Under the pieces are notes generated by a model, which was not told where the DNA came from, did not search any database, and was given only the letters and a program-made list of their open reading frames with translations. A DNA stretch of 64,000 nt from an uncultured Oscillospiraceae bacterium. Its GTDB lineage: Bacteria > Bacillota > Clostridia > Christensenellales > CAG-138. Shown here piece by piece: positions 1 to 64,000 of the stretch (position 1 is the first letter of the stretch; every line of letters starts with the position of its first letter). The position numbers and the translations under genes were made by a program. The stretch covers positions 1,730 to 65,729 of the forward strand of contig CAYPKG010000009.1 in the NCBI GenBank assembly GCA_964411275.1. The letters are read 5' to 3'.

Positions 1-2
1 TG

Positions 3-368
3 GTGGTGCTCATGAAAGAGCCATCCATCAACATCCAGGGCGCGGCGGTATCCACGGTTGTATGCTATGCAGCGGCGGGACTGTTGGACGCGATTTATCT
101 TGTAAGAAAAACCAACATGCGGCTGAACCTCTGGGATGTATTTGGCAAGCCGATCCTATCCTCGGCGCTGATGGGGGTGGCGGTGCATTTCCTGTTTGCT
201 GCGTTGAGCGGCGCAGGGGTAAACTCCACCATCGCCACGCTGGGCTCTGTGGGCGTGGGCGTAGCGCTGTATGGGGTGTTGGTGTTTGTGCTCAAGATGC
301 TCAGCCCAGGGGACCTTGCCCTGATCCCCGGCGGGAAGCGCTTGGAACAATTGATGTACAGGAGATAA
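3..368 (+). CDS. MOP-superfamily flippase (SpoVB/MurJ/YabM-like), C-terminal fragment; 5' end lies outside the window
   Basis: Frame is open to the window edge. TM-rich hydrophobic C-terminus. Lies immediately upstream of the yabN/mazG homologue, as yabM-type flippases do in Firmicutes. Confidence 0.55.
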   Translation: MVLMKEPSINIQGAAVSTVVCYAAAGLLDAIYLVRKTNMRLNLWDVFGKPILSSALMGVAVHFLFAALSGAGVNSTIATLGSVGVGVALYGVLVFVLKMLSPGDLALIPGGKRLEQLMYRR

Positions 369-372
369 CAAA

Positions 373-1812
373 ATGGCAAACCTCACCATCGCTGCGTTGT
401 CCACCCCCGAAACAATTTCAGCAGCCGCCCTGGCCGCCTGCAAAGAGGCGGCAACCCTCTATGTGCTGACGGCACAGACGCCCTGCATCTTGCCCCTGGA
501 GGCACTATCGTATCAAAGCATGGACGATCTCTATGAGGCGGCGGAGGACTTTGACGCGCTCAACGAGGCCATCGCCGTGAGGCTCATCACATGCCTGGAA
601 ACGGGGGACGCGGTGTTTGCCGCGCCCGGGCGCGGGCCGGGTGAGGCGCTCATCGGGCTTATCAAGAGCCGGGCAACGCAAGCGGGGCATGCTGTCACGC
701 TGCTGCCCGGCCTGGGCTATGGCGATGCCGCGCCATGGCCTGTGGCCGCGGGACAAGCCAGGGTGACGGCCATGGCAAACGCGCTGCCGGAACGCCTTAG
801 CCCCTATCTACCGCTGATGGTGGAGGAGATAGACTCCCGCATCCGGGCGGGGGAAGTGAAGCTCGCGTTAAGCGAATACTGGCCGGACGATTTTCCCGTA
901 TATTGGGCGGTCATGGGCGCGGACGGCAAGTATGCCGTTTCTCAATTCCCCCTGTTTGAGCTGGATCAACAAAACGCCTATCACGCCACCAGCGCGCTGC
1001 TGGTTCCCGCCGCGTCGTTTTCTGAGCTTACTAGGCACGGATACGAAGGGCTGGAACTGGTGATGCACCGTCTTCGTGCGCCGGGCGGCTGCCCCTGGGA
1101 TCGGGAGCAGACCCACGAAAGCCTGAAAAAGACAATCATCGAGGAATGCTACGAGGTGCTGGACGCCATTGACCGCGAGGACGATGGGGCTATCTGCGAG
1201 GAGCTGGGAGACGTGCTGCTGCAGGTGGCCTTTCATGCGGAAATCGCCGCTGAACAAGCCCGGTTTACCGGCCGGGACGTGGCCACGGGCATTGTGCAAA
1301 AGCTCGTATACCGCCACCCCCATATATTCGCGGACGGGGACGCAAGCTCTGCCGGCGAGGTGCTTGTCAAGTGGGAGCAGCTAAAGAAAGCGGAAAAGCA
1401 GTTTGCCTCCCAGTCGGAGGTGCTTAAGGCGGTACCAAAAAACCTGCCCGCGCTGATGCGCAGCTACAAAATCCAGAAGAAGGCGGCCCAGGTAGGCTTT
1501 GACTGGGAAAGCGCCGCCGACGCCCTGCCTAAGCTTCAAGAAGAGGTGGAGGAGCTAAAGGATGCCATGGAGGGCCGGGGCGATGTTTTGGAAGAGTTTG
1601 GCGACTTGCTGTTTGCCGCGGTGAATGTGGGGCGGCTTTGGGGCCTGGAGCCTGAGGAGGCTCTTGGGAAATCCTGTGAGAAATTTGTGCGTCGGTTTGC
1701 CAAAATGGAAGACTTGTCCATAGCTGGAGGTAATAAACTAGAGGATATGACCTTGCTGGAGCAAAATAATCTGTGGAATCTTATAAAAAACGCCGAGAAT
1801 AGGGCAAAATAA
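373..1812 (+). CDS. mazG: YabN-type fusion: N-terminal methylase-like domain plus tandem MazG nucleoside-triphosphate pyrophosphohydrolase domains
   Basis: 479-aa ORF with two MazG-type acidic motifs (EELGDVLLQVAFHAEIA and EEFGDLLFAAVNVGR). Tightly packed after the upstream gene. Confidence 0.85.
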   Translation: MANLTIAALSTPETISAAALAACKEAATLYVLTAQTPCILPLEALSYQSMDDLYEAAEDFDALNEAIAVRLITCLETGDAVFAAPGRGPGEALIGLIKSRATQAGHAVTLLPGLGYGDAAPWPVAAGQARVTAMANALPERLSPYLPLMVEEIDSRIRAGEVKLALSEYWPDDFPVYWAVMGADGKYAVSQFPLFELDQQNAYHATSALLVPAASFSELTRHGYEGLELVMHRLRAPGGCPWDREQTHESLKKTIIEECYEVLDAIDREDDGAICEELGDVLLQVAFHAEIAAEQARFTGRDVATGIVQKLVYRHPHIFADGDASSAGEVLVKWEQLKKAEKQFASQSEVLKAVPKNLPALMRSYKIQKKAAQVGFDWESAADALPKLQEEVEELKDAMEGRGDVLEEFGDLLFAAVNVGRLWGLEPEEALGKSCEKFVRRFAKMEDLSIAGGNKLEDMTLLEQNNLWNLIKNAENRAK

Positions 1813-1824
1813 CGATAAAGGGAC

Positions 1825-1853
1825 TTGTATCTGAAGGAAAAGACTGGTACAAT
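1825..1853 (+). promoter_or_regulatory. sigma-A-type promoter for hup
   Basis: TTGTAT-17 nt-TACAAT with an extended -10 TG (cTGgTACAAT), about 60 nt upstream of the hup ATG. Confidence 0.55.
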
Positions 1854-1913
1854 AGTGATCGGTTATCAAACAAAAAATAACGTTTTAGTAATAACAAGGA
1901 GGACTAATTTTAC

Positions 1914-2186
1914 ATGAACAAAACCGATTTGATCGCTGCCGTCGCTTCGAAGAGCGAGCTGTCCAAGAAGGATGCCGAAAAGGCCGTAAACGCGTTTATT
2001 GCTACTGTTACCGAATCTTTGCAGGCTGGCGAGAAGGTACAGATGGTTGGCTTCGGCGTATTCGAGGTCAAGAACCGTGAAGCGCGCAAGGGCCACAATC
2101 CTATGACCGGTGCGGAGATTGATATCCCCGCGTCCAAGGCCCCCGTTTTCAAGGCCGGCAAAGCGTTTAAGGAATCCCTTAACTAA
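1914..2186 (+). CDS. hup: DNA-binding protein HU
   Basis: 90 aa. MNKTDLI...[41 protein letters not shown] is a near-textbook HU/IHF fold sequence. AGGAGG RBS upstream. Confidence 0.95.
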
Positions 2187-2206
2187 GCCGTTTTATGGCA
2201 AGCGCG

Positions 2207-2238
2207 AGCTGTCCGGTACACGCCGGACAGCTTTTTTT
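2207..2238 (+). terminator. Rho-independent terminator of hup
   Basis: AGCTGTCCGG/CCGGACAGCT 10-bp stem followed by TTTTTT. Confidence 0.8.
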
Positions 2239-2253
2239 GAAAGGATAACTAAA

Positions 2254-3018
2254 ATGGATGGGATTTGGGGGAAGCTTTTAATCGTTTGCCCGATGGTATT
2301 CTTGGCCGGATTTGCTGACAGCATCGCGGGGGGCGGCGGTATCATCTCTCTGCCCGCCTATCTGTTTGCGGGCCTGCCCGTGCACATGGCCTACGGTACC
2401 AATAAATTCGCCATGAGCCTTGGCACTGCTGTCAGCACGTACAAATACTGGCGCTCCGGCAATATCCGGTTGCGCACAGGCATATTCGCGGTAGCTGGCG
2501 CGCTCCTTGGCTCCTACCTGGGGGCGCAGCTTGCCATGCTGCTGGATGAAAAATACTTGAGCTATTGCCTGATGGTGCTATTGCCTGTGGTGGCGGTGTT
2601 TCTCATGCTAAATAGGAAGTTTGGCGACGGCCAGGAAAAGAACCTGAAGCCATGGGCGGAATATGCCCTGTGCGCCGGCATCGGCCTTGTGGTGGGGGCG
2701 TACGACGGCTTTTTCGGCCCGGGAACCGGCACGTTTCTGGCGCTGCTGTTTACAGGCGTGCTGGGGTATTCCCTGCTGTTGGCTTCAGGCAACGCAAGGC
2801 TTGTAAACCTGGCGTCCAACGTGGGCGCTCTCACGGCGTATCTCATTGGGGGCAAGGTGATGTTCGCCGTGGGAGTTCCCGCGGCAATCTGCGCGGTGGC
2901 CGGGAATTATGTAGGCGCGAAGCTGGCCATTCAAAACGGCGCCAAATTCATCCGGCCGGTGATGGTGGCGGTGATCGTGCTGCTGTTCATTAAAATATTC
3001 GGGGATTATGTGATGTAA
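2254..3018 (+). CDS. TSUP (TauE/SafE) family membrane permease
   Basis: Polytopic membrane protein with the typical TSUP start (FADSIAGGGGIISLPAYL) and internal repeat (GAYDGFFGPGTGTF). ATG at 2254 chosen because the longer ORF (from 2110) overlaps hup and its terminator. Confidence 0.8.
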   Translation: MDGIWGKLLIVCPMVFLAGFADSIAGGGGIISLPAYLFAGLPVHMAYGTNKFAMSLGTAVSTYKYWRSGNIRLRTGIFAVAGALLGSYLGAQLAMLLDEKYLSYCLMVLLPVVAVFLMLNRKFGDGQEKNLKPWAEYALCAGIGLVVGAYDGFFGPGTGTFLALLFTGVLGYSLLLASGNARLVNLASNVGALTAYLIGGKVMFAVGVPAAICAVAGNYVGAKLAIQNGAKFIRPVMVAVIVLLFIKIFGDYVM

Positions 3019-3039
3019 TACTGACCAATTGAAATAAAA

Positions 3040-3079
3040 TTGCCCGGCCGTGCTCAATTACACAGTCGGACAATTTTTT
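3040..3079. terminator. Bidirectional terminator hairpin (TSUP gene on +, SRP RNA on -)
   Basis: TTGCCCGGC...GTCGGACAA stem (one mismatch) followed by TTTTTT on + and by TTTTATTT on -. Confidence 0.55.
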
Positions 3080-3085
3080 AAAATA

Positions 3086-3374
3086 CCGCGCACCCATCCC
3101 TTGACCAAAAACTTCCAGGCGGCACCCCGGCAGGTGGCTCCGGCCAGGCGCCCCCGCGGCACATCGGACATTCTGCTTAATGCTGCTTCCGTCAGGATCT
3201 GACATGGTTCACAGACGCCGATTGCACGGGACCCAGCCCTCAACACTCCTTACCGGTACCAGTACCCCACAAGCCTTGGCCGCGGGACGGGAATTCAGCC
3301 CTGCTGTAGCGGATTGCAGGTACAGGGCACCGCTATCTCCCCGCCTAGCGCGGCAAACTGGTGATCGATAGAGT
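3086..3374 (-). ncRNA. ffs: Signal recognition particle RNA, long Bacillus/Clostridium type with Alu-like 5' domain (ends approximate)
   Basis: Minus strand reads GUCAGAUCCUGACGGAAGCAGCAUUAAGCAGAAUGUCCGAUGUGCCGCGGG. This parallels conserved SRP domain IV (E. coli 4.5S: GGUCAGGUCCGGAAGGAAGCAGCCAAGGCAGAUGACGCGUGUGCCGGG). The 5' part GGUGCCCUGUACCUGCAAUCCGCUACAGCAGGGCUGA resembles the Alu-domain helices. It has its own promoter, and there is no credible ORF in the 440-nt convergent gap. Confidence 0.78.
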
Positions 3375-3380
3375 TCATCC

Positions 3381-3409
3381 ATCATACACCATTTACCGGC
3401 ATGATGCAA
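3381..3409 (-). promoter_or_regulatory. sigma-A-type promoter for SRP RNA
   Basis: Minus strand TTGCAT-17 nt-TATGAT directly upstream of the SRP RNA region. Confidence 0.5.
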
Positions 3410-3428
3410 GAATTATTGCATTACCTCA

Positions 3429-3458
3429 CCATCGACAAAGCCAAGGCTTTGTTGATGG
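3429..3458. repeat. 30-nt palindromic element, copy 1 (terminator-like hairpin 4 nt after the prsA-like stop codon)
   Basis: CCATCGACAAAGCCAAGGCTTTGTTGATGG; 27/30 identical to the reverse complement of 60995-61024. Confidence 0.6.
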
Positions 3459-3462
3459 TATT

Positions 3463-4842
3463 TTATCCCACCGGTTTGCCCACGTCGCGGATCACGTCCG
3501 TATAGCGGGTGACGATGCTGCTGTCGTTGCACCAGGCATCCAATGTGGCTTCCCATTCCTCAGTCTGCTTGTTGGCAAGAGCCAGTGCGTGCATTTCGTC
3601 CTTAACCTGGTCGAAAGTCCGTTCGCCGGCGGTTTCATTGCCCACGTACTGGAGGATGTGGTACCCTTCATCGTTCTTGATGATGGAAGTAAAGCTGCCC
3701 ACAGTGGTCAGCGCCATCGCCGCGTTCTTCAGATCCTCAGACCAGTCGGGGGATGTGGCGTTCTCGCTCATGAGCTTGCCCTTTTGCTGGAACACCTCAA
3801 AGTTTATGAAATCGCTGTCCTTGGTGTATTCCATCATCACGGCATCAAAGCTCTCCCCCGCCTCCAGCCGCGCGTAGGCGGCCTCTGCGTCGGTCTTGGC
3901 CGTGGCGAAATGCTCCTCGTACATCTTTTCCTTCTGCGCCTTCATTTCGGCGTACTCGCCCTTGATTTCAGCAATACGGGCGGCGTTGGCAGTCTCGTCG
4001 GTCAGGTTCAGCTGGCCAAGCTCCGCCTCGAGCTCGCTCATCTTCGTGGAAATATCCGTATACTCGGTTCCCAATTCCGCCTCAGGCACGAACTTGATAT
4101 ACTTCACCCGGCGGTACCCTTGCGGGGTATACAGCATCGGCTGCCCCTCATAGCGCTCGAAATTCTCCTGCTCGGTTTTATAAATGCCGGGGTCAGTTTC
4201 GATGGCGGTTTTCTGTTCCGTCAGCGTCGCGTCATAAAACGCTTTGACCTCGTCGTCACCGATGGTAACCTGCTGATTAAACGTCTCGCGCACCTTTTCG
4301 CGCAGGACGCTTTCGGTAAATTGCTTAGACAGCACGTCCTTGAGCGCGGCCTCGTCCATTGCCTCGCCAAAGTAGCTCATTGTGATCTCGTCAAACAATT
4401 CTTTCGTGCGCACGGCGGTGTCCAGCGAGGCGTCCTCGGCAAGCTCCAGCTCCACCTCTTCGCTGATCATATCGTTGATATATGTTATCTCTTCCGCAAC
4501 GGAAGCATCTACCTCGGCCTGCTCCTCGGTTGTCAGGGTGTTGAGGCCCTGGACATTCGCCTGATATTCCAATACCTTGGTGCTGATGAGACTCTCCAGC
4601 AGATAGTCCTGGAAGGATTGAAGCTCCTCGGGCGTGGCGGTAACATCCATCCCGTACATCTGATACATGGAAGCGAGGCTTTCAAAACTCTCCACGTATT
4701 CCTGCTTGGTGATTTCTACATCGTCAACCTTGGCGACGATTTGGGCCATGTCCTTTTCCTCGTTGACGCTGACCAGGCTGCATCCTACGGCGCTAAGGCA
4801 CAGAATGAGCCCCAGCATCAGGGCAACCAACCGTTTCTTCAT
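3463..4842 (-). CDS. PrsA/SurA-like foldase lipoprotein (parvulin-type peptidyl-prolyl isomerase)
   Basis: Lipoprotein signal MKKRLVALMLGLILCLSAVGCS and a C-terminal parvulin-like segment (GSFTSIIKNDEGYHILQY). AAGGAG RBS 8 nt before the ATG at 4842. Confidence 0.8.
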   Translation of the reverse strand: MKKRLVALMLGLILCLSAVGCSLVSVNEEKDMAQIVAKVDDVEITKQEYVESFESLASMYQMYGMDVTATPEELQSFQDYLLESLISTKVLEYQANVQGLNTLTTEEQAEVDASVAEEITYINDMISEEVELELAEDASLDTAVRTKELFDEITMSYFGEAMDEAALKDVLSKQFTESVLREKVRETFNQQVTIGDDEVKAFYDATLTEQKTAIETDPGIYKTEQENFERYEGQPMLYTPQGYRRVKYIKFVPEAELGTEYTDISTKMSELEAELGQLNLTDETANAARIAEIKGEYAEMKAQKEKMYEEHFATAKTDAEAAYARLEAGESFDAVMMEYTKDSDFINFEVFQQKGKLMSENATSPDWSEDLKNAAMALTTVGSFTSIIKNDEGYHILQYVGNETAGERTFDQVKDEMHALALANKQTEEWEATLDAWCNDSSIVTRYTDVIRDVGKPVG

Positions 4843-4910
4843 TGTGCAATCTCCTTTTCTTTTCTTCCCCAAATATCGATCGGGGCTCCCGCCCCGGTCC
4901 CCTCTGTTTT

Positions 4911-6182
4911 TTACTTGATCTTATCCCCGTACAATGTCACAATCCCCTGATCCTTCGCCTTTTGCCCATATTCCGAGCGGAGCTGGAAGGCCTGGGTAAT
5001 CCCGGCGGACTGGGCCAGGTTTGAACGGATCTGATCATCAACCTCGGAAAACTCACGCACGCCGGCCTCCAATTTCTCATCAAGGTACACCACGCACACG
5101 CCGTCCACAATATTCACGATCTCGGAGATATCCCCCGGATTTTGCAGCTGCAGCGCGGCGTCCCGGAACGTTTCCTCCACCTGTGTGCTTTCCTTGCAGA
5201 CATAATAGGGGATGATGTTAATGTCCTCGCTTTTTTCATTCATCAGCTTCATGAAATCCGCGCCCTCCTGAAGCGGGGCCATGATATCCGCCTGAAACGT
5301 CTTATGCAGCGACTCCAGGGCGCTGTTGAGCAAGCTTTCATATGCCAATGTCGCCCGGTCCAGCTCTTTTTGCTTGGATTTGGCGCCGGAGCCATTCTCG
5401 CCGCTTTCCTGTACAGCCGCAAAATACTGGGATGCCGCCAAGGACAGGCTTGTGGCCGCCGTCTGCAGCTCCTGCATTTGCTGGGAATTGAATTTCTTCG
5501 CAAGCCGCAGCACTTTCACATATCCTTCCGGAACATACACGATGACCGGCGGCAGGTTTTCACCCAGCCAACCGATGTTTTCTGCGCAACCCGCCTGTTG
5601 TTCCGCAAGCAGCTTGTCGTACTGCGCCCGGACTTCCTCATCAGAAATAACGATCTCCGCCTCCATTTGCTGCATCAAAAGCGCGGAAACATAGTTGTCC
5701 GTAATCGTGGCGCGCACCCGTTCCTCGTTGAGGGAGTTTTCCTTCATCAGCTCCTCAAAAGCCTGTTCGGCCTTGCGCATTCCCTTCTCGTCAGAGCCGA
5801 AACGCTCGATATACACAGCGATTGTCTGCTGATAATATTCATTGTACTGCTGATCGATTTCCATTTTCTGTTCGTCGGTCAGATCGTAAAGCCCGCGGCT
5901 GCGCGCCTCCTCTTTGAGGGCGGTGCGGCCCACGAGATCGTCGATTACCTGCTGCTTGAGCTCCGCGTATTCTGCGGCATACTGCTGCTTGGTAACATCC
6001 GCACCATAATACTGTTCGTACAGCGCAACCTGTTTGGCGAGATTTTGTTCATACTCCCAATGGTAGATCGGCGTTTCCCCCACCAATCCCACTACTTCAT
6101 TGGGGTCTTTCGCGCAGCCCGCCAGTGTGGTAAGCGCAATCAACAGCGCCATCACCAGCGTGAGCTTTTGTATCGCCTTCAT
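4911..6182 (-). CDS. PrsA/SurA-like foldase lipoprotein, paralogue 2
   Basis: Lipobox LTTLAGCAKD, coiled/acidic SurA-N-like middle region, parvulin-like C-terminus (GDISEIVNIVDGVCVVYL). AAGGAG RBS. Confidence 0.75.
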   Translation of the reverse strand: MKAIQKLTLVMALLIALTTLAGCAKDPNEVVGLVGETPIYHWEYEQNLAKQVALYEQYYGADVTKQQYAAEYAELKQQVIDDLVGRTALKEEARSRGLYDLTDEQKMEIDQQYNEYYQQTIAVYIERFGSDEKGMRKAEQAFEELMKENSLNEERVRATITDNYVSALLMQQMEAEIVISDEEVRAQYDKLLAEQQAGCAENIGWLGENLPPVIVYVPEGYVKVLRLAKKFNSQQMQELQTAATSLSLAASQYFAAVQESGENGSGAKSKQKELDRATLAYESLLNSALESLHKTFQADIMAPLQEGADFMKLMNEKSEDINIIPYYVCKESTQVEETFRDAALQLQNPGDISEIVNIVDGVCVVYLDEKLEAGVREFSEVDDQIRSNLAQSAGITQAFQLRSEYGQKAKDQGIVTLYGDKIK

Positions 6183-6385
6183 TCTGCGTTCTCCTTTTTA
6201 AGTTGGTAAACCCGCAACCCGCCGAATAACCCATGCAGCGCGAACAGGCCGAAATACGGGCAAGTCTGCCCAGCACACATCATTATACCTATTTTACATC
6301 CGCATTGCAACGAAAGAACAAGACCCATCCTGTAAACAAACTGTGGCAGAATGCGGATATCTGCCTTAAACTTGCAGCAACCTGA

Positions 6386-6414
6386 TTGTATCCCGTTTGC
6401 CGGGCATGTATAAT
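6386..6414 (+). promoter_or_regulatory. sigma-A-type promoter positioned for a leaderless P-type ATPase mRNA
   Basis: TTGTAT-17 nt-TATAAT; the ATG at 6421 begins 7 nt after the -10. No Shine-Dalgarno sequence precedes any candidate start. Confidence 0.5.
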
Positions 6415-6420
6415 AGCAAC

Positions 6421-8808
6421 ATGGCAGAAAAATCATTTGCGCGCCTTTTCCCCGACCCGAATACGGGCCTTACAAAGGCGCAAATACAAAACAGAATAGA
6501 GAACGGACTCGTCAATACACAGCCGCCCGGCATCACAAAAACCGCCGGGCAGATACTAAGGGAGAACCTTTGTACGTTCTTTAACGCCCTGAATTTTGGC
6601 CTCGCCATTTGCCTGCTGCTGGTTAAAAGTTACTCCAACCTGCTGTTTATGGGCGTGGTTTTATGCAATCTGCTCATCGGCACCGTTCAGCAGCTGCGCT
6701 CAAAAAAGACGGTGGAGAGGCTATCCGTGTTATACGCGCCCAAGGCCCGGGCGATCCGGGATGGGGTGGAAACCAGCCTGCCTGTAGACAGGCTGGTTCT
6801 TGACGACGTCATCCGCCTGAAGCTGGGGGATCAAATCCCGGCAGACGCCATCCTGATCGCGGGGGATGTGGAGGTCAACGAGGCGCTCTTGACGGGCGAA
6901 CCGGACGCCATCGCAAAGCAGTCGGGGGATCTGCTGCTTTCCGGCTCCTTCGTAGTTTCCGGCGAGTGCCGGGCGCGGGTGGAGCGGCTGGGGGAGGAGA
7001 ACTACGCCACCCGCATCGCCCAGGAAGCACGAAAGTATAAAAAGGTGCGCTCCAACCTCATGCGCTCCCTGCAGCGCATCATCCACTTCACCGGCGGCGC
7101 GGTGCTGCCGCTGGGGGTGCTGTTGTTTTCCCGGGCGTATTTCCTCTCCGGGCATACCCTGCAAAGCGCGGTGGAACAGACAGCCGGGTCCATGATCGGC
7201 ATGATCCCCTCAGGGCTGATGCTGCTCACCTCGGTAACACTGGCTGTGGGTGTGATGACCCTCACGAAAAAAAAGACACTTGTCCAGGAGATGTACAGCA
7301 TTGAAACCCTGTCCAGGGTGGATATGCTTTGCCTGGATAAGACGGGTACCCTCACCGCGGGGCAAATGGAGGTCACCGCCATCCTGCATCCGGATGAGAA
7401 TATGGCCCTGGAAACACAGGGCCTGATCGCAGATTTCTGCGGCGCGTTGCCGGAAGACAACACCACCGCAACCGCGCTCATCAGCTATTGCCGCTCTCAA
7501 AACGCGCAGCGTACCCGGGAAGCTATGGGCATCCTCCCCTTTTCCTCGGAAAGAAAGTACAGCGCCGCCGCGTTCCCCGGGGTGGGCGTGCTGTATCTTG
7601 GCGCGATGGAGTTTCTCCGCCCCCGGCTGCCGGATCAGCTTGTGGCGGCGGCGGACCAATACGCGAAAAATGGCAGCCGGGTGCTTGTGTTCGCGCTGGA
7701 CAAGGATGCCCTTGACCCAAAGGCCCCGCCCCGGGAGCCCGAGGCCCTGTGCCTTGTGCTGCTGTCCGACACGTTAAGGCCGGAGGCAAAGCAGACCCTC
7801 GGGTTTTTCATAAGCGAGGGCGTGAATATCAAGCTCATCTCCGGGGACGATCCCCGGACGGTGTCAGGCGTCGCAAGGCGGCTTTCCCTGACCGGCAGCG
7901 ATAAATGGGTGGACGCCTCCACGCTTTTAGATGAGGCGGCGGTGAAGGCGGCGGCCACAAATTACGTGATATTCGGCCGGGTTTCCCCCCAGCAAAAGCG
8001 CTGGCTGGTAGAGGCCCTGAAAGAAGCGGGACATACGGTGGCGATGACAGGCGACGGGGTTAACGATGTGTTGGCATTGAAGGAAGCGGACTGCTCCATC
8101 GCGCTAAATGCCGGAAGCGATGCCGCGCGCCAGGTTTCCCATCTGGTGCTGCTGGACGATGATTTCGCGAGCCTGCCCGCCGTTGTCATGGAAGGGCGGC
8201 GGGTAATCAACAACATCACCCGAACCGCGTCGCTGTTTCTGGTGAAAACCATATTCTCCTTCCTGTTGACGGTATGCTCCGTGTTTTTCGGCATCCGCTA
8301 TCCCTTCCAGCCGGTGCAGCTTTCCCTGATCAGCGCGCTTACAATCGGCATCCCCTCCTTCGTGCTGGCGCTGGAACCCAACCGCATCAGGATTACGGGG
8401 GATTTTCTAAAAAACGTGCTGGCCCGGGCGCTGCCGGGGGCGATACTGGTGTTTTTATACTCCATCATCGCCAATACCCTGGGCCCGCTTGTCGGATTAA
8501 ACCATCTGGAAGTGAGCACGCTGTGTGTATATCTGACGGGCTGCGCGGGGCTTTGCGTACTGCTTAAGGTTTCCCTGCCCATAAACTGGAAACGGGCTGC
8601 GCTCTTTGTCTGCATGACCCTGGGGTTCCTCCTCGGTGCGTATTACCTGCGGCGCATTCTGGACATCGGCCTGCCGGTGGGGCGTATCCTCTGGCTACTG
8701 TTGCCCATGGCCGCGGGCTGCTATCCGCTGCTGATGGGGCTGTCGAAATTCATCAGCCTGTTCCTGCTGCGCAACCGGACGATTTTATCGGATATTAAGG
8801 ATGAATGA
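6421..8808 (+). CDS. Cation-transporting P-type (E1-E2) ATPase, P2-like without N-terminal metal-binding domain
   Basis: TGEP actuator motif, DKTGTLT phosphorylation site, MTGDGVNDVLALKEADCSIA hinge, about 10 TM segments. Start uncertain (TTG 6397, ATG 6406, ATG 6421). Confidence 0.9.
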   Translation: MAEKSFARLFPDPNTGLTKAQIQNRIENGLVNTQPPGITKTAGQILRENLCTFFNALNFGLAICLLLVKSYSNLLFMGVVLCNLLIGTVQQLRSKKTVERLSVLYAPKARAIRDGVETSLPVDRLVLDDVIRLKLGDQIPADAILIAGDVEVNEALLTGEPDAIAKQSGDLLLSGSFVVSGECRARVERLGEENYATRIAQEARKYKKVRSNLMRSLQRIIHFTGGAVLPLGVLLFSRAYFLSGHTLQSAVEQTAGSMIGMIPSGLMLLTSVTLAVGVMTLTKKKTLVQEMYSIETLSRVDMLCLDKTGTLTAGQMEVTAILHPDENMALETQGLIADFCGALPEDNTTATALISYCRSQNAQRTREAMGILPFSSERKYSAAAFPGVGVLYLGAMEFLRPRLPDQLVAAADQYAKNGSRVLVFALDKDALDPKAPPREPEALCLVLLSDTLRPEAKQTLGFFISEGVNIKLISGDDPRTVSGVARRLSLTGSDKWVDASTLLDEAAVKAAATNYVIFGRVSPQQKRWLVEALKEAGHTVAMTGDGVNDVLALKEADCSIALNAGSDAARQVSHLVLLDDDFASLPAVVMEGRRVINNITRTASLFLVKTIFSFLLTVCSVFFGIRYPFQPVQLSLISALTIGIPSFVLALEPNRIRITGDFLKNVLARALPGAILVFLYSIIANTLGPLVGLNHLEVSTLCVYLTGCAGLCVLLKVSLPINWKRAALFVCMTLGFLLGAYYLRRILDIGLPVGRILWLLLPMAAGCYPLLMGLSKFISLFLLRNRTILSDIKDE

Positions 8809-8817
8809 GGTGAAACC

Positions 8818-9423
8818 ATGTACCTGATCGTGGGGCTGGGCAATCCCGGCATCGCATACAGAAACTCCCGCCACAACGCGGGCTTTTTGGCGTTGGACGC
8901 CCTGGCCGCCCGGCTGAACGTGTCAATCGACCGGCGCGCGCACAAGGGCAAGCTGGCGGAGCTTTTCTTTGAGGGGGAGAAACTTCTCTTGTGTAAGCCC
9001 CAGACGTATATGAACTTAAGCGGCGAATGCGTGCAGGAAATCATGTCCTATTATAAATTGCCCATGGAAAACCTCATCGTGCTGTATGACGATGTGGATC
9101 TTCCGGTGGGGGAATTGCGCATCCGCGGCGGCGGCACCGGCGGCACCCACAACGGCATGCGCTCCATCATCGCGTGCATGGGCGGCGAAACGGGGTTCCC
9201 CAGGGTGCGCATTGGCGTGGGTAAACAGGAGGTGGGCCGGGATCTGGCGGCACATGTGCTGGGCAAGCCCCCCGTGGAAGAGCGGGAACTCTTAAAAACC
9301 GCCTTTGAAAATGCGGCGGACGCGGCGCAACTCATCATAAAAGGACAACTATCCGAGGCGCAGGCGAAATATAATATAAAAAAGAGAGACAAAGACATTC
9401 CCTCCGAGGAGGAGCAAGGGTGA
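8818..9423 (+). CDS. pth: Peptidyl-tRNA hydrolase
   Basis: MYLIVGLGNPGIAYRNSRHNAGF N-terminus; conserved pth-mfd synteny. Confidence 0.95.
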   Translation: MYLIVGLGNPGIAYRNSRHNAGFLALDALAARLNVSIDRRAHKGKLAELFFEGEKLLLCKPQTYMNLSGECVQEIMSYYKLPMENLIVLYDDVDLPVGELRIRGGGTGGTHNGMRSIIACMGGETGFPRVRIGVGKQEVGRDLAAHVLGKPPVEERELLKTAFENAADAAQLIIKGQLSEAQAKYNIKKRDKDIPSEEEQG

Positions 9424-12400
9424 TCAGCTTATTAGACGCGCTTCGCGATGCGCCGGAGTTTAACCGGCTGCACGAATTGATGGCGGCGGGCCTGGGCCCT
9501 GCGGCGGCATTTGGCCTGCCGGAAGCCCATGCCTCTTTCGTATTCGCCAAATTAAGCGAAAAAATAACCGCATTGTATGTGGCCGCGTCGGAGCAGGCGG
9601 CGGAGCGGGCATACCAACAGGCTGAGGCGCTGTTGGGAGACCGCGCGCTGTTTTTGCCGCTGAGGGAAATTCGGCTGACCCATGCCTACGCCGCGGCAGG
9701 CGGCCGGACAAAGGCCCGCATGACAACCCTCTCCCGGCTGATACTGGAAAAAAACACGCCCCACGCCATCATTGCGTCCGTAGAGACGTTGATGCAGCGG
9801 CTGGCCCCGCCAGAGGTGCTGGGCCGCACGGTGCGGCGGCTGTCTGTGGGCGATGAGCATCCTCCCAGGTTGCTGTTGAGCGGGCTTATGGACGCGGGCT
9901 ATGAAATCGTGGAGCTGGTGGAGGGCCCGGGGCAGGCAGCCCTCAGAGGGGATATTCTCGACCTGTACGCGCCCCATGCCCCAAGGCCATGCCGGATCGA
10001 GTTCTTTGGCGACGAAATCGACCGGATTTCCTATTATGACCCCGCCACCCAGCGCTCTGAAGAGCAGCTTTTAGAAGCGCTTATTACCCCCGCCACCGAA
10101 GCGCCCCAGGACGCGGCGGCCATCGCCAGGGCGCTTTCGTCCATCGGCGGCAGCGCGGACCCGGCAGCCGCCCGGGGCTTTGACGCCCAGCGCATCGCCT
10201 GGGAGGCGGGAAAGGCTTCCCCAGGCGCGGAAGCGCTGTTGCCGGTGCTGTATCCCAACGCGCCCGCGACGCTGTTGTCCTATCTCCCGTCCGACGCCAT
10301 CCTGCTCCTGCAGGAGCCGCCCAGGCTGGAGGACGCGGCCCAGGCCGCCTACCGCTTGTTTGAGCAGGAGGTGACCGCCATGCTGAACCGGGGAGAGGGC
10401 TGTTCTGCCCAGATGGAGCTGCTTCTCCCGCCGGACGCGCTGTTTCGCGCCCTTGATACCCCGCACACCGGGCTGTTGTACACACTCAAGCGCAGCTTTG
10501 GTCGCATCCGCGCCAAGGACAGCGTGGATTTTGACGCGGCCCGCCCCGCCCCGGTGTATCCGCTGGAAGCCGGGCGGGAGGAGCTAGCCAGGGACATCGG
10601 CGCCTGGAAAAAAACCGGAAGCGCCGTCGTGCTGTTCGCAGGCGCCCATGGGGAGCGGCTCAGGCAGGAATTGCTGGATCTCAAATGCGAAACGGCGTTT
10701 GCGCCAAAGCTCATGCGCCCGCCGCAAAAAGGCGAGGCGATCATCATAGGCGAAAGCCTTGTACAGGGGATGTGCTGGCCCAGCCTCCGGCTGGTCATAT
10801 TAAGCGAGGCGGAACTGACCCCGGGTTTGACGGGGGCGCGGGCGCTGAAAAAAACCGCCCGGGGCGCAAGGCCGCAGCTGGTGTTCGCGGACCTGAAGCC
10901 TGGGGATCTTGTGGTGCACGAGGCCCACGGCATCGGCAGGTTTTTAGGGGTTGAGGCGTTGACGGTGCAGGATACTACCCGGGATTATTTGCTGCTGCAG
11001 TATGCGGGGGGCGACAGGCTGTATATCCCCACGGATCAGCTGGACCGGGTGCAGAAATACATCGGCGGCGCTGGAGAGGAGCCGGTGAGCGTTCACCTTT
11101 CCAAATTGGGGGGCAGCGAATGGCAGCGGAAGGTCAGCCGGGCGCGGGGCGCGGTGAAGGCGCTGGCGTTCGATCTCGCGCAGCTGTACGCAAAGCGCGG
11201 ACAGGAGCCGGGCTTTGGGTTCTCTCCCGATTCCCCCTGGCAGCGCCAGCTGGAGGAGCGGTTTCCCTTTGACGAAACGCCGGACCAGCTCAATAGCATC
11301 AACGAAATCAAGGCGGATATGGAACGCCCCCGGCCCATGGACCGGCTGTTGTGCGGAGACGTGGGCTATGGCAAAACGGAGGTAGCGCTGCGGGCGGCGT
11401 TCAAGGCGGCGCAGGACAGCAAGCAGGTTGCGTTCCTGGTGCCCACCACAATCCTCGCCCAGCAGCATTACAATACGCTGTGCGCTAGGTTTGAGGAGTT
11501 TCCGGTGCGCGTCGGGCTTTTGTCCCGGTTTAAAACCCCCCAGGAACAAAAAAAACTGAAGGAAGCCATCAAGGCCGGCCAGGTGGACGTGGTGGTGGGC
11601 ACCCACGCGCTGCTGTCCAAGGACGTAAAATTTAAGGATCTGGGGCTTTTGATCGTAGACGAGGAGCAGCGCTTTGGCGTGGGGCATAAGGAGCAGATCA
11701 AGACCCTGCGCGCCAACATCGACGTGCTGACTTTATCCGCAACGCCCATCCCCCGGACGCTGCACATGTCCATGGTAGGCATCCGGGATATGAGCATCAT
11801 CAGCACCCCGCCGGAGGAACGCTACCCTGTGCAGACCTATGTCCTGGAGTATTCCGACATACTCACGGCGGATGTCATCAATAAGGAGCTGGGCCGGGGC
11901 GGCCAATGCTATGTGGTATACAACAGGGTCGCGCAGATGGAAGGGTTTGCCAAGCGGTTGAGCGGCTTGCTTCCCGCGTCCGCCCGGGTGGGATATGCCA
12001 ACGGGCAGATGCCTGAACGGCAGCTGGAGCAGACGATGCTGGATTTTCTGGAGCATCGTATCGATGTGCTGGTATGCTCCACCATCATTGAAAACGGGCT
12101 GGACATCCCCAATGTGAACACACTCATCGTGATGGACGCGGACAAGATGGGCCTAAGCCAGCTTTACCAGCTGCGGGGGCGGGTTGGCCGGTCCACCCGG
12201 CTGGGGTACGCGTATTTTACGTTTAAGAAGGATAAGGTTTTGACGGAAATCGCCCACAAGCGGCTTCTGACGCTTTCGGAATTCACGCAGTTCGGCGCGG
12301 GCTTCCAGATCGCGCTACGGGATTTGGAAATCCGGGGGGCTGGCAGCCTTTTGGGGGCGCAGCAGCATGGGCATATGGCGGACGTAGGCTATGAATACTA

Positions 12401-12917
12401 TTGCAAGCTCATGGACGAGGCGCTCCGGGAGGCCAAGGGGGAAACCCCGGCGCTGGAGGTGGACACGGTGGTGGATATCCCAGTGGATGCCCATATCCCC
12501 AAGACTTATATCCCAAGCGAGATATTGCGGCTGCAAATGTACAAGCGGATCGCCCTGATCGACGGGCAGGAAGCGCTGCTGGACGTTCAGGATGAGCTCA
12601 CCGACCGGTATGGGGACATCCCCGCGCCAACGCAAACTCTCATGGATGTAGCGCTGGTTAAGGCCCTGTGTGCACAGGCGCATATCAGCTCGCTGACCGT
12701 AGGCAATCGCAGCGCGAAACTGCTGTTCCATCCCGAGGCGCAGATCGACGGGGAGCGGCTGTTCGCCGCCGTGAGCCGGTTTGGGTTAAAGGTGGCCCCT
12801 GGGCCGGAGCAGGTATCTTTGACCTATACCCTGGCGAAGGCGGACGCGGCGATGATACTGTCCCAATTGCCCGGGCTGCTGATGGAGATCGGGGCCTGCG
12901 TACTGCAAGAAGAATAG
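9420..12917 (+). CDS. mfd: Transcription-repair coupling factor
   Basis: 1165 aa; Walker A DVGYGKTEVALRAAF and DEEQ box LLIVDEEQRFG. The GTG start overlaps the pth stop (GTGA). Confidence 0.95.
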   Translation: MISLLDALRDAPEFNRLHELMAAGLGPAAAFGLPEAHASFVFAKLSEKITALYVAASEQAAERAYQQAEALLGDRALFLPLREIRLTHAYAAAGGRTKARMTTLSRLILEKNTPHAIIASVETLMQRLAPPEVLGRTVRRLSVGDEHPPRLLLSGLMDAGYEIVELVEGPGQAALRGDILDLYAPHAPRPCRIEFFGDEIDRISYYDPATQRSEEQLLEALITPATEAPQDAAAIARALSSIGGSADPAAARGFDAQRIAWEAGKASPGAEALLPVLYPNAPATLLSYLPSDAILLLQEPPRLEDAAQAAYRLFEQEVTAMLNRGEGCSAQMELLLPPDALFRALDTPHTGLLYTLKRSFGRIRAKDSVDFDAARPAPVYPLEAGREELARDIGAWKKTGSAVVLFAGAHGERLRQELLDLKCETAFAPKLMRPPQKGEAIIIGESLVQGMCWPSLRLVILSEAELTPGLTGARALKKTARGARPQLVFADLKPGDLVVHEAHGIGRFLGVEALTVQDTTRDYLLLQYAGGDRLYIPTDQLDRVQKYIGGAGEEPVSVHLSKLGGSEWQRKVSRARGAVKALAFDLAQLYAKRGQEPGFGFSPDSPWQRQLEERFPFDETPDQLNSINEIKADMERPRPMDRLLCGDVGYGKTEVALRAAFKAAQDSKQVAFLVPTTILAQQHYNTLCARFEEFPVRVGLLSRFKTPQEQKKLKEAIKAGQVDVVVGTHALLSKDVKFKDLGLLIVDEEQRFGVGHKEQIKTLRANIDVLTLSATPIPRTLHMSMVGIRDMSIISTPPEERYPVQTYVLEYSDILTADVINKELGRGGQCYVVYNRVAQMEGFAKRLSGLLPASARVGYANGQMPERQLEQTMLDFLEHRIDVLVCSTIIENGLDIPNVNTLIVMDADKMGLSQLYQLRGRVGRSTRLGYAYFTFKKDKVLTEIAHKRLLTLSEFTQFGAGFQIALRDLEIRGAGSLLGAQQHGHMADVGYEYYCKLMDEALREAKGETPALEVDTVVDIPVDAHIPKTYIPSEILRLQMYKRIALIDGQEALLDVQDELTDRYGDIPAPTQTLMDVALVKALCAQAHISSLTVGNRSAKLLFHPEAQIDGERLFAAVSRFGLKVAPGPEQVSLTYTLAKADAAMILSQLPGLLMEIGACVLQEE

Positions 12918-12926
12918 GAGGGCATC

Positions 12927-13211
12927 ATGGAGCGGGGACAAACACTGATATCCGGGTTTTTTCAGCATACGGCCTGCCCCTTTTTCCCTTGCCATAATGT
13001 TGAAAACCCGGCTCAATTCAACTGTCTGTTCTGCTATTGCCCGCTGTACGCCCTGGGGCCGGACTGCGGAGGCGACCTAACATACACCGAAGGCGGCGCC
13101 AAGGACTGCTCCAACTGCCTTTTGCCCCACCGGCGGGACAGCCTAAAGTATATTGAGAAAAGGCTGCCGCTGATCATGAAGCTGGCGGGCAAACCGCCAA
13201 CAAAAGAATAG
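12927..13211 (+). CDS. Cysteine-rich small domain protein (putative metal-binding)
   Basis: 94 aa with about 10 Cys in CPFFPCH...CLFCYCPLY...DCSNC spacing, typical of the cysteine-rich small domain family. Confidence 0.65.
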   Translation: MERGQTLISGFFQHTACPFFPCHNVENPAQFNCLFCYCPLYALGPDCGGDLTYTEGGAKDCSNCLLPHRRDSLKYIEKRLPLIMKLAGKPPTKE

Positions 13212-13230
13212 ACCGCGGCGTTCTTTCTCA

Positions 13231-15051
13231 TTATCCCTCTTTGGAGGATTTTTTCATGCGCATTTCCTTGTTCAATACGCTTTTGCGCATCCGAATGTTT
13301 TGCGGCGTGACTTCCACCAGCTCGTCCTCGGCGATAAACTCCAGGCATTGCTCCAGCGTCAGGACGGTATAGGGCGTCAGGCGCAGCGCGTCGTCCGAAC
13401 CGGAGGCCCGGATGTTGGTCACGTGCTTCTTCTTGCAGACGTTCACCACGATGTCGTCGGTCTTGGCGTTTTCGCCCACCACCTGCCCTGCGTATACCTG
13501 CACCCCCGGCCCTATAAACAATCTGCCCCGCTCCTGGGTGTTGTACAGGCCGTATGCGGTGGTTTCCCCTGTCTCGTGGGCCACAAGGCTGCCACGGGAG
13601 CGCTCTTCGATCTCCCCCTTATAGGCCTCATACCCATGGAATATATGGCTCATGACGCCGTTGCCCCGGGTATCCGTCAACAGCTCGTTGCGGTAGCCCA
13701 TCAGCCCCCGGGCTGGGATTAAAAACATCAGCCTGGAGCCTTCTTCTCCCACTTGCATGTCCATCAGCTCCGCCTTGCGGGACCCCAGCTTCTCCATGAC
13801 CGCACCCACGTACTCCTGGGGCACGTCCACGGTCAGTTCCTCAACAGGCTCCAGCGTCTTGCCGTTTTTGTCCTGCTTGAATATGACCTTGGGCCGGCTG
13901 ACCGCGAATTCATATCCCTGGCGGCGCATTGTTTCAATGAGAATGGACAGGTGCAGTTCGCCCCGGCCGCTGACCTTAAATGTGTCGGTAGAAGCGGTTT
14001 CCTCCACCCGCATGGAAATATTGGTCTGCACCTCTTTCATCAGCCGTTCCCGGAGGTTTCGGGAGGTCACATACTTTCCTTCCCGCCCGGCAAAGGGGCT
14101 GTCGTTGACGAGAAAGTTCATAGACACCGTGGGCTCGTCAATATGCACAAAGGGCAAGGGCTCGATATGCCCGGGCTCGCAGGCGGTCTGCCCTAAGCTT
14201 AGGCCTTCCACGCCCGCCACGGCCACGATGTCGCCGATGGTGGCGGTTTCCACCTCCACCCGCCGCAGCCCCTCAAACCGGTACAGCCTTGTGAGCTTGA
14301 CATGAATTTCATGCCCGTCAGGGCCGCCGCACAGCGTTACCGGCATATTTCTCACCGCGGTACCCCGCACAACCCGGCCTATGCCAATCCGCCCTACATA
14401 ATCGTCATAATCGATTGTGGAAAATAAAATCTGCAGCGGCGCGCCGCTGTCGCCCTCCGGCGCGGGGATCGTGCTGAGGATCGTTTCAAACAGCGGCTGC
14501 ATGTCCGTGCCGAGGGCATCCGGGTTCAACCCCGCATACCCGTCCCTGGCGGAAGCGTATACCACCGGGAAATCCAGCTGCTCCGCCGACGCGCCAAGGT
14601 CCATAAACAGCTCAAGGGTTTCATCCACCACCTCCAGCGGCCGCGCGCCGGGGCGGTCTACCTTGTTGACCACCACGATGGGGATTTTGTTAAGCTCCAG
14701 CGCCTTGCGCAGCACAAACCGGGTCTGGGGCATGCAGCCCTCAAACGCGTCCACCAGCAGCAGTACGCCGTCCACCAGCTGCAGGATGCGCTCCACCTCG
14801 CCGCCAAAGTCCGCGTGGCCCGGCGTGTCCACAATATTGATGCGGTTGCCCCGGTATTCCACCGCCGTGTTTTTGGACAGTATGGTAATGCCCCGCTCCC
14901 GCTCCAGGTCGCTGCTGTCCATAACCCGTTCCTGTACCTGCTCGTGGGCGCGGAACACACCGCTTTGCCTTAAAAGCTGGTCAACCAGCGTGGTCTTTCC
15001 GTGGTCGACATGGGCGATGATCGCCACATTGCGAATGTTTTCGTTTCTCAC
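13231..15051 (-). CDS. typA: Translational GTPase TypA/BipA
   Basis: 606 aa; G1 AIIAHVDHGKTTLVD, DTPGHADF, NKVD. GTG start. Confidence 0.95.
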   Translation of the reverse strand: MRNENIRNVAIIAHVDHGKTTLVDQLLRQSGVFRAHEQVQERVMDSSDLERERGITILSKNTAVEYRGNRINIVDTPGHADFGGEVERILQLVDGVLLLVDAFEGCMPQTRFVLRKALELNKIPIVVVNKVDRPGARPLEVVDETLELFMDLGASAEQLDFPVVYASARDGYAGLNPDALGTDMQPLFETILSTIPAPEGDSGAPLQILFSTIDYDDYVGRIGIGRVVRGTAVRNMPVTLCGGPDGHEIHVKLTRLYRFEGLRRVEVETATIGDIVAVAGVEGLSLGQTACEPGHIEPLPFVHIDEPTVSMNFLVNDSPFAGREGKYVTSRNLRERLMKEVQTNISMRVEETASTDTFKVSGRGELHLSILIETMRRQGYEFAVSRPKVIFKQDKNGKTLEPVEELTVDVPQEYVGAVMEKLGSRKAELMDMQVGEEGSRLMFLIPARGLMGYRNELLTDTRGNGVMSHIFHGYEAYKGEIEERSRGSLVAHETGETTAYGLYNTQERGRLFIGPGVQVYAGQVVGENAKTDDIVVNVCKKKHVTNIRASGSDDALRLTPYTVLTLEQCLEFIAEDELVEVTPQNIRMRKSVLNKEMRMKKSSKEG

Positions 15052-15305
15052 GTTTGTTCCTCTTCCCTGTGTATCTCAACTATAAAATTAACCTTTTCAT
15101 GCCCTCCATGTCCAGCAGGGCATACGCATTCTAAAACAGCACATAACAAGTTATTATAAAACGATTTGCGCTTAATTACAAGGGCGCATACCCGAATTCT
15201 GCCGATTTTTACCTCCGCCCACACCCTGAAAATATACTGGGCATGCCGTTGCAATCGGGGGCGCTTGTGGTATACTGAAAAAAATACGAAGGCAGGAGGA
15301 TATCC

Positions 15306-16010
15306 TTGTTTCAATCAAAGCCAGTGCGTATACTGCTGTTTGTGGCCATTGCCGCCCTGTTCCTGTGCGGCATAATCATCACAATACGGCAAAACGTCCT
15401 TCTTCCCGGGCCCTACGATCCGCCCACCCCCGAACCGGCAACGCCGGCCCCCGCTACACCCACAGCCGGTTCCTCGCCTTCCGCCACGCCCACAGCCGGT
15501 TCCTCGCCTGCCCCCACGCCCACCATCCCGCCCACTCTCGCGCCGCTTGTGGACCTGGAGGACCCGGTTAAAATCTATTTCAACGATGCGGACCCTCAGG
15601 TCGCGTGTGAAATAAGGCCGGTGGGTATCACGCCGGAAGGCGCCATGGGCGCCATATCCTCCGCCACGATCGCAGGCTGGTACAAGGACGGCGTTTCCCC
15701 CGGCGAGGCAGGCAACGCGCTCATCGACGGGCATGTGCGATGGAAGGGAAAGACCGGGACTTTTTCCATCCTCAAGGATATGGTGCCAGGAGACGAGGTT
15801 GCTATCGAATATGCGGATGGAACATTTCAGTATTTTGAGACCGTCAGCGTGGACATCTATCTCCTCGAAGAAGTGCCCCCAGAGGTGATGGAGTTGGATT
15901 TCGGCGGGGAACCCCGCATCACGCTGATCAGCTGCCTGGGCGATTACGACCGGTCGCTGGGAACTTCCCGTTCCCGGGTGATTGTGGTTTGCCGTAGAAA
16001 GAATGTATGA
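15306..16010 (+). CDS. Sortase family transpeptidase (class F-like) with N-terminal TM anchor and Pro/Thr/Ala-rich linker
   Basis: IDGHV catalytic His, TLISC catalytic Cys, RSRVIVV Arg. TTG start 6 nt after GGAGGA. Confidence 0.8.
   Translation: MFQSKPVRILLFVAIAALFLCGIIITIRQNVLLPGPYDPPTPEPATPAPATPTAGSSPSATPTAGSSPAPTPTIPPTLAPLVDLEDPVKIYFNDADPQVACEIRPVGITPEGAMGAISSATIAGWYKDGVSPGEAGNALIDGHVRWKGKTGTFSILKDMVPGDEVAIEYADGTFQYFETVSVDIYLLEEVPPEVMELDFGGEPRITLISCLGDYDRSLGTSRSRVIVVCRRKNV
15466..15525 (+). repeat. 30-nt tandem duplication inside the sortase linker
   Basis: CCCACAGCCGGTTCCTCGCCT recurs with 30-nt period (15469 and 15499), encoding TPTAGSSPSA/TPTAGSSPAP. Confidence 0.85.
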
Positions 16011-16057
16011 TGGTTTCCATAAAAATATCAATAAATTGCTATGAGGAGGCATAACCC

Positions 16058-16621
16058 ATGACCAGAGATCAGGCATTGGTTTTATTGCAAAAGTACAACG
16101 ACAGCGAACACCTCATCAAGCACGCGCTGACCGTGGAAGCGGTTCTGCGCGAGTTTGCCCGTATGGGCGGCGAGGACGAGGAATATTGGGGCAATGTCGG
16201 CCTGCTCCACGACATCGACTACGAACGGTGGCCGGACGAGCATTGCAAGAAGGCAGCCGGCATTCTCAGGGAAGAGGGCGTGCCCGAGGACATCATTCAC
16301 GCCGTGGTCAGCCATGGCTACGGCATTTGTTCCGACGTAAAGCCGGAACGGTATATGGAAAAGGTGCTGTACGCAATCGACGAGCTTTCCGGGCTGATCA
16401 CCGCAAGCGTTCTGATGCGCCCGTCCCGTTCGGTGCTGGATCTAGAGGTCAAAAGCGTCAAGAAAAAGTTTAAGGATAAGGGCTTTGCGGCCAAAATCGA
16501 CAGGGAGATTATACTAAGAGGCTGTGAAATGATGGACATGCCCCTTGATGAGGTCATCGCCCACAGCATCGCGGGCATGCGTGCTGCCGCCGACGAGCTT
16601 GACCTGAAAGGCACCCTGTAA
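16058..16621 (+). CDS. HD/HDIG-domain metal-dependent phosphohydrolase
   Basis: 187 aa; H...HD motif (HALTVEAV...LLHDIDYE). Confidence 0.8.
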   Translation: MTRDQALVLLQKYNDSEHLIKHALTVEAVLREFARMGGEDEEYWGNVGLLHDIDYERWPDEHCKKAAGILREEGVPEDIIHAVVSHGYGICSDVKPERYMEKVLYAIDELSGLITASVLMRPSRSVLDLEVKSVKKKFKDKGFAAKIDREIILRGCEMMDMPLDEVIAHSIAGMRAAADELDLKGTL

Positions 16622-16700
16622 TTATCATTGAAAAATGGCATATATCCCAATATTTCGTAGTATGAATCAAAAATAGACACAGCATATTGTGGTTTTCGCA

Positions 16701-16740
16701 TAACGAAGAAAGTTGTTTTAACACTTTCTTCGTTATTTTA
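16701..16740 (+). terminator. Rho-independent terminator of the HD-domain gene
   Basis: TAACGAAGAAAGT/ACTTTCTTCGTTA 13-bp stem followed by TTTT. Confidence 0.75.
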
Positions 16741-16768
16741 CCAAATTGTAGCAAAGGATTCCTCGACC

Positions 16769-16775
16769 TTCGACA
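16769..16775 (-). promoter_or_regulatory. Consensus 0A box (TGTCGAA) upstream of the spo0A promoter
   Basis: TTCGACA on + is TGTCGAA on -, 27 nt upstream of the predicted -35. Confidence 0.4.
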
Positions 16776-16801
16776 TCTTCCGGTGTTTTATACCCCTTTC
16801 G

Positions 16802-16830
16802 TTGATAGTTAGATCATGTTACACTATAGT
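16802..16830 (+). promoter_or_regulatory. sigma-A-type promoter for spo0A
   Basis: TTGATA-17 nt-TATAGT, about 100 nt upstream of the spo0A ATG. Confidence 0.45.
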
Positions 16831-16930
16831 CACGAAAATAATAATTCATATAATTCAACAAATATCACACTTTACATACTTTGCATGGCACGCATTAAAA
16901 AAAGAATATGTTGGAGGGGAAGAAAGTATT

Positions 16931-17716
16931 ATGTCAAAACTCAGGGTATTGGTCGTCGATGACAATGTGCAGTACTTGTCAAATGTCCGCAGCTACTTTA
17001 GCGCGCAAGACCGGGTAACACAGGTGGATGTGGCCACCAACGGCCGCGAAGCGTTGGACAAGCTTCGTTCCAACCGCTATGACGCGATGCTGCTGGGGAT
17101 CATCCTTCCCCAGATGGATGGCTTTGGCGTGTTGGAGCATTTGAATGCGGCAGGCGGGGAAATGCCGGCAGTCATCATGGTTTCAGCGCTTCGCAACGAG
17201 CGGATGGTACGGCAGGCCTGCGCGCTGGGCGCACGGTATTTCATGGTGAAGCCTGTTGAACCGGACATGCTGTACCGCAGGATGATTGAAATGCTGGCTG
17301 TACCGGAGGAGGGCGGCAATCGCGTGGCGGCCACCATGGCACAACCGCCCCGGTCGCTGGATGAAAAGATCACTTCCGTATTTTTAGTGGCTGGCATTCC
17401 TGCGCACATCAAAGGCTATCATTATCTAAGAGAGGGCATCCGCATGGTATATTTTAAGCCCAATCTCATCAACCGGATTACAAAGGAATTGTACCCCGGC
17501 GTCGCGGAAAAATTCAACACCTCTGCCAGCAAGGTGGAGCGGGCAATCCGCCATGCCATCGAGGTTGCATGGAGCAGAGGGCGAATAGAAAATATCAATC
17601 AGCTGTTTGGATTTAACATCTACTCGAAAAACGACAAGCCCACCAACGGCGAATTCATTGCCCTGGTGGCGGACAAGCTGCTGATGGAGCGCCCGCCGGA
17701 AAAAGAAGTGAGCTAG
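16931..17716 (+). CDS. spo0A: Sporulation master regulator Spo0A orthologue (receiver domain with Gly at the phospho-acceptor position)
   Basis: C-terminal domain is nearly identical in its motifs to B. subtilis Spo0A ([54 protein letters not shown]). GGAGGGGA RBS before the ATG at 16931. The receiver has D10, D11, S85 and K107 but G56. Confidence 0.92.
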
Positions 17717-17809
17717 TTTCATGGCGGCAATAGGTCTCATTTTGTCACATGTTCAATTAGCAAGCAGTGCGGCCGTTCTGCGCGGCCGCTTCCTGCTGAA
17801 GCCATATGA

Positions 17810-18514
17810 TTATCTCCTGCGGCTCCTGTTTGCGATGTTCAGCAACCTCAGCAGGGTAACAAGGCTGGAGAGCGCTGCCACCACATACGTAAACGCTGCC
17901 GCCCGCAGCACTTTTTTTGCCTGTGGAATTTCATCGTAGGTGAGATACCCTCCGTTGGTAAGCAATTCTATGGCCCGGTGGGAGGCATTAAACTCCACCG
18001 GCAAAGTCACCACCTGGAAGAGCAGCATGGCGCCAAAGAGGACAACGCCGATTATGGCCAGGTCAAAGCTGCCCATCATCAGCCCGATGATCACGATAAA
18101 AGGCGCCGCCTGGGAACCGAAGTTGGCCACCGGCAAAACGGCGTTGCGCAGCCGGATGGGAAAATATCCCTCCTGATACTGCAACACATGCCCTATCTCG
18201 TGAGAGGCCACCGCCAGTGCCGCCACGGACGTTTCGTTGTAGACGGACTCGCTCAACCCCACCACATTTGTTTTCGGGTTGTAATGGTCCGTAAGTCTGC
18301 CCTTGACCTGTGTAATGCCTGTATCGCTTCCTGCGTCGCGTAAAAAGCTTTCCGCCGCCCGAGATGCGGGCACACCGATCTGGGCCTCTACCCGGGCGTA
18401 TTTTTTGAATATGCTGTTCACCCGGGATTGCGCGATCAGGCTCAAGACAAGCACCGCGATCAGCGCAAGCCACAGTCCGTCCTCGTAACCGGCGAAATAG
18501 TAATTATAGAACAC
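17810..18514 (-). CDS. YugP-type zinc metallopeptidase (membrane)
   Basis: HEIGHVLQ zinc motif with TM segments at both ends. GTG start at 18514 preceded by AAGGAGAGAG; the longer ORF lacks an RBS. Confidence 0.8.
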   Translation of the reverse strand: MFYNYYFAGYEDGLWLALIAVLVLSLIAQSRVNSIFKKYARVEAQIGVPASRAAESFLRDAGSDTGITQVKGRLTDHYNPKTNVVGLSESVYNETSVAALAVASHEIGHVLQYQEGYFPIRLRNAVLPVANFGSQAAPFIVIIGLMMGSFDLAIIGVVLFGAMLLFQVVTLPVEFNASHRAIELLTNGGYLTYDEIPQAKKVLRAAAFTYVVAALSSLVTLLRLLNIANRSRRR

Positions 18515-18651
18515 CTTGTCTCTCTCCTTTTCCTCATCATATGGAGCTGATGTTAAGAGTATAACACAAAAACAGGAAATAAACCGCATGGTTCCTGCGG
18601 CACGAATGTGAACGATTTTGAAAAATCGTTTCCGGTTTTTATAGACGACCC

Positions 18652-18680
18652 TTTACAAGCGCCCTAATTCAGGCTATAAT
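18652..18680 (+). promoter_or_regulatory. sigma-A-type promoter of the ileS T-box leader
   Basis: TTTACA-17 nt-TATAAT. Confidence 0.6.
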
Positions 18681-18686
18681 AACATG

Positions 18687-18947
18687 CAAAAGCGTTGATT
18701 GGGACGAGTAGGGTCAAGAAAACCTTTGAAGCGAGCCGCGGCGGGTGCAAGCGCGGCAGGGAAGCGCGGCCTGAATATCACCCATGAGCGGCTGGGGAAA
18801 CCGGCGAAATCCGGAAGTAATCCAGCACGTGATCCGCACGTTATAGCGGGGCCATGAACATCATGGCGCATAAGAGAGGGCGCATTCGCGCCAACTCGGG
18901 TGGTACCGCGCGGCAATCCGCGTCCCGAACGGGGCGGGGATTTTTTT
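18687..18947 (+). promoter_or_regulatory. T-box riboswitch, Ile specifier (AUC)
   Basis: AGTA and GGGTGCAA Stem I motifs. Specifier context GAAU-AUC-A (AUC at 18777-18779). T-box AACTCGGGTGGTACCGCG (18893-18910, UGGU bulge for an A73 tRNA). Terminator ATCCGCGTCCC/GGGGCGGGGAT followed by T7 (18916-18947). Confidence 0.9.
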
Positions 18948-18985
18948 ATTTGCACGGGCATTAATCGTGGAGGAGTTGAACATAT

Positions 18986-21900
18986 ATGTACAAAAAGGTA
19001 TCCACTTCCCTGGACTTTGTTTCCCGGGAAAAAGAGGTTCTGAAGTTCTGGAAGGAAAGCCGGATCTTTGAAAAAAGCTGCGAGCATCGCAAGGGCGCGG
19101 AGCCCTATACGTTTTTTGACGGGCCGCCAACCGCCAACGGCAAGCCCCACATCGGCCATATCCTAACCCGCTGCATCAAGGACATCATCCCCCGCTACAA
19201 GACCATGAAAGGGTATGACGTGATGCGCAAGGCAGGGTGGGATACCCATGGCCTGCCGGTTGAGCTGGAGGTTGAAAAGCAGTTGGGTCTTGACGGCAAG
19301 GAGCAGATCGAGGCCTATGGCGTGGAACCATTCATCGCCGCCTGCAAAAAATCCGTGTGGAAGTACAAGGCCGAGTGGGAGCAGATGAGCGACCGCGTCG
19401 GCTTCTGGGCGGACATGGAAGACCCGTATATCACCTATGAAAACAACTATATTGAGTCCGAATGGTGGGCGCTCAAAACCATTCATGAAAAGGGCCTGCT
19501 GTACAAGGGCCACAAGGTAGTACCCTACTGCCCCCGCTGCGGGACGGCGCTGTCCTCCCACGAGGTGGCCCAGGGGTATAAGGAATTAAAAGAGGCGTCC
19601 GCTACGGTGCGCTTTCGCTGCACTGACGAGGACGCGTCGTATCTGGCGTGGACCACCACGCCCTGGACGCTGTTGTCCAACGTGGCCCTCTGCGTCCGGG
19701 GGGACGTATGCTATTGCCGGGCGAAAAAGGACGGCGAGGTGTTCATTCTCGCAAAGGAGCTCGTAGGCGACGTGCTGGGAGAGGACGCTGAAATACTCGA
19801 TACATTCGACGGCACGTCACTGGTGGGCCGCAGGTATGAACCACTCTATGACTGCACCGTGAAGGCGGCGGGCAAGCAAAACGCATTCGTTGTCGTCGCC
19901 GACGATTATGTCACCACCACCGACGGCACCGGCATCGTCCACAACGCCGCGGCCTTCGGCGAGGACGACGCCCGGGTGTGCCGGGACAACGGCCTTGCCT
20001 TCGTGCAGCTGGTGGACACAAAGGGCAATCTTTGCGGCGGCACCCACTGGGACGGCCTGTTCGTCAAACAGGCGGATCCGCTGATCATCGCCGACCTCAA
20101 GGAGCAGGGCCTGCTGTTGGACGCGCCGATATTCGAGCACAGCTATCCCCATTGCTGGCGCTGCGACACGCCGCTGATCTATTACGCCCGGGAATCCTGG
20201 TTTATTAAGATGACGGCTGTGAAGGACAATATCCTGGATTTCAACCGCCGTGTGAATTGGATTCCAGAAAATATCAAGGAAGGCCGCATGGGCAATTTCC
20301 TTGAGAACATCATCGACTGGGGCCTGTCCCGGGAGCGCTATTGGGGCACGCCGCTGCCGGTTTGGGTCTGCCAGGACTGCGATGAGGTACATGTGATCGG
20401 TTCCATCAAGGAATTGCAGGAGCTGGGGGAGAACGTCCCGGACGATATCGAGCTGCACAAGCCATTCATCGACCGGGTGGTGGTTCACTGCCCCAAGTGC
20501 AAGGGTACAATGAAGCGGGAGCCCGCGGTCATCGACTGCTGGTTCGACTCGGGCGCCATGCCCTTTGCCCAGTGGCACTATCCATTTGAACACAAAGAGG
20601 AGTTTGAAAAGCGGTATCCCGCCAACTTCATTTCAGAGGCCATCGACCAGACCCGCGGCTGGTTCTATACCCTGCTGGCGATTTCCACCTGCCTGTTCGA
20701 CGATCCGGCGTTCTTAAACTGCATCGTAATGGGCCATGTCCAGGACAAGGACGGCCGCAAGATGAGCAAGCACCTGGGCAACGTGATAGACCCCTGGACG
20801 GTGCTGGACAAACAGGGGGCGGATGCGGTGCGCTGGTATTTCTACACTGGCTCCATGCCCTGGCTGCCCTCGCGCTTCTATGAGGATGCCGTAAACGAAA
20901 GCCAGCGGAAATTTATGGGCACCCTGTGGAACACCTACGCCTTCTATATTCTGTACGCGCAGATCGACGGGTTTGACCCCACGAAGCACAGTCTGATCCG
21001 GGAGAACCTCACGGAAATGGACCGCTGGATTTTATCCCGGTTGAACACCCTGGTGGGCTTTGTGGATGCAAAGCTGGGGGCGCTACACATCACGGAAGCC
21101 GGCCGCGAGCTGCAGCGGTTCGTGGACGATCTGTCCAACTGGTATGTACGCCGCTGCCGGGAGCGGTACTGGGGCAAGGAAATGACCGCCGACAAGGAAG
21201 CGGCGTATATGACCCTATATAGGGTGCTGGAAACCCTAAACAGGCTGAGCGCGCCGTTCATCCCCTTCATGACCGAGGAAATCCACCAGAACCTCGTCAG
21301 AAGCGTGGACGCGGGGGCGCACGAAAGCGTGCATCTGACGGATTTCCCCGCGGCAGACCCGAGCTTTATCGATGCTGAACTGGAAGTGCACATGCAGCGG
21401 GTGCTGAACATCGTGGTGCTGGGCCGCTCCGCCCGCAATGTGGCCAATATCAAAAACCGCCAGCCCATCGGCACCATGTTCGTACAGAGCCAGGCGCTGC
21501 CGGAGGGGTATGTGGCAATCATCGCGGAGGAATTGAACGTCAAGGACGTCCGGTTCGTTGACGACGCCTCTTCCTTCATTTCCTACAAGGCAAAGCCCCA
21601 GCTGAAGACCCTGGGGCCCCGCTACGGCAAGATGCTGCCCAAGATCAACGTCTACCTGCAGAGCGAGGGCGTTGGCAGCCTGGTGGTGGCGGCCCACAAC
21701 GAGGGGCGGAATTTTGAGTTTGAGCTCGAAGGCGTCACCATCTCCCTGGACAAAGACGACGTGCTGATCGAGCCTGTGCAAAAGGCCGGGTTCGTTACCG
21801 TAACCGAGCGGGAACTGTCCGTTGTGCTGGACACCAACCTGACCCCCGATCTCATCGAGGAAGGGTTTGTCCGGGAGCTGACCAGCAAGGTACAGACCAT

Positions 21901-22108
21901 GCGCAAGGAGGCGGGGTTTGAAGTGACGGACCATATCCGGCTCAGCTACGCCGGAAGCCAGAAGATTGAGGACATATTTGTCCGCTTCGGTTCCGCCATC
22001 GCCAAGGACACACTGGCTGAGTCCGTCAGCAACGGCGAGGCAGCCGGGTTTGTCAAGGAATGGGATGTGAACGGCGAAACCGTTGCGCTGGGCGTGGAAA
22101 AGGTATAA
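18986..22108 (+). CDS. ileS: Isoleucine--tRNA ligase
   Basis: 1040 aa; HIGH (PHIGHILT) and KMSKS (KMSKHLGN) motifs. Confidence 0.97.
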   Translation: MYKKVSTSLDFVSREKEVLKFWKESRIFEKSCEHRKGAEPYTFFDGPPTANGKPHIGHILTRCIKDIIPRYKTMKGYDVMRKAGWDTHGLPVELEVEKQLGLDGKEQIEAYGVEPFIAACKKSVWKYKAEWEQMSDRVGFWADMEDPYITYENNYIESEWWALKTIHEKGLLYKGHKVVPYCPRCGTALSSHEVAQGYKELKEASATVRFRCTDEDASYLAWTTTPWTLLSNVALCVRGDVCYCRAKKDGEVFILAKELVGDVLGEDAEILDTFDGTSLVGRRYEPLYDCTVKAAGKQNAFVVVADDYVTTTDGTGIVHNAAAFGEDDARVCRDNGLAFVQLVDTKGNLCGGTHWDGLFVKQADPLIIADLKEQGLLLDAPIFEHSYPHCWRCDTPLIYYARESWFIKMTAVKDNILDFNRRVNWIPENIKEGRMGNFLENIIDWGLSRERYWGTPLPVWVCQDCDEVHVIGSIKELQELGENVPDDIELHKPFIDRVVVHCPKCKGTMKREPAVIDCWFDSGAMPFAQWHYPFEHKEEFEKRYPANFISEAIDQTRGWFYTLLAISTCLFDDPAFLNCIVMGHVQDKDGRKMSKHLGNVIDPWTVLDKQGADAVRWYFYTGSMPWLPSRFYEDAVNESQRKFMGTLWNTYAFYILYAQIDGFDPTKHSLIRENLTEMDRWILSRLNTLVGFVDAKLGALHITEAGRELQRFVDDLSNWYVRRCRERYWGKEMTADKEAAYMTLYRVLETLNRLSAPFIPFMTEEIHQNLVRSVDAGAHESVHLTDFPAADPSFIDAELEVHMQRVLNIVVLGRSARNVANIKNRQPIGTMFVQSQALPEGYVAIIAEELNVKDVRFVDDASSFISYKAKPQLKTLGPRYGKMLPKINVYLQSEGVGSLVVAAHNEGRNFEFELEGVTISLDKDDVLIEPVQKAGFVTVTERELSVVLDTNLTPDLIEEGFVRELTSKVQTMRKEAGFEVTDHIRLSYAGSQKIEDIFVRFGSAIAKDTLAESVSNGEAAGFVKEWDVNGETVALGVEKV

Positions 22109-22120
22109 GGGGCGGATTGT

Positions 22121-22145
22121 TTCCCGGAAAGTCATTTTCCGGGAA
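22121..22145 (+). terminator. Hairpin after ileS (terminator-like, no U-tract)
   Basis: TTCCCGGAAA-GTCAT-TTTCCGGGAA perfect 10-bp stem. Confidence 0.35.
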
Positions 22146-22175
22146 CATCCTCCTGGAAATTAAAGGAGAACGAAC

Positions 22176-23351
22176 ATGGATTACGCGAAGGAAAGCCTCA
22201 GGCTGCACAAGGAATGGAAGGGCAAGATCGAGATTGTGGCTACCGTGCCGGTAACGGGCAAAGAGGATCTGTCCCTTGCCTATACCCCTGGCGTTGCGCA
22301 ACCCTGCCTGGAAATTCAAAAGGATGTGAACAAATCCTACGACCTGACCCGGCGCTGGAACATGTGCCTGGTGGTCACCGACGGCACCTCCGTGCTGGGG
22401 CTGGGCGACATCGGGCCGGAAGCGGGCATGCCTGTCATGGAAGGCAAATGCGTATTGTTCAAGTCCTTTGGGGATGTGGACGCATTCCCCATGTGCATCA
22501 AATCCAAGGACGTGGACGAGATTGTCAACACCATCTATCTCATCTCCGGCTCCTTCGGCGGGGTGAATTTAGAGGACATCTCGGCTCCCCGCTGCTTTGA
22601 AATCGAGAAGAAGCTCAAAGAAAAATGCGACATCCCCATATTCCACGACGACCAGCACGGCACAGCGGTGATCACCCTGGCGGGCCTGGTCAATGCCCTC
22701 AAAATTGTAGGCAAGCGAAAATCTGATGTCAAGGTGGTCATCAACGGCGCGGGGGCGGCCAGCATTTCCATCACGAAGCTGCTGCTGTCCGACGGGTTTA
22801 CGGACGTTACCCTGTGCGACCGGGCAGGCATCCTATACGCCGGCCGGCAGCAGGGCATGAACCCCATCAAGGAGGAGATGGCCGCCATCACCAACAAAGC
22901 GGGGAAAACGGGCACGCTGGCGGACGCCCTCGTTGGGGCGGACGTGTTCATCGGCGTTTCCGCGCCGGGGACGGTCACAACGGACATGGTCAGGACAATG
23001 GCGAAGGACGCGATTATATTCGCCTGCGCCAACCCCACGCCTGAGATATTCCCCGACGAGGCAAAGGCGGGGGGCGCCAAAGTCATCGCCACAGGACGCA
23101 GCGATTTCCCCAACCAGATCAACAATGTGCTGGCGTTTCCCGGGATATTCCGGGGGACATTCGATGTGCGCGCCCGGGATATCAACGACGAGATGAAGAT
23201 CGCGGCGGCCTACGCTCTGGCGGGCCTGATCGGGGAGGACGAATTAACGCCTGAATACATCATCCCCGCCGCGTTCGATCCCCGGGTTGGGAAAGCGGTG
23301 GCTCTGGCAGTAGCTCTGGCCGCCAGGAAATCCGGGGTAGCCAGAATTTGA
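22176..23351 (+). CDS. NAD(P)-dependent malic enzyme (short, about 390-aa type)
   Basis: LSLAYTPGVAQPC, VVTDGTSVLGLGDIG and INGAGAAS Rossmann motifs. Confidence 0.9.
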   Translation: MDYAKESLRLHKEWKGKIEIVATVPVTGKEDLSLAYTPGVAQPCLEIQKDVNKSYDLTRRWNMCLVVTDGTSVLGLGDIGPEAGMPVMEGKCVLFKSFGDVDAFPMCIKSKDVDEIVNTIYLISGSFGGVNLEDISAPRCFEIEKKLKEKCDIPIFHDDQHGTAVITLAGLVNALKIVGKRKSDVKVVINGAGAASISITKLLLSDGFTDVTLCDRAGILYAGRQQGMNPIKEEMAAITNKAGKTGTLADALVGADVFIGVSAPGTVTTDMVRTMAKDAIIFACANPTPEIFPDEAKAGGAKVIATGRSDFPNQINNVLAFPGIFRGTFDVRARDINDEMKIAAAYALAGLIGEDELTPEYIIPAAFDPRVGKAVALAVALAARKSGVARI

Positions 23352-23419
23352 CGGATCATGAAAAAGAACCGGATGCGTTTAAAGTAATGCCCACAAGAAG
23401 GAAGTAATATCATGTTTGC

Positions 23420-23455
23420 AAAACAGCATAGTTTCGGCTATGCTGTTTTGTTTTA
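23420..23455 (+). terminator. Rho-independent terminator of the malic enzyme gene
   Basis: AACAGCATAG/CTATGCTGTT stem followed by a TTTTGTTTT run. Confidence 0.75.
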
Positions 23456-23595
23456 TCTTTTCTTTTAACCGTCTTTGTCCCCGCAGCCGCGCAGCTTCAT
23501 AAATGGCGGGTTTTAATGAAACTATTCATAGGTTGTGGTAAAATATAAATCATAACCTGATCGGCAAACCGGAATTTTATAAGGAGATATATAAT

Positions 23596-24036
23596 ATGCT
23601 TAAGGCGATAAAGCTGATTGGCTTCGGCATTATTCCAATGGTTGTTGGGTTTCTTTTAAATTGGCTCATGATGCTGTTGCCGATCTATGGCATAGTCAGT
23701 ATTTTGTTGGCTGTGGTATTTTTGCTTTTATGGGGGTATTTCGCATTCAAATTATCAAATTCTCGTCAGAATAGCATTCTACAAGCTTTTTTAATGTGCG
23801 CTTTTGGTCTTATTATGCTGGCGCTTGTTCTCTATCAGGAATTGGCTATGGGGCAATATTGGATAAATCTGATGGGATTTGCTACACAGATGTTTTTCCT
23901 TCCCTGCCTCTCGCTTGCATCGTTGGTGGTAAGCCCTTTTATGGATGTTATCAGAGTGTGGCCTATGTATATTGTAATTTGGGCCGCCATGTTCATCGCG
24001 AGCTGCATTGGCGTTTTTGTAAAAGGACGCAGCTGA
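23596..24036 (+). CDS. Hypothetical polytopic membrane protein (low-GC islet)
   Basis: 146 aa, 4-5 predicted TM helices, AAGGAG RBS, about 37% GC. No family recognised. Confidence 0.6.
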   Translation: MLKAIKLIGFGIIPMVVGFLLNWLMMLLPIYGIVSILLAVVFLLLWGYFAFKLSNSRQNSILQAFLMCAFGLIMLALVLYQELAMGQYWINLMGFATQMFFLPCLSLASLVVSPFMDVIRVWPMYIVIWAAMFIASCIGVFVKGRS

Positions 24037-24161
24037 CTTCCCATTTGTCGGGAAAGTTGGATAGAGAGAAAAATAGAATTTATGGAGGTAAAAAGTGAAG
24101 CTTTGCATTGTAGTAACCGATATAGTCGCATAATAACAATTAATATATGGAGGATTGTGAA

Positions 24162-24785
24162 ATGACTATATCGGAAATATATCCCCGGACCGGTGATACT
24201 CAAACGGTTTATTTGAAAAATGTAATTACGGATACCAGCATTACGATTGGCGATTATACAATGTATAACGATTTTGTTCATGACCCACGGGATTTTGAAA
24301 AAAATAATGTGCGGTATCAGTACCCAATTAACGCAAACCAATTGAAAATCGGTAAGTTCTGCTCCATTGCCTGTGGAGCAAAATTCCTGTTCACCAGTGC
24401 CAATCATACAATGCGTTCCCTTTCAACGTATCCATTTCCAATATTTTTTGAAGAATGGGGATTGGACGCGAATAATATCACAAATGCATGGGACAACAAA
24501 GGTGATATTATAATCGGCAATGATGTTTGGATTGGCTTCGAGGCTGTTATTTTGTCGGGCATTACGATTGGCGATGGAGCCATCATTGGCACACGGGCAG
24601 TTGTCACAAAAGATGTGCCGCCCTATACGATTGTAGGAGGCGTCCCTGCCAAACCAATAAGAAAGCGATTTTCGGACGATGTGATTTCTCAATTGTTGAA
24701 ACTGCAATGGTGGAACTGGTCTGAAAACAAATTGAAACAAAACATTGAGGCTATACAATCAGGCCGAATTGAAGATTTAAAATAA
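24162..24785 (+). CDS. vat: Vat-family streptogramin A O-acetyltransferase (xenobiotic hexapeptide acyltransferase)
   Basis: Colinear with VatD/SatA: LKIGKFCSIA, SANHTMRSLSTYPF (catalytic His), GDIIIGNDVWIG, ITIGDGAIIG, GGVPAKPIRKRF, LLKLQWWNW. GGAGGA RBS 7 nt before the ATG at 24162. Confidence 0.88.
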   Translation: MTISEIYPRTGDTQTVYLKNVITDTSITIGDYTMYNDFVHDPRDFEKNNVRYQYPINANQLKIGKFCSIACGAKFLFTSANHTMRSLSTYPFPIFFEEWGLDANNITNAWDNKGDIIIGNDVWIGFEAVILSGITIGDGAIIGTRAVVTKDVPPYTIVGGVPAKPIRKRFSDDVISQLLKLQWWNWSENKLKQNIEAIQSGRIEDLK

Positions 24786-24790
24786 TTTAA

Positions 24791-24826
24791 TTGTGTGGGG
24801 AGAAATTCCCCACACAACTTTATATT
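24791..24826 (+). terminator. Rho-independent terminator of vat
   Basis: TTGTGTGGGGA/TCCCCACACAA 11-bp stem followed by a T-rich tail. Confidence 0.7.
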
Positions 24827-24890
24827 TGCTGGTAGATTAATGCTCAATGGGTTTTTGCCCTGAGCAGCCGTTCTTTTCATTCAGCTTCGG

Positions 24891-25244
24891 CTATTTGCTG
24901 ACGCTTAAATAAAGGATGGATGCGGCCACGCTGAGCATCACGCTCCAGTTAATGCCGCGCATAAAAAAATAGCAAATGGTCAGCGCCAGGCTCAGTCCCA
25001 CCATCACATAACCAATTCTTTTCCATTTTGCCTGGGCCTTGCCTGTCAGAACCAGGATGCCGCCCAAGGCCATGGTAGCGCCGAGCAAAACCAGCAGAAC
25101 GGCCAGCCAAAACATCAAAAAGCGGTCTGTTCCCGCCAGTATCATGATCACGCCGCTGATGAAATTGAACACGCCAAACGCCAGCGTGAATACAGCGCCC
25201 AGCGTGCGGGGCATGTTTTGTGAAGCTTTCGTGCTATTTCCCAT
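24891..25244 (-). CDS. Hypothetical small membrane protein
   Basis: 117 aa, 4 predicted TM helices. No family recognised. Confidence 0.5.
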   Translation of the reverse strand: MGNSTKASQNMPRTLGAVFTLAFGVFNFISGVIMILAGTDRFLMFWLAVLLVLLGATMALGGILVLTGKAQAKWKRIGYVMVGLSLALTICYFFMRGINWSVMLSVAASILYLSVSK

Positions 25245-25387
25245 ACGCGCCGCCTTTCTTTTTATGAAAATTTTCTTTTAGTAATCCGGACCCAGTTTTT
25301 ACATCATATTATTACTATATCATAATTTCAGTTTTGTGAGTAGCCCAGTTTTTTCTTTGCGCCTGCATACTAAACCGGACTCCGGGT

Positions 25388-25425
25388 ATACAAGAGGGGC
25401 CGCCACAGTTGTCCGCGGCGGCCCC
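25388..25425 (-). terminator. Hairpin downstream of the V-ATPase operon
   Basis: GGGGCCGCC/GGCGGCCCC stem; weak U-tract. Confidence 0.4.
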
Positions 25426-25445
25426 TGCCTATAATGACATGTCGC

Positions 25446-26078
25446 TTACTTCTTTTCCGCAAGCATTTCTTTGGTTTTCATGAGCCGGCTCAGGTTCCCG
25501 CGCTCGTTCTCATCCAGTTTCATTTTGATCTGCCGGATGGCTTCGGTAAACTGCGGGATCATGACGTACTCCAGGGCGTTCACCCTGCGGCGGGTCTTTT
25601 CGATCTCGTCCGCCAGCCTGTTACAGGTCTTTTCCACCTCCGCCAGCTCCAACAACAACGGCAGCAGCTCCGAGAGCGCCTGCACCGCGCCGTCCAGCTC
25701 CGCGCTGGTGGTGGCAAAGCCGTATGGATACGTGAAATTGCCGTCGCTTTGCGCAAGGGTCAGTTTCGGCACGGCGATGGAAAGCACGTTCATCATGCTG
25801 ACGGTGACGTTGGCCGGCCGCGCCGGATACAGTAAAGCTTCCTCTACCGCCTCGTTGCCCATGGACGCCCGGGCCAGCACAAAGCCCTTCATGGCTTCGG
25901 ATAATTTTTGTTCCACTTCCTCGCGCAGCACCTTGTTGCGCCGCACGAATATGATGAACCGGCGGACCATTTCGTCCCGCTTATCCTTCATCATTTTATG
26001 GCCGCGCACGGCGGTGACCCTCCGCTTTTTCAGGTTGGAGAGCTCCATGCGCGTGGGTTTATACTGCAAAGCCGCCAT
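25446..26078 (-). CDS. ntpD: V/A-type ATP synthase subunit D
   Basis: 210 aa, coiled-coil central-stalk pattern (PTRMELSNLKKR...), last gene of the operon. Confidence 0.9.
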   Translation of the reverse strand: MAALQYKPTRMELSNLKKRRVTAVRGHKMMKDKRDEMVRRFIIFVRRNKVLREEVEQKLSEAMKGFVLARASMGNEAVEEALLYPARPANVTVSMMNVLSIAVPKLTLAQSDGNFTYPYGFATTSAELDGAVQALSELLPLLLELAEVEKTCNRLADEIEKTRRRVNALEYVMIPQFTEAIRQIKMKLDENERGNLSRLMKTKEMLAEKK

Positions 26079-26081
26079 TCG

Positions 26082-27461
26082 TTATCCCTCCTCTTGGGGG
26101 AGATATTTATCAAGGTATGCGTCGCGGATACGCTTCAATTCCGTCCTGGGCAGGATCGACAACAGCTTCCAGCCGATTTCAAGGGTCTCCTCGATGGAGC
26201 GGTTCGTGTAATACCCCTGGGATACATACTCCGCCTCAAACGCGTCGGAGAACTCGGCGTACAGCTTGTCGGTGTCGGACAAAGCCGCGTCACCCAGAAT
26301 GACCGCCAGCTCTTTCGCGTCCTTTCCACGGGAATACGCCGCGAAAAGCTGGTTCATGGTGTCGGCGTGATCCTCCCGGGTCTTGCCCTTGCCGATACCC
26401 TTGTCCTTGAGACGGGACAGGGAGGGAAGCACGTTGATCGGCGGGGTGAGGCCCCTGCGGTAAAGGTCACGGGACAGTATGATCTGGCCCTCGGTGATGT
26501 ACCCGGTCAGGTCGGGGATCGGGTGGGTCACGTCGTCCTCGGGCATGGACAGGATGGGGATCATCGTGATGGAACCCGCGTTTTCCTTGATACGGCCCGC
26601 GCGCTCATACATGGTCGCAAGGTCGGTATACAAATAGCCCGGGTAACCACGGCGGCCCGGCACTTCCTTGCGCGCGGCGGACACCTCGCGCAGCGCCTCG
26701 GCGTAGTTGGTGATGTCCGTCATGATGACCAGCACGTGCATCCCCAGGTCATACGCCAAATACTCGGCGGCGGTGATGGCCATACGGGGGGTGGCGATAC
26801 GCTCGATTGCCGGGTCGTTCGCCAGGTTGATGAACGTCACCGTCCTGTCGATGGCGCCGGTTTTCTGGAAATCCGTGGTAAAGAAGTCCGCTTCCTCAAA
26901 CGTGATGCCCACCGCGGCGAACACCACGGCGAAGCTCTCGTCGGTGCCAAGCACCCGGGCCTGACGGGCGATCTGCGCAGCCAGGTTGGCGTGGGGCAGA
27001 CCGGAGCCGGAGAACACCGGCAGCTTCTGTCCGCGCACCAGGGTGTTGAGCCCGTCGATAGCGGAAATACCGGTCTGGATAAACTCCGACGGGTAGTCAC
27101 GGGCGGCGGGGTTCATGGGCGCGCCGTTGATGTCCAGGCGTTTTTCCGGGATGAGGGCGGGCCCGCCGTCCTTGGGGCGGCCCATGCCATCGAACACGCG
27201 GCCCAGCATATCCGGGGCCACGTCCAGCTCGATGGAGCGGCCCAGGAACCGCGCCTTGGAGTTGCTGATCCTAAGACCCTGGGAGCCTTCAAACAGCTGC
27301 AGCAGCGCCTTGTCGTCCTCGACCTCCAGCACACGGCCACGGCGCATTTCGCCGTTTGCCTGCTCGATCTCCACCAATTCGTCATATTTGACGCCTGCGA
27401 CGTCTTCCACCATCATCAGCGGACCTACGACCTCGCGGATTGTCCGGTATTCCTTACGCAT
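26082..27461 (-). CDS. ntpB: V/A-type ATP synthase subunit B
   Basis: Typical B-subunit sequence ([17 protein letters not shown]...). ATG at 27461 sits 8 nt after GGAGG. Confidence 0.95.
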
Positions 27462-29226
27462 CCTCGGCACCTCCCTCCATCAGCCCGCGAATTTGCTCAT
27501 TCAGCGCAGCCGATACCTGCTCGTATTTCGCAGGCATTTCATCCTCTGGCACGTACTTGATACGGCCGATCTCTTCGCGCACGGGCAGGCTGGAAAGCTT
27601 TGCGAAGGAGGCGTCCGCGTTCAGCGCCGCAAGACCCTTTTCGTAGTAATCGAGTATCAGTTTGAGCATCATGTACTGCTTCGCCGTGGAGGTATAGGTA
27701 TCCACCTCGTGGAACGCATTTTGATGCAGATAGTCCTCGCGGACGGAGCGGGAGGCTTCCAGCGTCAGGCGATCCTTGAAGGACAGCGCGTCGATACCCA
27801 CCAGGCGCACGATTTCCTCCAGCTCGCTCTCCTCCTGGAGCATGTTCATTGTCTTTTGCACCATCTGCGACCATTCCGCCGCCACATTCTCGTTGAACCA
27901 GCCTTCCAGCCGGTCGAGATACAGGGAATAGCTCTGCAGCCAGTCGATGGCTGGGAAGTGCCTGGCATACGCCAGCTTGGAGGACAAGCCCCAATACACC
28001 TTCACGATACGCAGCGTGGCCTGGGAAACCGGCTCTGAAATATCGCCGCCCGGAGGGGAAACCGCGCCGATGGCGGAAACCGCGCCCTCCCGGCCTTCGC
28101 TGCCCAGCGTCTGCACGACGCCGGCGCGCTCGTAGAACTCCGCCAGACGGGAGGACAGGTATGCGGGGTAGCCTTCCTCGCCCGGCATTTCCTCGAGACG
28201 GCCGGACATTTCACGAAGGGCCTCCGCCCAACGGGAGGTGGAGTCGGCCATGATGGCCACCTTGTAGCCCATGTCCCTAAAGTATTCCGCGATTGTGATG
28301 CCTGTGTAGATGGAGGCTTCCCGGGCCGCCACGGGCATGTCGGAGGTGTTGGCGATGAGCACCGTCCGCTTCATCAGCGACAGGCCGGTGCGGGGGTCCT
28401 TCAATTCCGGGAACTCCATGAGCACGTCGGTCATCTCGTTGCCGCGCTCGCCGCAGCCAACATACACGATGATGTCCGCGTCCGCCCATTTCGCCAGCTG
28501 GTGCTGCACGACGGTTTTGCCGGAGCCGAAGGGGCCGGGCACCGCCGCCACGCCGCCCTTTGCCACGGGGAACAGGGTGTCGATAACCCGCTGTCCCGTG
28601 ATCATCGGCTCTGTGGGGGCGATTTTTTTCGCATAGGGGCGGCCGCGGCGCACAGGCCATTTCTGCAGCATGCACACCTCGACTGTTTCGCCCTTATCGT
28701 TCATCAGTTTCGCGATAGGCTCCACGATGTTGGCGTCCCCGGATTTGATCCAGGTCAGCTTGCCGCTGACTCCCGGAGGAACCATCACCTTGTGAAGCAC
28801 CGCTTCCGTCTCCTGGACGGTGCCAAGAATGTCGCCTGGCTGCACCTCGTCGCCTTCATTGGCAACTGGTACAAAATCCCAAAGCTTGTCGTGATCCAGC
28901 GCGTCCACCTCGATGCCGCGGGTAATTCGGTCCCCCGCCTTTTCCCTAATCATGTTAAGGGGCCGCTGGATGCCGTCGTAAATCGCCTCAATGAGGCCCG
29001 GCGCCAATTCTACGCTGAGGGGCGCGCCGGTGCTATAAACGGGCTCGCCGGGGCCAATGCCGCCGGTCTCTTCGTAAACCTGGATGCTGGCGCGGTCGCC
29101 GCGCAGCTCAATCACCTCACCGATCAGGTGCTTTTCGCTGACGCGTACCACGTCGTACATCTGTACGTCGGCCATGCCGGACGCTACGATAAGAGGCCCA
29201 GAAACCTTGACGATCGTACCTTGCAT
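27454..29226 (-). CDS. ntpA: V/A-type ATP synthase catalytic subunit A
   Basis: 590 aa; Walker [10 protein letters not shown]. Confidence 0.95.
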
Positions 29227-29244
29227 ACGCTCTTCTACCTTCCT

Positions 29245-29559
29245 TTACGAGAATAAGATGTCCGCGCCGATGGCCTTTTCCACATTGGACTTCATTTCCG
29301 CCATGCCGACGCCCTGTGTCCCCTGATTGCTTGGGATGGGGATGATGGCGGGAAACGCCTCGGACTTATACTTTGAAATCGCTTCGCCGCATTCCTTATA
29401 CAGCTCCTCTGTGACGAAGATCACCTGATACCCTCCCCGGGCCAGCTTGTGTATCGTCCGGGAGGCTTTCGCGCCCTCGGTTTCAAAAAACACATTGAGC
29501 CCGACCGCCTTGAAGAGCAGTACGGAGTCGCGGTCGCCTATTACACCGATATTAGCCAT
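29245..29559 (-). CDS. V/A-type ATP synthase subunit F
   Basis: About 104 aa; MANIGVIGDRDSVLLFKAVGL is typical of the F subunit. Confidence 0.8.
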   Translation of the reverse strand: MANIGVIGDRDSVLLFKAVGLNVFFETEGAKASRTIHKLARGGYQVIFVTEELYKECGEAISKYKSEAFPAIIPIPSNQGTQGVGMAEMKSNVEKAIGADILFS

Positions 29560-30541
29560 ACAACTCACGCAACCTCTCCGTAATGACGCCCTCATCCAGG
29601 CCGTTGCGCTTTACGGTCACGATGAGGCGGATACACCGAGCCTCCTGTTCCCTGGCCAGCAGATATCCCAGCACCGGCTGCAGCGTCATCACATCGTATT
29701 TGCCCTTTTTCGTCAGTTCCATCAGGTGATTGTCCCGTGCCTTTTCAAGGGCGCTGACCCGGTCGGTGCGGAGCATCTCCTCCAGCCCCTTTTGTATCGC
29801 GGAGCCGGCGACGCCGGTGCTCACCTGTTTGACCATGTTCTCCTGGGGCTGCTCCATGGCATCCACCAGTGTGCTTTTCGGGATGCTTCCACCCGGCAGC
29901 ACCACGTCCGCAAGCTCTTCTTTTGAGGCGCCCATGGCCCGCAGCCGAAGCAGCGCCAGGACATTGTCAAAATCCGCAAGCGCCTTAAAATAGTCGCTGG
30001 CAAACGCGTTTTTGTGTTTATTCAGTATCATGCCCGCGTGGGTGTGATACGCCTGATCCAGGCGCACGCTAACCCGCTGGGGATCCTCCCTTGTGGGCAG
30101 TTCTTTCTCCAATGCCTCCAGCGCGTCGCGTAACGCGCCGGGCAAATCGCGATAGTCGTGATCGCGCACCGCAAGCGTGAGCTTTTCCTTTAGATATACG
30201 CCGCCGGAAACAAGCTCCACGTCCTGGCTGTCCAACAGCCGCGCCTTCAACAATACCTTGAGGTTGTGGATGTCCGTCTTCAATAAAAACAGATCCGTGA
30301 TCTCAGGCTCCGGCGTGATCTCCTGAACCAGCCGGGCCGCGTCATCCCGCTCGTGTGCGATCATGGCTTCGCAGTCGGCTGCGGTGGCCTCGGGCATGTT
30401 TCCATACCCGGACTCGACGAGCATCCGCACGGCTTCCTCCAGGCTGCTTTCAGCCAAGCGCGACATTTTGTCGCGGCCAATCAGTCCGTTTTCCTTCGCG
30501 CGGATGCGCGCCACCGCATATGCATAGCTTGACTGTGGCAT
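29552..30541 (-). CDS. ntpC: V/A-type ATP synthase subunit C (V0 d-like)
   Basis: About 329 aa; N-terminus YAYAVARIRAKE is typical; operon position between E and F. Confidence 0.8.
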   Translation of the reverse strand: MPQSSYAYAVARIRAKENGLIGRDKMSRLAESSLEEAVRMLVESGYGNMPEATAADCEAMIAHERDDAARLVQEITPEPEITDLFLLKTDIHNLKVLLKARLLDSQDVELVSGGVYLKEKLTLAVRDHDYRDLPGALRDALEALEKELPTREDPQRVSVRLDQAYHTHAGMILNKHKNAFASDYFKALADFDNVLALLRLRAMGASKEELADVVLPGGSIPKSTLVDAMEQPQENMVKQVSTGVAGSAIQKGLEEMLRTDRVSALEKARDNHLMELTKKGKYDVMTLQPVLGYLLAREQEARCIRLIVTVKRNGLDEGVITERLRELYG

Positions 30542-30594
30542 GCGCTTTTCCTCCATTCTCCCGCTCACGGCAATTGCCGCGCCGGGACCTTAGA

Positions 30595-31200
30595 TCAGTC
30601 GAACAGGATGCCCGCCACCGCGGTTTCCTCCACGGCCCTCGCGTCCCGGATGAGAGCCGAAAAGGAACAGTCCTTCTCATAGCCATCACCCTTGAGCACA
30701 AAGCCGTATTCCATGTCATTCTCCGCGGCCCCCGCCGTAAGCGGGCGTTTTCCCGCAGCTTCAAGGGCCTCGTTCACCTCAGGCAGCAGCTCCATGAGCG
30801 CTTCATGATCCGCGCTGCCGCCGCAAACGGTTTCCCCGCCGTCGGCCTCCGCAAGAAGCATCTTGCGGCATACCTGCGCGCGCTCCGGGCCGGAAAGCCC
30901 GCAAAGATCCTTGTAGGCGGTCGCAAATGCCTCGTCCACAATCTCCCGGCGCGACGCCAGGGCCTGTTTGCGAGCCTCCAGCTCCGCGTTGGTGCGGCTG
31001 CGCTCCAGGATGCTTTTTTGTGCCGCTGCAGTTGCCTTTGTCAGCTCGTCCCTGCGCTTGTCAATCCGCTTTTCGCAGTCCAGGCGGATTTCATCTAAGC
31101 GGGCATTCGTCTCAAGCTCCAGCTTGGCAGCGTCCTTCTTCGCATCCTCCAATATCCGTTCCACCAGCTTGCTTGCGCCGGTGTTCAGTTCATTCGCCAT
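30595..31200 (-). CDS. ntpE: V/A-type ATP synthase subunit E
   Basis: About 201 aa, N-terminal charged coiled coil (ILEDAKKDAAKLELE...), operon position. Confidence 0.75.
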   Translation of the reverse strand: MANELNTGASKLVERILEDAKKDAAKLELETNARLDEIRLDCEKRIDKRRDELTKATAAAQKSILERSRTNAELEARKQALASRREIVDEAFATAYKDLCGLSGPERAQVCRKMLLAEADGGETVCGGSADHEALMELLPEVNEALEAAGKRPLTAGAAENDMEYGFVLKGDGYEKDCSFSALIRDARAVEETAVAGILFD

Positions 31201-31280
31201 ACGCATTCTCTCTTTCTCCCATAAGGGCACCGGAATTCTCTAGGAGAATTCAAGGGTCTTTTTTCCGTTTGAGAGTCTGT

Positions 31281-31829
<549 letters not shown>

Positions 31830-33767
31830 TTACTCGGTGACCCGCACATGCCGGGTCTTGTATCCAAGCGGCTTGAATTCCTTGCCGCCGGTCTCATAAA
31901 ACTTGCCATAAAACTCCACGTACTGGAGCCTTGCGCAGTGCACGAACGTGCCCAGCGTATTGATGGCGATGTTGAACAGGTGCAGAAATACCAAAAGCGC
32001 GACGGCAATCAGCATGAGAAGCACGTGCACAATGGGATTTGAGGACGCGCCCATGATCATGCTGGCCAGGCTGTTGAACACCGAGCCGATTACGCCTGTA
32101 GCGATACCCAACGCGAATAGACGCGCGTAGGACAGGATATCCGACAGGTAGCCGGTCACGTTGTACAATTCCCCAAGGCCGCTGACCAGCCGTTTGATGG
32201 GATTTCTCTTGCCCCGGCCTTTCATGAACAGTATCATCAATGCGCCCAAAGCCGCGGCGCCTACGCCGATTGTCCCCAATACAGGGACGCCGGGCAGCGC
32301 CATGGGCCCCGCAACGCCGATGATCAGCCCCAGCACCACCATCATCCAGCTGAGGTTGTCGAATATCGCGGTCTGCCAGTCGCCGCTTTTGAAGCAGAGC
32401 CTAATTTTCAGCACCAGGCCGAACATAATGTGGATAACCCCCAATCCAAAGCACAAGAACAGCATGGGGATTGGCTGGGTCATCGGGTCCATAATCAGGG
32501 GGAACGGGCCGCTTGCGCCAAGGCCGAACAAATCGTTCCAGCTCATGCCAAAGAACGAGCCGATGAGCACGCCCCACACGATGGTGGACAGGCCGCCCAT
32601 CATAATGACTTTCGCAAGAGCGCCCATCATTCCGGTGGGTTTGGCCATTTTGATAAACAGCAGGCATCCTATGAACAGCACGATGCCGTATCCGGTGTCG
32701 CTGAGCATCATTCCAAACAGCAGGAAATAAAACGGGGCCATGTACGGCGTGCCGTCCATAGAATACGGATCCGGACGGGAGTATAGGTTGGTAACCGCCT
32801 CATACGGCGTGGCGAAGTTGGTATTATGCACCACGCTTGGCGGCGTTTCGCCCTCCTCCGGCTCCCGGATGCCCAGATGATATGCCTCGGTCACATTTTT
32901 AAGAGCCGCCTCCACCTTTTCGGTTTCATCCGAGCGCACCCAGCCTTGGAGCACAAATGTGGCCGCCGTTTTTAACAGCGCCGTCTTCGCCAGGCAACGG
33001 TCCCGCTCGATCACTGCCACGTCGGCAGCGCCGGCGATTTCGTTGCGCTTTGCGCCAAGCTCGCGCATCTGCAGTTCCAGCGCCGTTTCCTGCTTCGCCA
33101 GCTCCTTGATCTCGTTTTGCAGCTCTTCAATGGCTTCATTAGGCGTTCCGGAAAGCTTGGGAAATACATAATCCGCCCAGCTGGTCTGCTTAAGAACAGC
33201 ATTTACCTCCGGCAGCGTGTCTTTGGGGCACGCGATGAGCACCGCCCGCTCGCCTTCCCCGCCATACACTTCCAAAGCCGCCGTCTCCGGCAGTCCGGCT
33301 GCAAGGGCGCTAAGCTCCTCCGCCTCGATCAGGCCTGTTAGTATCTCGGCGCTTTTTGTGCTGCGCACATTGTCCATGGGGATTGGAAGCCCCGCCCACG
33401 GAGCGAGAGATTGTATCTGGGCATTGCATTTTTCCGTGGCGGCCCGCACGGCAGCCCTGTTCCGGTCTACGGTCTCCAGCTCTTCCCCCAGCTTCAACGC
33501 CTCTGGCAAAGCCGCGCGAAGCTCTGCCACAGAAGCCTCCGGCTTGGGCTCAAGCAGGGATTTCTTGGGGCCATAGGGCTTTGCAAGGCCCAGCGCATTG
33601 CTTAGCCGTTGTACGTTGTTTTCCGCACAGACTAGCTGTGGGTCATCCTGAGGTGCTTCCTCACCAGCAATTACCTGTACGGCATTGATGGCCTGTAGCG
33701 CCGTGAGGATGCGCCCCTCGTCTTCCTTAAGGGCGACAAGGGTCAGCCGTTTCATGGGTACAATCAT
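31830..33767 (-). CDS. ntpI: V/A-type ATP synthase subunit I (a-like stator/channel)
   Basis: 645 aa; soluble coiled N-half plus polytopic C-half with conserved Arg (YARLFALG). Confidence 0.9.
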   Translation of the reverse strand: MIVPMKRLTLVALKEDEGRILTALQAINAVQVIAGEEAPQDDPQLVCAENNVQRLSNALGLAKPYGPKKSLLEPKPEASVAELRAALPEALKLGEELETVDRNRAAVRAATEKCNAQIQSLAPWAGLPIPMDNVRSTKSAEILTGLIEAEELSALAAGLPETAALEVYGGEGERAVLIACPKDTLPEVNAVLKQTSWADYVFPKLSGTPNEAIEELQNEIKELAKQETALELQMRELGAKRNEIAGAADVAVIERDRCLAKTALLKTAATFVLQGWVRSDETEKVEAALKNVTEAYHLGIREPEEGETPPSVVHNTNFATPYEAVTNLYSRPDPYSMDGTPYMAPFYFLLFGMMLSDTGYGIVLFIGCLLFIKMAKPTGMMGALAKVIMMGGLSTIVWGVLIGSFFGMSWNDLFGLGASGPFPLIMDPMTQPIPMLFLCFGLGVIHIMFGLVLKIRLCFKSGDWQTAIFDNLSWMMVVLGLIIGVAGPMALPGVPVLGTIGVGAAALGALMILFMKGRGKRNPIKRLVSGLGELYNVTGYLSDILSYARLFALGIATGVIGSVFNSLASMIMGASSNPIVHVLLMLIAVALLVFLHLFNIAINTLGTFVHCARLQYVEFYGKFYETGGKEFKPLGYKTRHVRVTE

Positions 33768-34078
33768 TCAAAAATCACAACCCTTCGCAGCAAATACGAT
33801 ACCGCCTCCGGCAGCTTTTCCTTGGCCGCGGCGCATTTGATGTTCGCTTCTTCCCGTCGGTCGGACACGATCTTCTCTCCGAGAAGCTTGCCTTCCTGCT
33901 CCGCTTGCTGTGTGGCGCCCCGAAGCAGCTCGCGCCCATCTTCCTCTACCGCGTTCAACTGCGCCTGTGCTTTCGCCTGGGCTGCCGCAACCTGATCCCT
34001 GGACGCGACAGCAGCTTCCTGGCGGATAACAGTTGCCTGGGCTTCCGCTTTAGCGATTTCGTCGATAATCGAATTCAA
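33764..34078 (-). CDS. V/A-type ATP synthase small peripheral-stalk subunit (G/H-like)
   Basis: About 104 aa, Ala/Gln/Glu-rich helix, first gene of the operon. TTG start 8 nt after AAGGAGG. Confidence 0.6.
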   Translation of the reverse strand: MNSIIDEIAKAEAQATVIRQEAAVASRDQVAAAQAKAQAQLNAVEEDGRELLRGATQQAEQEGKLLGEKIVSDRREEANIKCAAAKEKLPEAVSYLLRRVVIFE

Positions 34079-34290
34079 TGCGATCACCTCCTTTGTTAAA
34101 TTGATAACAACGAAATTATACAAATGTTAAAATGCTAACAACACAATTTTACAAGATTAATATATGCAATACAACCCCAAGGAATGGGATAACGGGGAAT
34201 ATATAATTTAATTTCGAAATAAATCCTGCAATATAAGCACTGATTATGGCAAAATGAAGCATTTCTTGCAGGAAATGAGCGCGAATTTAA

Positions 34291-34920
34291 CTATTTGGTG
34301 CCAAACAAGCGATCCCCGGCATCACCAAGACCGGGAACGATATACCCAAGCTCGTTGAGATGGCTGTCAACGGCAGCCAGATAGATATCAACGTCCGGAT
34401 GCATCTGCTGCACGTTCTTAATGCCCTCGGGGGCGCCAATGAGATTGACAAGCCGCACGCTTTTACAGCCGGAGCGCTTGACGATATTGATGGCTTCCAC
34501 GGCAGAGCCGCCGGTGGCGAGCATGGGGTCTACGATAATAATCACGCGATCCTGCACATCGGGGGGCAGCTTGCAATAATAATCCACCGGCATCAGCGTA
34601 TCCGGATCGCGGTATAGGCCAATATGCCCGATTTTGGCGGCGGGAATCAAGCTCATCATGCCGTCCACCATGCCAAGCCCCGCGCGAAGCACCGGGATAA
34701 TCCCCAGCTTTTTGCCAGCAAGCACTTTCGCGTTGGCCATTGCCACAGGGGTTTCCACCTGGGCGTCCATCAGCTCCAAATCCCTTGTTACCTCATACCC
34801 CATGAGCAGCGACAACTCCTGCACAAGCGCCCGGAAATCCTTTGTTCCGGTATTCTTGTCCCGCAGAAGCGAAATCTTATGCTGTACAAGCGGATGGTCG
34901 ATTACCACCAATTTACCCAT
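34291..34920 (-). CDS. upp: Uracil phosphoribosyltransferase
   Basis: [15 protein letters not shown]...; PRPP motif [12 protein letters not shown]. Confidence 0.95.
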
Positions 34921-35018
34921 ACACATACCTCCCCTTTGTTCTTTCGTTTACACATCTAAACAATATACCCCAACGTCGGGCTATGGAAAAGGGGGTCCGG
35001 CGTTTCTTCCGTTTCCCC

Positions 35019-35462
35019 TTACCTTTCGCTGTCGTACTTCATAATTTTATCAACCCGCAGCCCATGCCGGCCGCCGTCAAAGGGTGTCGCAAGAAATACC
35101 CTCACAATCTCGTACATCATTTCCACGCCGATAATGCGCGCGCCCATGGCAAGGACATTGGCGTCGTTATGCGCCCTTGTCAGCCGGGCGGAAACCGGAT
35201 CGCCGCAAAGCGCGCAGCGCACACCCCGCACCTTGTTGCAGGAAATCGAAATCCCAATGCCCGTGCCACAGATTACAATGCCGCAATCGGCTTTGCCCGA
35301 TGCCACCGCCTCGCCCACTTTGATGCCCAGATCCGGATAATCGCAGCTGTCTGTGGAATAAGTCCCGAAATCCTCGACCTTGTGTCCTGCCTGCGTGAGA
35401 AAAGGAAGCAGCAATTCTTTATAGGAAAAGCCGCCATGGTCGCAGCCGATCGCAATGTGCAT
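35019..35462 (-). CDS. rpiB: Ribose-5-phosphate isomerase B
   Basis: MHIAIGCDHGG..., ICGTGIGISI. Confidence 0.93.
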   Translation of the reverse strand: MHIAIGCDHGGFSYKELLLPFLTQAGHKVEDFGTYSTDSCDYPDLGIKVGEAVASGKADCGIVICGTGIGISISCNKVRGVRCALCGDPVSARLTRAHNDANVLAMGARIIGVEMMYEIVRVFLATPFDGGRHGLRVDKIMKYDSER

Positions 35463-35481
35463 GAGAAGATACTCCTTACGT

Positions 35482-35976
35482 TTATTCGTGATTGGGCAGC
35501 TCCCGGTCCAGCCGGTTCAGAGCTTTATTGACCGCGTCCCTGATCTCCTGCGCCACCTCGAGATAAACGGCAAGGGGCTGCCGGAACGGGTCTTCGATGT
35601 CGTATACAAAATCCCCTGGGAACCCGTTCACCCCCGCCGCAAACCCTTTTAGGGTATGGGCCTTATCCTGGGCACCGGGGCAAAGGGCCACAAGCTCATC
35701 GAGATGCTGGCTCTCCATCGTCAGGATGAGATCCGCCTCCCTGGCAATTTCCGGGGTCAGTTGCCGGGCCCTGTGGCGGCCGTGACGGATGCCCATATGG
35801 TCCAGCGCGCGTTCCGCCAGATCGGTCATCTTAGCGCCATCCACAGCCATGGTCCCCGCCGACTCCACCTCAATCTGCCCGGATAATCGTGGGTGATCGT
35901 CCACCAGGTCTTCCATGATGGCTTCGGCCATAGGACTTCGACAGCTGTTACCGGTGCAAACAAACAGCACGGTCAT
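35482..35976 (-). CDS. Low-molecular-weight protein phosphatase (YwlE-type arginine/tyrosine phosphatase)
   Basis: CTGNSCRS P-loop; conserved position between tsaC and rpiB. Confidence 0.88.
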   Translation of the reverse strand: MTVLFVCTGNSCRSPMAEAIMEDLVDDHPRLSGQIEVESAGTMAVDGAKMTDLAERALDHMGIRHGRHRARQLTPEIAREADLILTMESQHLDELVALCPGAQDKAHTLKGFAAGVNGFPGDFVYDIEDPFRQPLAVYLEVAQEIRDAVNKALNRLDRELPNHE

Positions 35977-36034
35977 GTATTTGGTTCCTCCTGTCATGGG
36001 AATGGGACTGTATCTTTATGCGCTTGCCGGGGGC

Positions 36035-37078
36035 CTATGCCTCGACTTGTTGAAAGCCCGCCGCGCGCAGCAGCCTGTTCATAAACGCAAGCCCGGCCTC
36101 CTGGGGCGCAAGCCCCTCAGCCAATATCACATCCGCCCTGTTTTCCGCGTCGCGAAGCATCGCAAACAGGTTTGCGCATAGCGACAACGGCTGATCCCTG
36201 TCGCCTATTATAACATAATCCTTACCGTGATAAAAGGGGCTGGTTTGCTTCGTGGCAAAAATCAGGCATCTTTTTTCCGCCGCCTCCATCTCCCGATATA
36301 GGGACTGCACCCTGGCGGCAATGCGCTTCACGTCCCGGCCGTTCACCACGATCACCTCGGCGTTGGGGGCGTAATGCCTGTATTTCATCCCGGGAGAACT
36401 GGGCGCCTCAGTCTCCTTCAGCGGGGAGAGTATGCTGTCTGCAAGGCGTACGGGGCCCACCACCGCTTCCAGCATGCCCTGTGTCACCACCCCGGGCCGC
36501 AGGATGGTGGGCGTGCCGACACAGCTGACCACCGTGGACTCCAGCCCGTATTTGCAGCTTCCGCCGTCCAATATCAGCGGGATTTTCCCGTCCATATCCT
36601 GCAATACATGTTGGGCCGTGGTGGGGCTTGGCCGTCCCGACGCGTTGGCGCTGGGCGCGGCCACCGGCACCCCGGCGGCGCGGATCAGCGCCCTGGCGGT
36701 TTTGTTGTCGGGCATGCGTAACGCCACTGTAGACAGCCCAGCCGTGACCTCGTCGGGCACCTGATCGCTGCGCTCGTAGATCAGCGTCAGCGGCCCCGGC
36801 CAGAACGCGTCCATCAGCCTCTGGGCCTTGGGCGGCACAGAGTCCCACAGCCGCCGCACCTCGTTCTTTTTTGATACATGGAGAATAAGCGGGTTGTCCA
36901 TGGGACGGCCCTTCGCCTCGAATATGCGGGAAACCGCCTCCGGGTTGAGCCCGTTGGCCCCAAGGCCGTACACCGTTTCCGTGGGAAACGCCACAAGCCC
37001 GCCTTCTCTCAATATTTTGCCGCCCAGCTGCGTTCCCGCCTCTTCCTGGCGGGTCGCATCCATGACATTTGTTTGCAT
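36035..37078 (-). CDS. tsaC: L-threonylcarbamoyladenylate synthase (Sua5/YwlC type, with C-terminal Sua5 domain)
   Basis: FPTETVYGLGANG, KGRPMDNPLILH, PSANASGRPSPT. Confidence 0.92.
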   Translation of the reverse strand: MQTNVMDATRQEEAGTQLGGKILREGGLVAFPTETVYGLGANGLNPEAVSRIFEAKGRPMDNPLILHVSKKNEVRRLWDSVPPKAQRLMDAFWPGPLTLIYERSDQVPDEVTAGLSTVALRMPDNKTARALIRAAGVPVAAPSANASGRPSPTTAQHVLQDMDGKIPLILDGGSCKYGLESTVVSCVGTPTILRPGVVTQGMLEAVVGPVRLADSILSPLKETEAPSSPGMKYRHYAPNAEVIVVNGRDVKRIAARVQSLYREMEAAEKRCLIFATKQTSPFYHGKDYVIIGDRDQPLSLCANLFAMLRDAENRADVILAEGLAPQEAGLAFMNRLLRAAGFQQVEA

Positions 37079-37136
37079 ACACCTGCTCCTTCACCGGGCC
37101 AATCCCCGGCCGCGCCCGCCTTGCAAGGGGAGCGCT

Positions 37137-37173
37137 CGAAAAACCGCAAGCTGCAAAGCGTCGCGGTTTTTCG
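37137..37173 (-). terminator. Hairpin 3 nt after the prfA stop codon
   Basis: CGAAAAACCGC/GCGGTTTTTCG 11-bp stem. Confidence 0.45.
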
Positions 37174-37175
37174 AT

Positions 37176-38249
37176 TTATTCCTGGGCGCTGGACAGCTTG
37201 GCGGCGCGCTCCGCCAATATCAGCGCGTCGATCATTTCGTCGATATCCCCGTCCATAAACTGCTCCAGCTTATACAGGGTAAGCCCGATGCGGTGATCCG
37301 TCACCCGGCCCTGGGGGAAATTATAGGTGCGCACCCGTTCGCTGCGGTCGCCTGAGCCCACCTGGGATTTCCGCTCCTGAGCAAGCGCCGTGTCCTGCTC
37401 CTCCTGATATTTTTCATACAGCTTGCTTTTCAAAAGCCGCATGGCCATTTCCCGGTTCTGCAGCTGGCTTCTTTCGTTCTGGCATTGGACGACGATGCCT
37501 GTGGGGTTGTGGGTGATGCGGATGGCGGAGGAGGTCTTGTTGACATGCTGGCCGCCGGCGCCGGAGCTCCTGTATGTATCCACCCGAAGGTCGCTTTCCT
37601 TGATCTCAATTTCCACATCCTCGGCTTCGGGCAGCACCGCCACCGTGGCCGCGCTGGTGTGAATGCGGCCCTGGCTTTCCGTCTCCGGCACCCGCTGCAC
37701 CCGGTGCACGCCGCTTTCATACTTCAACCGGCTGTACGCCCCCCGCTTGCCGCCAAGGGAAATAACCACTTCCTTTACGCCGCCCATGTCGGTGACGTTG
37801 TTGGTAATGTACTCCACTTTGTAGCCATTGCGCTCCGCATAGCGCAGGTACATCCTAAGAAGATTGGCGCCAAACAACGCCGCCTCGTCCCCGCCGGTGC
37901 CGGCGCGGATTTCGATGATGACGTCCTTGTCGTCGTTGGGGTCCCGGGGCAAAAGCAGGAACTTCAACTCCTCCACGCAGGCGGCTTCCTGCTCGGTCAG
38001 TTCGGAAAGCTCCCCATGCACCATCTCCCGCATGTCCGCATCCAGCTTGTCGTTCAATAGTTCCTTGCAGTCCTGGATGGATGTGAGAATATCCTTATAT
38101 TTTCCATAGGCCGCCACAATATCCTGCAGCTGGGCGTGTTCCTTGACCATGGTCCGCCACGCAGCCTGATCCGACATAACGTCCGGCAGGCCCAGCTTTT
38201 GTTCCAGCTCGTCGTATCGGTTTTTGATTGTTTCAAGTTTTTTGAGCAT
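37176..38249 (-). CDS. prfA: Peptide chain release factor 1
   Basis: GGQ ([12 protein letters not shown]) and PxT-type region; 357 aa. Confidence 0.97.
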
Positions 38250-38342
38250 GTTGCCTCCGGCGGCTTGGCCGCATCATAGTAACGGGAAACTCCCATAATA
38301 TTTTAGTATAGCATGGCGCAGGGGGAAAGTGAAATTGCAAAT

Positions 38343-39638
38343 TCAATATTCAGCCGAAGAAATCACAGGCAATTCGTCCCCACAGACTTTTGTCACATGG
38401 GAAAACGCCTTTTGCAGCTCTCCCTCCGCGTCCGCATACGCGGGCAGCACCTCGTGGAGGGTGCGCCCATCCATCCGGCTCTTTGTGCACAGCAACGGGA
38501 GATACCCCGCCTCAGATAGCGTCACTTGGTTGGTTTTCGGGTCTTTTTTCAGGGTTACCTCCACATACGCCCCGTAATCCTTGGGGGAGGGTGCCATGTT
38601 GGAGATGAAGTTGCCCATCGAATACGCAATCAAACCGGTGTATGTGCCTTGTGCCCGCTCTACCGTGAGATACTCGATGGGCTGCACCACATGGGGATGC
38701 GCGCCGAGTATGGCGTCCACCCCGTTTTCCAGCATCCATTTGGCCATCTTCCGGGTGGAGGAGGCGGGGGATTGTTGAAACTCCGTGTCCCAGTGGGGGA
38801 GAGCGATGACGAATTCCGCACCCGCTTCCCGGCAAACCGCGATGTCCTGTAGCATGGCTGCTTCGTCCCTCGTTCGGCCCACCAAAAACTCCCGCTGCTC
38901 TGCATTCATTTTCCCTTCATAGCCGTTGACGGAAAATGTCCAGCCGATAAACCCCACCCGGATGCCGTTCATTTCCGCGACGCAGGCATGGGTTTCCCGG
39001 TCCTCTTTGGAGCGATATGTGCCTGTCTGCAATAGCCCCGCCCCCCGCAGCACCTCAACCGTGCGCAGCGCCCCCTGCGCGCCCCGGTCCAGGCAATGGT
39101 TGTTGGCGGTGGTCAGCACCGTGAACCCGCTTTCCTTCATGGACCGGGCCAGGGCGTCCGGGGCATTGAACGTCTGCATTACCTTCTTCGGCAGGTTCCC
39201 AAGCTCGTCCGGGGTGGGTGCGGCGGGAGCGGGGCCGGAGTAGCCGCCGTTTTCCTTTCCCGCTAAGGGCGTTTCGAGATTGCCGCACAGTATGTCCGCC
39301 CGATGAAACACGGCCTGCATGGCGGCAAAGCTTGGGGTAAAATCGAAGTCATCCAATTCCCCGTTCCATGCCCCCTGTACCTGGGATTGCATCATCATGA
39401 TATCCCCGACGGCGCCGATCCTTACATACGCCGGGGTGGGCTCCGGTGTTGGGGAAGGTGTGGGGGTGGGCGCGGAAGTGGGCTCCGGGGTGGGGCTTGG
39501 GGTGGGCGCAAAGTCCATCACCCCAGGCTCCGGCGTGACCATATTGAAAAAAACCGGCGCGGAACCGCAGGCGGACAGCAAAAAAGCCGCCAGCGCTGAC
39601 GCTGCCAGTAAGCTCCCCTTACGTATTCCCAACAGCAA
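38343..39638 (-). CDS. CapA/PGA_cap family metallophosphatase-like lipoprotein
   Basis: Lipobox LLSACGS, Pro/Thr-rich linker, GAVGDIMM...NLETPL...TTANNHCLD...HWDTEF motifs. Start set to TTG (39638 or 39632) after AAGGGGGA, just beyond the prmC stop. Confidence 0.8.
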   Translation of the reverse strand: MLLGIRKGSLLAASALAAFLLSACGSAPVFFNMVTPEPGVMDFAPTPSPTPEPTSAPTPTPSPTPEPTPAYVRIGAVGDIMMMQSQVQGAWNGELDDFDFTPSFAAMQAVFHRADILCGNLETPLAGKENGGYSGPAPAAPTPDELGNLPKKVMQTFNAPDALARSMKESGFTVLTTANNHCLDRGAQGALRTVEVLRGAGLLQTGTYRSKEDRETHACVAEMNGIRVGFIGWTFSVNGYEGKMNAEQREFLVGRTRDEAAMLQDIAVCREAGAEFVIALPHWDTEFQQSPASSTRKMAKWMLENGVDAILGAHPHVVQPIEYLTVERAQGTYTGLIAYSMGNFISNMAPSPKDYGAYVEVTLKKDPKTNQVTLSEAGYLPLLCTKSRMDGRTLHEVLPAYADAEGELQKAFSHVTKVCGDELPVISSAEY

Positions 39639-39646
39639 TGTCCCCC

Positions 39647-40471
39647 TTATTCGCTCAGTTCCAGGCAAACCACCCTGGGTATGCCGCAAATATCATCGAT
39701 CACGCAGCCGCCGCCGAACAATGCGCACACCTCCTGCGCCTGGCCCGCGCCCACCTCCAGCAGCAGCGCGCCGCCGGGGTTGAGATGCTGCTTATACTCC
39801 TGTAATATCCGGCGGTACGCTTGCAATCCGTCCTGGCCGCCAAACAGCGCCAGCGCTGGCTCATACCGCACCTCCGGCTGGAGCGCCTCCATATCCTCCC
39901 CGCTCAAATAGGGCGGATTGCTTAAAATCAAATCAAACCGGCCCGTAACAGCCTCAAACCAGTCGCTTTGTATCGCCGTTATATCCCCATGGTTTCTGGC
40001 GGCGTTTTGCCGGGTTAGCGCGACGCAATCCGGGTCGATGTCGGCGGCTGTCACGGCGAGTCCTCCAAGAACCGCCATGCTGATGCCGATGCAGCCCGTC
40101 CCGCAGCACAGGTCGAGCGCCGTCCGGTAGCCGTGTTGCTTTGAAAGCTTCAGCGCGTGCTCGCATAGGGTTTCCGTGTCCTGCCTGGGTATGAGTGCCC
40201 AAGGCCTGGTTACAAACATCAGCCCCATAAACCCCCATTCTCCCAACAGGTACTGCACCGGCTCATGCTGAAGCCTTCGCTCCACCAGATCGTTCAAAAG
40301 CGCCTGCTGCATGAGGGACAGTGTTTCGTTCCGGTATGCGGGAAGGGCCGCAGGCTCACAGCCAAGCGCATGGGCAATCAGAAGCCGCGCCTGCTGCGCC
40401 GCCTCCTCCCGGGCCACCGTCTCCAGCGCCTTTGTAACCTCCCCCAGCGCCTGCCCGGCGGTAATATTCAT
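39647..40471 (-). CDS. prmC: Release-factor glutamine N5-methyltransferase
   Basis: SAM motif LDLCCGTGCIG and NPPY (LILSNPPYL). Confidence 0.93.
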   Translation of the reverse strand: MNITAGQALGEVTKALETVAREEAAQQARLLIAHALGCEPAALPAYRNETLSLMQQALLNDLVERRLQHEPVQYLLGEWGFMGLMFVTRPWALIPRQDTETLCEHALKLSKQHGYRTALDLCCGTGCIGISMAVLGGLAVTAADIDPDCVALTRQNAARNHGDITAIQSDWFEAVTGRFDLILSNPPYLSGEDMEALQPEVRYEPALALFGGQDGLQAYRRILQEYKQHLNPGGALLLEVGAGQAQEVCALFGGGCVIDDICGIPRVVCLELSE

Positions 40472-41487
40472 GCCTCCGCTTGTGCCGCGCCGGGGATCGG
40501 CTCCGGCGTTTCCTTATTGTCAGCTTCGGTTTCCTTCACGGCCGCCTGTTGCCCTTGCGGGCCGCGGGCGAGTTGAAACGCGGCGATGGCCACCTCCAGC
40601 ATGCCTTCGTCCGGCTCCTTGGTGGTGATCTTCTGCAGCGCCATGCCCGGCGCCCGGATAATCCGCGCGAGGAGGCTGTCCGAGCGCGCGCCAAAGCGCA
40701 GCGCCTCATAGGAAATCCCCGCCACCACCGGCAACAGCAGGATGCGGGTCAGCATCCTGAGCCAGAGATTGGCGTTCCAGCCAACGGCGGCAAAGAACAG
40801 GATGCTGATGCCCATGACGAGAAACAGATAGTTCGTGCCGCACCGCGGGTGCAGCCTGGGTTGCCCGGCGGCGTTTTCCGGGGTCAGGGGCAGGTCCGCC
40901 TCAAAGCAGGCGATTGTCTTATGCTCCGCGCCATGGTACATGAAAAGGCGGTTGATCTCCTTCATCCGTCCGATGGCGATGATGTATACGAGGAAAATAC
41001 AAAGCCTGACCAGGCCCTCCGTCAGGCTTTTCCAGATGCTGGCGGCGGAGGAGCCGCCAAGCAGCAGCCCGCTGATGAACGTGGGAAGCAGGAAAAACAT
41101 CCCCACAGCCATTAAGATTGCCAGCACAACCGCCACGGCAACCACGATCTTGTCCACGGATTTGCCTGTTTTTTCGGACAGCCACAGCTCGAACTTGCTG
41201 GGCTCCTCCAGGATGTCCTCGCCTGCAAGCTCCGCCGAGCGGGTGATTGTTTTCATGCCGACTGTCAGTGACTCCACAAACGACACCACGCCGCGCACGA
41301 TGGGCAGGCCCAGGAACGAGCCTTTTTTCACCTTTGATTTTTCGGGGGTGAATTCCGTAACGATGCTGCCGTCAGCCCGGCGCACCGCCATGGCCATACC
41401 CTCAGGGGATTTCATCATAACCCCTTCCATGACAGCCTGGCCGCCAATGTTGCATACCGTCCTTTTCCGGTCGGTAGATTTTTCCAT
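40468..41487 (-). CDS. DUF1385-family membrane protein (commonly found between rpmE and prmC in Clostridia)
   Basis: IGGQAVMEGVMM N-terminal motif, HGAEHK, several TM helices. AAGGAG RBS before the ATG at 41487. Confidence 0.8.
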   Translation of the reverse strand: MEKSTDRKRTVCNIGGQAVMEGVMMKSPEGMAMAVRRADGSIVTEFTPEKSKVKKGSFLGLPIVRGVVSFVESLTVGMKTITRSAELAGEDILEEPSKFELWLSEKTGKSVDKIVVAVAVVLAILMAVGMFFLLPTFISGLLLGGSSAASIWKSLTEGLVRLCIFLVYIIAIGRMKEINRLFMYHGAEHKTIACFEADLPLTPENAAGQPRLHPRCGTNYLFLVMGISILFFAAVGWNANLWLRMLTRILLLPVVAGISYEALRFGARSDSLLARIIRAPGMALQKITTKEPDEGMLEVAIAAFQLARGPQGQQAAVKETEADNKETPEPIPGAAQAEA

Positions 41488-41702
41488 GTTACGCTCCTTT
41501 TCCTGAAGGCCCGCCTTCAGGCATACGATGTCCATATGTCATTCTTTATCATTATAGCATATACCTGTTCCCAGGAAAGACAAACCTTTTGCAAACTCAA
41601 TGCTACAAAATATGGAACCTAAGAAGTATCATCCAAGCCCCGTATGCCGGCTGGATAGCTGGCCTGTGCTATTATTGCGGCCGCTACGCAGCAAAAATAA
41701 GG

Positions 41703-41731
41703 CAAAAGCCTCCCAACAAAAGCGGGAGGCT
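41703..41731 (-). terminator. Rho-independent terminator of rpmE
   Basis: AGCCTCCC/GGGAGGCT stem followed by TTTTG on the minus strand. Confidence 0.6.
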
Positions 41732-41750
41732 TAGGCTTGTCGTCTCACTA

Positions 41751-41948
41751 TTAGATTCCGTAGCGCTTTTTGAAGCGGTCCACGCGTCCGCCGCTATCGA
41801 CCAGCTTTTGACGGCCGGTGTAGAACGGATGGCATTTGGAGCAAATTTCCACTTTCAGCTCCTCCTTGACGGAACCGGTGGTGAATGTTTCACCGCAGGC
41901 GCAACGCACCAATGACTCGCCATATGCAGGCTGAATATCCTTCTTCAT
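41751..41948 (-). CDS. rpmE: 50S ribosomal protein L31 (Zn-ribbon type)
   Basis: MKKDIQP...CACGE...[13 protein letters not shown]; 65 aa. Confidence 0.97.
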
Positions 41949-42005
41949 AATGCTTTCTTCCTTTCTCGAAGATCCCTTCGGGGTTCTTCTAAGCTAACGG
42001 ATGTT

Positions 42006-42034
42006 ATTATATAACCCCGAACACCAAAACGCAA
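42006..42034 (-). promoter_or_regulatory. sigma-A-type promoter for rpmE
   Basis: Minus strand TTGCGT-17 nt-TATAAT. Confidence 0.45.
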
Positions 42035-42060
42035 GGCATTTTCTGCATTTCAGGTGCGGT

Positions 42061-42543
42061 TTATCCCATCGCCGCCTGAAACTCCTCCAATATCCGCCTG
42101 GCCGCGTCCTCCGGCTGAGCATCGTTGGGGATTTCTATATGGCAAACCTCCTGATAGTACGGCAGCCTTTCCCGGTACAGCTTGGGGATATCCATAGACA
42201 GCGGCCGCCCGGCGGCTGACAGGTTTTCTATGTCCCGGGTGAGAAAATACACCCGGCCGCAAGCGCGAATGGTGTCGCGGTTTTCTTGAAGCAGCACGGC
42301 GCCGCCACCGGTTGCCAGCACGATGTTGTTTTGGGCCGCCGCAATTTTTAGCGCCTCGCGCTCCAGCGAGCGAAAACCCGGCACCCCCAACGACTCTATG
42401 AGTGCGGGGATGTCCGCACCGGCCCGCTCTTCGATGAGATCGTCCAGGTCCACAAAAACCCGGCCGGACAGCTGCCCCACAAGAGCGCCAACCGTGGTTT
42501 TCCCGGCCCCCGGCATGCCCACCAGCACCAGATTGCTGCCCAT
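42061..42543 (-). CDS. aroK: Shikimate kinase
   Basis: LVLVGMPGAGKTTVG P-loop. GGAGGTG RBS before the ATG at 42543. Confidence 0.9.
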   Translation of the reverse strand: MGSNLVLVGMPGAGKTTVGALVGQLSGRVFVDLDDLIEERAGADIPALIESLGVPGFRSLEREALKIAAAQNNIVLATGGGAVLLQENRDTIRACGRVYFLTRDIENLSAAGRPLSMDIPKLYRERLPYYQEVCHIEIPNDAQPEDAARRILEEFQAAMG

Positions 42544-42548
42544 ACGGC

Positions 42549-43694
42549 TTACACCTCCTGATAACAGCCCAAAAGGGCAAACCGCCGATCCGTTTCTTTT
42601 AACTCGCACAACAGCTGCCGCACATCCGGGTTCCAGACGGAGGCCGTAAGGTCCACATAAAAGAGGAAATCAAAGTCGCTGCCCGGTATGGGGCGGCTTT
42701 CAATTTTTGTGAGGTTCAGCCCCAGCACCGCGAACCTGGCGATCAACCGGTACAACTCCCCTGGGGTATGCCCCACCGAAAGCAGAAGGCTAATCCGGTC
42801 CGCGCCGGGGTATATGGCAAGTTCCTTTGCGATGCAGATAAAACGGGTGAAGTTGTTGGCGTTGTTCTGCACATGGTCGTCCAGCACACAAAGTCCGTAC
42901 AGTGCCGCGCATTCGGGGGAGCTGATACAGGCCACATCCGTCCTATCGCTATTCGCCACCATGTCTGCGGCGATAGCGGTGTTTTCGCACACCACAGGCT
43001 TGATATTTCCACGGGTTTCGAAATAAAGGGAGCATTGGCTGATGGCCTGATGGTGGGAATACACCTCCCTGATATCCGAAAGCTTTGTACCGGGCTTCGC
43101 CATCAGCTGATGGTGCACATGCAGCCTTACGCTTCGCACGATATGAAACCGGTTGCGGCTCATGAGGTCGTATACGCCGGTCACGCTCCCGGCGGAGCTG
43201 TTTTCGATGGGCAGCACGCCGTACTCGCAAAGGCCGCTTTGCACCGCCTGAAACACGCCGTCGAACGTGCGGAAGTACATGATATTCGGGGCAGAAAACA
43301 GTTTATCGCAGGCGTGCTGGGAATACGCGCCCTCCACGCCCTGGCAGGCCACGATGCCTTTCGCGGGAAACAACGTGCCTTCGGGCAGCGCAGCCGCCTC
43401 GAGATCCCGCCGAAGCTCCCCGTCTTGGCCCTGGCCCATTAGCCGCGCCTGATACGAGCGGCTTAAGTCAAACAGCACGTTGTATATCAGCCGCGCGACG
43501 CTTTCCATCTCCGGCCCGGCCTGTTGCGACACCCGGTAGAGTATCTCCCGCTCTCTTCCCGGGTTTAATATGGGCAGTTGATGCGCCGCCTTGTATTGCG
43601 CCACTTGCGCGCTTAACGCCATGCGCTCCTGAATGAGATTTACCATCTCTTCGTCTACGCCGTCGATCCGGGCCCGAATATCCGTCAAATCCAT
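42549..43694 (-). CDS. pheA: Bifunctional chorismate mutase / prephenate dehydratase (P-protein)
   Basis: N-terminal CM helix (LTDIRARIDGVDEEMVNLIQERM), PDT core (TRF, ESRP in LTKIESRPIPG) and ACT tail. Confidence 0.9.
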   Translation of the reverse strand: MDLTDIRARIDGVDEEMVNLIQERMALSAQVAQYKAAHQLPILNPGREREILYRVSQQAGPEMESVARLIYNVLFDLSRSYQARLMGQGQDGELRRDLEAAALPEGTLFPAKGIVACQGVEGAYSQHACDKLFSAPNIMYFRTFDGVFQAVQSGLCEYGVLPIENSSAGSVTGVYDLMSRNRFHIVRSVRLHVHHQLMAKPGTKLSDIREVYSHHQAISQCSLYFETRGNIKPVVCENTAIAADMVANSDRTDVACISSPECAALYGLCVLDDHVQNNANNFTRFICIAKELAIYPGADRISLLLSVGHTPGELYRLIARFAVLGLNLTKIESRPIPGSDFDFLFYVDLTASVWNPDVRQLLCELKETDRRFALLGCYQEV

Positions 43695-43714
43695 TTTCTT
43701 TCCCTCGTTCTCTG

Positions 43715-44800
43715 TCAATTATTTGTTTCCATCATCAAATCCAGCAGCACGGCGGCCATCACCGCCTCCACCACCGGTACCGCCCGGGGTACGATACAGG
43801 GATCGTGCCGCCCTGACACCGTAATTTTGGCGTTCCGGCGCTTGTCAATGTCCACGGTGTCCTGCTCTATGCCGATGGATGGCGTGGGTTTTATCGCGGC
43901 GCGAACGAGAATGGGCATCCCCGTGGTAATCCCGCCCAAATTCCCGCCGTGGTGGTTTGTCCGGGTCTTCACTGCAGTACCTTCTATATAATAGGGGTCG
44001 TTGTTTTGGCTGCCCTTTTTGTGCGCCGCACGGAACCCCGCGCCGAACTCCACCCCTACAACCGCCGGAATTCCAAACAGCGCCTGGGCCAATCGGTTTT
44101 CCATGCCGCCGAACATGGGGTTGCCCACCCCGGGCGGCATGCCGATGGCGCAGCATTCCACAATCCCCCCCAAGCTGTCCCCCGCCTGTTTCGCCCCGGC
44201 GATGGCCGCCTGCATTTGCTCTGCGGCATAGCTGTCGTTCACCGGGAACGGGCGGGATTGTACCGCAAGAAATGTCTGGAGGCTTATTTCAACCGGATCG
44301 AAGGGTACGTCCAATATACCGCCGATGTCCGCTATATGCGCGCCCACAGCCACGCCCCGCCGCTCCAGTATTTGCATGGCGATGCCCCCCGCCACGCACA
44401 GCGGCGCCGTCAGCCGGCCGGAAAAATGCCCGCCGCCCCGGGGGTCTTCGTGTCCTTGATAGCGGACGTGGCCCGTATAATCCCCATGCCCCGGCCTTGG
44501 AATATTGATAATTTGTTCGTAATCCCCGCTTCTCGCATCCGTGTTGCGAATGATGGCGCAAAGGGGCGCGCCTGTGGTCTTGCCTTTATAAAACCCGGAC
44601 AATATCTCCGGCGTGTCCGCCTCCTGCCGCCTGGTGCTGTGTTCGCTGCGCCCCGGCGCGCGGCGGCTTAAAAAATCCTGTAGCCGGCCCATGTTCAGCG
44701 GCTCTCCGGCAGGCAGGCCGTCGATAACGATGCCGATGGCCGGGCCATGGCTTTCACCAAAGACCGTGTATCGGACGCGTTCTCCAAAGCTAGATGACAT
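43715..44800 (-). CDS. aroC: Chorismate synthase
   Basis: FGESHGPAIG, RPGHGDYTG. GGGAGGA RBS before the ATG at 44800. Confidence 0.95.
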   Translation of the reverse strand: MSSSFGERVRYTVFGESHGPAIGIVIDGLPAGEPLNMGRLQDFLSRRAPGRSEHSTRRQEADTPEILSGFYKGKTTGAPLCAIIRNTDARSGDYEQIINIPRPGHGDYTGHVRYQGHEDPRGGGHFSGRLTAPLCVAGGIAMQILERRGVAVGAHIADIGGILDVPFDPVEISLQTFLAVQSRPFPVNDSYAAEQMQAAIAGAKQAGDSLGGIVECCAIGMPPGVGNPMFGGMENRLAQALFGIPAVVGVEFGAGFRAAHKKGSQNNDPYYIEGTAVKTRTNHHGGNLGGITTGMPILVRAAIKPTPSIGIEQDTVDIDKRRNAKITVSGRHDPCIVPRAVPVVEAVMAAVLLDLMMETNN

Positions 44801-46052
44801 GCGCTGATCCTCCCAATCGTACAAAATCTTCAAAAAAACCGGGATAGGACTTGTTTACCGCCTGTGCGCCGCTGATGAGCGTCTCCCCAGCCTGTGCAGC
44901 CGTGGCGAGAATTGCCGCCGCCATCACGATCCGGTGATCCGAAAACCCATCCACCGGCCCGCCCGTTTCTAGGCCGCCGCCCCGGATGATGATCTCGTCC
45001 GGCCCTGTGAAAGCGCGCACCCCAAAGCCCTGCATGAGGTGCAAAATGGCGGCTACCCGGTCGCTTTCCTTGTCCCGCAGGCGGGAGACGCGCCGAAAGA
45101 CGGTTTCCCCCCCGCCGGTCGCCGCCGCTGCCACCGCGAGAATGGGAGCGAGGTCCGGCACGTCCTCCAAGTCAATCTCCGCCCCGCGGCCCCCTTCTCC
45201 AGCGGACACCCGTACCCCGTCGGGTAGTACGGTGACGTCCGCGCCAAAGCGAAGCAATAGCTCCACGATTTGCTTGTCCCGCTGGAGAGAGCCCAAGGAA
45301 AGCCCCATTACCGTCACCGGCCCGCTCAGCGCCCCTGCCGTGAGAAAAAACGCCGCGCTGGACCAGTCCCCTTCCACCTGAACCGTGCCCGGGCTACGAT
45401 ACCGCTTTCCCCCAGGCACCAGAAATCCATCCTCACGGCGAACGACCCCCACGCCGAATTGCGCCATGGCCGCAATGGTCATGTCCACATACCCGGCGGA
45501 TACCAGGGGGCCCGTTATCCTTATTTCCCCGCCGCCCACAAGAGGCAGGGCCAGCAGCAGCCCGGAAACATACTGGGAGCTGATGTTGCCCGGCAGGGAA
45601 AACACGCCGCCCTTCAATTGCCCCTTTGTGGTAAACGGCAACGCCGGACGGTCGGCTGCTACGCCGTGGGCCGCTATGGCCTCCTGCAACTCGGCGATCG
45701 GCCGCTCCGGCAGCCTGCCCTTGCCGTGAAATTTCACAGACGGGCAAAGGGCCGCCGCCACCGGCAGCAGCAGCCGAAGCGTCGTGCCGCTTTCCCCGCA
45801 TTCTAAAAGCGGATGCGCCGCCGGGGTTTTGATGGGATGGACCGTCACCCCGTCATGGGCCTTGCTGACCTGTGCCCCCAACCGCGTCAAGCAGGACAGC
45901 GTCGCCGCAACATCCTCTCCCGGCGCATCCATACGCACCCGGACGGGCGCGTCACAAAGCGCCGCCAGGACGAGCAGCCGGTGGGCATGGGATTTGGAGG
46001 ATATGGCTCTGATGGTACCGGATAGCGCCCCTGGCCTGATCATCATTTTCAT
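44790..46052 (-). CDS. aroA: 3-phosphoshikimate 1-carboxyvinyltransferase (EPSP synthase)
   Basis: 420 aa; SKSHAHRLLVLAAL, LECGESGTTLRLL. Confidence 0.93.
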   Translation of the reverse strand: MKMMIRPGALSGTIRAISSKSHAHRLLVLAALCDAPVRVRMDAPGEDVAATLSCLTRLGAQVSKAHDGVTVHPIKTPAAHPLLECGESGTTLRLLLPVAAALCPSVKFHGKGRLPERPIAELQEAIAAHGVAADRPALPFTTKGQLKGGVFSLPGNISSQYVSGLLLALPLVGGGEIRITGPLVSAGYVDMTIAAMAQFGVGVVRREDGFLVPGGKRYRSPGTVQVEGDWSSAAFFLTAGALSGPVTVMGLSLGSLQRDKQIVELLLRFGADVTVLPDGVRVSAGEGGRGAEIDLEDVPDLAPILAVAAAATGGGETVFRRVSRLRDKESDRVAAILHLMQGFGVRAFTGPDEIIIRGGGLETGGPVDGFSDHRIVMAAAILATAAQAGETLISGAQAVNKSYPGFFEDFVRLGGSAHVI

Positions 46053-46061
46053 ACTTATTCC

Positions 46062-47135
46062 TCAAGTGGTTTCCCCCGCAAGCCGGAAGAATGCGGGAAG
46101 TTCGCTGAGCGGATAGCGCACGAGCTCTACATGGCCAATCTTCCTGGGGAGGATCAATATGATCGTATCCCCGTCCCTTTTTTTGTCTGATAAGGCCGCC
46201 TCGCATAAAGTTTTAGGCAAATAAGGCAATTGCGCCGGAAGGCCGCAAGCCCGCACCGCCTCCACGATATTGTCCCTGACATCGGCTTGGCAATACCCCA
46301 TTTGCTTGGCCGCACGGGCCGCCCCCGCCATGCCGATGGCAACCGCATGCCCGTGGGAAACCGCGTATCCCGTGTGCCGCTCCACCGCGTGGGCGATTGT
46401 ATGCCCAAAGTTCAGCAAATGCCGTTCGCCTTTTTCCAGGGGATCGGCTTCCACGATCCGGGCCTTGATCGCCACGCATCGTGCCACGGTTCTCGTAATC
46501 TCCCGGCGATAGCTTCCATTTCGAAAGGCTTCGAACAGCTCCAAATCGCCTAAAATCCCCGCCTTCATGCCCTCCGCCACCCCATCGAGAAATATTTGCT
46601 CCGGCAGGGTAGCGAATGTTTCGCAATCGCAGATCACCAGGGATGGCTGATGAAAACTGCCCGCGAGGTTTTTGCCCATGGGCAGATCCACGGCGGTTTT
46701 GCCGCCCACAGAGCTATCCACCGCCGCAAGAAATGTGGTGGGCATCTGGACATAGGGCAAGCCGCGCATGTAAACGCTTGCCGCAAATCCCGCAATGTCC
46801 CCGGTCACTCCGCCTCCCAGCGCCAGGACGCAATCGCCCCTCGTCAGCCCCGCCTGTGCCATTTCCTGAAGCAGCCCGGAAAGCGTGTCCATTGTCTTAT
46901 GGTTTTCCCCAGGGGGGAATTGTATCCGGGCCACCTGATATCCGGCCCCCGCAAGCGCCTTCGCCACCCGATGGCCGTACAGGGCGTTTACCGTGCTGTC
47001 GCTGATCAGGGCAATCTTGTGGGCTGAAATCCCCGCCTGCCCCATTAAAGTCCCGGCTGTATCCAGTATGCCGTGGCCAATATGTACCGAATACGGTACA
47101 TGGGTTTTCACCTGAACGGTTTGCATAAATCTCAT
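46062..47135 (-). CDS. aroB: 3-dehydroquinate synthase
   Basis: GGGVTGDIAGFAA, LNFGHTIAHAVE. Confidence 0.93.
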   Translation of the reverse strand: MRFMQTVQVKTHVPYSVHIGHGILDTAGTLMGQAGISAHKIALISDSTVNALYGHRVAKALAGAGYQVARIQFPPGENHKTMDTLSGLLQEMAQAGLTRGDCVLALGGGVTGDIAGFAASVYMRGLPYVQMPTTFLAAVDSSVGGKTAVDLPMGKNLAGSFHQPSLVICDCETFATLPEQIFLDGVAEGMKAGILGDLELFEAFRNGSYRREITRTVARCVAIKARIVEADPLEKGERHLLNFGHTIAHAVERHTGYAVSHGHAVAIGMAGAARAAKQMGYCQADVRDNIVEAVRACGLPAQLPYLPKTLCEAALSDKKRDGDTIILILPRKIGHVELVRYPLSELPAFFRLAGETT

Positions 47136-48139
47136 TCTCCTTTTACTGCGGCCCTGACCCGTTGTACGCCCTCAACCAATTTTTGATAGGCGCCGGGCTT
47201 TAAGGACTGCGGGCCGTCGCACAGTGCGTGGCTGGGGTCGTTGTGCACCTCCACGATCAGCCCGTCCGCCCCTGCGGCTGCCGCGGCGTATGCCATGGGC
47301 TCTACCATCTGCCATCGCCCCGTGGCGTGGCTTGGATCCACGATCACCGGCAGATGGGAAAGAAAATGCAGCGCCGGAATGGCGGAAAGGTCCAATGTAT
47401 TTCTCGTGTAATGCTCAAATGTGCGGATGCCCCTCTCGCACAGAATAACCTGATAGTTGCCGCCGGCCATGATGTATTCCGCGCTCATCAGCAGCTCTTC
47501 CAGGGTGCTTGACAAACCCCGCTTGAGCAGGATTGGCTTTCGTTGCTTGCCAAGCTCCTTTAGCAGCTCAAAATTCTGCATGTTGCGCGCGCCTATCTGG
47601 ATCATGTCCACCTCGTCAAAATACTTCAGCTGTGAAAGGTCCATGATTTCCGTCACGATGGGCAGCCCCGTCTCTTTCTTTGCCAAAAGAAGCAGGCGGA
47701 TGCCCTCCTCATGCAGGCCCTGAAACGCGTATGGGGATGTCCGGGGCTTAAACGCGCCGCCGCGCAATATGTCAGCCCCCGCCGCTTTGACCGACCGGGC
47801 GACGTTTACGATCTGCGCCTCCCCTTCCACAGAGCAGGGGCCGGCGATCATCATAAAATGCGTTCCGCCGGTTTTCGCCTCTCCCACCTGGACGATTGTG
47901 TCCTCCGGGTGGAATTTCCGGTTGGCGTTTTTATACGGTTCCTGGATGCGCTTGACGTCCTCCACAATTTCCATGGCCCGAATAAGGTCCATATCAACAG
48001 AGGCCGTGTCTCCAGTCAGCCCCAGCATCAGCTGGTGCGCGCCCTTTGACACCTGTACGGTCAGCCCCCGGGCGGCAAGCCAGTTGATGAGGGGATCCAA
48101 CTGCTCCTGCGCTACATTTTGCTTAACGATTACGATCAT
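47132..48139 (-). CDS. aroF: 3-deoxy-7-phosphoheptulonate (DAHP) synthase, type I-beta with N-terminal regulatory-like domain
   Basis: GPCSVE, KPRTSPYAFQGL, DPSHATG. Confidence 0.92.
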   Translation of the reverse strand: MIVIVKQNVAQEQLDPLINWLAARGLTVQVSKGAHQLMLGLTGDTASVDMDLIRAMEIVEDVKRIQEPYKNANRKFHPEDTIVQVGEAKTGGTHFMMIAGPCSVEGEAQIVNVARSVKAAGADILRGGAFKPRTSPYAFQGLHEEGIRLLLLAKKETGLPIVTEIMDLSQLKYFDEVDMIQIGARNMQNFELLKELGKQRKPILLKRGLSSTLEELLMSAEYIMAGGNYQVILCERGIRTFEHYTRNTLDLSAIPALHFLSHLPVIVDPSHATGRWQMVEPMAYAAAAAGADGLIVEVHNDPSHALCDGPQSLKPGAYQKLVEGVQRVRAAVKGE

Positions 48140-48173
48140 GGTCTTTCTCCGCCTTTTCTCTTGTCATTCACCT

Positions 48174-48207
48174 GAAAAAAATACCCCGCAGCGGGTTTGC
48201 TGCGGGG
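48174..48207 (-). terminator. Intrinsic terminator inside the aro operon 5' leader (candidate attenuator)
   Basis: Minus strand CCCCGCAGC-AAACCC-GCTGCGGGG followed by TATTTTTTT, ending about 35 nt before the DAHP synthase ATG. Confidence 0.7.
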
Positions 48208-48363
48208 TATGATTTGCGTCGGCTGTGCTGTTAAGCATGAAAGCGCGCGCATCTCCCAGGCAAACCCGAAAAACCCTTGCTAAAGATAAAAGCAAAGGTA
48301 AAAAACAGGTTGGCTGAAAAATTCCGTATGTTCATGCGCACCTCTCAAATCATTTCTTCGGCC

Positions 48364-48392
48364 ATCATAGCATAGATTTTTCTCGCTGTAAA
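48364..48392 (-). promoter_or_regulatory. sigma-A-type promoter of the aro operon leader
   Basis: Minus strand TTTACA-17 nt-TATGAT. Confidence 0.55.
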
Positions 48393-48395
48393 GGG

Positions 48396-48452
48396 GCTGT
48401 AGCGCTAAGTGCATACCAAGTATAATTATTCAGATGTACTTAGCGCTACAGC
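48396..48452. repeat. Perfect 15-bp inverted repeat with 27-nt spacer, abutting the aro promoter
   Basis: GCTGTAGCGCTAAGT...ACTTAGCGCTACAGC; each arm contains the self-complementary TAGCGCTA. Confidence 0.9.
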
Positions 48453-48535
48453 GGGCCGGCGGCTAGAAGAGCCGCAAAAAGGCGCCAGTGACGCCTTTTT
48501 AGGCCCCGGGTTTTCTCCGGAGAAGAAAAATCCTA

Positions 48536-48567
48536 CTGTTATGCAGTAATCATGATTACTGCTACAG
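48536..48567. repeat. 32-nt near-perfect palindrome (core 20 nt perfect) just 3' of the lyase gene
   Basis: CTGTTATGCAGTAATCATGATTACTGCTACAG; the core GCAGTAATCATGATTACTGC is perfectly self-complementary. Confidence 0.9.
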
Positions 48568-48587
48568 TCCCACAGACGCAGTTTTAT

Positions 48588-50036
48588 TTACAGGCTTTCG
48601 CCAAAATCTTTACGGAACTGCTCCATAAGCCTTTGCTGCCAGTCGGACGTGGGGGCGAGCCTGCCGAAGAAGAACCGCAATGTGCTTGGCTCCTCCACAA
48701 ACTTGAGACCGCCTATTAACCCTTTGTTCTCATGCAGCCATGTGATGCGGTCCACAGCGTACTTGACCTGGGACATGGTAAACACCCTGCGGGGCATGGC
48801 CAGGCGCAGAAGCTCCATGCTGGACAGAGGCTCCGTGCCGTCGGGCTCCCGCTGTTCGGACATGGTGCCCCGCTCCATACCCCGAATGCCGCCGGCGATG
48901 TATACCGCCGCCGCCAGCGCGCCAGCGGGATATTCATGCTGGTCCACATGGGACAAAAACTCCATGGCGTTCAGGTGGCAGCCAAGACCGCCCGGCGGTG
49001 TCACCACAGGCACGCCGTTTTTCTGCAACTCCTCACACATAAATGCGATAAACTGCGGCCCCTGGGAGATCACGTCCTCGTCCATCGTCTCGTCCAGGCC
49101 CACCGCAATGGCCTCCATCTCCCGCACGCTCATGCCGCCGTATGTCAAAAACCCTTCGAACATGGGCACAAGCTCCTGCATGCGCTCGTATAGCCCCTTA
49201 TCCCGCATGCAAATGCCGCCGCCACGGGCAAAGCCCAGCTTCCGGGCGGAAAAGTATATGATATCTATGTTTTCCGCCACTGCTTTTGTAATTTCCCGGA
49301 TACTCATGTCCTTGCAGGCTTCCTCCCGCATTTTGATGAAATACAGGTTATCCTGCAACAGGCTGGCGTCCAGCACCGTAAGAATTCCGTGCGCGTGGGC
49401 AAGCGAGCACACCTCCCTCACGTTTTCCAGTGAGAAGGGCTGTCCACCGATGAGGTTTGTGCCCGCCTCCAGCCGCACGAAGGGGATATTCTTAGCGCCT
49501 TCCTCCTCGATCAGCTTGCGAAGCTTTTCGATGTCAAAATTGCCTTTAAAGGGATGGTCGCTGGTGGTTTCCAACCCTTCGTCAATGACCAGTTCCTCTA
49601 CCCGGCCGCCCTTGCGGGTGATATGGGCCTTCGTGGTGGTAAAATGGTAGTTCATGGGTATCACGTTTCCAGGTTGGACGAAAGCCTCGGCTAAAATATT
49701 CTCGCAGGCACGGCCCTGATGGGCGGGAAGAAACAATGTGGTGCCGAAAATCTCGCCCACCTTACTTTCCAGCCTGGTAAACGTGGCGGAACCGGCATAG
49801 CTGTCGTCGGCTATCATCATGGCGGCCTGCTGCCGGTCGCTCATGGCGTTAACGCCGGAGTCCGTCAGCATATCCAGGAACACGTCGTCGTTTTTCAACA
49901 AAAACGTATTGTTGCCCGCTTCTGCGATGGCCGCAAGCCGCCGCTCCACCGGAGGCAGGTTGAGCTTTTGTACGATGCGCACCTTGTGCATTTCCAGGGG
50001 GATCCGTTCACCTGAAAAGAATGTTATGTTCGCCAT
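48588..50036 (-). CDS. tpl: Tyrosine phenol-lyase (beta-eliminating lyase family; TPL rather than tryptophanase by specificity residues)
   Basis: PLP-lyase fold (HQGRACEN, FSARK PLP-Lys). TPL-type residues: FTTT (Thr124 equivalent; Trpase has FDTT), GMERG (Met379/Arg381; Trpase has VEIG), LRFF (Phe448; Trpase has LRHF). AGGAG RBS before the ATG at 50036. Confidence 0.85.
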   Translation of the reverse strand: MANITFFSGERIPLEMHKVRIVQKLNLPPVERRLAAIAEAGNNTFLLKNDDVFLDMLTDSGVNAMSDRQQAAMMIADDSYAGSATFTRLESKVGEIFGTTLFLPAHQGRACENILAEAFVQPGNVIPMNYHFTTTKAHITRKGGRVEELVIDEGLETTSDHPFKGNFDIEKLRKLIEEEGAKNIPFVRLEAGTNLIGGQPFSLENVREVCSLAHAHGILTVLDASLLQDNLYFIKMREEACKDMSIREITKAVAENIDIIYFSARKLGFARGGGICMRDKGLYERMQELVPMFEGFLTYGGMSVREMEAIAVGLDETMDEDVISQGPQFIAFMCEELQKNGVPVVTPPGGLGCHLNAMEFLSHVDQHEYPAGALAAAVYIAGGIRGMERGTMSEQREPDGTEPLSSMELLRLAMPRRVFTMSQVKYAVDRITWLHENKGLIGGLKFVEEPSTLRFFFGRLAPTSDWQQRLMEQFRKDFGESL

Positions 50037-50099
50037 TGTAAAATACTCCTTTTTTTGTTGTTTTCGAAGGAGCCTTTTGGCGGCGACGCCTTCGCTGGA

Positions 50100-50417
50100 A
50101 GACAATAAAAAACGCTCGTCCTCACATGTTCTGTGAGGACGAGCGCCAAATCCCGTGTTACCACCTCAGTTTGCCAACGCCTCGCGACGTTGACCTTTTC
50201 GACTACGGCAGGAAACCTCCTGCGATACTCTATCTCGATAACGGGAGAAACCCGGCCCGGCCTACTGGAACATTCCGTTCGTTTGAAGGGCTGCTGTTTG
50301 CGTGTATTCCCGGGCCGTACCCTGCCGCCTTGCACCAACCGGCGGTTCTCTGAAGGGCCAATGGAGGCTTCCCTCCCGGTACTTCTTCGCAGTCATCGCA
50401 TTCGCTTTATTCGGTTG
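50100..50417 (-). promoter_or_regulatory. T-box riboswitch, Tyr specifier (UAC)
   Basis: Minus strand: GCGATGA...GAAGAAGTA, AGAGA and GGTGCAA Stem I motifs. Specifier context GGGAA-UAC-A (50305-50303). T-box AAACUGAGGUGGUAACACGGG (50172-50151, UGGU bulge). 14-bp terminator followed by U6 (50145-50107). Confidence 0.85.
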
Positions 50418-50423
50418 ATGAGT

Positions 50424-50451
50424 ATTATACCATTTGAATTTTGATTGTCAA
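50424..50451 (-). promoter_or_regulatory. Consensus sigma-A promoter of the tpl T-box leader
   Basis: Minus strand TTGACA-16 nt-TATAAT with an extended -10 TG (aTGgTATAAT). Confidence 0.7.
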
Positions 50452-50562
50452 GCATCATATTTTAGCAATTTTAACCGCATACAACGCGTATGTACTGCCG
50501 TCATTTCCTCCATACTAAAATCGCGGCGGCAGCCGACATGAAGAAACAGGCAGGTGAAAAAA

Positions 50563-50709
50563 ATGTTTGATCGATCGCAGCTGGATCCGGACGCAAAAAC
50601 GCTGTTTGACAGCATGCCTGCGCTTCTCCAGCAGAATCTCATACAAACCGGGGTGATGATGCACACAAAAGCGGAGCTGGAGCAATATTGCGACTGGATA
50701 TTGAGTTGA
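50563..50709 (+). CDS. Small hypothetical protein (48 aa), below the ORF-track length cutoff
   Basis: ATG 6 nt after AGGTGA. MFDRSQLDPDAKTLFDSMPALLQQNLIQTGVMMHTKAELEQYCDWILS has non-random helical composition. Confidence 0.4.
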   Translation: MFDRSQLDPDAKTLFDSMPALLQQNLIQTGVMMHTKAELEQYCDWILS

Positions 50710-50823
50710 CGATAGGATAAAGCCTACCTTTTTTTGCGGTCTTTTACCCCCCGAATAGGCAGGGGCTTTGCAATCCAATGAATATCTGATAAAATAAGTG
50801 GATAATCGGCAGGAGGGCAAAGC

Positions 50824-51936
50824 ATGGCGGAACGCAAAAGACTGGTCGCAAGAAACAGGCGCAGAACCATCACGCGCCTGTTATTGCTGCTGCTGCTCGG
50901 GGTGATCGTCATCGGCGGAATAGTCGCGGCGGTTCTGTTGCTAACCAAAAAGGGTTCCCAGCAGGCGCAGCTAACGGCCCTTCCCTTCTCTTCGCAGGCG
51001 GAGTATTCCTATACCGGGAGCGGTTTTTTGTACACGACTGCCGAAGGGATTGCCTATCACGACATCGCAGATAGCAACAACGATTACACCGCGTCCGTCA
51101 CCACCGGAGAGGTCAAGCTGGTGGGCAGCGCCACTGCGCACGTGCTGTACAACGCCGCTGCGCTGAAGATTGTGGGCGCGCCGGACAGCAATTCCTATGC
51201 CGAGCTTCTGGTTGACGTGGCCTGCGGCTCCGGGCATGTGGCCGCCCTCTGGCAGGATGCGGCAGGCAAGGAAAGCATACAGGTGCTGAACCTTACAGGC
51301 GAGCAGAAGGATCTTTTGGTGTTTGAAAAGCAGTATGTGGTGGACTTTGGCTTTAATACCACGAAAAACGAATATTTGTGGGTGCAGACCCTGGACATCC
51401 AAAGCGACACCCCCATTTGCACCATTCACATTTACAACATGACATTGGGTTCTACCAGCGGCATCCTGCAAATACAGAACCAGATGGTAGAGCGTGTGTA
51501 CTTCACCAACAACAGCATATTCATCGTTGGAACAAACCAGATCATCCGCTACGCGTTGGAGAACAACAGGGACACCTACCGGGAAACGGTATATGGCTGG
51601 AAGGTGCTGGACTATTCCAACGGCTCCTCCTTCCTGCTTTCGCCCCGGTCCTCCGGTACGCTGGGGCTGCTGAAGGTGATGACATTGGCTGAGGCGGACG
51701 TGTCCTCCGCCAAGCAGACGCTTATTCAGGCGCCGGCAGGCGCCATCGGCGCGTTCCTTCTGGCGGACAAGCTGGCAATCGTTACGGAAAAAAATGTGTA
51801 CACCTATGATTTGAGCGGTAAGCGCCTGTCGGAATATACCTGGGATATCACGGTTTCGGACGCGAAAAAGCTGGACAACAGCACATTGCTGATTGCCCAG
51901 GAAAGCGGCGGCCTGTATCTTCATAAATTCAGATAG
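50824..51936 (+). CDS. Membrane-anchored hypothetical protein (N-terminal basic stretch plus single TM, beta-rich ectodomain)
   Basis: 370 aa, GGAGGG RBS, codon usage like its neighbours, immediately upstream of cvpA. Family not confidently recognised. Confidence 0.65.
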   Translation: MAERKRLVARNRRRTITRLLLLLLLGVIVIGGIVAAVLLLTKKGSQQAQLTALPFSSQAEYSYTGSGFLYTTAEGIAYHDIADSNNDYTASVTTGEVKLVGSATAHVLYNAAALKIVGAPDSNSYAELLVDVACGSGHVAALWQDAAGKESIQVLNLTGEQKDLLVFEKQYVVDFGFNTTKNEYLWVQTLDIQSDTPICTIHIYNMTLGSTSGILQIQNQMVERVYFTNNSIFIVGTNQIIRYALENNRDTYRETVYGWKVLDYSNGSSFLLSPRSSGTLGLLKVMTLAEADVSSAKQTLIQAPAGAIGAFLLADKLAIVTEKNVYTYDLSGKRLSEYTWDITVSDAKKLDNSTLLIAQESGGLYLHKFR

Positions 51937-51958
51937 GCAAAAAAGGAGGGGTCTAGGC

Positions 51959-52675
51959 ATGAATATCGTGGATATTGTAGTTCTTGGGCTGTTCGCCTTG
52001 TTTTTGCTTTGCGGCTGGTTCCGAGGCTTTGTCAGCACCCTTTTGTCCATCGGCGCTTATATCTTCTCCGCAGCCATCGCGTTTTTAACCATGCCCCTTT
52101 TGGCCAACTGGGTCAAGAGCAATGCCGGGCTTTACAAGACGATGCTCTATTATACAGAGGGTTCGGAGTTCGTCACCGGCGTCTCCGGCGGGGTAGAGCT
52201 GGCTAAAACCCCAATTTCCGCTGTGAGCGCGCCCCAATTAAGCGGCGTGATGCAAGCCGCGGAGGTGCCCCATCCCCTGGGGGAGCGCATCAGCGAGAAC
52301 ATCGCGAAGGAGGCGTTTGCCGGCAAAGGCATCACCACCCTGGGCGAATACTTCAACGAGACAATCGTGTGCGTGTTTATCAACATTCTATGCTTTCTTG
52401 CGCTGTTCGCCATCATCCGGCTCGTTCTGGCGTTCGTCATCCATTTGATCGATTACGCCAGGGGCGGCTATCCGGTGCTGCATACGGCGGACGGACTGAT
52501 CGGCTCCGGCTTTGGGCTGATCCGGGGCTTTCTCGCCATGTTTATGGTGTTTACCGCAGTTCCCATATTCCTCGTTGTGCTGCCGGATATCGTGGGCCCA
52601 TATATCGACGCGTCGTTTTTCGGCGGGTTCTTCTACAATTCGAATTTTCTCTTAAGCCTCATTCCGGGGGTATAG
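51959..52675 (+). CDS. cvpA: CvpA-family membrane protein
   Basis: MNIVDIVVLGLFALFLLCGWFRGFV is a typical CvpA N-terminus. AAGGAGGG RBS. Confidence 0.8.
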   Translation: MNIVDIVVLGLFALFLLCGWFRGFVSTLLSIGAYIFSAAIAFLTMPLLANWVKSNAGLYKTMLYYTEGSEFVTGVSGGVELAKTPISAVSAPQLSGVMQAAEVPHPLGERISENIAKEAFAGKGITTLGEYFNETIVCVFINILCFLALFAIIRLVLAFVIHLIDYARGGYPVLHTADGLIGSGFGLIRGFLAMFMVFTAVPIFLVVLPDIVGPYIDASFFGGFFYNSNFLLSLIPGV

Positions 52676-52679
52676 CTCG

Positions 52680-53447
52680 CTATGCCAATAGCGCCGGCTG
52701 ATAGCAGCGCACGTAGTCCATGACCTGCTGGGCTATTCGCTTATGCCCCTCCGCATTGGGATGCAGCCCGTCCCCGCTGACATAATGCCTATAATCCATA
52801 TCGCGAAGAAGCGCGGAGCGGATCATCAGCAGAGGCGTGCCCGTCTTTTGGGCCACCCATTCCACTGCGGCGTTATAGCGCTCATGCCACCAGTAGATCC
52901 GCGACACATTGCCCAGCCATTTCAGAATGCTCTGGGCCTTCTCTTCGTTGCCTCCCGTGAAAAACCTGAAGTACCGTTCCGGGTCGATGGGGGGAAGGTT
53001 AAGCAAAATCGGCTGGCTTCCGGCATCGTACACGTTTTTGATCATCATGGTAAGGTTTTGTGCGTACTCTTCCAGGGACACCTTTGGCGCGTGCTCCCGC
53101 TCCGGCGCCAGGGCGATGGCGTCCCAATCGAAGTCGCAGTCGTTCCCCCCCAGCTCAAACGCCACCAGTGCGGGTTTGGGCGCGCCCGGCTTTTTCAGGC
53201 GGTCGATGAGGATTTCCATCGCGGCCCCGCTGACACAGCCAAATTTCGACAGGTTTTCAATGGCGCTTTTCAGTTGCGCTCCCACCAGAGAGCAAAAGTC
53301 CTGCCCCTTTAATATCACGTGCCGGCCACGGCATTCGTCATAGCTCACACCCTTTGTGATGCTGTCGCCCACCACCACAATAGGCGGCGCGGGGCCCGGC
53401 CGCACCGCAAGCGGCTCCGTCCAGTTATCCAAATTCGGCACTTGCAT
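52680..53447 (-). CDS. SGNH/GDSL-family hydrolase
   Basis: Block I VVVGDSITKG, block III GGND, block V DGLHPN. The ATG overlaps the tetR stop (TAATG). Confidence 0.8.
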   Translation of the reverse strand: MQVPNLDNWTEPLAVRPGPAPPIVVVGDSITKGVSYDECRGRHVILKGQDFCSLVGAQLKSAIENLSKFGCVSGAAMEILIDRLKKPGAPKPALVAFELGGNDCDFDWDAIALAPEREHAPKVSLEEYAQNLTMMIKNVYDAGSQPILLNLPPIDPERYFRFFTGGNEEKAQSILKWLGNVSRIYWWHERYNAAVEWVAQKTGTPLLMIRSALLRDMDYRHYVSGDGLHPNAEGHKRIAQQVMDYVRCYQPALLA

Positions 53448-54016
53448 TATGCCCCCTCCTCTGTCAGCAGCGTCAACAGCTTCTTTGGGTCCAGCGCCTC
53501 GCCCATGAGGATGTGCAGTCCAAAGCCGTCCAGCAGCGCGAAGAAATTCCGGCTCAGCGACCGAAAGCGCTCCGCCCCAGGCCCCGACATTTTGAGGGAG
53601 CCCACCTCCAGCATAACCGCCCATTCCCGGGCTTTTGCCGCAAACCGGCGTTTGAGGTTTTCGTCCTCCCGAAGGGCCTCGCATTGCAGCACATAGTGAA
53701 GCCGCAGCTCCTCCTGATCCTCCAAAAGGGCGTCGATCAGAGCCCCCACCGCTTCTTTTGCGGGCTGATTTTGTCCAAGCCCGTCAATCCAGTTGAATAA
53801 TTGGTCGGTCATCCGGCTTAAGTGTGTCTCCGCAATGTCCGCAATCAGATACTCCTTGGACGGATAATAATAGTACAGGGTTCCTTTGGACAGCTTTGCC
53901 GCCTTTGCAATATCCGCTAGACTGGAGGAGTGGATGCCGCCGGAGCGAAACAGGGCAGCTGCCGTTTCCCGGATCGCGGTGCGCGTATTTTCATTGTTCT
54001 GTTCCTTCTTGGCCAT
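53447..54016 (-). CDS. TetR/AcrR-family transcriptional regulator
   Basis: N-terminal HTH SSLADIAKAAKLSKGTLYYYYPSKE. ACGGAGGGAA RBS. Confidence 0.9.
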   Translation of the reverse strand: MAKKEQNNENTRTAIRETAAALFRSGGIHSSSLADIAKAAKLSKGTLYYYYPSKEYLIADIAETHLSRMTDQLFNWIDGLGQNQPAKEAVGALIDALLEDQEELRLHYVLQCEALREDENLKRRFAAKAREWAVMLEVGSLKMSGPGAERFRSLSRNFFALLDGFGLHILMGEALDPKKLLTLLTEEGA

Positions 54017-54035
54017 TGGTTCCCTCCGTTTTTAA

Positions 54036-54049
54036 GTCGGCCAACCGAC
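54036..54049. promoter_or_regulatory. Small palindrome between the tetR -10 and RBS (candidate operator)
   Basis: GTCGG-CCAA-CCGAC. Confidence 0.3.
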
Positions 54050-54064
54050 CGAATTCTTATACCC

Positions 54065-54093
54065 AGTATAGCAATTTCACGCCTATGTGTCAA
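54065..54093 (-). promoter_or_regulatory. sigma-A-type promoter for tetR and the SGNH hydrolase
   Basis: Minus strand TTGACA-17 nt-TATACT. Confidence 0.55.
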
Positions 54094-54254
54094 GTGAACA
54101 AGCGGCGGCGCTCCGGCGGCGCGGATGGGAAAAATCCAGGCAATGGAAAACAGCCATAATAATATATAATATCTATAAAATTCGGAGAATTTGGGGCTTT
54201 TTTTGTGAAGATTGTATATTCTGCGCTTAGAGCAAACGAATTGTTCATAAGCGG

Positions 54255-54284
54255 TTGACAGAACGGGTGCTGCGGATTTATGAT
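54255..54284 (+). promoter_or_regulatory. sigma-A-type promoter for gdhA
   Basis: TTGACA-18 nt-TATGAT. Confidence 0.5.
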
Positions 54285-54370
54285 AAAGTCGTAACAGGTC
54301 GGTTTATTCCTGCAAAGAGGCAGGGATGGAAGAATTAGCCAAAACAGAATATTATAATGGAGGTCAAAGC

Positions 54371-55720
54371 ATGAACGCGTATATCGAAGAAGTATTGGCC
54401 AAGGTTAGGAAACGTGACAGCAATGAACCTGAATTTATTCAGACCATTGAGGAGGTTTTCCACTCTCTTGAAGTAGTCGTGGATAAGCATCCTGAGTATC
54501 AGAAGATGGGTCTGTTGGAGCGCATGGTCGAGCCCGAGCGCGTCATCGAATTCCGGGTGGTATGGGTAGACGACGCAGGCCAGGCGCAGGTGAACCGCGG
54601 CTTCCGCGTACAGTTTAACTCCGCTATCGGCCCCTACAAGGGCGGCCTCAGGTTCCATCCTTCCGTAAACCTGTCCATCATGAAATTCCTGGGCTTTGAG
54701 CAGACATTCAAAAACAGCCTCACCAGCCTTCCCATCGGCGGCGGCAAGGGCGGCAGCGATTTCGATCCCCGCGGCAAGTCCGACGCGGAAGTCATGCGCT
54801 TCTGCCAGGCGTACATGACCGAGCTGTATCGCCATATCGGCCCCGATATTGACGTGCCCGCCGGCGATATCGGCGTAGGCGGCCGTGAAATCGGCTATCT
54901 GTTTGGACAGTACAAGCGCATCAAGGGCCTATACGAGCCCGGCGTTTTGACCGGCAAGGGGCTAAGCTACGGCGGCAGCCTGATCCGCCCCCAGGCCACC
55001 GGCTTTGGCGCGACCTATTATGTAGCCGAAGTCTTCAAGCATGAGAACGACAGCTTTGAGGGCAAGACATTTGCTCTGTCCGGATTTGGCAACGTGAGCT
55101 GGGGCGCGGTCTCCAAGATCACGGAGTTTGGCGGCAAGGTCGTCACCCTGTCCGGCCCCGATGGCTATATCTACGATCCCGACGGCGTCAGCACCCCCGA
55201 GAAGATCGGCTACATGCTGACGATGCGCGCCTCCGGCCGCGACAAGGTCCAGGATTACGCAGACAAGTTCGGCTGCGAGTTCTTCGCCAAGGAAAAGCCC
55301 TGGAGCGTGAAGGCGGACGTGTATATGCCCTGCGCCACCCAGAACGAAGTGCGCATGGAAGACGCCGAAAAGATCGCCAAGAGCGGTGCGAAGTACTACA
55401 TCGAAGTATCCAACATGCCCACCACCAACGACGCGCTGGCGTTCCTCATGGCCCAGCCCGGCATGATCATTGCGCCTTCCAAGGCGGTGAACGCCGGCGG
55501 CGTGGCCACTTCCGCCCTGGAGATGAGCCAGAACTCCATGCGCTACGGCTGGAGTGCGGAAGAAGTCGATGCGAAGCTCAAGACCATCATGAAGAACATC
55601 CACGACGCCTCCGCGGAAGCCGCGAAGGAATATGGCCTGGGCTACAACCTTGTGGCGGGCGCCAACATCGCGGGCTTCAAGAAGGTTGCGGAAGCCATGA
55701 TCGCCCAGGGTCTTGTGTAA
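54371..55720 (+). CDS. gdhA: NADP-specific glutamate dehydrogenase
   Basis: KGGLRFHPSVN, PIGGGKGGSDFDP, GFGNVSWG. GGAGG RBS before the ATG at 54371. Confidence 0.95.
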   Translation: MNAYIEEVLAKVRKRDSNEPEFIQTIEEVFHSLEVVVDKHPEYQKMGLLERMVEPERVIEFRVVWVDDAGQAQVNRGFRVQFNSAIGPYKGGLRFHPSVNLSIMKFLGFEQTFKNSLTSLPIGGGKGGSDFDPRGKSDAEVMRFCQAYMTELYRHIGPDIDVPAGDIGVGGREIGYLFGQYKRIKGLYEPGVLTGKGLSYGGSLIRPQATGFGATYYVAEVFKHENDSFEGKTFALSGFGNVSWGAVSKITEFGGKVVTLSGPDGYIYDPDGVSTPEKIGYMLTMRASGRDKVQDYADKFGCEFFAKEKPWSVKADVYMPCATQNEVRMEDAEKIAKSGAKYYIEVSNMPTTNDALAFLMAQPGMIIAPSKAVNAGGVATSALEMSQNSMRYGWSAEEVDAKLKTIMKNIHDASAEAAKEYGLGYNLVAGANIAGFKKVAEAMIAQGLV

Positions 55721-55745
55721 ACAAACCTAATATAAACCGCACTGA

Positions 55746-55773
55746 AAGGGGCTTTCCGATCGGAAAGCCCCTT
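55746..55773. terminator. Shared hairpin between convergent gdhA and trpS
   Basis: AAGGGGCTTTCCG/CGGAAAGCCCCTT 13-bp stem; poor U-tracts. Confidence 0.45.
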
Positions 55774-55866
55774 AGTGTGTCAAAAAACCGCCGCTGCTGC
55801 ACAGCTCGCGCTGTTTTGAGGATTCAATCCCCAAAGCACTTCCCTATGGTTGAAATCCATTTCCCA

Positions 55867-56871
55867 TCAAATGTAAATATGCATGGCCTTTCTGACCCGC
55901 TCTACGGTCTCATTGCCCACCGTATTCGCTTTATCGCTGCCCGCATGGATGATGTCCTTGACCTCATCGAGGTGGCTTTCGTAATACGCCCGGCGCTCCC
56001 GGATGGGATCCAGCATATCGTTGAGCCTGCTGGTCAACAGCTTTTTGCAGGCCACGCAGCCGATGGACGCGCTTCTGCACATGCTGCAAATATTCTCATG
56101 TTCCGCCTTGTTGAACACCTTGTGATACTCGCTCACCATACAGACGTCGGGATTACCGGGGTCTTTGACGGCGATGCGGTTGGTATCGGTGACGGCAGAC
56201 CAGACCTTTTTCTTGACGGTTTCCACGTCGTCGGAGAGATAGATGGCATTGCCCAGGCTTTTGCCCATCTTGCTGTTGCCATCCAGTCCCGCCAGCCTTG
56301 GGCAGTCGCTGAGCTTGATTTGCGGCTCCACCAGCGTTTCGCCGTACATCTCGTTAAAGCGGCGCACCAGCTTCCTGGTGATCTCCATGTGCGGAGCCTG
56401 ATCCTCGCCCACAGGCACCAGATGCGCGTTGCAAAACGTGATGTCCGCCGACTGGCTGACCGGGTATCCAAGGAACCCGTATGTCATGTCCTCAAAGCCA
56501 TACTGCTTGGCTTCCGTTTTGGTGGTGGGGTTGTGGCGAAGCACGTTTACCGTCACCAGCATGGAATAGAATATGGTCAGCTCCGCGATGGGCTTGACCT
56601 GGGACTGCTGCACCAGCGTGGACTTGTTGGGGTCAAGGCCCACGGACAGGTTGTCGATTGCCACCTGTATGATGCTGTCGCGAATAAGCTCCGGGTTTTC
56701 AAAATGGGTGGTCAGCGCCTGTATGTCCGCAAGCAGCACCCAGGTGTCATACTCATCCTGAAGCGCAACCCTGTTTTGCAGGCTGCCCACATAATGCCCC
56801 AAATGCAGGTGCCCGGTGGGCCGGTCGCCGGTGAGAATGCGTTTTTTACCGGTATCAGGGATGTTGGTCAT
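55867..56871 (-). CDS. trpS: Tryptophan--tRNA ligase
   Basis: HIGH-type GHLHLGHY and KMSKS-type KMGKSLGN. GGAGGA RBS before the ATG at 56871. Confidence 0.95.
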   Translation of the reverse strand: MTNIPDTGKKRILTGDRPTGHLHLGHYVGSLQNRVALQDEYDTWVLLADIQALTTHFENPELIRDSIIQVAIDNLSVGLDPNKSTLVQQSQVKPIAELTIFYSMLVTVNVLRHNPTTKTEAKQYGFEDMTYGFLGYPVSQSADITFCNAHLVPVGEDQAPHMEITRKLVRRFNEMYGETLVEPQIKLSDCPRLAGLDGNSKMGKSLGNAIYLSDDVETVKKKVWSAVTDTNRIAVKDPGNPDVCMVSEYHKVFNKAEHENICSMCRSASIGCVACKKLLTSRLNDMLDPIRERRAYYESHLDEVKDIIHAGSDKANTVGNETVERVRKAMHIYI

Positions 56872-56904
56872 GTCAAATTCCTCCTCGTCGTTGTTTGCTG
56901 GCAA

Positions 56905-57146
56905 TAAAAAAACCGTCCCTCAAAAGGGACGGATCATATACCGTGCCACCCAAATGGCCAGCGCGCACCAGCATGCGCCCCCGGGGTAACGGCCCGGGTC
57001 CCGTCAACGCCTACTTGTCGCCGTTCGGGTTGCCCTCACAAGCCCATTCAACGCGATGTCGGATACCGCATTCCCAGCTTTGGCGGCTCTCTTTGATCGT
57101 CCAGGCGCGTTTACTCTTCTTGTTCAGCGGTTTGCTGTTCTATTGT
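56905..57146 (-). promoter_or_regulatory. T-box riboswitch, Trp specifier (UGG)
   Basis: Minus strand: GAAGAGTA, AGAGA. Specifier context GAA-UGG-G (UGG at 57046-57044). T-box AUUUGGGUGGCACGG (56955-56941, UGGC bulge for a G73 tRNA). Terminator CCGTCCCT/AGGGACGG followed by U8 (56932-56905). Confidence 0.88.
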
Positions 57147-57947
57147 CTGTTCATTATATGCCCCGGCTTCCAAACTGTCAAGGCCATCTGGGCTCTCGCC
57201 CTCTTCCTCTTTTTCCTCCACGGTGGGCCGGAACACGGCGCAATCCTCGCTTTCGGTGGTCCAGTCCCCGGCCACGCCGCAATGGGCCGCGCCCAGCTCT
57301 ACATGGAGCATGGCGATGCCAAAGTCCAGCCGGCCATAGCCATGGTTTGCAGACGTGCACATCAGCCGGATGCTATCCTCCGCAACCTCAAACCGCCAGG
57401 GCTGGGCATTCACCGCAGAGGGCGCCATCCGCGCGCAGGTAAGCGCCCGTTGTTGCCATTGGGGCAATGCCTGGAGCGACTGCTGATCAAGGCCCGTCAG
57501 CCGGCTCAGCGTTTTCCTTGGCCGGGCGGCATACGGCTCTCCCGGCGTGCCGATGGCCAGAATGCAGCGCACGCTTTCCCCTTCCGCAAGGGGAACCGCC
57601 TCCTGCACGACTTTTTTGTTGAACATCCCCAGCCAGCAGGTGCCCAGACCCATGGCCGTACATTCCAGCGCCAGCGCCTCGCCCAGATACCCCGCCGTGT
57701 AGGGCGGCGCATCCTTGACAATGAGCGCCGCAAAGCAATCCGTGCCTTTGATCCGGCCATACCCGAGAAAAAGCGGCGCAAACGCCTTGTGTTCCCTGCA
57801 AAGCGCCACCCGTGCCCCGTTCACGCTCAGCATGTTCGCCATGTCCTCCAGCGCCGCCCATTCCGCGTCTGTAGGCGGGGCGCTGTACTTGCGCACCGAA
57901 AACCGCTGCGTCACAGCAGAATGCCAGCGTTCCATCATAAATTCCAT
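57111..57947 (-). CDS. Nitroreductase-family protein with acidic low-complexity C-terminal tail
   Basis: RFSVRKYS N-terminal nitroreductase motif and APSAVNAQPWRF second-half motif. Tail: VEEKEEEGESPDGLDSLEAGAYNEQTIEQQTAEQEE. Confidence 0.75.
   Translation of the reverse strand: MEFMMERWHSAVTQRFSVRKYSAPPTDAEWAALEDMANMLSVNGARVALCREHKAFAPLFLGYGRIKGTDCFAALIVKDAPPYTAGYLGEALALECTAMGLGTCWLGMFNKKVVQEAVPLAEGESVRCILAIGTPGEPYAARPRKTLSRLTGLDQQSLQALPQWQQRALTCARMAPSAVNAQPWRFEVAEDSIRLMCTSANHGYGRLDFGIAMLHVELGAAHCGVAGDWTTESEDCAVFRPTVEEKEEEGESPDGLDSLEAGAYNEQTIEQQTAEQEE
57153..57181 (-). promoter_or_regulatory. Consensus sigma-A promoter of the trpS T-box leader, embedded in the nitroreductase coding region
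   Basis: Minus strand TTGACA-17 nt-TATAAT (perfect hexamers). Confidence 0.65.
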
Positions 57948-57985
57948 GGCCTTACTCCCCCAAACTTTGCTTCTTATAGCCTACA

Positions 57986-60820
57986 CTATTTCAGCGCTTT
58001 TTTCAAATACTGACCGGTATAACTTTCTGGATTTTTTGAAACCTCTTCCGGCGTACCCTTAGCGATCACCATGCCCCCCCGGTCGCCGCCCTCAGGCCCC
58101 ATGTCGATGACATAATCCGCTGTCTTGATGACGTCCAGGTTGTGCTCGATCACCAGCACGGAGCTTCCGTTTTCGCATAGCCGCTGCAAAATGCCCAGCA
58201 GCCGCTCCACGTCCGCCACATGCAGGCCGGTGGTGGGCTCGTCTAGCACGAACAGCGTTTTCCCGGTGTCCTTGCGGCTAAGCTCCGTGGCGAGCTTGAC
58301 CCTCTGGGCTTCGCCCCCAGAAAGCTGTGTGGAGGGTTGCCCCAGCTTGACATAGCCAAGGCCCACATCGTACAGCGTTTGCAGCTTTTTCGCCAGCCTC
58401 GGCAGCGGCGCAAAGAAATTGAGCGCCTCCTCCACCGTCATTTCCAGCACATCGTAAATGGATTTACCCTTATAGTGTACTTCCAGCGTTTCCCGGTTAT
58501 ACCGCTTTCCGTTACAAACCTCGCAGGGGACATACACGTCGGAGAGGAAATGCATCTCGATTTTGATGATGCCGTCCCCCCGGCAGGCCTCACACCGGCC
58601 GCCCTTGACGTTAAAGCTGAAACGGCCGTTGCTGTAGCCCCGAAGCTTCGCGTCCGGGGTCATGGCAAATACCTCCCGGATGAGGTCAAACAGACCTGTG
58701 TACGTGGCGGGGTTCGACCGGGGCGTGCGCCCGATGGGGCTTTGATTGATGTCGATGATCTTGTCAAGATGCTCCAAGCCCGTTACCCCGTCATTGTCCC
58801 CCGGCCGTGTTTTCGCCCGGTTCAGGTCCCGCAGCAGCGTCTTTTTCACGATCTCGTTGACCACGCTGGACTTGCCGGAGCCGGACACGCCGGTGACGCA
58901 GGTAAAAACCCCCAGCGGGATACCCACGTCGATGTTTTTGAGGTTGTTGGCCCTCGCCCCCTTCACGTGCAGCCATTTCCCGTTGAGCTTGCGCCGCGCG
59001 TCCGGCACGGGGATCGATCGCCGGCCAGAGAGGTACGCGCCGGTGATGGATTTTTCATTGGCCATGATCTCCTCAGGCGTGCCGATGCCGATGAGCTGCC
59101 CGCCATGGGCGCCTGCGCCAGGGCCGATATCCACGATATAATCGGCGTTGATCATCGTTTCCTCGTCATGCTCCACCACGATAAGGGTGTTCCCAAGATC
59201 CCGCATATGCTTTAACGTTTCAAGCAGCCGCGCGTTGTCCCGCTGGTGCAGGCCAATGCTGGGCTCGTCGAGAATATACAGCACCCCCACCAGTCCGGAA
59301 CCGATCTGCGTTGCCAGGCGGATGCGCTGGGCTTCCCCGCCGGACAATGTCATAGCCGCCCTGGACAACGTGAGATAGTCCAGGCCCACGTCCACCAAAA
59401 AGCCCAGCCTGGCGTTGATCTCCTTGAATATCTGGTCGGCAATGATCTTCTGGGCAGGGGAAAGGGGCAGGGATTGGATGTATTTCCTCGCTTCCAGCAC
59501 CGTCATCTCGCTCAATTGGGCGATGTTGCGCCGGTTGTCGCCGGCTCCCACGGTCACGGCAAGGCTTTCGGGCTTTAGCCGCTTGCCCCCACAGTCAGGG
59601 CAGAGTATGTTGGCCATGTACGCCTCGATTTCATGCTTGGAATAATCGCTTTGGGTTTCCCGGTAGCGCCGCTCCAGGTTGTTGATGATCCCCTCAAAGG
59701 CCGTATCGAATGTGCCGCTGCCGTATTCTTTTTGATACGCGATATGCAACTTGGTCTTGCCGGTGCCGTACAGGATGGCGTCCACCGCTTTTTTCGGAAG
59801 CGCCCCGATGGGCGTATCCATGGAAAAACCGATATGCTCCGACAGGGCCTTAAAGTACATGTTGGCCACCGTCCCCTCAGCGGCGCTGTTCCAGCCGGAC
59901 ACGTTGATCCCCCCCTGGTTGAGGGAAAACTCCGGGTTGGGCATAACCAGCTCCGGGTCGATTTTTTGCAGCGAACCAAGCCCCGAGCATGTGGGGCATG
60001 CGCCATAGGGGTTGTTGAACGAAAACATCCGGGGGCTTAGCTCTTCCATGGATACGCCGCAGTCCGCACAGGCGTAATTCTGGGAAAACAGCAGCGGCTC
60101 CCCGTCTACCACGTGGATGATGGCCAGGTTTTCCGCAAGGCGGAAGGCGGTTTCCAGGGAATCGGACAGCCGCCCGTCAATCCCCGGCTTGATCACCAGC
60201 CGGTCCACCACCGCTTCGATGGTATGATTAAGCTTTTTATTAAGAGCCGGCACGTCCGCAATGTCGTACTGCACGCCGTCCACCCGTACCCGGACATACC
60301 CGTCCTTCTTCAGCTGTTCTAAAAGCTTCGTGTGCTCCCCCTTGCGCCTGCGCACACAGGGGGCCTCCACCTGTATTCTCGTGCCTTCCGGCAGCGACAA
60401 TACCTGATCCACCACCTGATCCACAGTCTGCCGGGCAATGGGCTTGCCGCATTTGGGACAGTGGGGCATCCCGCAACGGGCGAACAGCAGCCTGAGATAA
60501 TCGTGTATCTCCGTCACCGTGCCCACGGTGGACCGGGGGTTATGAGAGGTAGATTTCTGGTCGATGGAGATCGCCGGGCTTAGCCCCTCGATATAGTCCA
60601 CGTCCGGCTTTTCCATCTGCCCCAAAAACTGCCGGGCGTACGACGACAGACTTTCCACGTACCGCCGCTGCCCCTCCGCGTATATCGTATCGAATGCCAG
60701 GCTGGACTTTCCCGAGCCTGACAGTCCGGTCATTACAATAAGCTTATTTCTTGGCAGGGTCACGTCGATGTTCTTGAGATTGTGCTCCCTTGCCCCTTTG
60801 ATTACGATGCTATCTTTCAT
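57986..60820 (-). CDS. uvrA: Excinuclease ABC subunit A
   Basis: 944 aa; two ABC modules ([23 protein letters not shown]) and Zn-finger Cys clusters. Confidence 0.97.
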
Positions 60821-60994
60821 GCTTTTTCTCCCTTAGGGAAACTTTTTGGTTTTCCTAAGAACCCTTCAAAAACTTATTCCGGCTCCGCCGGCTTTGCCGG
60901 TGGAACGGATCGGCCCAAGTGGCCGTTTCCTTTCGCGGTTTACCGCCCGCATCCTTTGGATGCAGGCAAACCGTGCAAGCCCGCCACAGCGTCC

Positions 60995-61024
60995 CCGTCG
61001 ATAAAGCCTTGGCTTTGTCGATGG
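60995..61024. repeat. 30-nt palindromic element, copy 2 (2 nt after the uvrB stop codon)
   Basis: CCGTCGATAAAGCCTTGGCTTTGTCGATGG; its reverse complement is 27/30 identical to 3429-3458. Confidence 0.6.
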
Positions 61025-61026
61025 TT

Positions 61027-63054
<2,028 letters not shown>

Positions 63055-63075
63055 ATGGGCCTCCTCTTAAGGGAA

Positions 63076-63357
63076 TTAAATTGTGTAATCCACGCTGACC
63101 GTGCCAATGCGCCGTGGCTTGATAAACCCCCGGCACGCAAGATGCGCCGGATGCTCATCATAGGCATGCAGGCCCGCGATATCGTCAAATGTGGCGATAG
63201 CCACCAAGTCAAAGGAGCGTTCGCTTGTCAGCTCGTTCACGCCTACTTCTATGCTGCGCAGCGTCGGCACAACCCCCAGCAGCCCCCGCAGCATTCCCGC
63301 GGCTTCCACAGCGTCCTCTTTGTTTGCAAACTTCTGGCATACCACATGTCTGAACAT
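63076..63357 (-). CDS. Dabb (stress-responsive A/B barrel) domain protein
   Basis: 93 aa; MFRHVVCQKF...SFDLVAIATFDDIAGLHAYDEHPAH is the typical Dabb pattern. Confidence 0.8.
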   Translation of the reverse strand: MFRHVVCQKFANKEDAVEAAGMLRGLLGVVPTLRSIEVGVNELTSERSFDLVAIATFDDIAGLHAYDEHPAHLACRGFIKPRRIGTVSVDYTI

Positions 63358-63396
63358 CCTTATTAGCCTCCTGCTTCTTTATATAATACCGTATCG

Positions 63397-63425
63397 ATTA
63401 TATCAAACGATTTACCGAATTGCAA
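63397..63425 (-). promoter_or_regulatory. sigma-A-type promoter of the dabb-uvrB-uvrA cluster
   Basis: Minus strand TTGCAA-17 nt-TATAAT. Confidence 0.6.
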
Positions 63426-63436
63426 ACTTTTGTTCG
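63423..63436 (-). promoter_or_regulatory. LexA (Cheo-type SOS) box overlapping the -35
   Basis: Minus strand CGAACAAAAGTTTG versus the Firmicute consensus CGAAC-N4-GTTCG (one mismatch). Confidence 0.6.
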
Positions 63437-63547
63437 TTGATTTTCCCAATTTCCAGCATTCCACATCTTGCCGGAAAACCGGGGAAATGTTAGCGTATAT
63501 ATATACGATTGTATTGTGTAAGTTAAAGCTCATTGGGAGGTGTTTTC

Positions 63548-63721
63548 ATGACCATCGCTTTCCTGTTTTGCGCGGGGCTGATCCCGCTGGTTCCGCTGTT
63601 CGGGGTGGACATTTTCCGCCGCCGAAAGGACCGGGTACGAAAAAACGTGTGCTGGGGGCTGTTTGCGCTGCAATTGGTGCTAAGCATACTCTATGCCCTG
63701 GCATGGCTGAGAACCCATTAA
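63548..63721 (+). CDS. Small hypothetical membrane protein (2 TM)
   Basis: 57 aa; GGGAGG RBS 7 nt before the ATG; followed by a strong terminator. Confidence 0.45.
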   Translation: MTIAFLFCAGLIPLVPLFGVDIFRRRKDRVRKNVCWGLFALQLVLSILYALAWLRTH

Positions 63722-63750
63722 TATAATATAATCCTTTTCTCCATCCGCAT

Positions 63751-63781
63751 AAAAAAGACGGATTATTTTCCGTCTTTTTTT
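63751..63781. terminator. Bidirectional Rho-independent terminator
   Basis: AAAAGACGG/CCGTCTTTT stem flanked by an A-run and a T-run; serves convergent genes. Confidence 0.8.
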
Positions 63782-63806
63782 ATTCACACATTCACAATAA
63801 GAATGG

Positions 63807-64000
63807 TCAGGGTGCTGGCTCCGGGGCGGGCTCCGGGTTGCGGTTTCCCAGTTCGCTGATGACAATGGACCCGAATATCAGGAGAAATCCCACGGCAAAC
63901 TTCAGCGTAAACTCTTCATTCAGCAGCAATATCCCGAACAGGCACCCAAAAGGCGCTTCCGTGCTCATCAAAAGCGAAGCATGGGCGGGCGGCGCATATT
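63807..64000 (-). CDS. EamA/DMT-family transporter, C-terminal fragment (5' end outside the window)
   Basis: Minus-strand frame is open to the window edge. It reads ...SLLMSTEAPFGCLFGILLLNEEFTLKFAVGFLLIFGSIVISE..., the typical last EamA repeat. Stop TGA at 63809-63807. Confidence 0.6.
   Translation of the reverse strand, partial: YAPPAHASLLMSTEAPFGCLFGILLLNEEFTLKFAVGFLLIFGSIVISELGNRNPEPAPEPAP

Follow-up and report, generated by a model that had tools for sequence, protein, structure and literature searches.

Spo0A is the textbook phosphorylation-gated master switch, and a selectively maintained Spo0A of ortholog type that lacks the phospho-acceptor aspartate departs from that scheme. The 64 kb stretch of DNA analyzed here (hereafter the window) carries a spo0A gene with a glycine codon at the acceptor position. 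The locus therefore raises the question of whether its product is Spo0A in every other respect, whether the substitution is genuine and has been maintained, and how such a protein might be controlled.

Family assignment of the window protein

The open reading frame (Table 1) encodes a protein that scored 272.5 bits against the NCBIfam equivalog model TIGR02875 ("spore_0_A"), for which the curated equivalog cut-off is 200 bits, and its start Met lies at the same position as in the aligned homologs. Together with the Response_reg and Spo0A_C matches, this score bears out the assignment to the Spo0A family that had been made in a preliminary description of the gene. The C-terminal domain matched the solved Spo0A C-domain 1FC3 with E = 6e-42 and also the solved effector domain 1LQ1 (E of about 1e-41 for both structures), and its recognition-helix region was unbroken in the alignment to 1FC3. 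The receiver matched solved Spo0A receivers, for example 5WQ0. In domain architecture, equivalog score, remaining pocket residues and genomic position, the predicted protein is Spo0A, the acceptor Asp excepted.

Table 1 Features of the spo0A locus, in window coordinates
Feature	Position	Strand	Details
HD-domain gene	16058..16621	+	187 aa; immediately upstream of spo0A; Pfam HD
Candidate 0A box TGTCGAA (consensus Spo0A-binding site)	16769..16775	-	162 nt upstream of the spo0A start codon
Two overlapping sigma-70-like promoter matches	16802..16854	+	TTGATA-17-TATAGT and TAGTCA-16-TATAAT; 10/12 each, consensus matches only
Ribosome-binding site GGAGGGG	16913..16919	+	11 nt 5′ of the spo0A ATG; direct reading
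spo0A CDS	16931..17716	+	261 aa plus stop; ATG at 16931, TAG at 17714-17716
Receiver (REC) domain, Response_reg PF00072	16946..17278	+	Residues 6-116; 76.7 bits; profile positions 1-108 of 111
D10 (GAT) and D11 (GAC), retained acidic metal-binding pair of the pocket	16958..16963	+	Direct reading
Codon 56, GGG (Gly), phospho-acceptor Asp position	17096..17098	+	Direct reading; 5WQ0 alignment; last residue of beta3
S85, conserved Thr/Ser switch residue, retained	17183..17185	+	Aligns with the Thr of solved Spo0A receivers
K107, conserved pocket lysine, retained	17249..17251	+	Invariant in 70/70 aligned homologs
Spo0A_C PF08769, DNA-binding/transcription-activation domain	17369..17680	+	Residues 147-250; 134.8 bits; profile positions 1-104 of 104

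The acceptor position and the receiver pocket

Read in frame, the site comprises L54 (CTG), L55 (CTG), G56 (GGG) and I57 (ATC), and in the sequence alignment G56 pairs with the acceptor Asp of the 5WQ0 receiver ("dvlllDiimphldg"); the acceptor is missing, as had been claimed. Across 194 distinct aligned Spo0A sequences, the acceptor residue is Asp in 166, Glu in 22, Gly in 5 and Ala in 1, so that all variation at this site is confined to two clades, one with Gly or Ala, to which the window protein belongs, and one with Glu. The AlphaFold2 model of the window protein (mean pLDDT 89.5) contains a complete (beta/alpha)5 receiver of five strands and five helices, with block-mean pLDDT values of 89-98 over residues 1-120; in this model beta3 spans residues 52-56, and G56 closes the strand. 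The possibility that a different Asp acts as the acceptor was rejected, because G56 closes beta3 in the HMM alignment and the structure-sequence alignments as well as in the AlphaFold2 model, and no other Asp could be placed there by alignment. D51 and D63 were rejected as substitute acceptors since both also occur in canonical Spo0A proteins, and the 194-sequence alignment contained no clade-specific Asp anywhere in the receiver domain.

The remaining pocket residues are preserved. All four residues mapped in the preliminary description (D10, D11, S85 and K107) are present, and F104 is retained as well. Across the six-member Gly/Ala clade, D11, S85, K107 and F/Y104 are unchanged, and D10 is present in five of the six members, with D10Y in P0003. 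Few positions set this clade apart from its Asp56 relatives (D37N/S, T215S, K218R and a variable K193), and P60S occurs in a single member, P0010. Among the clade-distinguishing positions in the alignment we found nothing convincing as a set of compensating substitutions that would explain constitutive activity, and the sequence offers no clue as to how a receiver without the Asp would attain the active state.

Residue 56 in other assemblies and in relatives

Five contigs are recorded as encoding the exact protein, and four of them were compared with the window. The 786-nt gene was base-for-base identical in these four other assemblies (runs SRR8925759, SRR8925721, SRR8925811 and SRR8925720); aligned over 5.5-13.7 kb, their contigs show 0-6 mismatches to the window. 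As far as assemblies can show, a sequencing or assembly error was rejected on the basis of this identical DNA and of the Gly or Ala found in relatives; the recurrence of GGG in independent assemblies agrees with the earlier judgment that a single-base error is unlikely.

Relatives were drawn from a collection of 5.8 billion proteins, and the five nearest all have Gly or Ala at residue 56: Ala encoded by GCG in P0002 (78% identity to the window Spo0A), Gly encoded by GGG in P0003 and P0004 (77% each), and Gly encoded by GGC in P0005 (75%) and P0010 (69%). Asp-bearing relatives, at 66-72% identity, have GAT or GAC as codon 56. Since GGC, found in some of the relatives, is one step from the GAC/GAT of the sister clades, a single non-synonymous step from GAC to GGC would account for the loss. 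The argument that two substitutions separate Gly from Asp thus stands for the present GGG codon and fails for the evolutionary route, on which one non-synonymous step via GGC is enough. An ancestor exchanged the phospho-acceptor Asp56 for Gly, probably through GAC to GGC, after which the Gly codon drifted silently to GGG and one branch went to Ala (GCG).

A neighbor-joining tree of the 194 distinct Spo0A sequences groups the six Gly/Ala sequences in a single clade that sits inside Asp56 sequences of uncultured Clostridia, the exact sister group being left unsettled by this tree. With column 56 excluded, their monophyly received a bootstrap value of 69%, which is moderate support from a distance-based tree. 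All members are MAG or metagenome contigs (MAGs of the clade include CAYJPI01, GCA_028699375.1 and GCA_964476505.1), with no cultured member among them, and the database labels of the clade and its relatives are Oscillospiraceae, Eubacteriales and Christensenellales. Among 185,579 species-representative genomes, the best match to the window Spo0A is 78% identical. A scan of JGI/ENA metagenome contigs returned Asp56 and Glu56 relatives only and no further members of the Gly/Ala clade.

Selection on the Asp-less receiver

Between members of the Gly/Ala clade, dS has reached saturation (>1.1 or undefined), so the omega values are rough: 0.06-0.18 for the receiver domain where computable, with dN of 0.09-0.40, and 0.03-0.11 for the C-domain. 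Mean divergence within the clade is 0.33 in the receiver and 0.10 in the C-domain, and the resulting ratio of 3.16 falls inside the range of 2.6-4.5 obtained for four Asp-bearing comparison clades; Spo0A_C is about 90% identical across the Gly/Ala clade. By these estimates, the receiver shows no release from constraint, and both domains are under purifying selection. Relaxed selection or decay was rejected in view of omega far below 1, the full-length open reading frame and a receiver without excess divergence. The suggestion that the gene is a decaying regulator is disfavored by the same receiver omega values and by a receiver/C-domain ratio like that of the Asp clades. Judged from six sequences that all lack the Asp and whose dS is saturated, Gly or Ala at residue 56 has been maintained over evolution and is not a recent lesion.

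Genomic context and upstream region

In L005 (Ala56) and in L006 and L070 (Asp56), the gene directly upstream of spo0A is a homolog of the HD-domain gene (62% identity), and L094 (Asp56) and L095 likewise have an HD-domain gene in that position. Because the HD-spo0A pair is common to the window and to Asp56 relatives, the window gene is a positional ortholog. It occupies the ancestral spo0A position, and this arrangement argues for an ortholog rather than a divergent extra copy.

The region between the two genes contains a candidate 0A box and, between this box and spo0A, two promoter matches (Table 1). Exact TGTCGAA heptamers occur five times in the window as a whole, as often as chance would predict. 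In the 400 nt preceding spo0A, an exact 0A box was present at five of the six Gly/Ala-clade loci and at all four Asp56 sister loci, against a chance expectation of about 5% per 400-nt region, and the boxes stand at differing distances in spacers that are otherwise unalignable between loci. This pattern suggests that autoregulation via the candidate 0A box survived the loss of Asp56, but binding by a different Spo0A copy would account for it equally well. From the identity of the C-domain and the upstream boxes, it is plausible that the Asp-less Spo0A has kept its DNA-binding function.

The remaining genes of the window are housekeeping and general: mazG, tauE, two PrsA/SurA-like genes and a P-type ATPase gene; pth, mfd, a zf-like gene, bipA and a sortase gene; the HD-domain gene, a Zn-peptidase gene, ileS with a T-box leader and a malic enzyme gene; a V/A-type ATPase operon, upp, rpiB, sua5, prfA and prmC; and an aro operon, gdh, uvrA and uvrB. 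No sporulation-specific gene other than spo0A was found within the 64 kb. Spore-formers usually have spoVT after pth-mfd, and yabP, yabQ and divIC after mazG; in the window, spoVT is absent after pth-mfd, as are yabP, yabQ and divIC after mazG. Adjacency of spoIVB and spo0A was found at 27 of 176 loci, all of them distant, and spoIVB is absent beside spo0A from all relatives at ≥45% identity, whatever their residue 56. As the missing adjacency is common to Asp56 relatives, it is not linked to the loss of the Asp and is uninformative in this respect.

A second Asp-less clade with Glu at residue 56

A further group of Spo0A proteins has Glu at residue 56. It consists of gut MAGs labeled Christensenellales or Christensenellaceae, for example P0074 and L023 ("Christensenellaceae bacterium Phil1"), and its proteins are 55-65% identical to the window Spo0A. 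The Glu56 clade lies on a separate branch of the neighbor-joining tree and has an origin independent of that of the Gly/Ala clade. Like the window protein, the Glu56 proteins are of ortholog type and without the acceptor Asp, and their C-domain is conserved to the same degree. Unlike the window protein, they always combine Glu56 with a replacement of D11 by G, S, P, H or N, and L55 is replaced by Thr in 21 of the 22 Glu56 sequences and by Ser in the other. Sequences neighboring the clade have lost D11 and kept D56. At the three Glu56 loci checked, no consensus 0A box was present upstream of spo0A. The clade is very abundant: P0074 alone occurs in 1696 index blocks, on contigs of up to 2.6 Mb, and the clade makes up 34 of the 80 metagenome loci listed, many of them from human-gut assemblies.

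Control of the Asp-less Spo0A and alternative explanations

Without the acceptor Asp, switching of the window Spo0A by His-Asp phosphotransfer at the canonical site would be impossible, and the protein would therefore have to be controlled otherwise. This was also the main conclusion of the preliminary description, and it is the reading that the evidence favors, with a mechanism that we infer. We consider it probable, with moderate confidence, that the window gene encodes a functional Asp-less Spo0A, a positional ortholog run by expression level, a partner or a ligand and not by His-Asp phosphotransfer. Its output would probably be set by the amount of Spo0A made, via positive or negative autoregulation at the candidate 0A box. 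The conserved receiver may in addition respond to a protein partner or a small ligand, and it would still govern dimerization and release of the DNA-binding domain. We speculate that the retained acidic pair, Ser and Lys beside a Gly-sized cavity fit a partner or ligand site. An extension of this idea, which we regard as unlikely, is that the clade still sporulates and that entry is triggered without phosphoryl transfer: the Asp-less pocket, formed by D10, D11, S85 and K107 with the cavity left by Gly56, would act as a non-covalent sensor of an anion, metabolite or partner that mimics the acyl-phosphate and drives dimerization. Counting against a functional Asp-less Spo0A, substitutions of D56 inactivate the protein in model organisms. 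That the canonical mechanism depends on this Asp is known from C. difficile, in which the D56A variant lost the phosphorylated band and sporulation fell more than 1000-fold, and the residual sporulation was ascribed to weak DNA binding by unphosphorylated Spo0A (bioRxiv 10.1101/2022.02.07.479450).

A tentative alternative is that the lineage has given up sporulation and that the protein is a repurposed regulator. Spo0A would then control a non-sporulation regulon for which kinase input is dispensable, and loss of Asp56 would have been tolerated and then fixed. This explanation and the preferred one both dispense with phosphorylation and differ only in what Spo0A controls. Repurposing would agree with the lack of sporulation-specific genes besides spo0A in the window, including the missing spoVT after pth-mfd and yabP, yabQ and divIC after mazG, with the lack of spoIVB-spo0A adjacency in the whole group at ≥45% identity, and with the existence of non-spore-formers that keep spo0A (Galperin et al.). 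However, with 60-100 sporulation genes dispersed over a genome, little can be concluded from 64 kb occupied by housekeeping genes, spoIVB adjacency is equally missing from Asp56 relatives, and the strong conservation of the whole receiver, pocket included, is not predicted if its input had merely become irrelevant. The main rival to the ortholog reading, although improbable, is that the window gene is an accessory paralog, with a canonical Asp56 spo0A elsewhere in the genome for which it would serve as a non-phosphorylatable partner or competitor through heterodimers or occupancy of 0A boxes. Multiple copies do occur, since ten Clostridiales genomes have two spo0A paralogs and Anaerostipes hadrus has three (Galperin et al.), and in the ADurb.Bin248 MAG of the Glu56 clade, a Glu56 gene (L021) is accompanied by part of an Asp56 gene (L019). 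But the window gene shares its HD-spo0A context with the Asp56 genes of sister clades, as an ortholog should, and the sole genome of the clade among the 185,579 species (L005, CAYJPI01) has one spo0A locus among the matches listed, a count that comes from a pattern-limited scan of a possibly incomplete MAG. The fragment in ADurb.Bin248, for its part, lies on a 1.2 kb contig and is identical over residues 50-65 to L008 of another organism, and is therefore likely a binning contaminant.

Regulation could also still be phospho-dependent at another residue, either D10/D11 or a Ser, Thr, Tyr or His targeted by a different class of kinase, which we think very unlikely. The retention of D10, D11, S85 and K107 means that the metal-binding pocket may persist, and CheY D57N, in which the adjoining Ser56 can be phosphorylated, provides a precedent. 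In the window protein, however, the residue preceding G56 is Leu, no clade-specific new Asp, Ser or Thr occurs near the pocket, and D10 itself has been lost in P0003. Finally, the prior expectation of an invariant Asp, and nothing else, would speak for a sequencing or assembly error or a decaying pseudogene; against the identical DNA in four further assemblies, the Gly or Ala encoded by three different codons in the five nearest relatives, and an intact reading frame under constraint in both domains, the probability of this is negligible.

Implications and comparison with known systems

If Spo0A proteins of ortholog type are indeed selectively maintained without the Asp, the presence of spo0A in a MAG would be an unsafe proxy for a kinase-controlled sporulation pathway; annotation pipelines label the Asp-less proteins "sporulation transcription factor Spo0A" without remark. 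As natural experiments, Asp-less Spo0A proteins could show how a receiver gates its output domain without phosphorylation. Given how widespread the Glu56 clade is in the gut, some common gut Clostridia may decide sporulation, or another output of Spo0A, by a different logic. If the pocket of the window protein were indeed a non-covalent sensor, then, with the independent Glu56 clade, kinase-independent control of Spo0A would have evolved repeatedly in gut Clostridia.

Compared with canonical Spo0A from B. subtilis and C. difficile (1QMP/1DZ3, 5WQ0, 1FC3 and 1LQ1), the window protein has the same two-domain architecture, an equivalog-level HMM score, the acidic pair D10/D11, the Thr/Ser switch residue and the pocket Lys, and its gene likewise has a consensus 0A box upstream, here a candidate one. 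It differs in having Gly at residue 56, whereas Asp56 of C. difficile is needed for phosphorylation and for >99.9% of sporulation, and in that its gene has no spoIVB upstream. A full-text literature search found no published description of an Asp-less Spo0A. The sole trace was a count given without comment (Maule et al. 2015, PMC4395418, S6 Table), in which the receiver is aspartate-less in 7 of 391 Response_reg~Spo0A_C proteins. Acceptor-less proteins of this architecture had therefore already been counted, although the preliminary description knew of no described example.

With a recognizable REC domain in which the acceptor Asp is replaced, the predicted protein is by definition an aspartate-less receiver (ALR). 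Like FrzS (Ala), ChxR (Glu), HP1043 and RitR, it combines a REC fold that lacks a phosphorylatable Asp with a DNA-binding output C-terminal to it, and like most ALRs it retains the first acidic residue, the pocket Lys and the Y/T-coupling residues (PMC4395418). Unlike most ALRs, it has also kept the second acidic residue, D11, which is present in only 29% of them (PMC4395418). Gly accounts for 11% of the substitutions in ALRs and is the only common class without a characterized representative (Maule et al. 2015, PMC4395418). The window protein also differs from the ALRs named above in having Spo0A_C as its output domain, an architecture that figures in the survey as that count alone.

Further substitutions in Spo0A proteins lacking the acceptor aspartate

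Loss of the phospho-acceptor is accompanied by other changes in some Spo0A proteins. In P0003 (locus L085), a member of the Gly56 clade, the first acidic residue of the receiver pocket is also replaced (D10Y, with TAT as codon 10), an indication that the clade has no strict need of the metal-binding pocket. Pro60 is replaced by serine in some Asp-less Spo0A proteins, namely P0010 (L089 to L091, Gly56) and the protein of L027 (Glu56); in B. subtilis spo0A, P60S is an allele that bypasses the phosphorelay.

A separate Glu56 clade

Glu56 Spo0A proteins form a second Asp-less clade, independent of the Gly/Ala56 clade and far more abundant. Its members include loci L021, L023, L026-L030, L037, L092, L093 and L111-L126 and proteins P0074, P0083, P0089 and P0096, among others. 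The clade accounts for 34 of the 80 metagenome loci, many of them from human-gut assemblies, and P0074 has entries in 1696 index blocks. D11 is replaced by Gly, Ser, Pro, His or Asn in every Glu56 sequence, and of 22 sequences, 21 have Thr in place of Leu at residue 55 and the other has Ser. Sequences neighbouring this clade retain D56 but have lost D11. No consensus 0A box was found upstream of the Glu56 spo0A in the three loci examined (L092, L021 and L023).

Both L019 and L021 are present in a single metagenome-assembled genome, MWBW01 (Firmicutes bacterium ADurb.Bin248). The Glu56 spo0A of this pair lies on a 70 kb contig, and the Asp56 spo0A is a fragment on a 1.2 kb contig. Residues 50-65 of the fragment are the same as those of spo0A from a different organism (L008), and the fragment may be either a genuine second copy or a binning contaminant.

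Genomic neighbourhood of the window spo0A

Spore-formers usually carry spoVT after pth-mfd, and yabP, yabQ and divIC after mazG. In the window, spoVT is absent after pth-mfd, its place being taken by the zf-like gene, and none of yabP, yabQ and divIC follows mazG; these absences from the usual slots are at most a weak hint as to sporulation status. Elsewhere, the 529-aa plus-strand ORF is probably spurious, and the true gene in that region appears to be the PrsA/SurA-like PPIase gene on the minus strand.

Features of the window, with positions and supporting matches
Feature	Position	Strand	Remarks
mazG	373-1812		
Signal recognition particle RNA, large Bacillus-type	3086-3353	-	RF01854, 197 bits
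ORF	3361-4950	+	529 aa
PrsA/SurA-like PPIase gene	3463-4872	-	
pth and mfd, then small Cys-rich zf-like gene	8818-13211		PF04071 (zf-like gene)
HD-domain gene	16058-16621	+	187 aa; immediately 5′ of spo0A
T-box leader	18686-18930	+	Rfam RF00230, 116 bits; upstream of isoleucyl-tRNA synthetase gene
Isoleucyl-tRNA synthetase gene	18986-22108		
V/A-type ATPase operon, complete	25446-33767	-	Subunits I, K/c, E, C, F, A, B, D

In the loci examined (L005, L006, L070, L094 and L095), Gly/Ala56 and Asp56 relatives alike have an HD-domain gene in the slot immediately 5′ of spo0A; in distant spore-formers this slot is filled by spoIVB.

Follow-up and report, generated by a model that had tools for sequence, protein, structure and literature searches.

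The locus lies on the minus strand of a 64-kb stretch of DNA, hereafter the window, and consists of a promoter, a T-box leader and the gene for a PLP-dependent beta-eliminating lyase. The features, in the 5' to 3' order of this strand, are listed below.

50424–50451, minus strand: sigma-70-type promoter, TTGACA-16-(TG)-TATAAT, with 12 of 12 consensus matches and an extended -10 TG.
50105–50405, minus strand: complete T-box leader (Stem I, Stem II/III region, antiterminator/terminator), from the RF00230 match and a terminator scan.
50285–50400, minus strand: Stem I, with the K-turn region GAUGA, the AGUA/GAA specifier loop and the distal motifs AGAGA and GGUGCAA, from covariance model R1.
50304–50306, minus strand: specifier codon UAC (Tyr), with the purine A50303 directly after it, from the Rfam structural alignment.
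50128–50172, minus strand: T-box conserved sequence and antiterminator, GAGG[UGGUAAC]ACGGG...CUCGUCCUC, from the Rfam alignment and folding.
50105–50147, minus strand: intrinsic terminator, 16 bp followed by U6 (-30 kcal/mol, z = -7.96; terminator scan).
50046–50050, minus strand: ribosome-binding site AGGAG, 9 nt 5' of the ATG, read from the sequence.
48588–50036, minus strand: 482-aa PLP-dependent beta-eliminating lyase of a distinct clade resembling tyrosine phenol-lyase (TPL), from profile, structure and residue comparison.
48476–48500, minus strand: probable terminator of the lyase transcript, AAAAAGGCG-TCACTGG-CGCCTTTTT, short and read from the sequence.

We compared the leader with the Rfam T-box model RF00230. 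The match extended from 50405 to 50132 and covered model positions 1–219, the full model; it scored 84.5 bits, with E-values of 8e-19 (region) and 7e-17 (whole window). The RF00230 gathering score is 93, which places the leader 8.5 bits under it. Because of this shortfall, the default Rfam gathering scan missed the leader and reported only a T-box at 18686–18930; the lyase leader was recovered in E-value mode. The first-pass annotation had described a consensus promoter, TTGACA-16-TGgTATAAT, followed by a leader with the hallmarks of a T-box, and both descriptions held: all 12 promoter positions matched at 50451–50424, about 20 nt before the RF00230 match begins, and the Stem I motifs GCGAUGA, AGUA, AGAGA and GGUGCAA were all found at their expected places in the Rfam structural alignment. 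The score against our own Stem I covariance model, R1, was 109 bits. Stem I of this leader also contains a small inserted hairpin, GGAGG-GAAG-CCUCC.

The structural alignment confirmed the proposed tyrosine specifier UAC and shifted its position to 50306–50304 from 50305–50303. The specifier loop reads GAA-UAC-A, is followed by the closing helix CGCA/UGCG, and is flanked by two covarying helices. The T-box core, AAACUGAGGUGGUAACACGGG, was likewise as described, except that it ends at 50152 and not at 50151. Folding showed terminator and antiterminator to be competing structures, with overlapping arms and folding energies of -30 and -9 kcal/mol, respectively, the latter for a structure with the 7-nt bulge UGGUAAC. 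The 5' arm of the terminator overlaps the 3' strand of the antiterminator, and both use CUCGUCCUC; the two structures are therefore mutually exclusive. The UGGU of the bulge would pair with a tRNA 3' end of ACCA, that is, with A73. The RNA element itself is an ordinary member of the known T-box family, and it is almost certain that the lyase is under T-box control by tRNA-Tyr.

Two other T-boxes in the window served for comparison. The trpS leader (57136–56922) scored 82.4 bits against RF00230, also under the gathering score, and has the specifier loop GAA-UGG-G and the bulge UGGC, as had been claimed when it was set against the lyase leader. The claim that the lyase leader is a Tyr and not a Trp T-box thus agrees with its UAC specifier and UGGU bulge. 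The third T-box (18686–18930) has the specifier AUC and the bulge UGGU, and the 1040-aa class-I tRNA ligase encoded downstream of it is presumably IleRS. A search for tRNA genes in the window found none.

The ribosome-binding site and reading frame of the lyase begin about 70 nt past the leader terminator. The gene is probably monocistronic, judging from the short terminator at 48476–48500 and a separate promoter-like site beyond it at 48392–48364; the consensus terminator scan made no call at 48476–48500. In regards to the protein, the score against the NCBIfam "tryptophanase" subfamily model NF009709 was 595.7 bits, above the cut-off of 285, and the scores against three equivalog models were all below their cut-offs: 436.7 bits for TIGR02618 (TPL; cut-off 720.7), 341.5 bits for TIGR02617 (TnaA; 825.8) and 389.2 bits for NF053783 (tryptophanase; 750). 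The beta-eliminating lyase superfamily domain PF01212 is precomputed for the cluster of this protein, and the PLP-binding Lys257 is conserved. The closest PDB matches were TPLs, at 377 bits, and tryptophanases followed at 270–320 bits. The identity to Citrobacter freundii TPL was 41%.

We examined the active-site residues in an alignment that joined the 80 homologs from genomic loci to two references, C. freundii TPL and Escherichia coli TnaA. The residues that recognise tyrosine and phenol (Thr124, Met379, Arg381, Phe448 and Phe449) were identical in the window protein and in 79–80 of the 80 homologs, and the catalytic Tyr71, Lys257, Asp214 and Arg404 were kept to the same extent. Alignment with PDB 2ez1 confirmed the pocket and catalytic residues of the window lyase. 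The positions of Asp137, Ile396 and His463 in E. coli tryptophanase read Thr, Arg and Phe in the clade. Next to the cofactor, the clade has fixed the changes R217L, K256R, E69D, D258L, N262R/K, V283P and M288F. Among these, Arg217, Lys256 and Glu69 (the cation site) are conserved in both TPL and tryptophanase and read Leu, Arg and Asp in 80 of 80 clade members; in the PDB alignment, the DATR of TPL is DASL in the lyase. Arg217 contacts the cofactor in TPL and is Leu throughout the clade, and therefore the chemistry may differ from that of TPL. The first-pass annotation had called the enzyme a TPL. Its TPL-type specificity residues stood, whereas the assignment to canonical TPL did not, given the 41% identity, the TIGR02618 score of 437 against 721, and R217L. 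By these comparisons, the lyase is TPL-like, with a predicted TPL pocket, and lies outside the characterised TPL equivalog.

The clade is large and widely spread. When homologs are clustered at 90% identity, more than 120 clusters share at least 74% identity with the window lyase, and members are 66–81% identical over very distant hosts: Bacillota, Spirochaetes, Thauera/Azonexus/Brachymonas, Gammaproteobacteria, Actinobacteria, Planctomycetes, a methanogen and a Bathyarchaeon. Such identity across distant hosts implies that the gene has probably spread horizontally under strong constraint. The source records mostly label these proteins "tryptophanase", and our literature search found no characterised member of the TPL-like clade. 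In organisms with experimentally confirmed phenol production, a Clostridium among them, the TPLs are 70–99% identical to C. freundii TPL (PMC6424909); on sequence identity, these belong to another clade than the window lyase. Clustering of the gene neighbourhoods of 80 lyase loci from all phyla gave no conserved partner, such as a gene for phenol or serine supply or a transporter. The single recurrent neighbour "cluster" consisted of generic ABC ATPases and was discarded as a clustering artefact. Pfam searches of the lyase neighbours in Azonexus, Thauera, Brachymonas, a Bathyarchaeon and a Thermoleophilia MAG returned unrelated genes only.

The survey of related genomes proposed in the first-pass annotation showed that the pairing of T-box and lyase is recurrent. 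The T-box core GGUGGUAMCRCG was present 80–165 nt upstream of the lyase gene in 27 of 80 species-representative loci. All 27 were from Bacillota, in at least six lineages (Christensenellaceae, Oscillospiraceae, Peptococcaceae, Halanaerobiales, Dethiobacter and Clostridiaceae). The cultured Miniphocaeibacter massiliensis (Peptoniphilaceae) also has a T-box before the lyase, with an RF00230 score of 118.6 bits, the specifier loop GAA-UAC-A and the bulge UGGUAAC. The specifier was UAC in 29 of 29 leaders, namely those of the 27 loci, M. massiliensis and the window. The specifier context of the 27 loci was GAA-UAC-R in 24, GAA-UAC-C in one (L001, whose leader scored 93.2 bits against RF00230) and GAAA-UAC-A in two (L062 and L076). 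The UGGU bulge was present in 28 of 28 leaders, and an equivalent terminator hairpin with a U-tract in 25 of 28.

We aligned Stem I of 25 orthologous leaders on the canonical structure. Paired cells amounted to 89.8%, compared with 31–49% when the partners were slid, and compensatory changes occurred in 15 of 17 pairs; the observed values were reached by none of 500 shuffles. RNAalifold returned only a partial structure for Stem I in which AGUA was mispaired with the specifier, and the canonical architecture and pair counts were used instead. The covariance model built from this alignment recovered the 27 loci and the window at 31–109 bits; the lyases of the non-Bacillota loci and of about 8 further Bacillota loci had no match upstream. 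Upstream of the lyases without a T-box we also sought Tyr-rich leader peptides, with no convincing result, and saw no alternative signal of tyrosine starvation there. A search of 56 canonical-TPL loci (81–100% identical to C. freundii TPL) found no T-box; these are metagenome loci and form a partial control only. When C. freundii TPL served as the query of a homolog search, all sequences returned were from Citrobacter, and none were canonical TPLs from named Bacillota; the search also confirmed the TPL reference sequence as exact.

The first-pass annotation had known of no described pairing of this kind. In agreement with this, the full-text literature search found no paper linking a T-box to TPL, tryptophanase or a beta-eliminating lyase, and the pairing is absent from TBDB, from Wels 2008 (PMC2494555) and from the RegPrecise RNA-regulon survey, including supplements; an earlier mention in tabular form may nevertheless exist. 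What is new is the class of gene regulated and what the regulation implies for a misannotated clade, the RNA family being already known.

The leader was compared with its closest known counterpart. The Bacillus subtilis tyrS leader is the founding Tyr-specifier T-box. It has the same Stem I with UAC and a following purine, the same distal platform motifs, the same terminator/antiterminator switch, and likewise a T-box sequence whose UGGU bulge matches A73 of tRNA-Tyr. The window leader differs from it in the extra hairpin of Stem I, in a score just under the RF00230 threshold and in its target, which is a beta-eliminating lyase rather than an aminoacyl-tRNA synthetase.

We infer the response to tRNA charging because the leader belongs to the T-box family. 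In the proposed mechanism, a class-I transcription-attenuating T-box for tRNA-Tyr would control one gene, that of the TPL-like PLP lyase. Transcription would begin at the consensus promoter, and Stem I would dock tRNA-Tyr through its UAC specifier (anticodon GUA) and through the distal platform for the T-loop. The antiterminator is weak (-9 kcal/mol) and the terminator strong (-30 kcal/mol); pairing of the 3' ACCA of uncharged tRNA-Tyr with the UGGU bulge would stabilise the former against the latter, and the polymerase would then read through into the lyase gene. Charged tRNA-Tyr would be unable to stabilise the antiterminator, so that transcription would end at the U6 tract. Induction of the lyase by uncharged tRNA-Tyr is well supported. 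The lyase would be made when tyrosine is limiting and is therefore placed in the tyrosine-supply regulon. The first-pass annotation had presented the locus as a tyrosine-degrading enzyme induced by tyrosine limitation; the induction design stood, whereas the word "degrading" derives from family resemblance only.

TPL is reversible and also catalyses the formation of tyrosine from serine and phenol. Reversal of the lyase reaction requires high concentrations of phenol, pyruvate and ammonium. Industrial synthesis of L-tyrosine and L-DOPA with TPL is cited in PMC12058496. We propose that the lyase would form L-tyrosine, in net terms, from environmental phenol, either by the reverse reaction (phenol + pyruvate + NH4+) or by a beta-replacement of serine or cysteine with phenol, which would be thermodynamically easier. 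The regulation makes most sense if the reaction runs from phenol to tyrosine, because it would be maladaptive to conserve a switch that induces the destruction of tyrosine when tyrosine is scarce. Some 30 Gram-positive anaerobes, distantly related to one another, share the pairing, and this recurrence suggests that the lyase makes or salvages tyrosine in them. A tyrosine-forming role as such is somewhat favoured, and we regard it as rather likely that the locus as a whole is a T-box for tRNA-Tyr controlling a TPL-like lyase that forms tyrosine from phenol. The carriers were found in gut, termite gut, digesters and sludge. These habitats are phenol-rich.

The locus was also compared with three known enzyme systems. 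Tyr T-box targets in PMC2494555 all have supply functions: tyrS, NhaC-type transporters, a Tyr biosynthesis operon and, in the Bacillus cereus group, phenylalanine-4-hydroxylase, the enzyme that converts Phe to Tyr. The hydroxylase is, like the lyase, of a catabolic-type family and was apparently recruited as a one-step source of tyrosine. Its precursor is phenylalanine, whereas that of the lyase would be phenol; the lyase is PLP-dependent and, unlike the hydroxylase, oxygen-independent, which suits anaerobes; and the hydroxylase pairing occurs in one species group, whereas the lyase pairing extends over several Bacillota orders. Canonical TPLs (C. freundii, Erwinia, Fusobacterium and Symbiobacterium; TIGR02618; PDB 2EZ1 and 1TPL) have the same fold and length class as the lyase and are identical to it at Y71, F123, T124, N185, D214, K257, M379, R381, R404, F448 and F449. 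They differ from it by the 41% identity, by a score of the lyase far under the equivalog cut-off and by its clade-fixed substitutions; they are at least 70% identical among themselves across phyla, are tied to phenol production, and had a T-box in 0 of 56 loci. TrpB acting alone (indole + serine to Trp) offers a functional analogy only: in both cases, one PLP enzyme would couple an aromatic ring from the environment to the three-carbon skeleton of an amino acid, and starvation for the product amino acid would control it. TrpB is of fold type II and the lyase of fold type I, and the two have no sequence relationship.

Four other explanations were weighed. The lyase could be an ordinary catabolic TPL whose T-box couples expression to starvation, for example so that leftover tyrosine or peptides yield pyruvate and ammonium, or whose T-box is a leaky constitutive leader. 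All TPL substrate and catalytic residues are kept, the nearest solved structures are catabolic TPLs, and the clade is found in protein-fermenting habitats (gut, digesters). We nevertheless consider this improbable: it would be self-defeating to destroy tyrosine at the very time when tRNA-Tyr lacks its amino acid, 28 genomes of several orders have kept the pairing and its invariant UAC, the known Tyr T-box targets are all supply functions (PMC2494555), and the TPLs of confirmed phenol producers fall in the other clade (identity to C. freundii TPL of 70% or more), with a T-box in 0 of 56 loci. A still slimmer chance attaches to the removal of a tyrosine analogue that blocks TyrRS (for example m-tyrosine, azatyrosine, halogenated or ring-substituted tyrosines, or D-tyrosine), where the block itself would induce the lyase. 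Uncharged tRNA-Tyr as the signal would fit T-box logic, TPLs accept ring-substituted tyrosines, and R217L, M288F and V283P lie near the cofactor or pocket and could shift the substrate range. Against this, no resistance or efflux genes were associated with the lyase loci, T124 and R381, which bind the phenol hydroxyl, are unaltered, and neither PMC2494555 nor the RegPrecise RNA-regulon survey contains a detoxifying enzyme under T-box control.

The TPL-like pocket may instead mislead, and the protein may catalyse a different tyrosine-supply reaction, as yet unknown, with another donor or acceptor for beta-substitution, or act as a tyrosine-sensing or moonlighting protein. The lyase falls short of both the TPL and TnaA equivalog models, is only 41% identical to TPL and has lost the cofactor-contacting Arg217 clade-wide, and its 66–81% conservation over Bacteria and Archaea points to a function under strong constraint. 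Every TPL residue that defines recognition of tyrosine or phenol and the alpha,beta-elimination chemistry is, however, invariant, and we judge this explanation unlikely, if the least so of the four. A Trp-responsive leader before a tryptophanase, as suggested by NF009709 and by most source names, was rejected and has next to no probability: the specifier is UAC and not UGG, the bulge is UGGU (A73) as opposed to UGGC (G73) in the trpS leader of the window, the protein reaches 342 of the 826 bits required by the TnaA equivalog model, and the D137, I396 and H463 positions read T, R and F.

The specifier of a T-box reveals directly, through regulation, the amino acid that a gene serves. The UAC specifier thus assigns "tyrosine supply" to a cross-phylum clade that is named "tryptophanase" and would otherwise be taken for tyrosine-degrading. 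We further propose, tentatively and with the balance tilting slightly the other way, that the clade is a dedicated "tyrosine synthase" that would make tyrosine in one O2-independent step from phenol and serine (or pyruvate and ammonium). Under this proposal, the enzyme would replace or accompany prephenate/arogenate dehydrogenase and would have spread horizontally through Bacteria and Archaea and become wired to tRNA-Tyr in Bacillota. If so, thousands of "tryptophanase" annotations would be wrong in both substrate and physiological direction. If tyrosine is formed from phenol, gut and digester anaerobes would have an unrecognised source of tyrosine, genome-based prediction of tyrosine auxotrophy would change, microbial phenol pools (relevant to uraemic toxins) would be tied to anabolism besides production, and the clade would offer a natural synthesis-biased TPL scaffold for biocatalysis. 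The cultured T-box carrier M. massiliensis makes the hypothesis directly testable.

The adjacent operon is aroF-aroB-aroA-aroC-pheA. The first-pass annotation had taken its pheA and the lack of tyrA as support for a synthetic role of the lyase, and no tyrA was found within the 64-kb window. This argument is weak because the operon is also without aroD, aroE and aroK, because aro genes were found near the lyase in none of the 80 related loci, and because the operon is separated from the lyase by the probable terminator, has its own promoter-like site and, from its sequence, appears to carry its own attenuator, composed of a Phe-rich leader peptide and a terminator.

The homologs of the window lyase (48588–50036, minus strand) carried by the 80 species-representative loci L001–L080 share 66–81% identity between distant hosts, and these hosts comprise Bacillota, Spirochaetes, Beta- and Gammaproteobacteria, Actinobacteria, Planctomycetes, KSB1, a Methanobacteriaceae MAG, and a Bathyarchaeon. 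The lyase is a lone gene at every locus and lies in unrelated neighbourhoods, which suggests a single-gene function that has frequently been moved by horizontal transfer. The sources name members of this clade "tryptophanase", yet all of the specificity residues are of the tyrosine phenol-lyase type. In the lyase leaders of three loci (L003, L034, and L074), the T-box core and the strong hairpin are retained and the U-tract is broken up (GCGCTTCTTGCTTTC); in this subgroup, the terminator may be weaker or the expression platform may be of another kind.

The region between the lyase and the aroF-aroB-aroA-aroC-pheA operon contains the following features.

48543–48562, minus strand: perfect 20-nt palindrome GCAGTAATCATGATTACTGC, just 3′ of the lyase stop codon
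48396–48452, minus strand: long inverted repeat GCTGTAGCGCTAAGT...ACTTAGCGCTACAGC, with 15-nt arms and a spacing of approximately 27 nt
48392–48364, minus strand: promoter-like site TTTACA-17-TATGAT, between the lyase and aroF
ATG at 48335, minus strand: short ORF MNIRNFSANLFFTFAFIFSKGFSGLPGRCARFHA with a good ribosome-binding site, downstream of the promoter-like site
48210–48181, minus strand: 12-bp GC-rich hairpin followed by T7, immediately upstream of aroF

Phenylalanine accounts for 8 of the 34 residues encoded by the short ORF, and, judged from its sequence, the region at 48181–48392 (minus strand) looks like a candidate Phe leader-peptide transcription attenuator of the aro operon. No Rfam family matched this putative attenuator region, and to our knowledge this type of attenuation has rarely been described in Bacillota. 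The inverted repeat adjoins the −35 element of the promoter-like site; both this repeat and the palindrome could be bound by proteins or could form structures in the RNA or DNA.

Other structured RNAs were detected in the window and at locus L001.

Window 18686–18930, plus strand: Ile T-box (AUC specifier, UGGU bulge; 116 bits), upstream of a presumed IleRS (class-I tRNA ligase, 1040 aa)
Window 56922–57136, minus strand: Trp T-box (UGG specifier, UGGC bulge; 82.4 bits), preceding trpS
L001 264–533, plus strand: separate T-box (110.9 bits), approximately 5 kb upstream of the L001 lyase
Window 3086–3353, minus strand: bacterial large SRP RNA (196.8 bits)

The trpS leader, like the lyase leader, scores below the Rfam gathering score, and default Rfam annotation would therefore miss two of the three T-boxes in the window. 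In regards to the L001 T-box, the specifier loop reads GAAGAACA and the specifier is probably AAC (Asn). Three ORFs of 725, 491, and 475 aa lie downstream, and the sizes of the latter two are suggestive of GatA and GatB; this T-box is unrelated to the pairing of the Tyr T-box with the lyase. The long form of the large SRP RNA is typical of Bacillota, and its presence in the window is consistent with the T-boxes and with a Clostridia-like host of approximately 60% GC.
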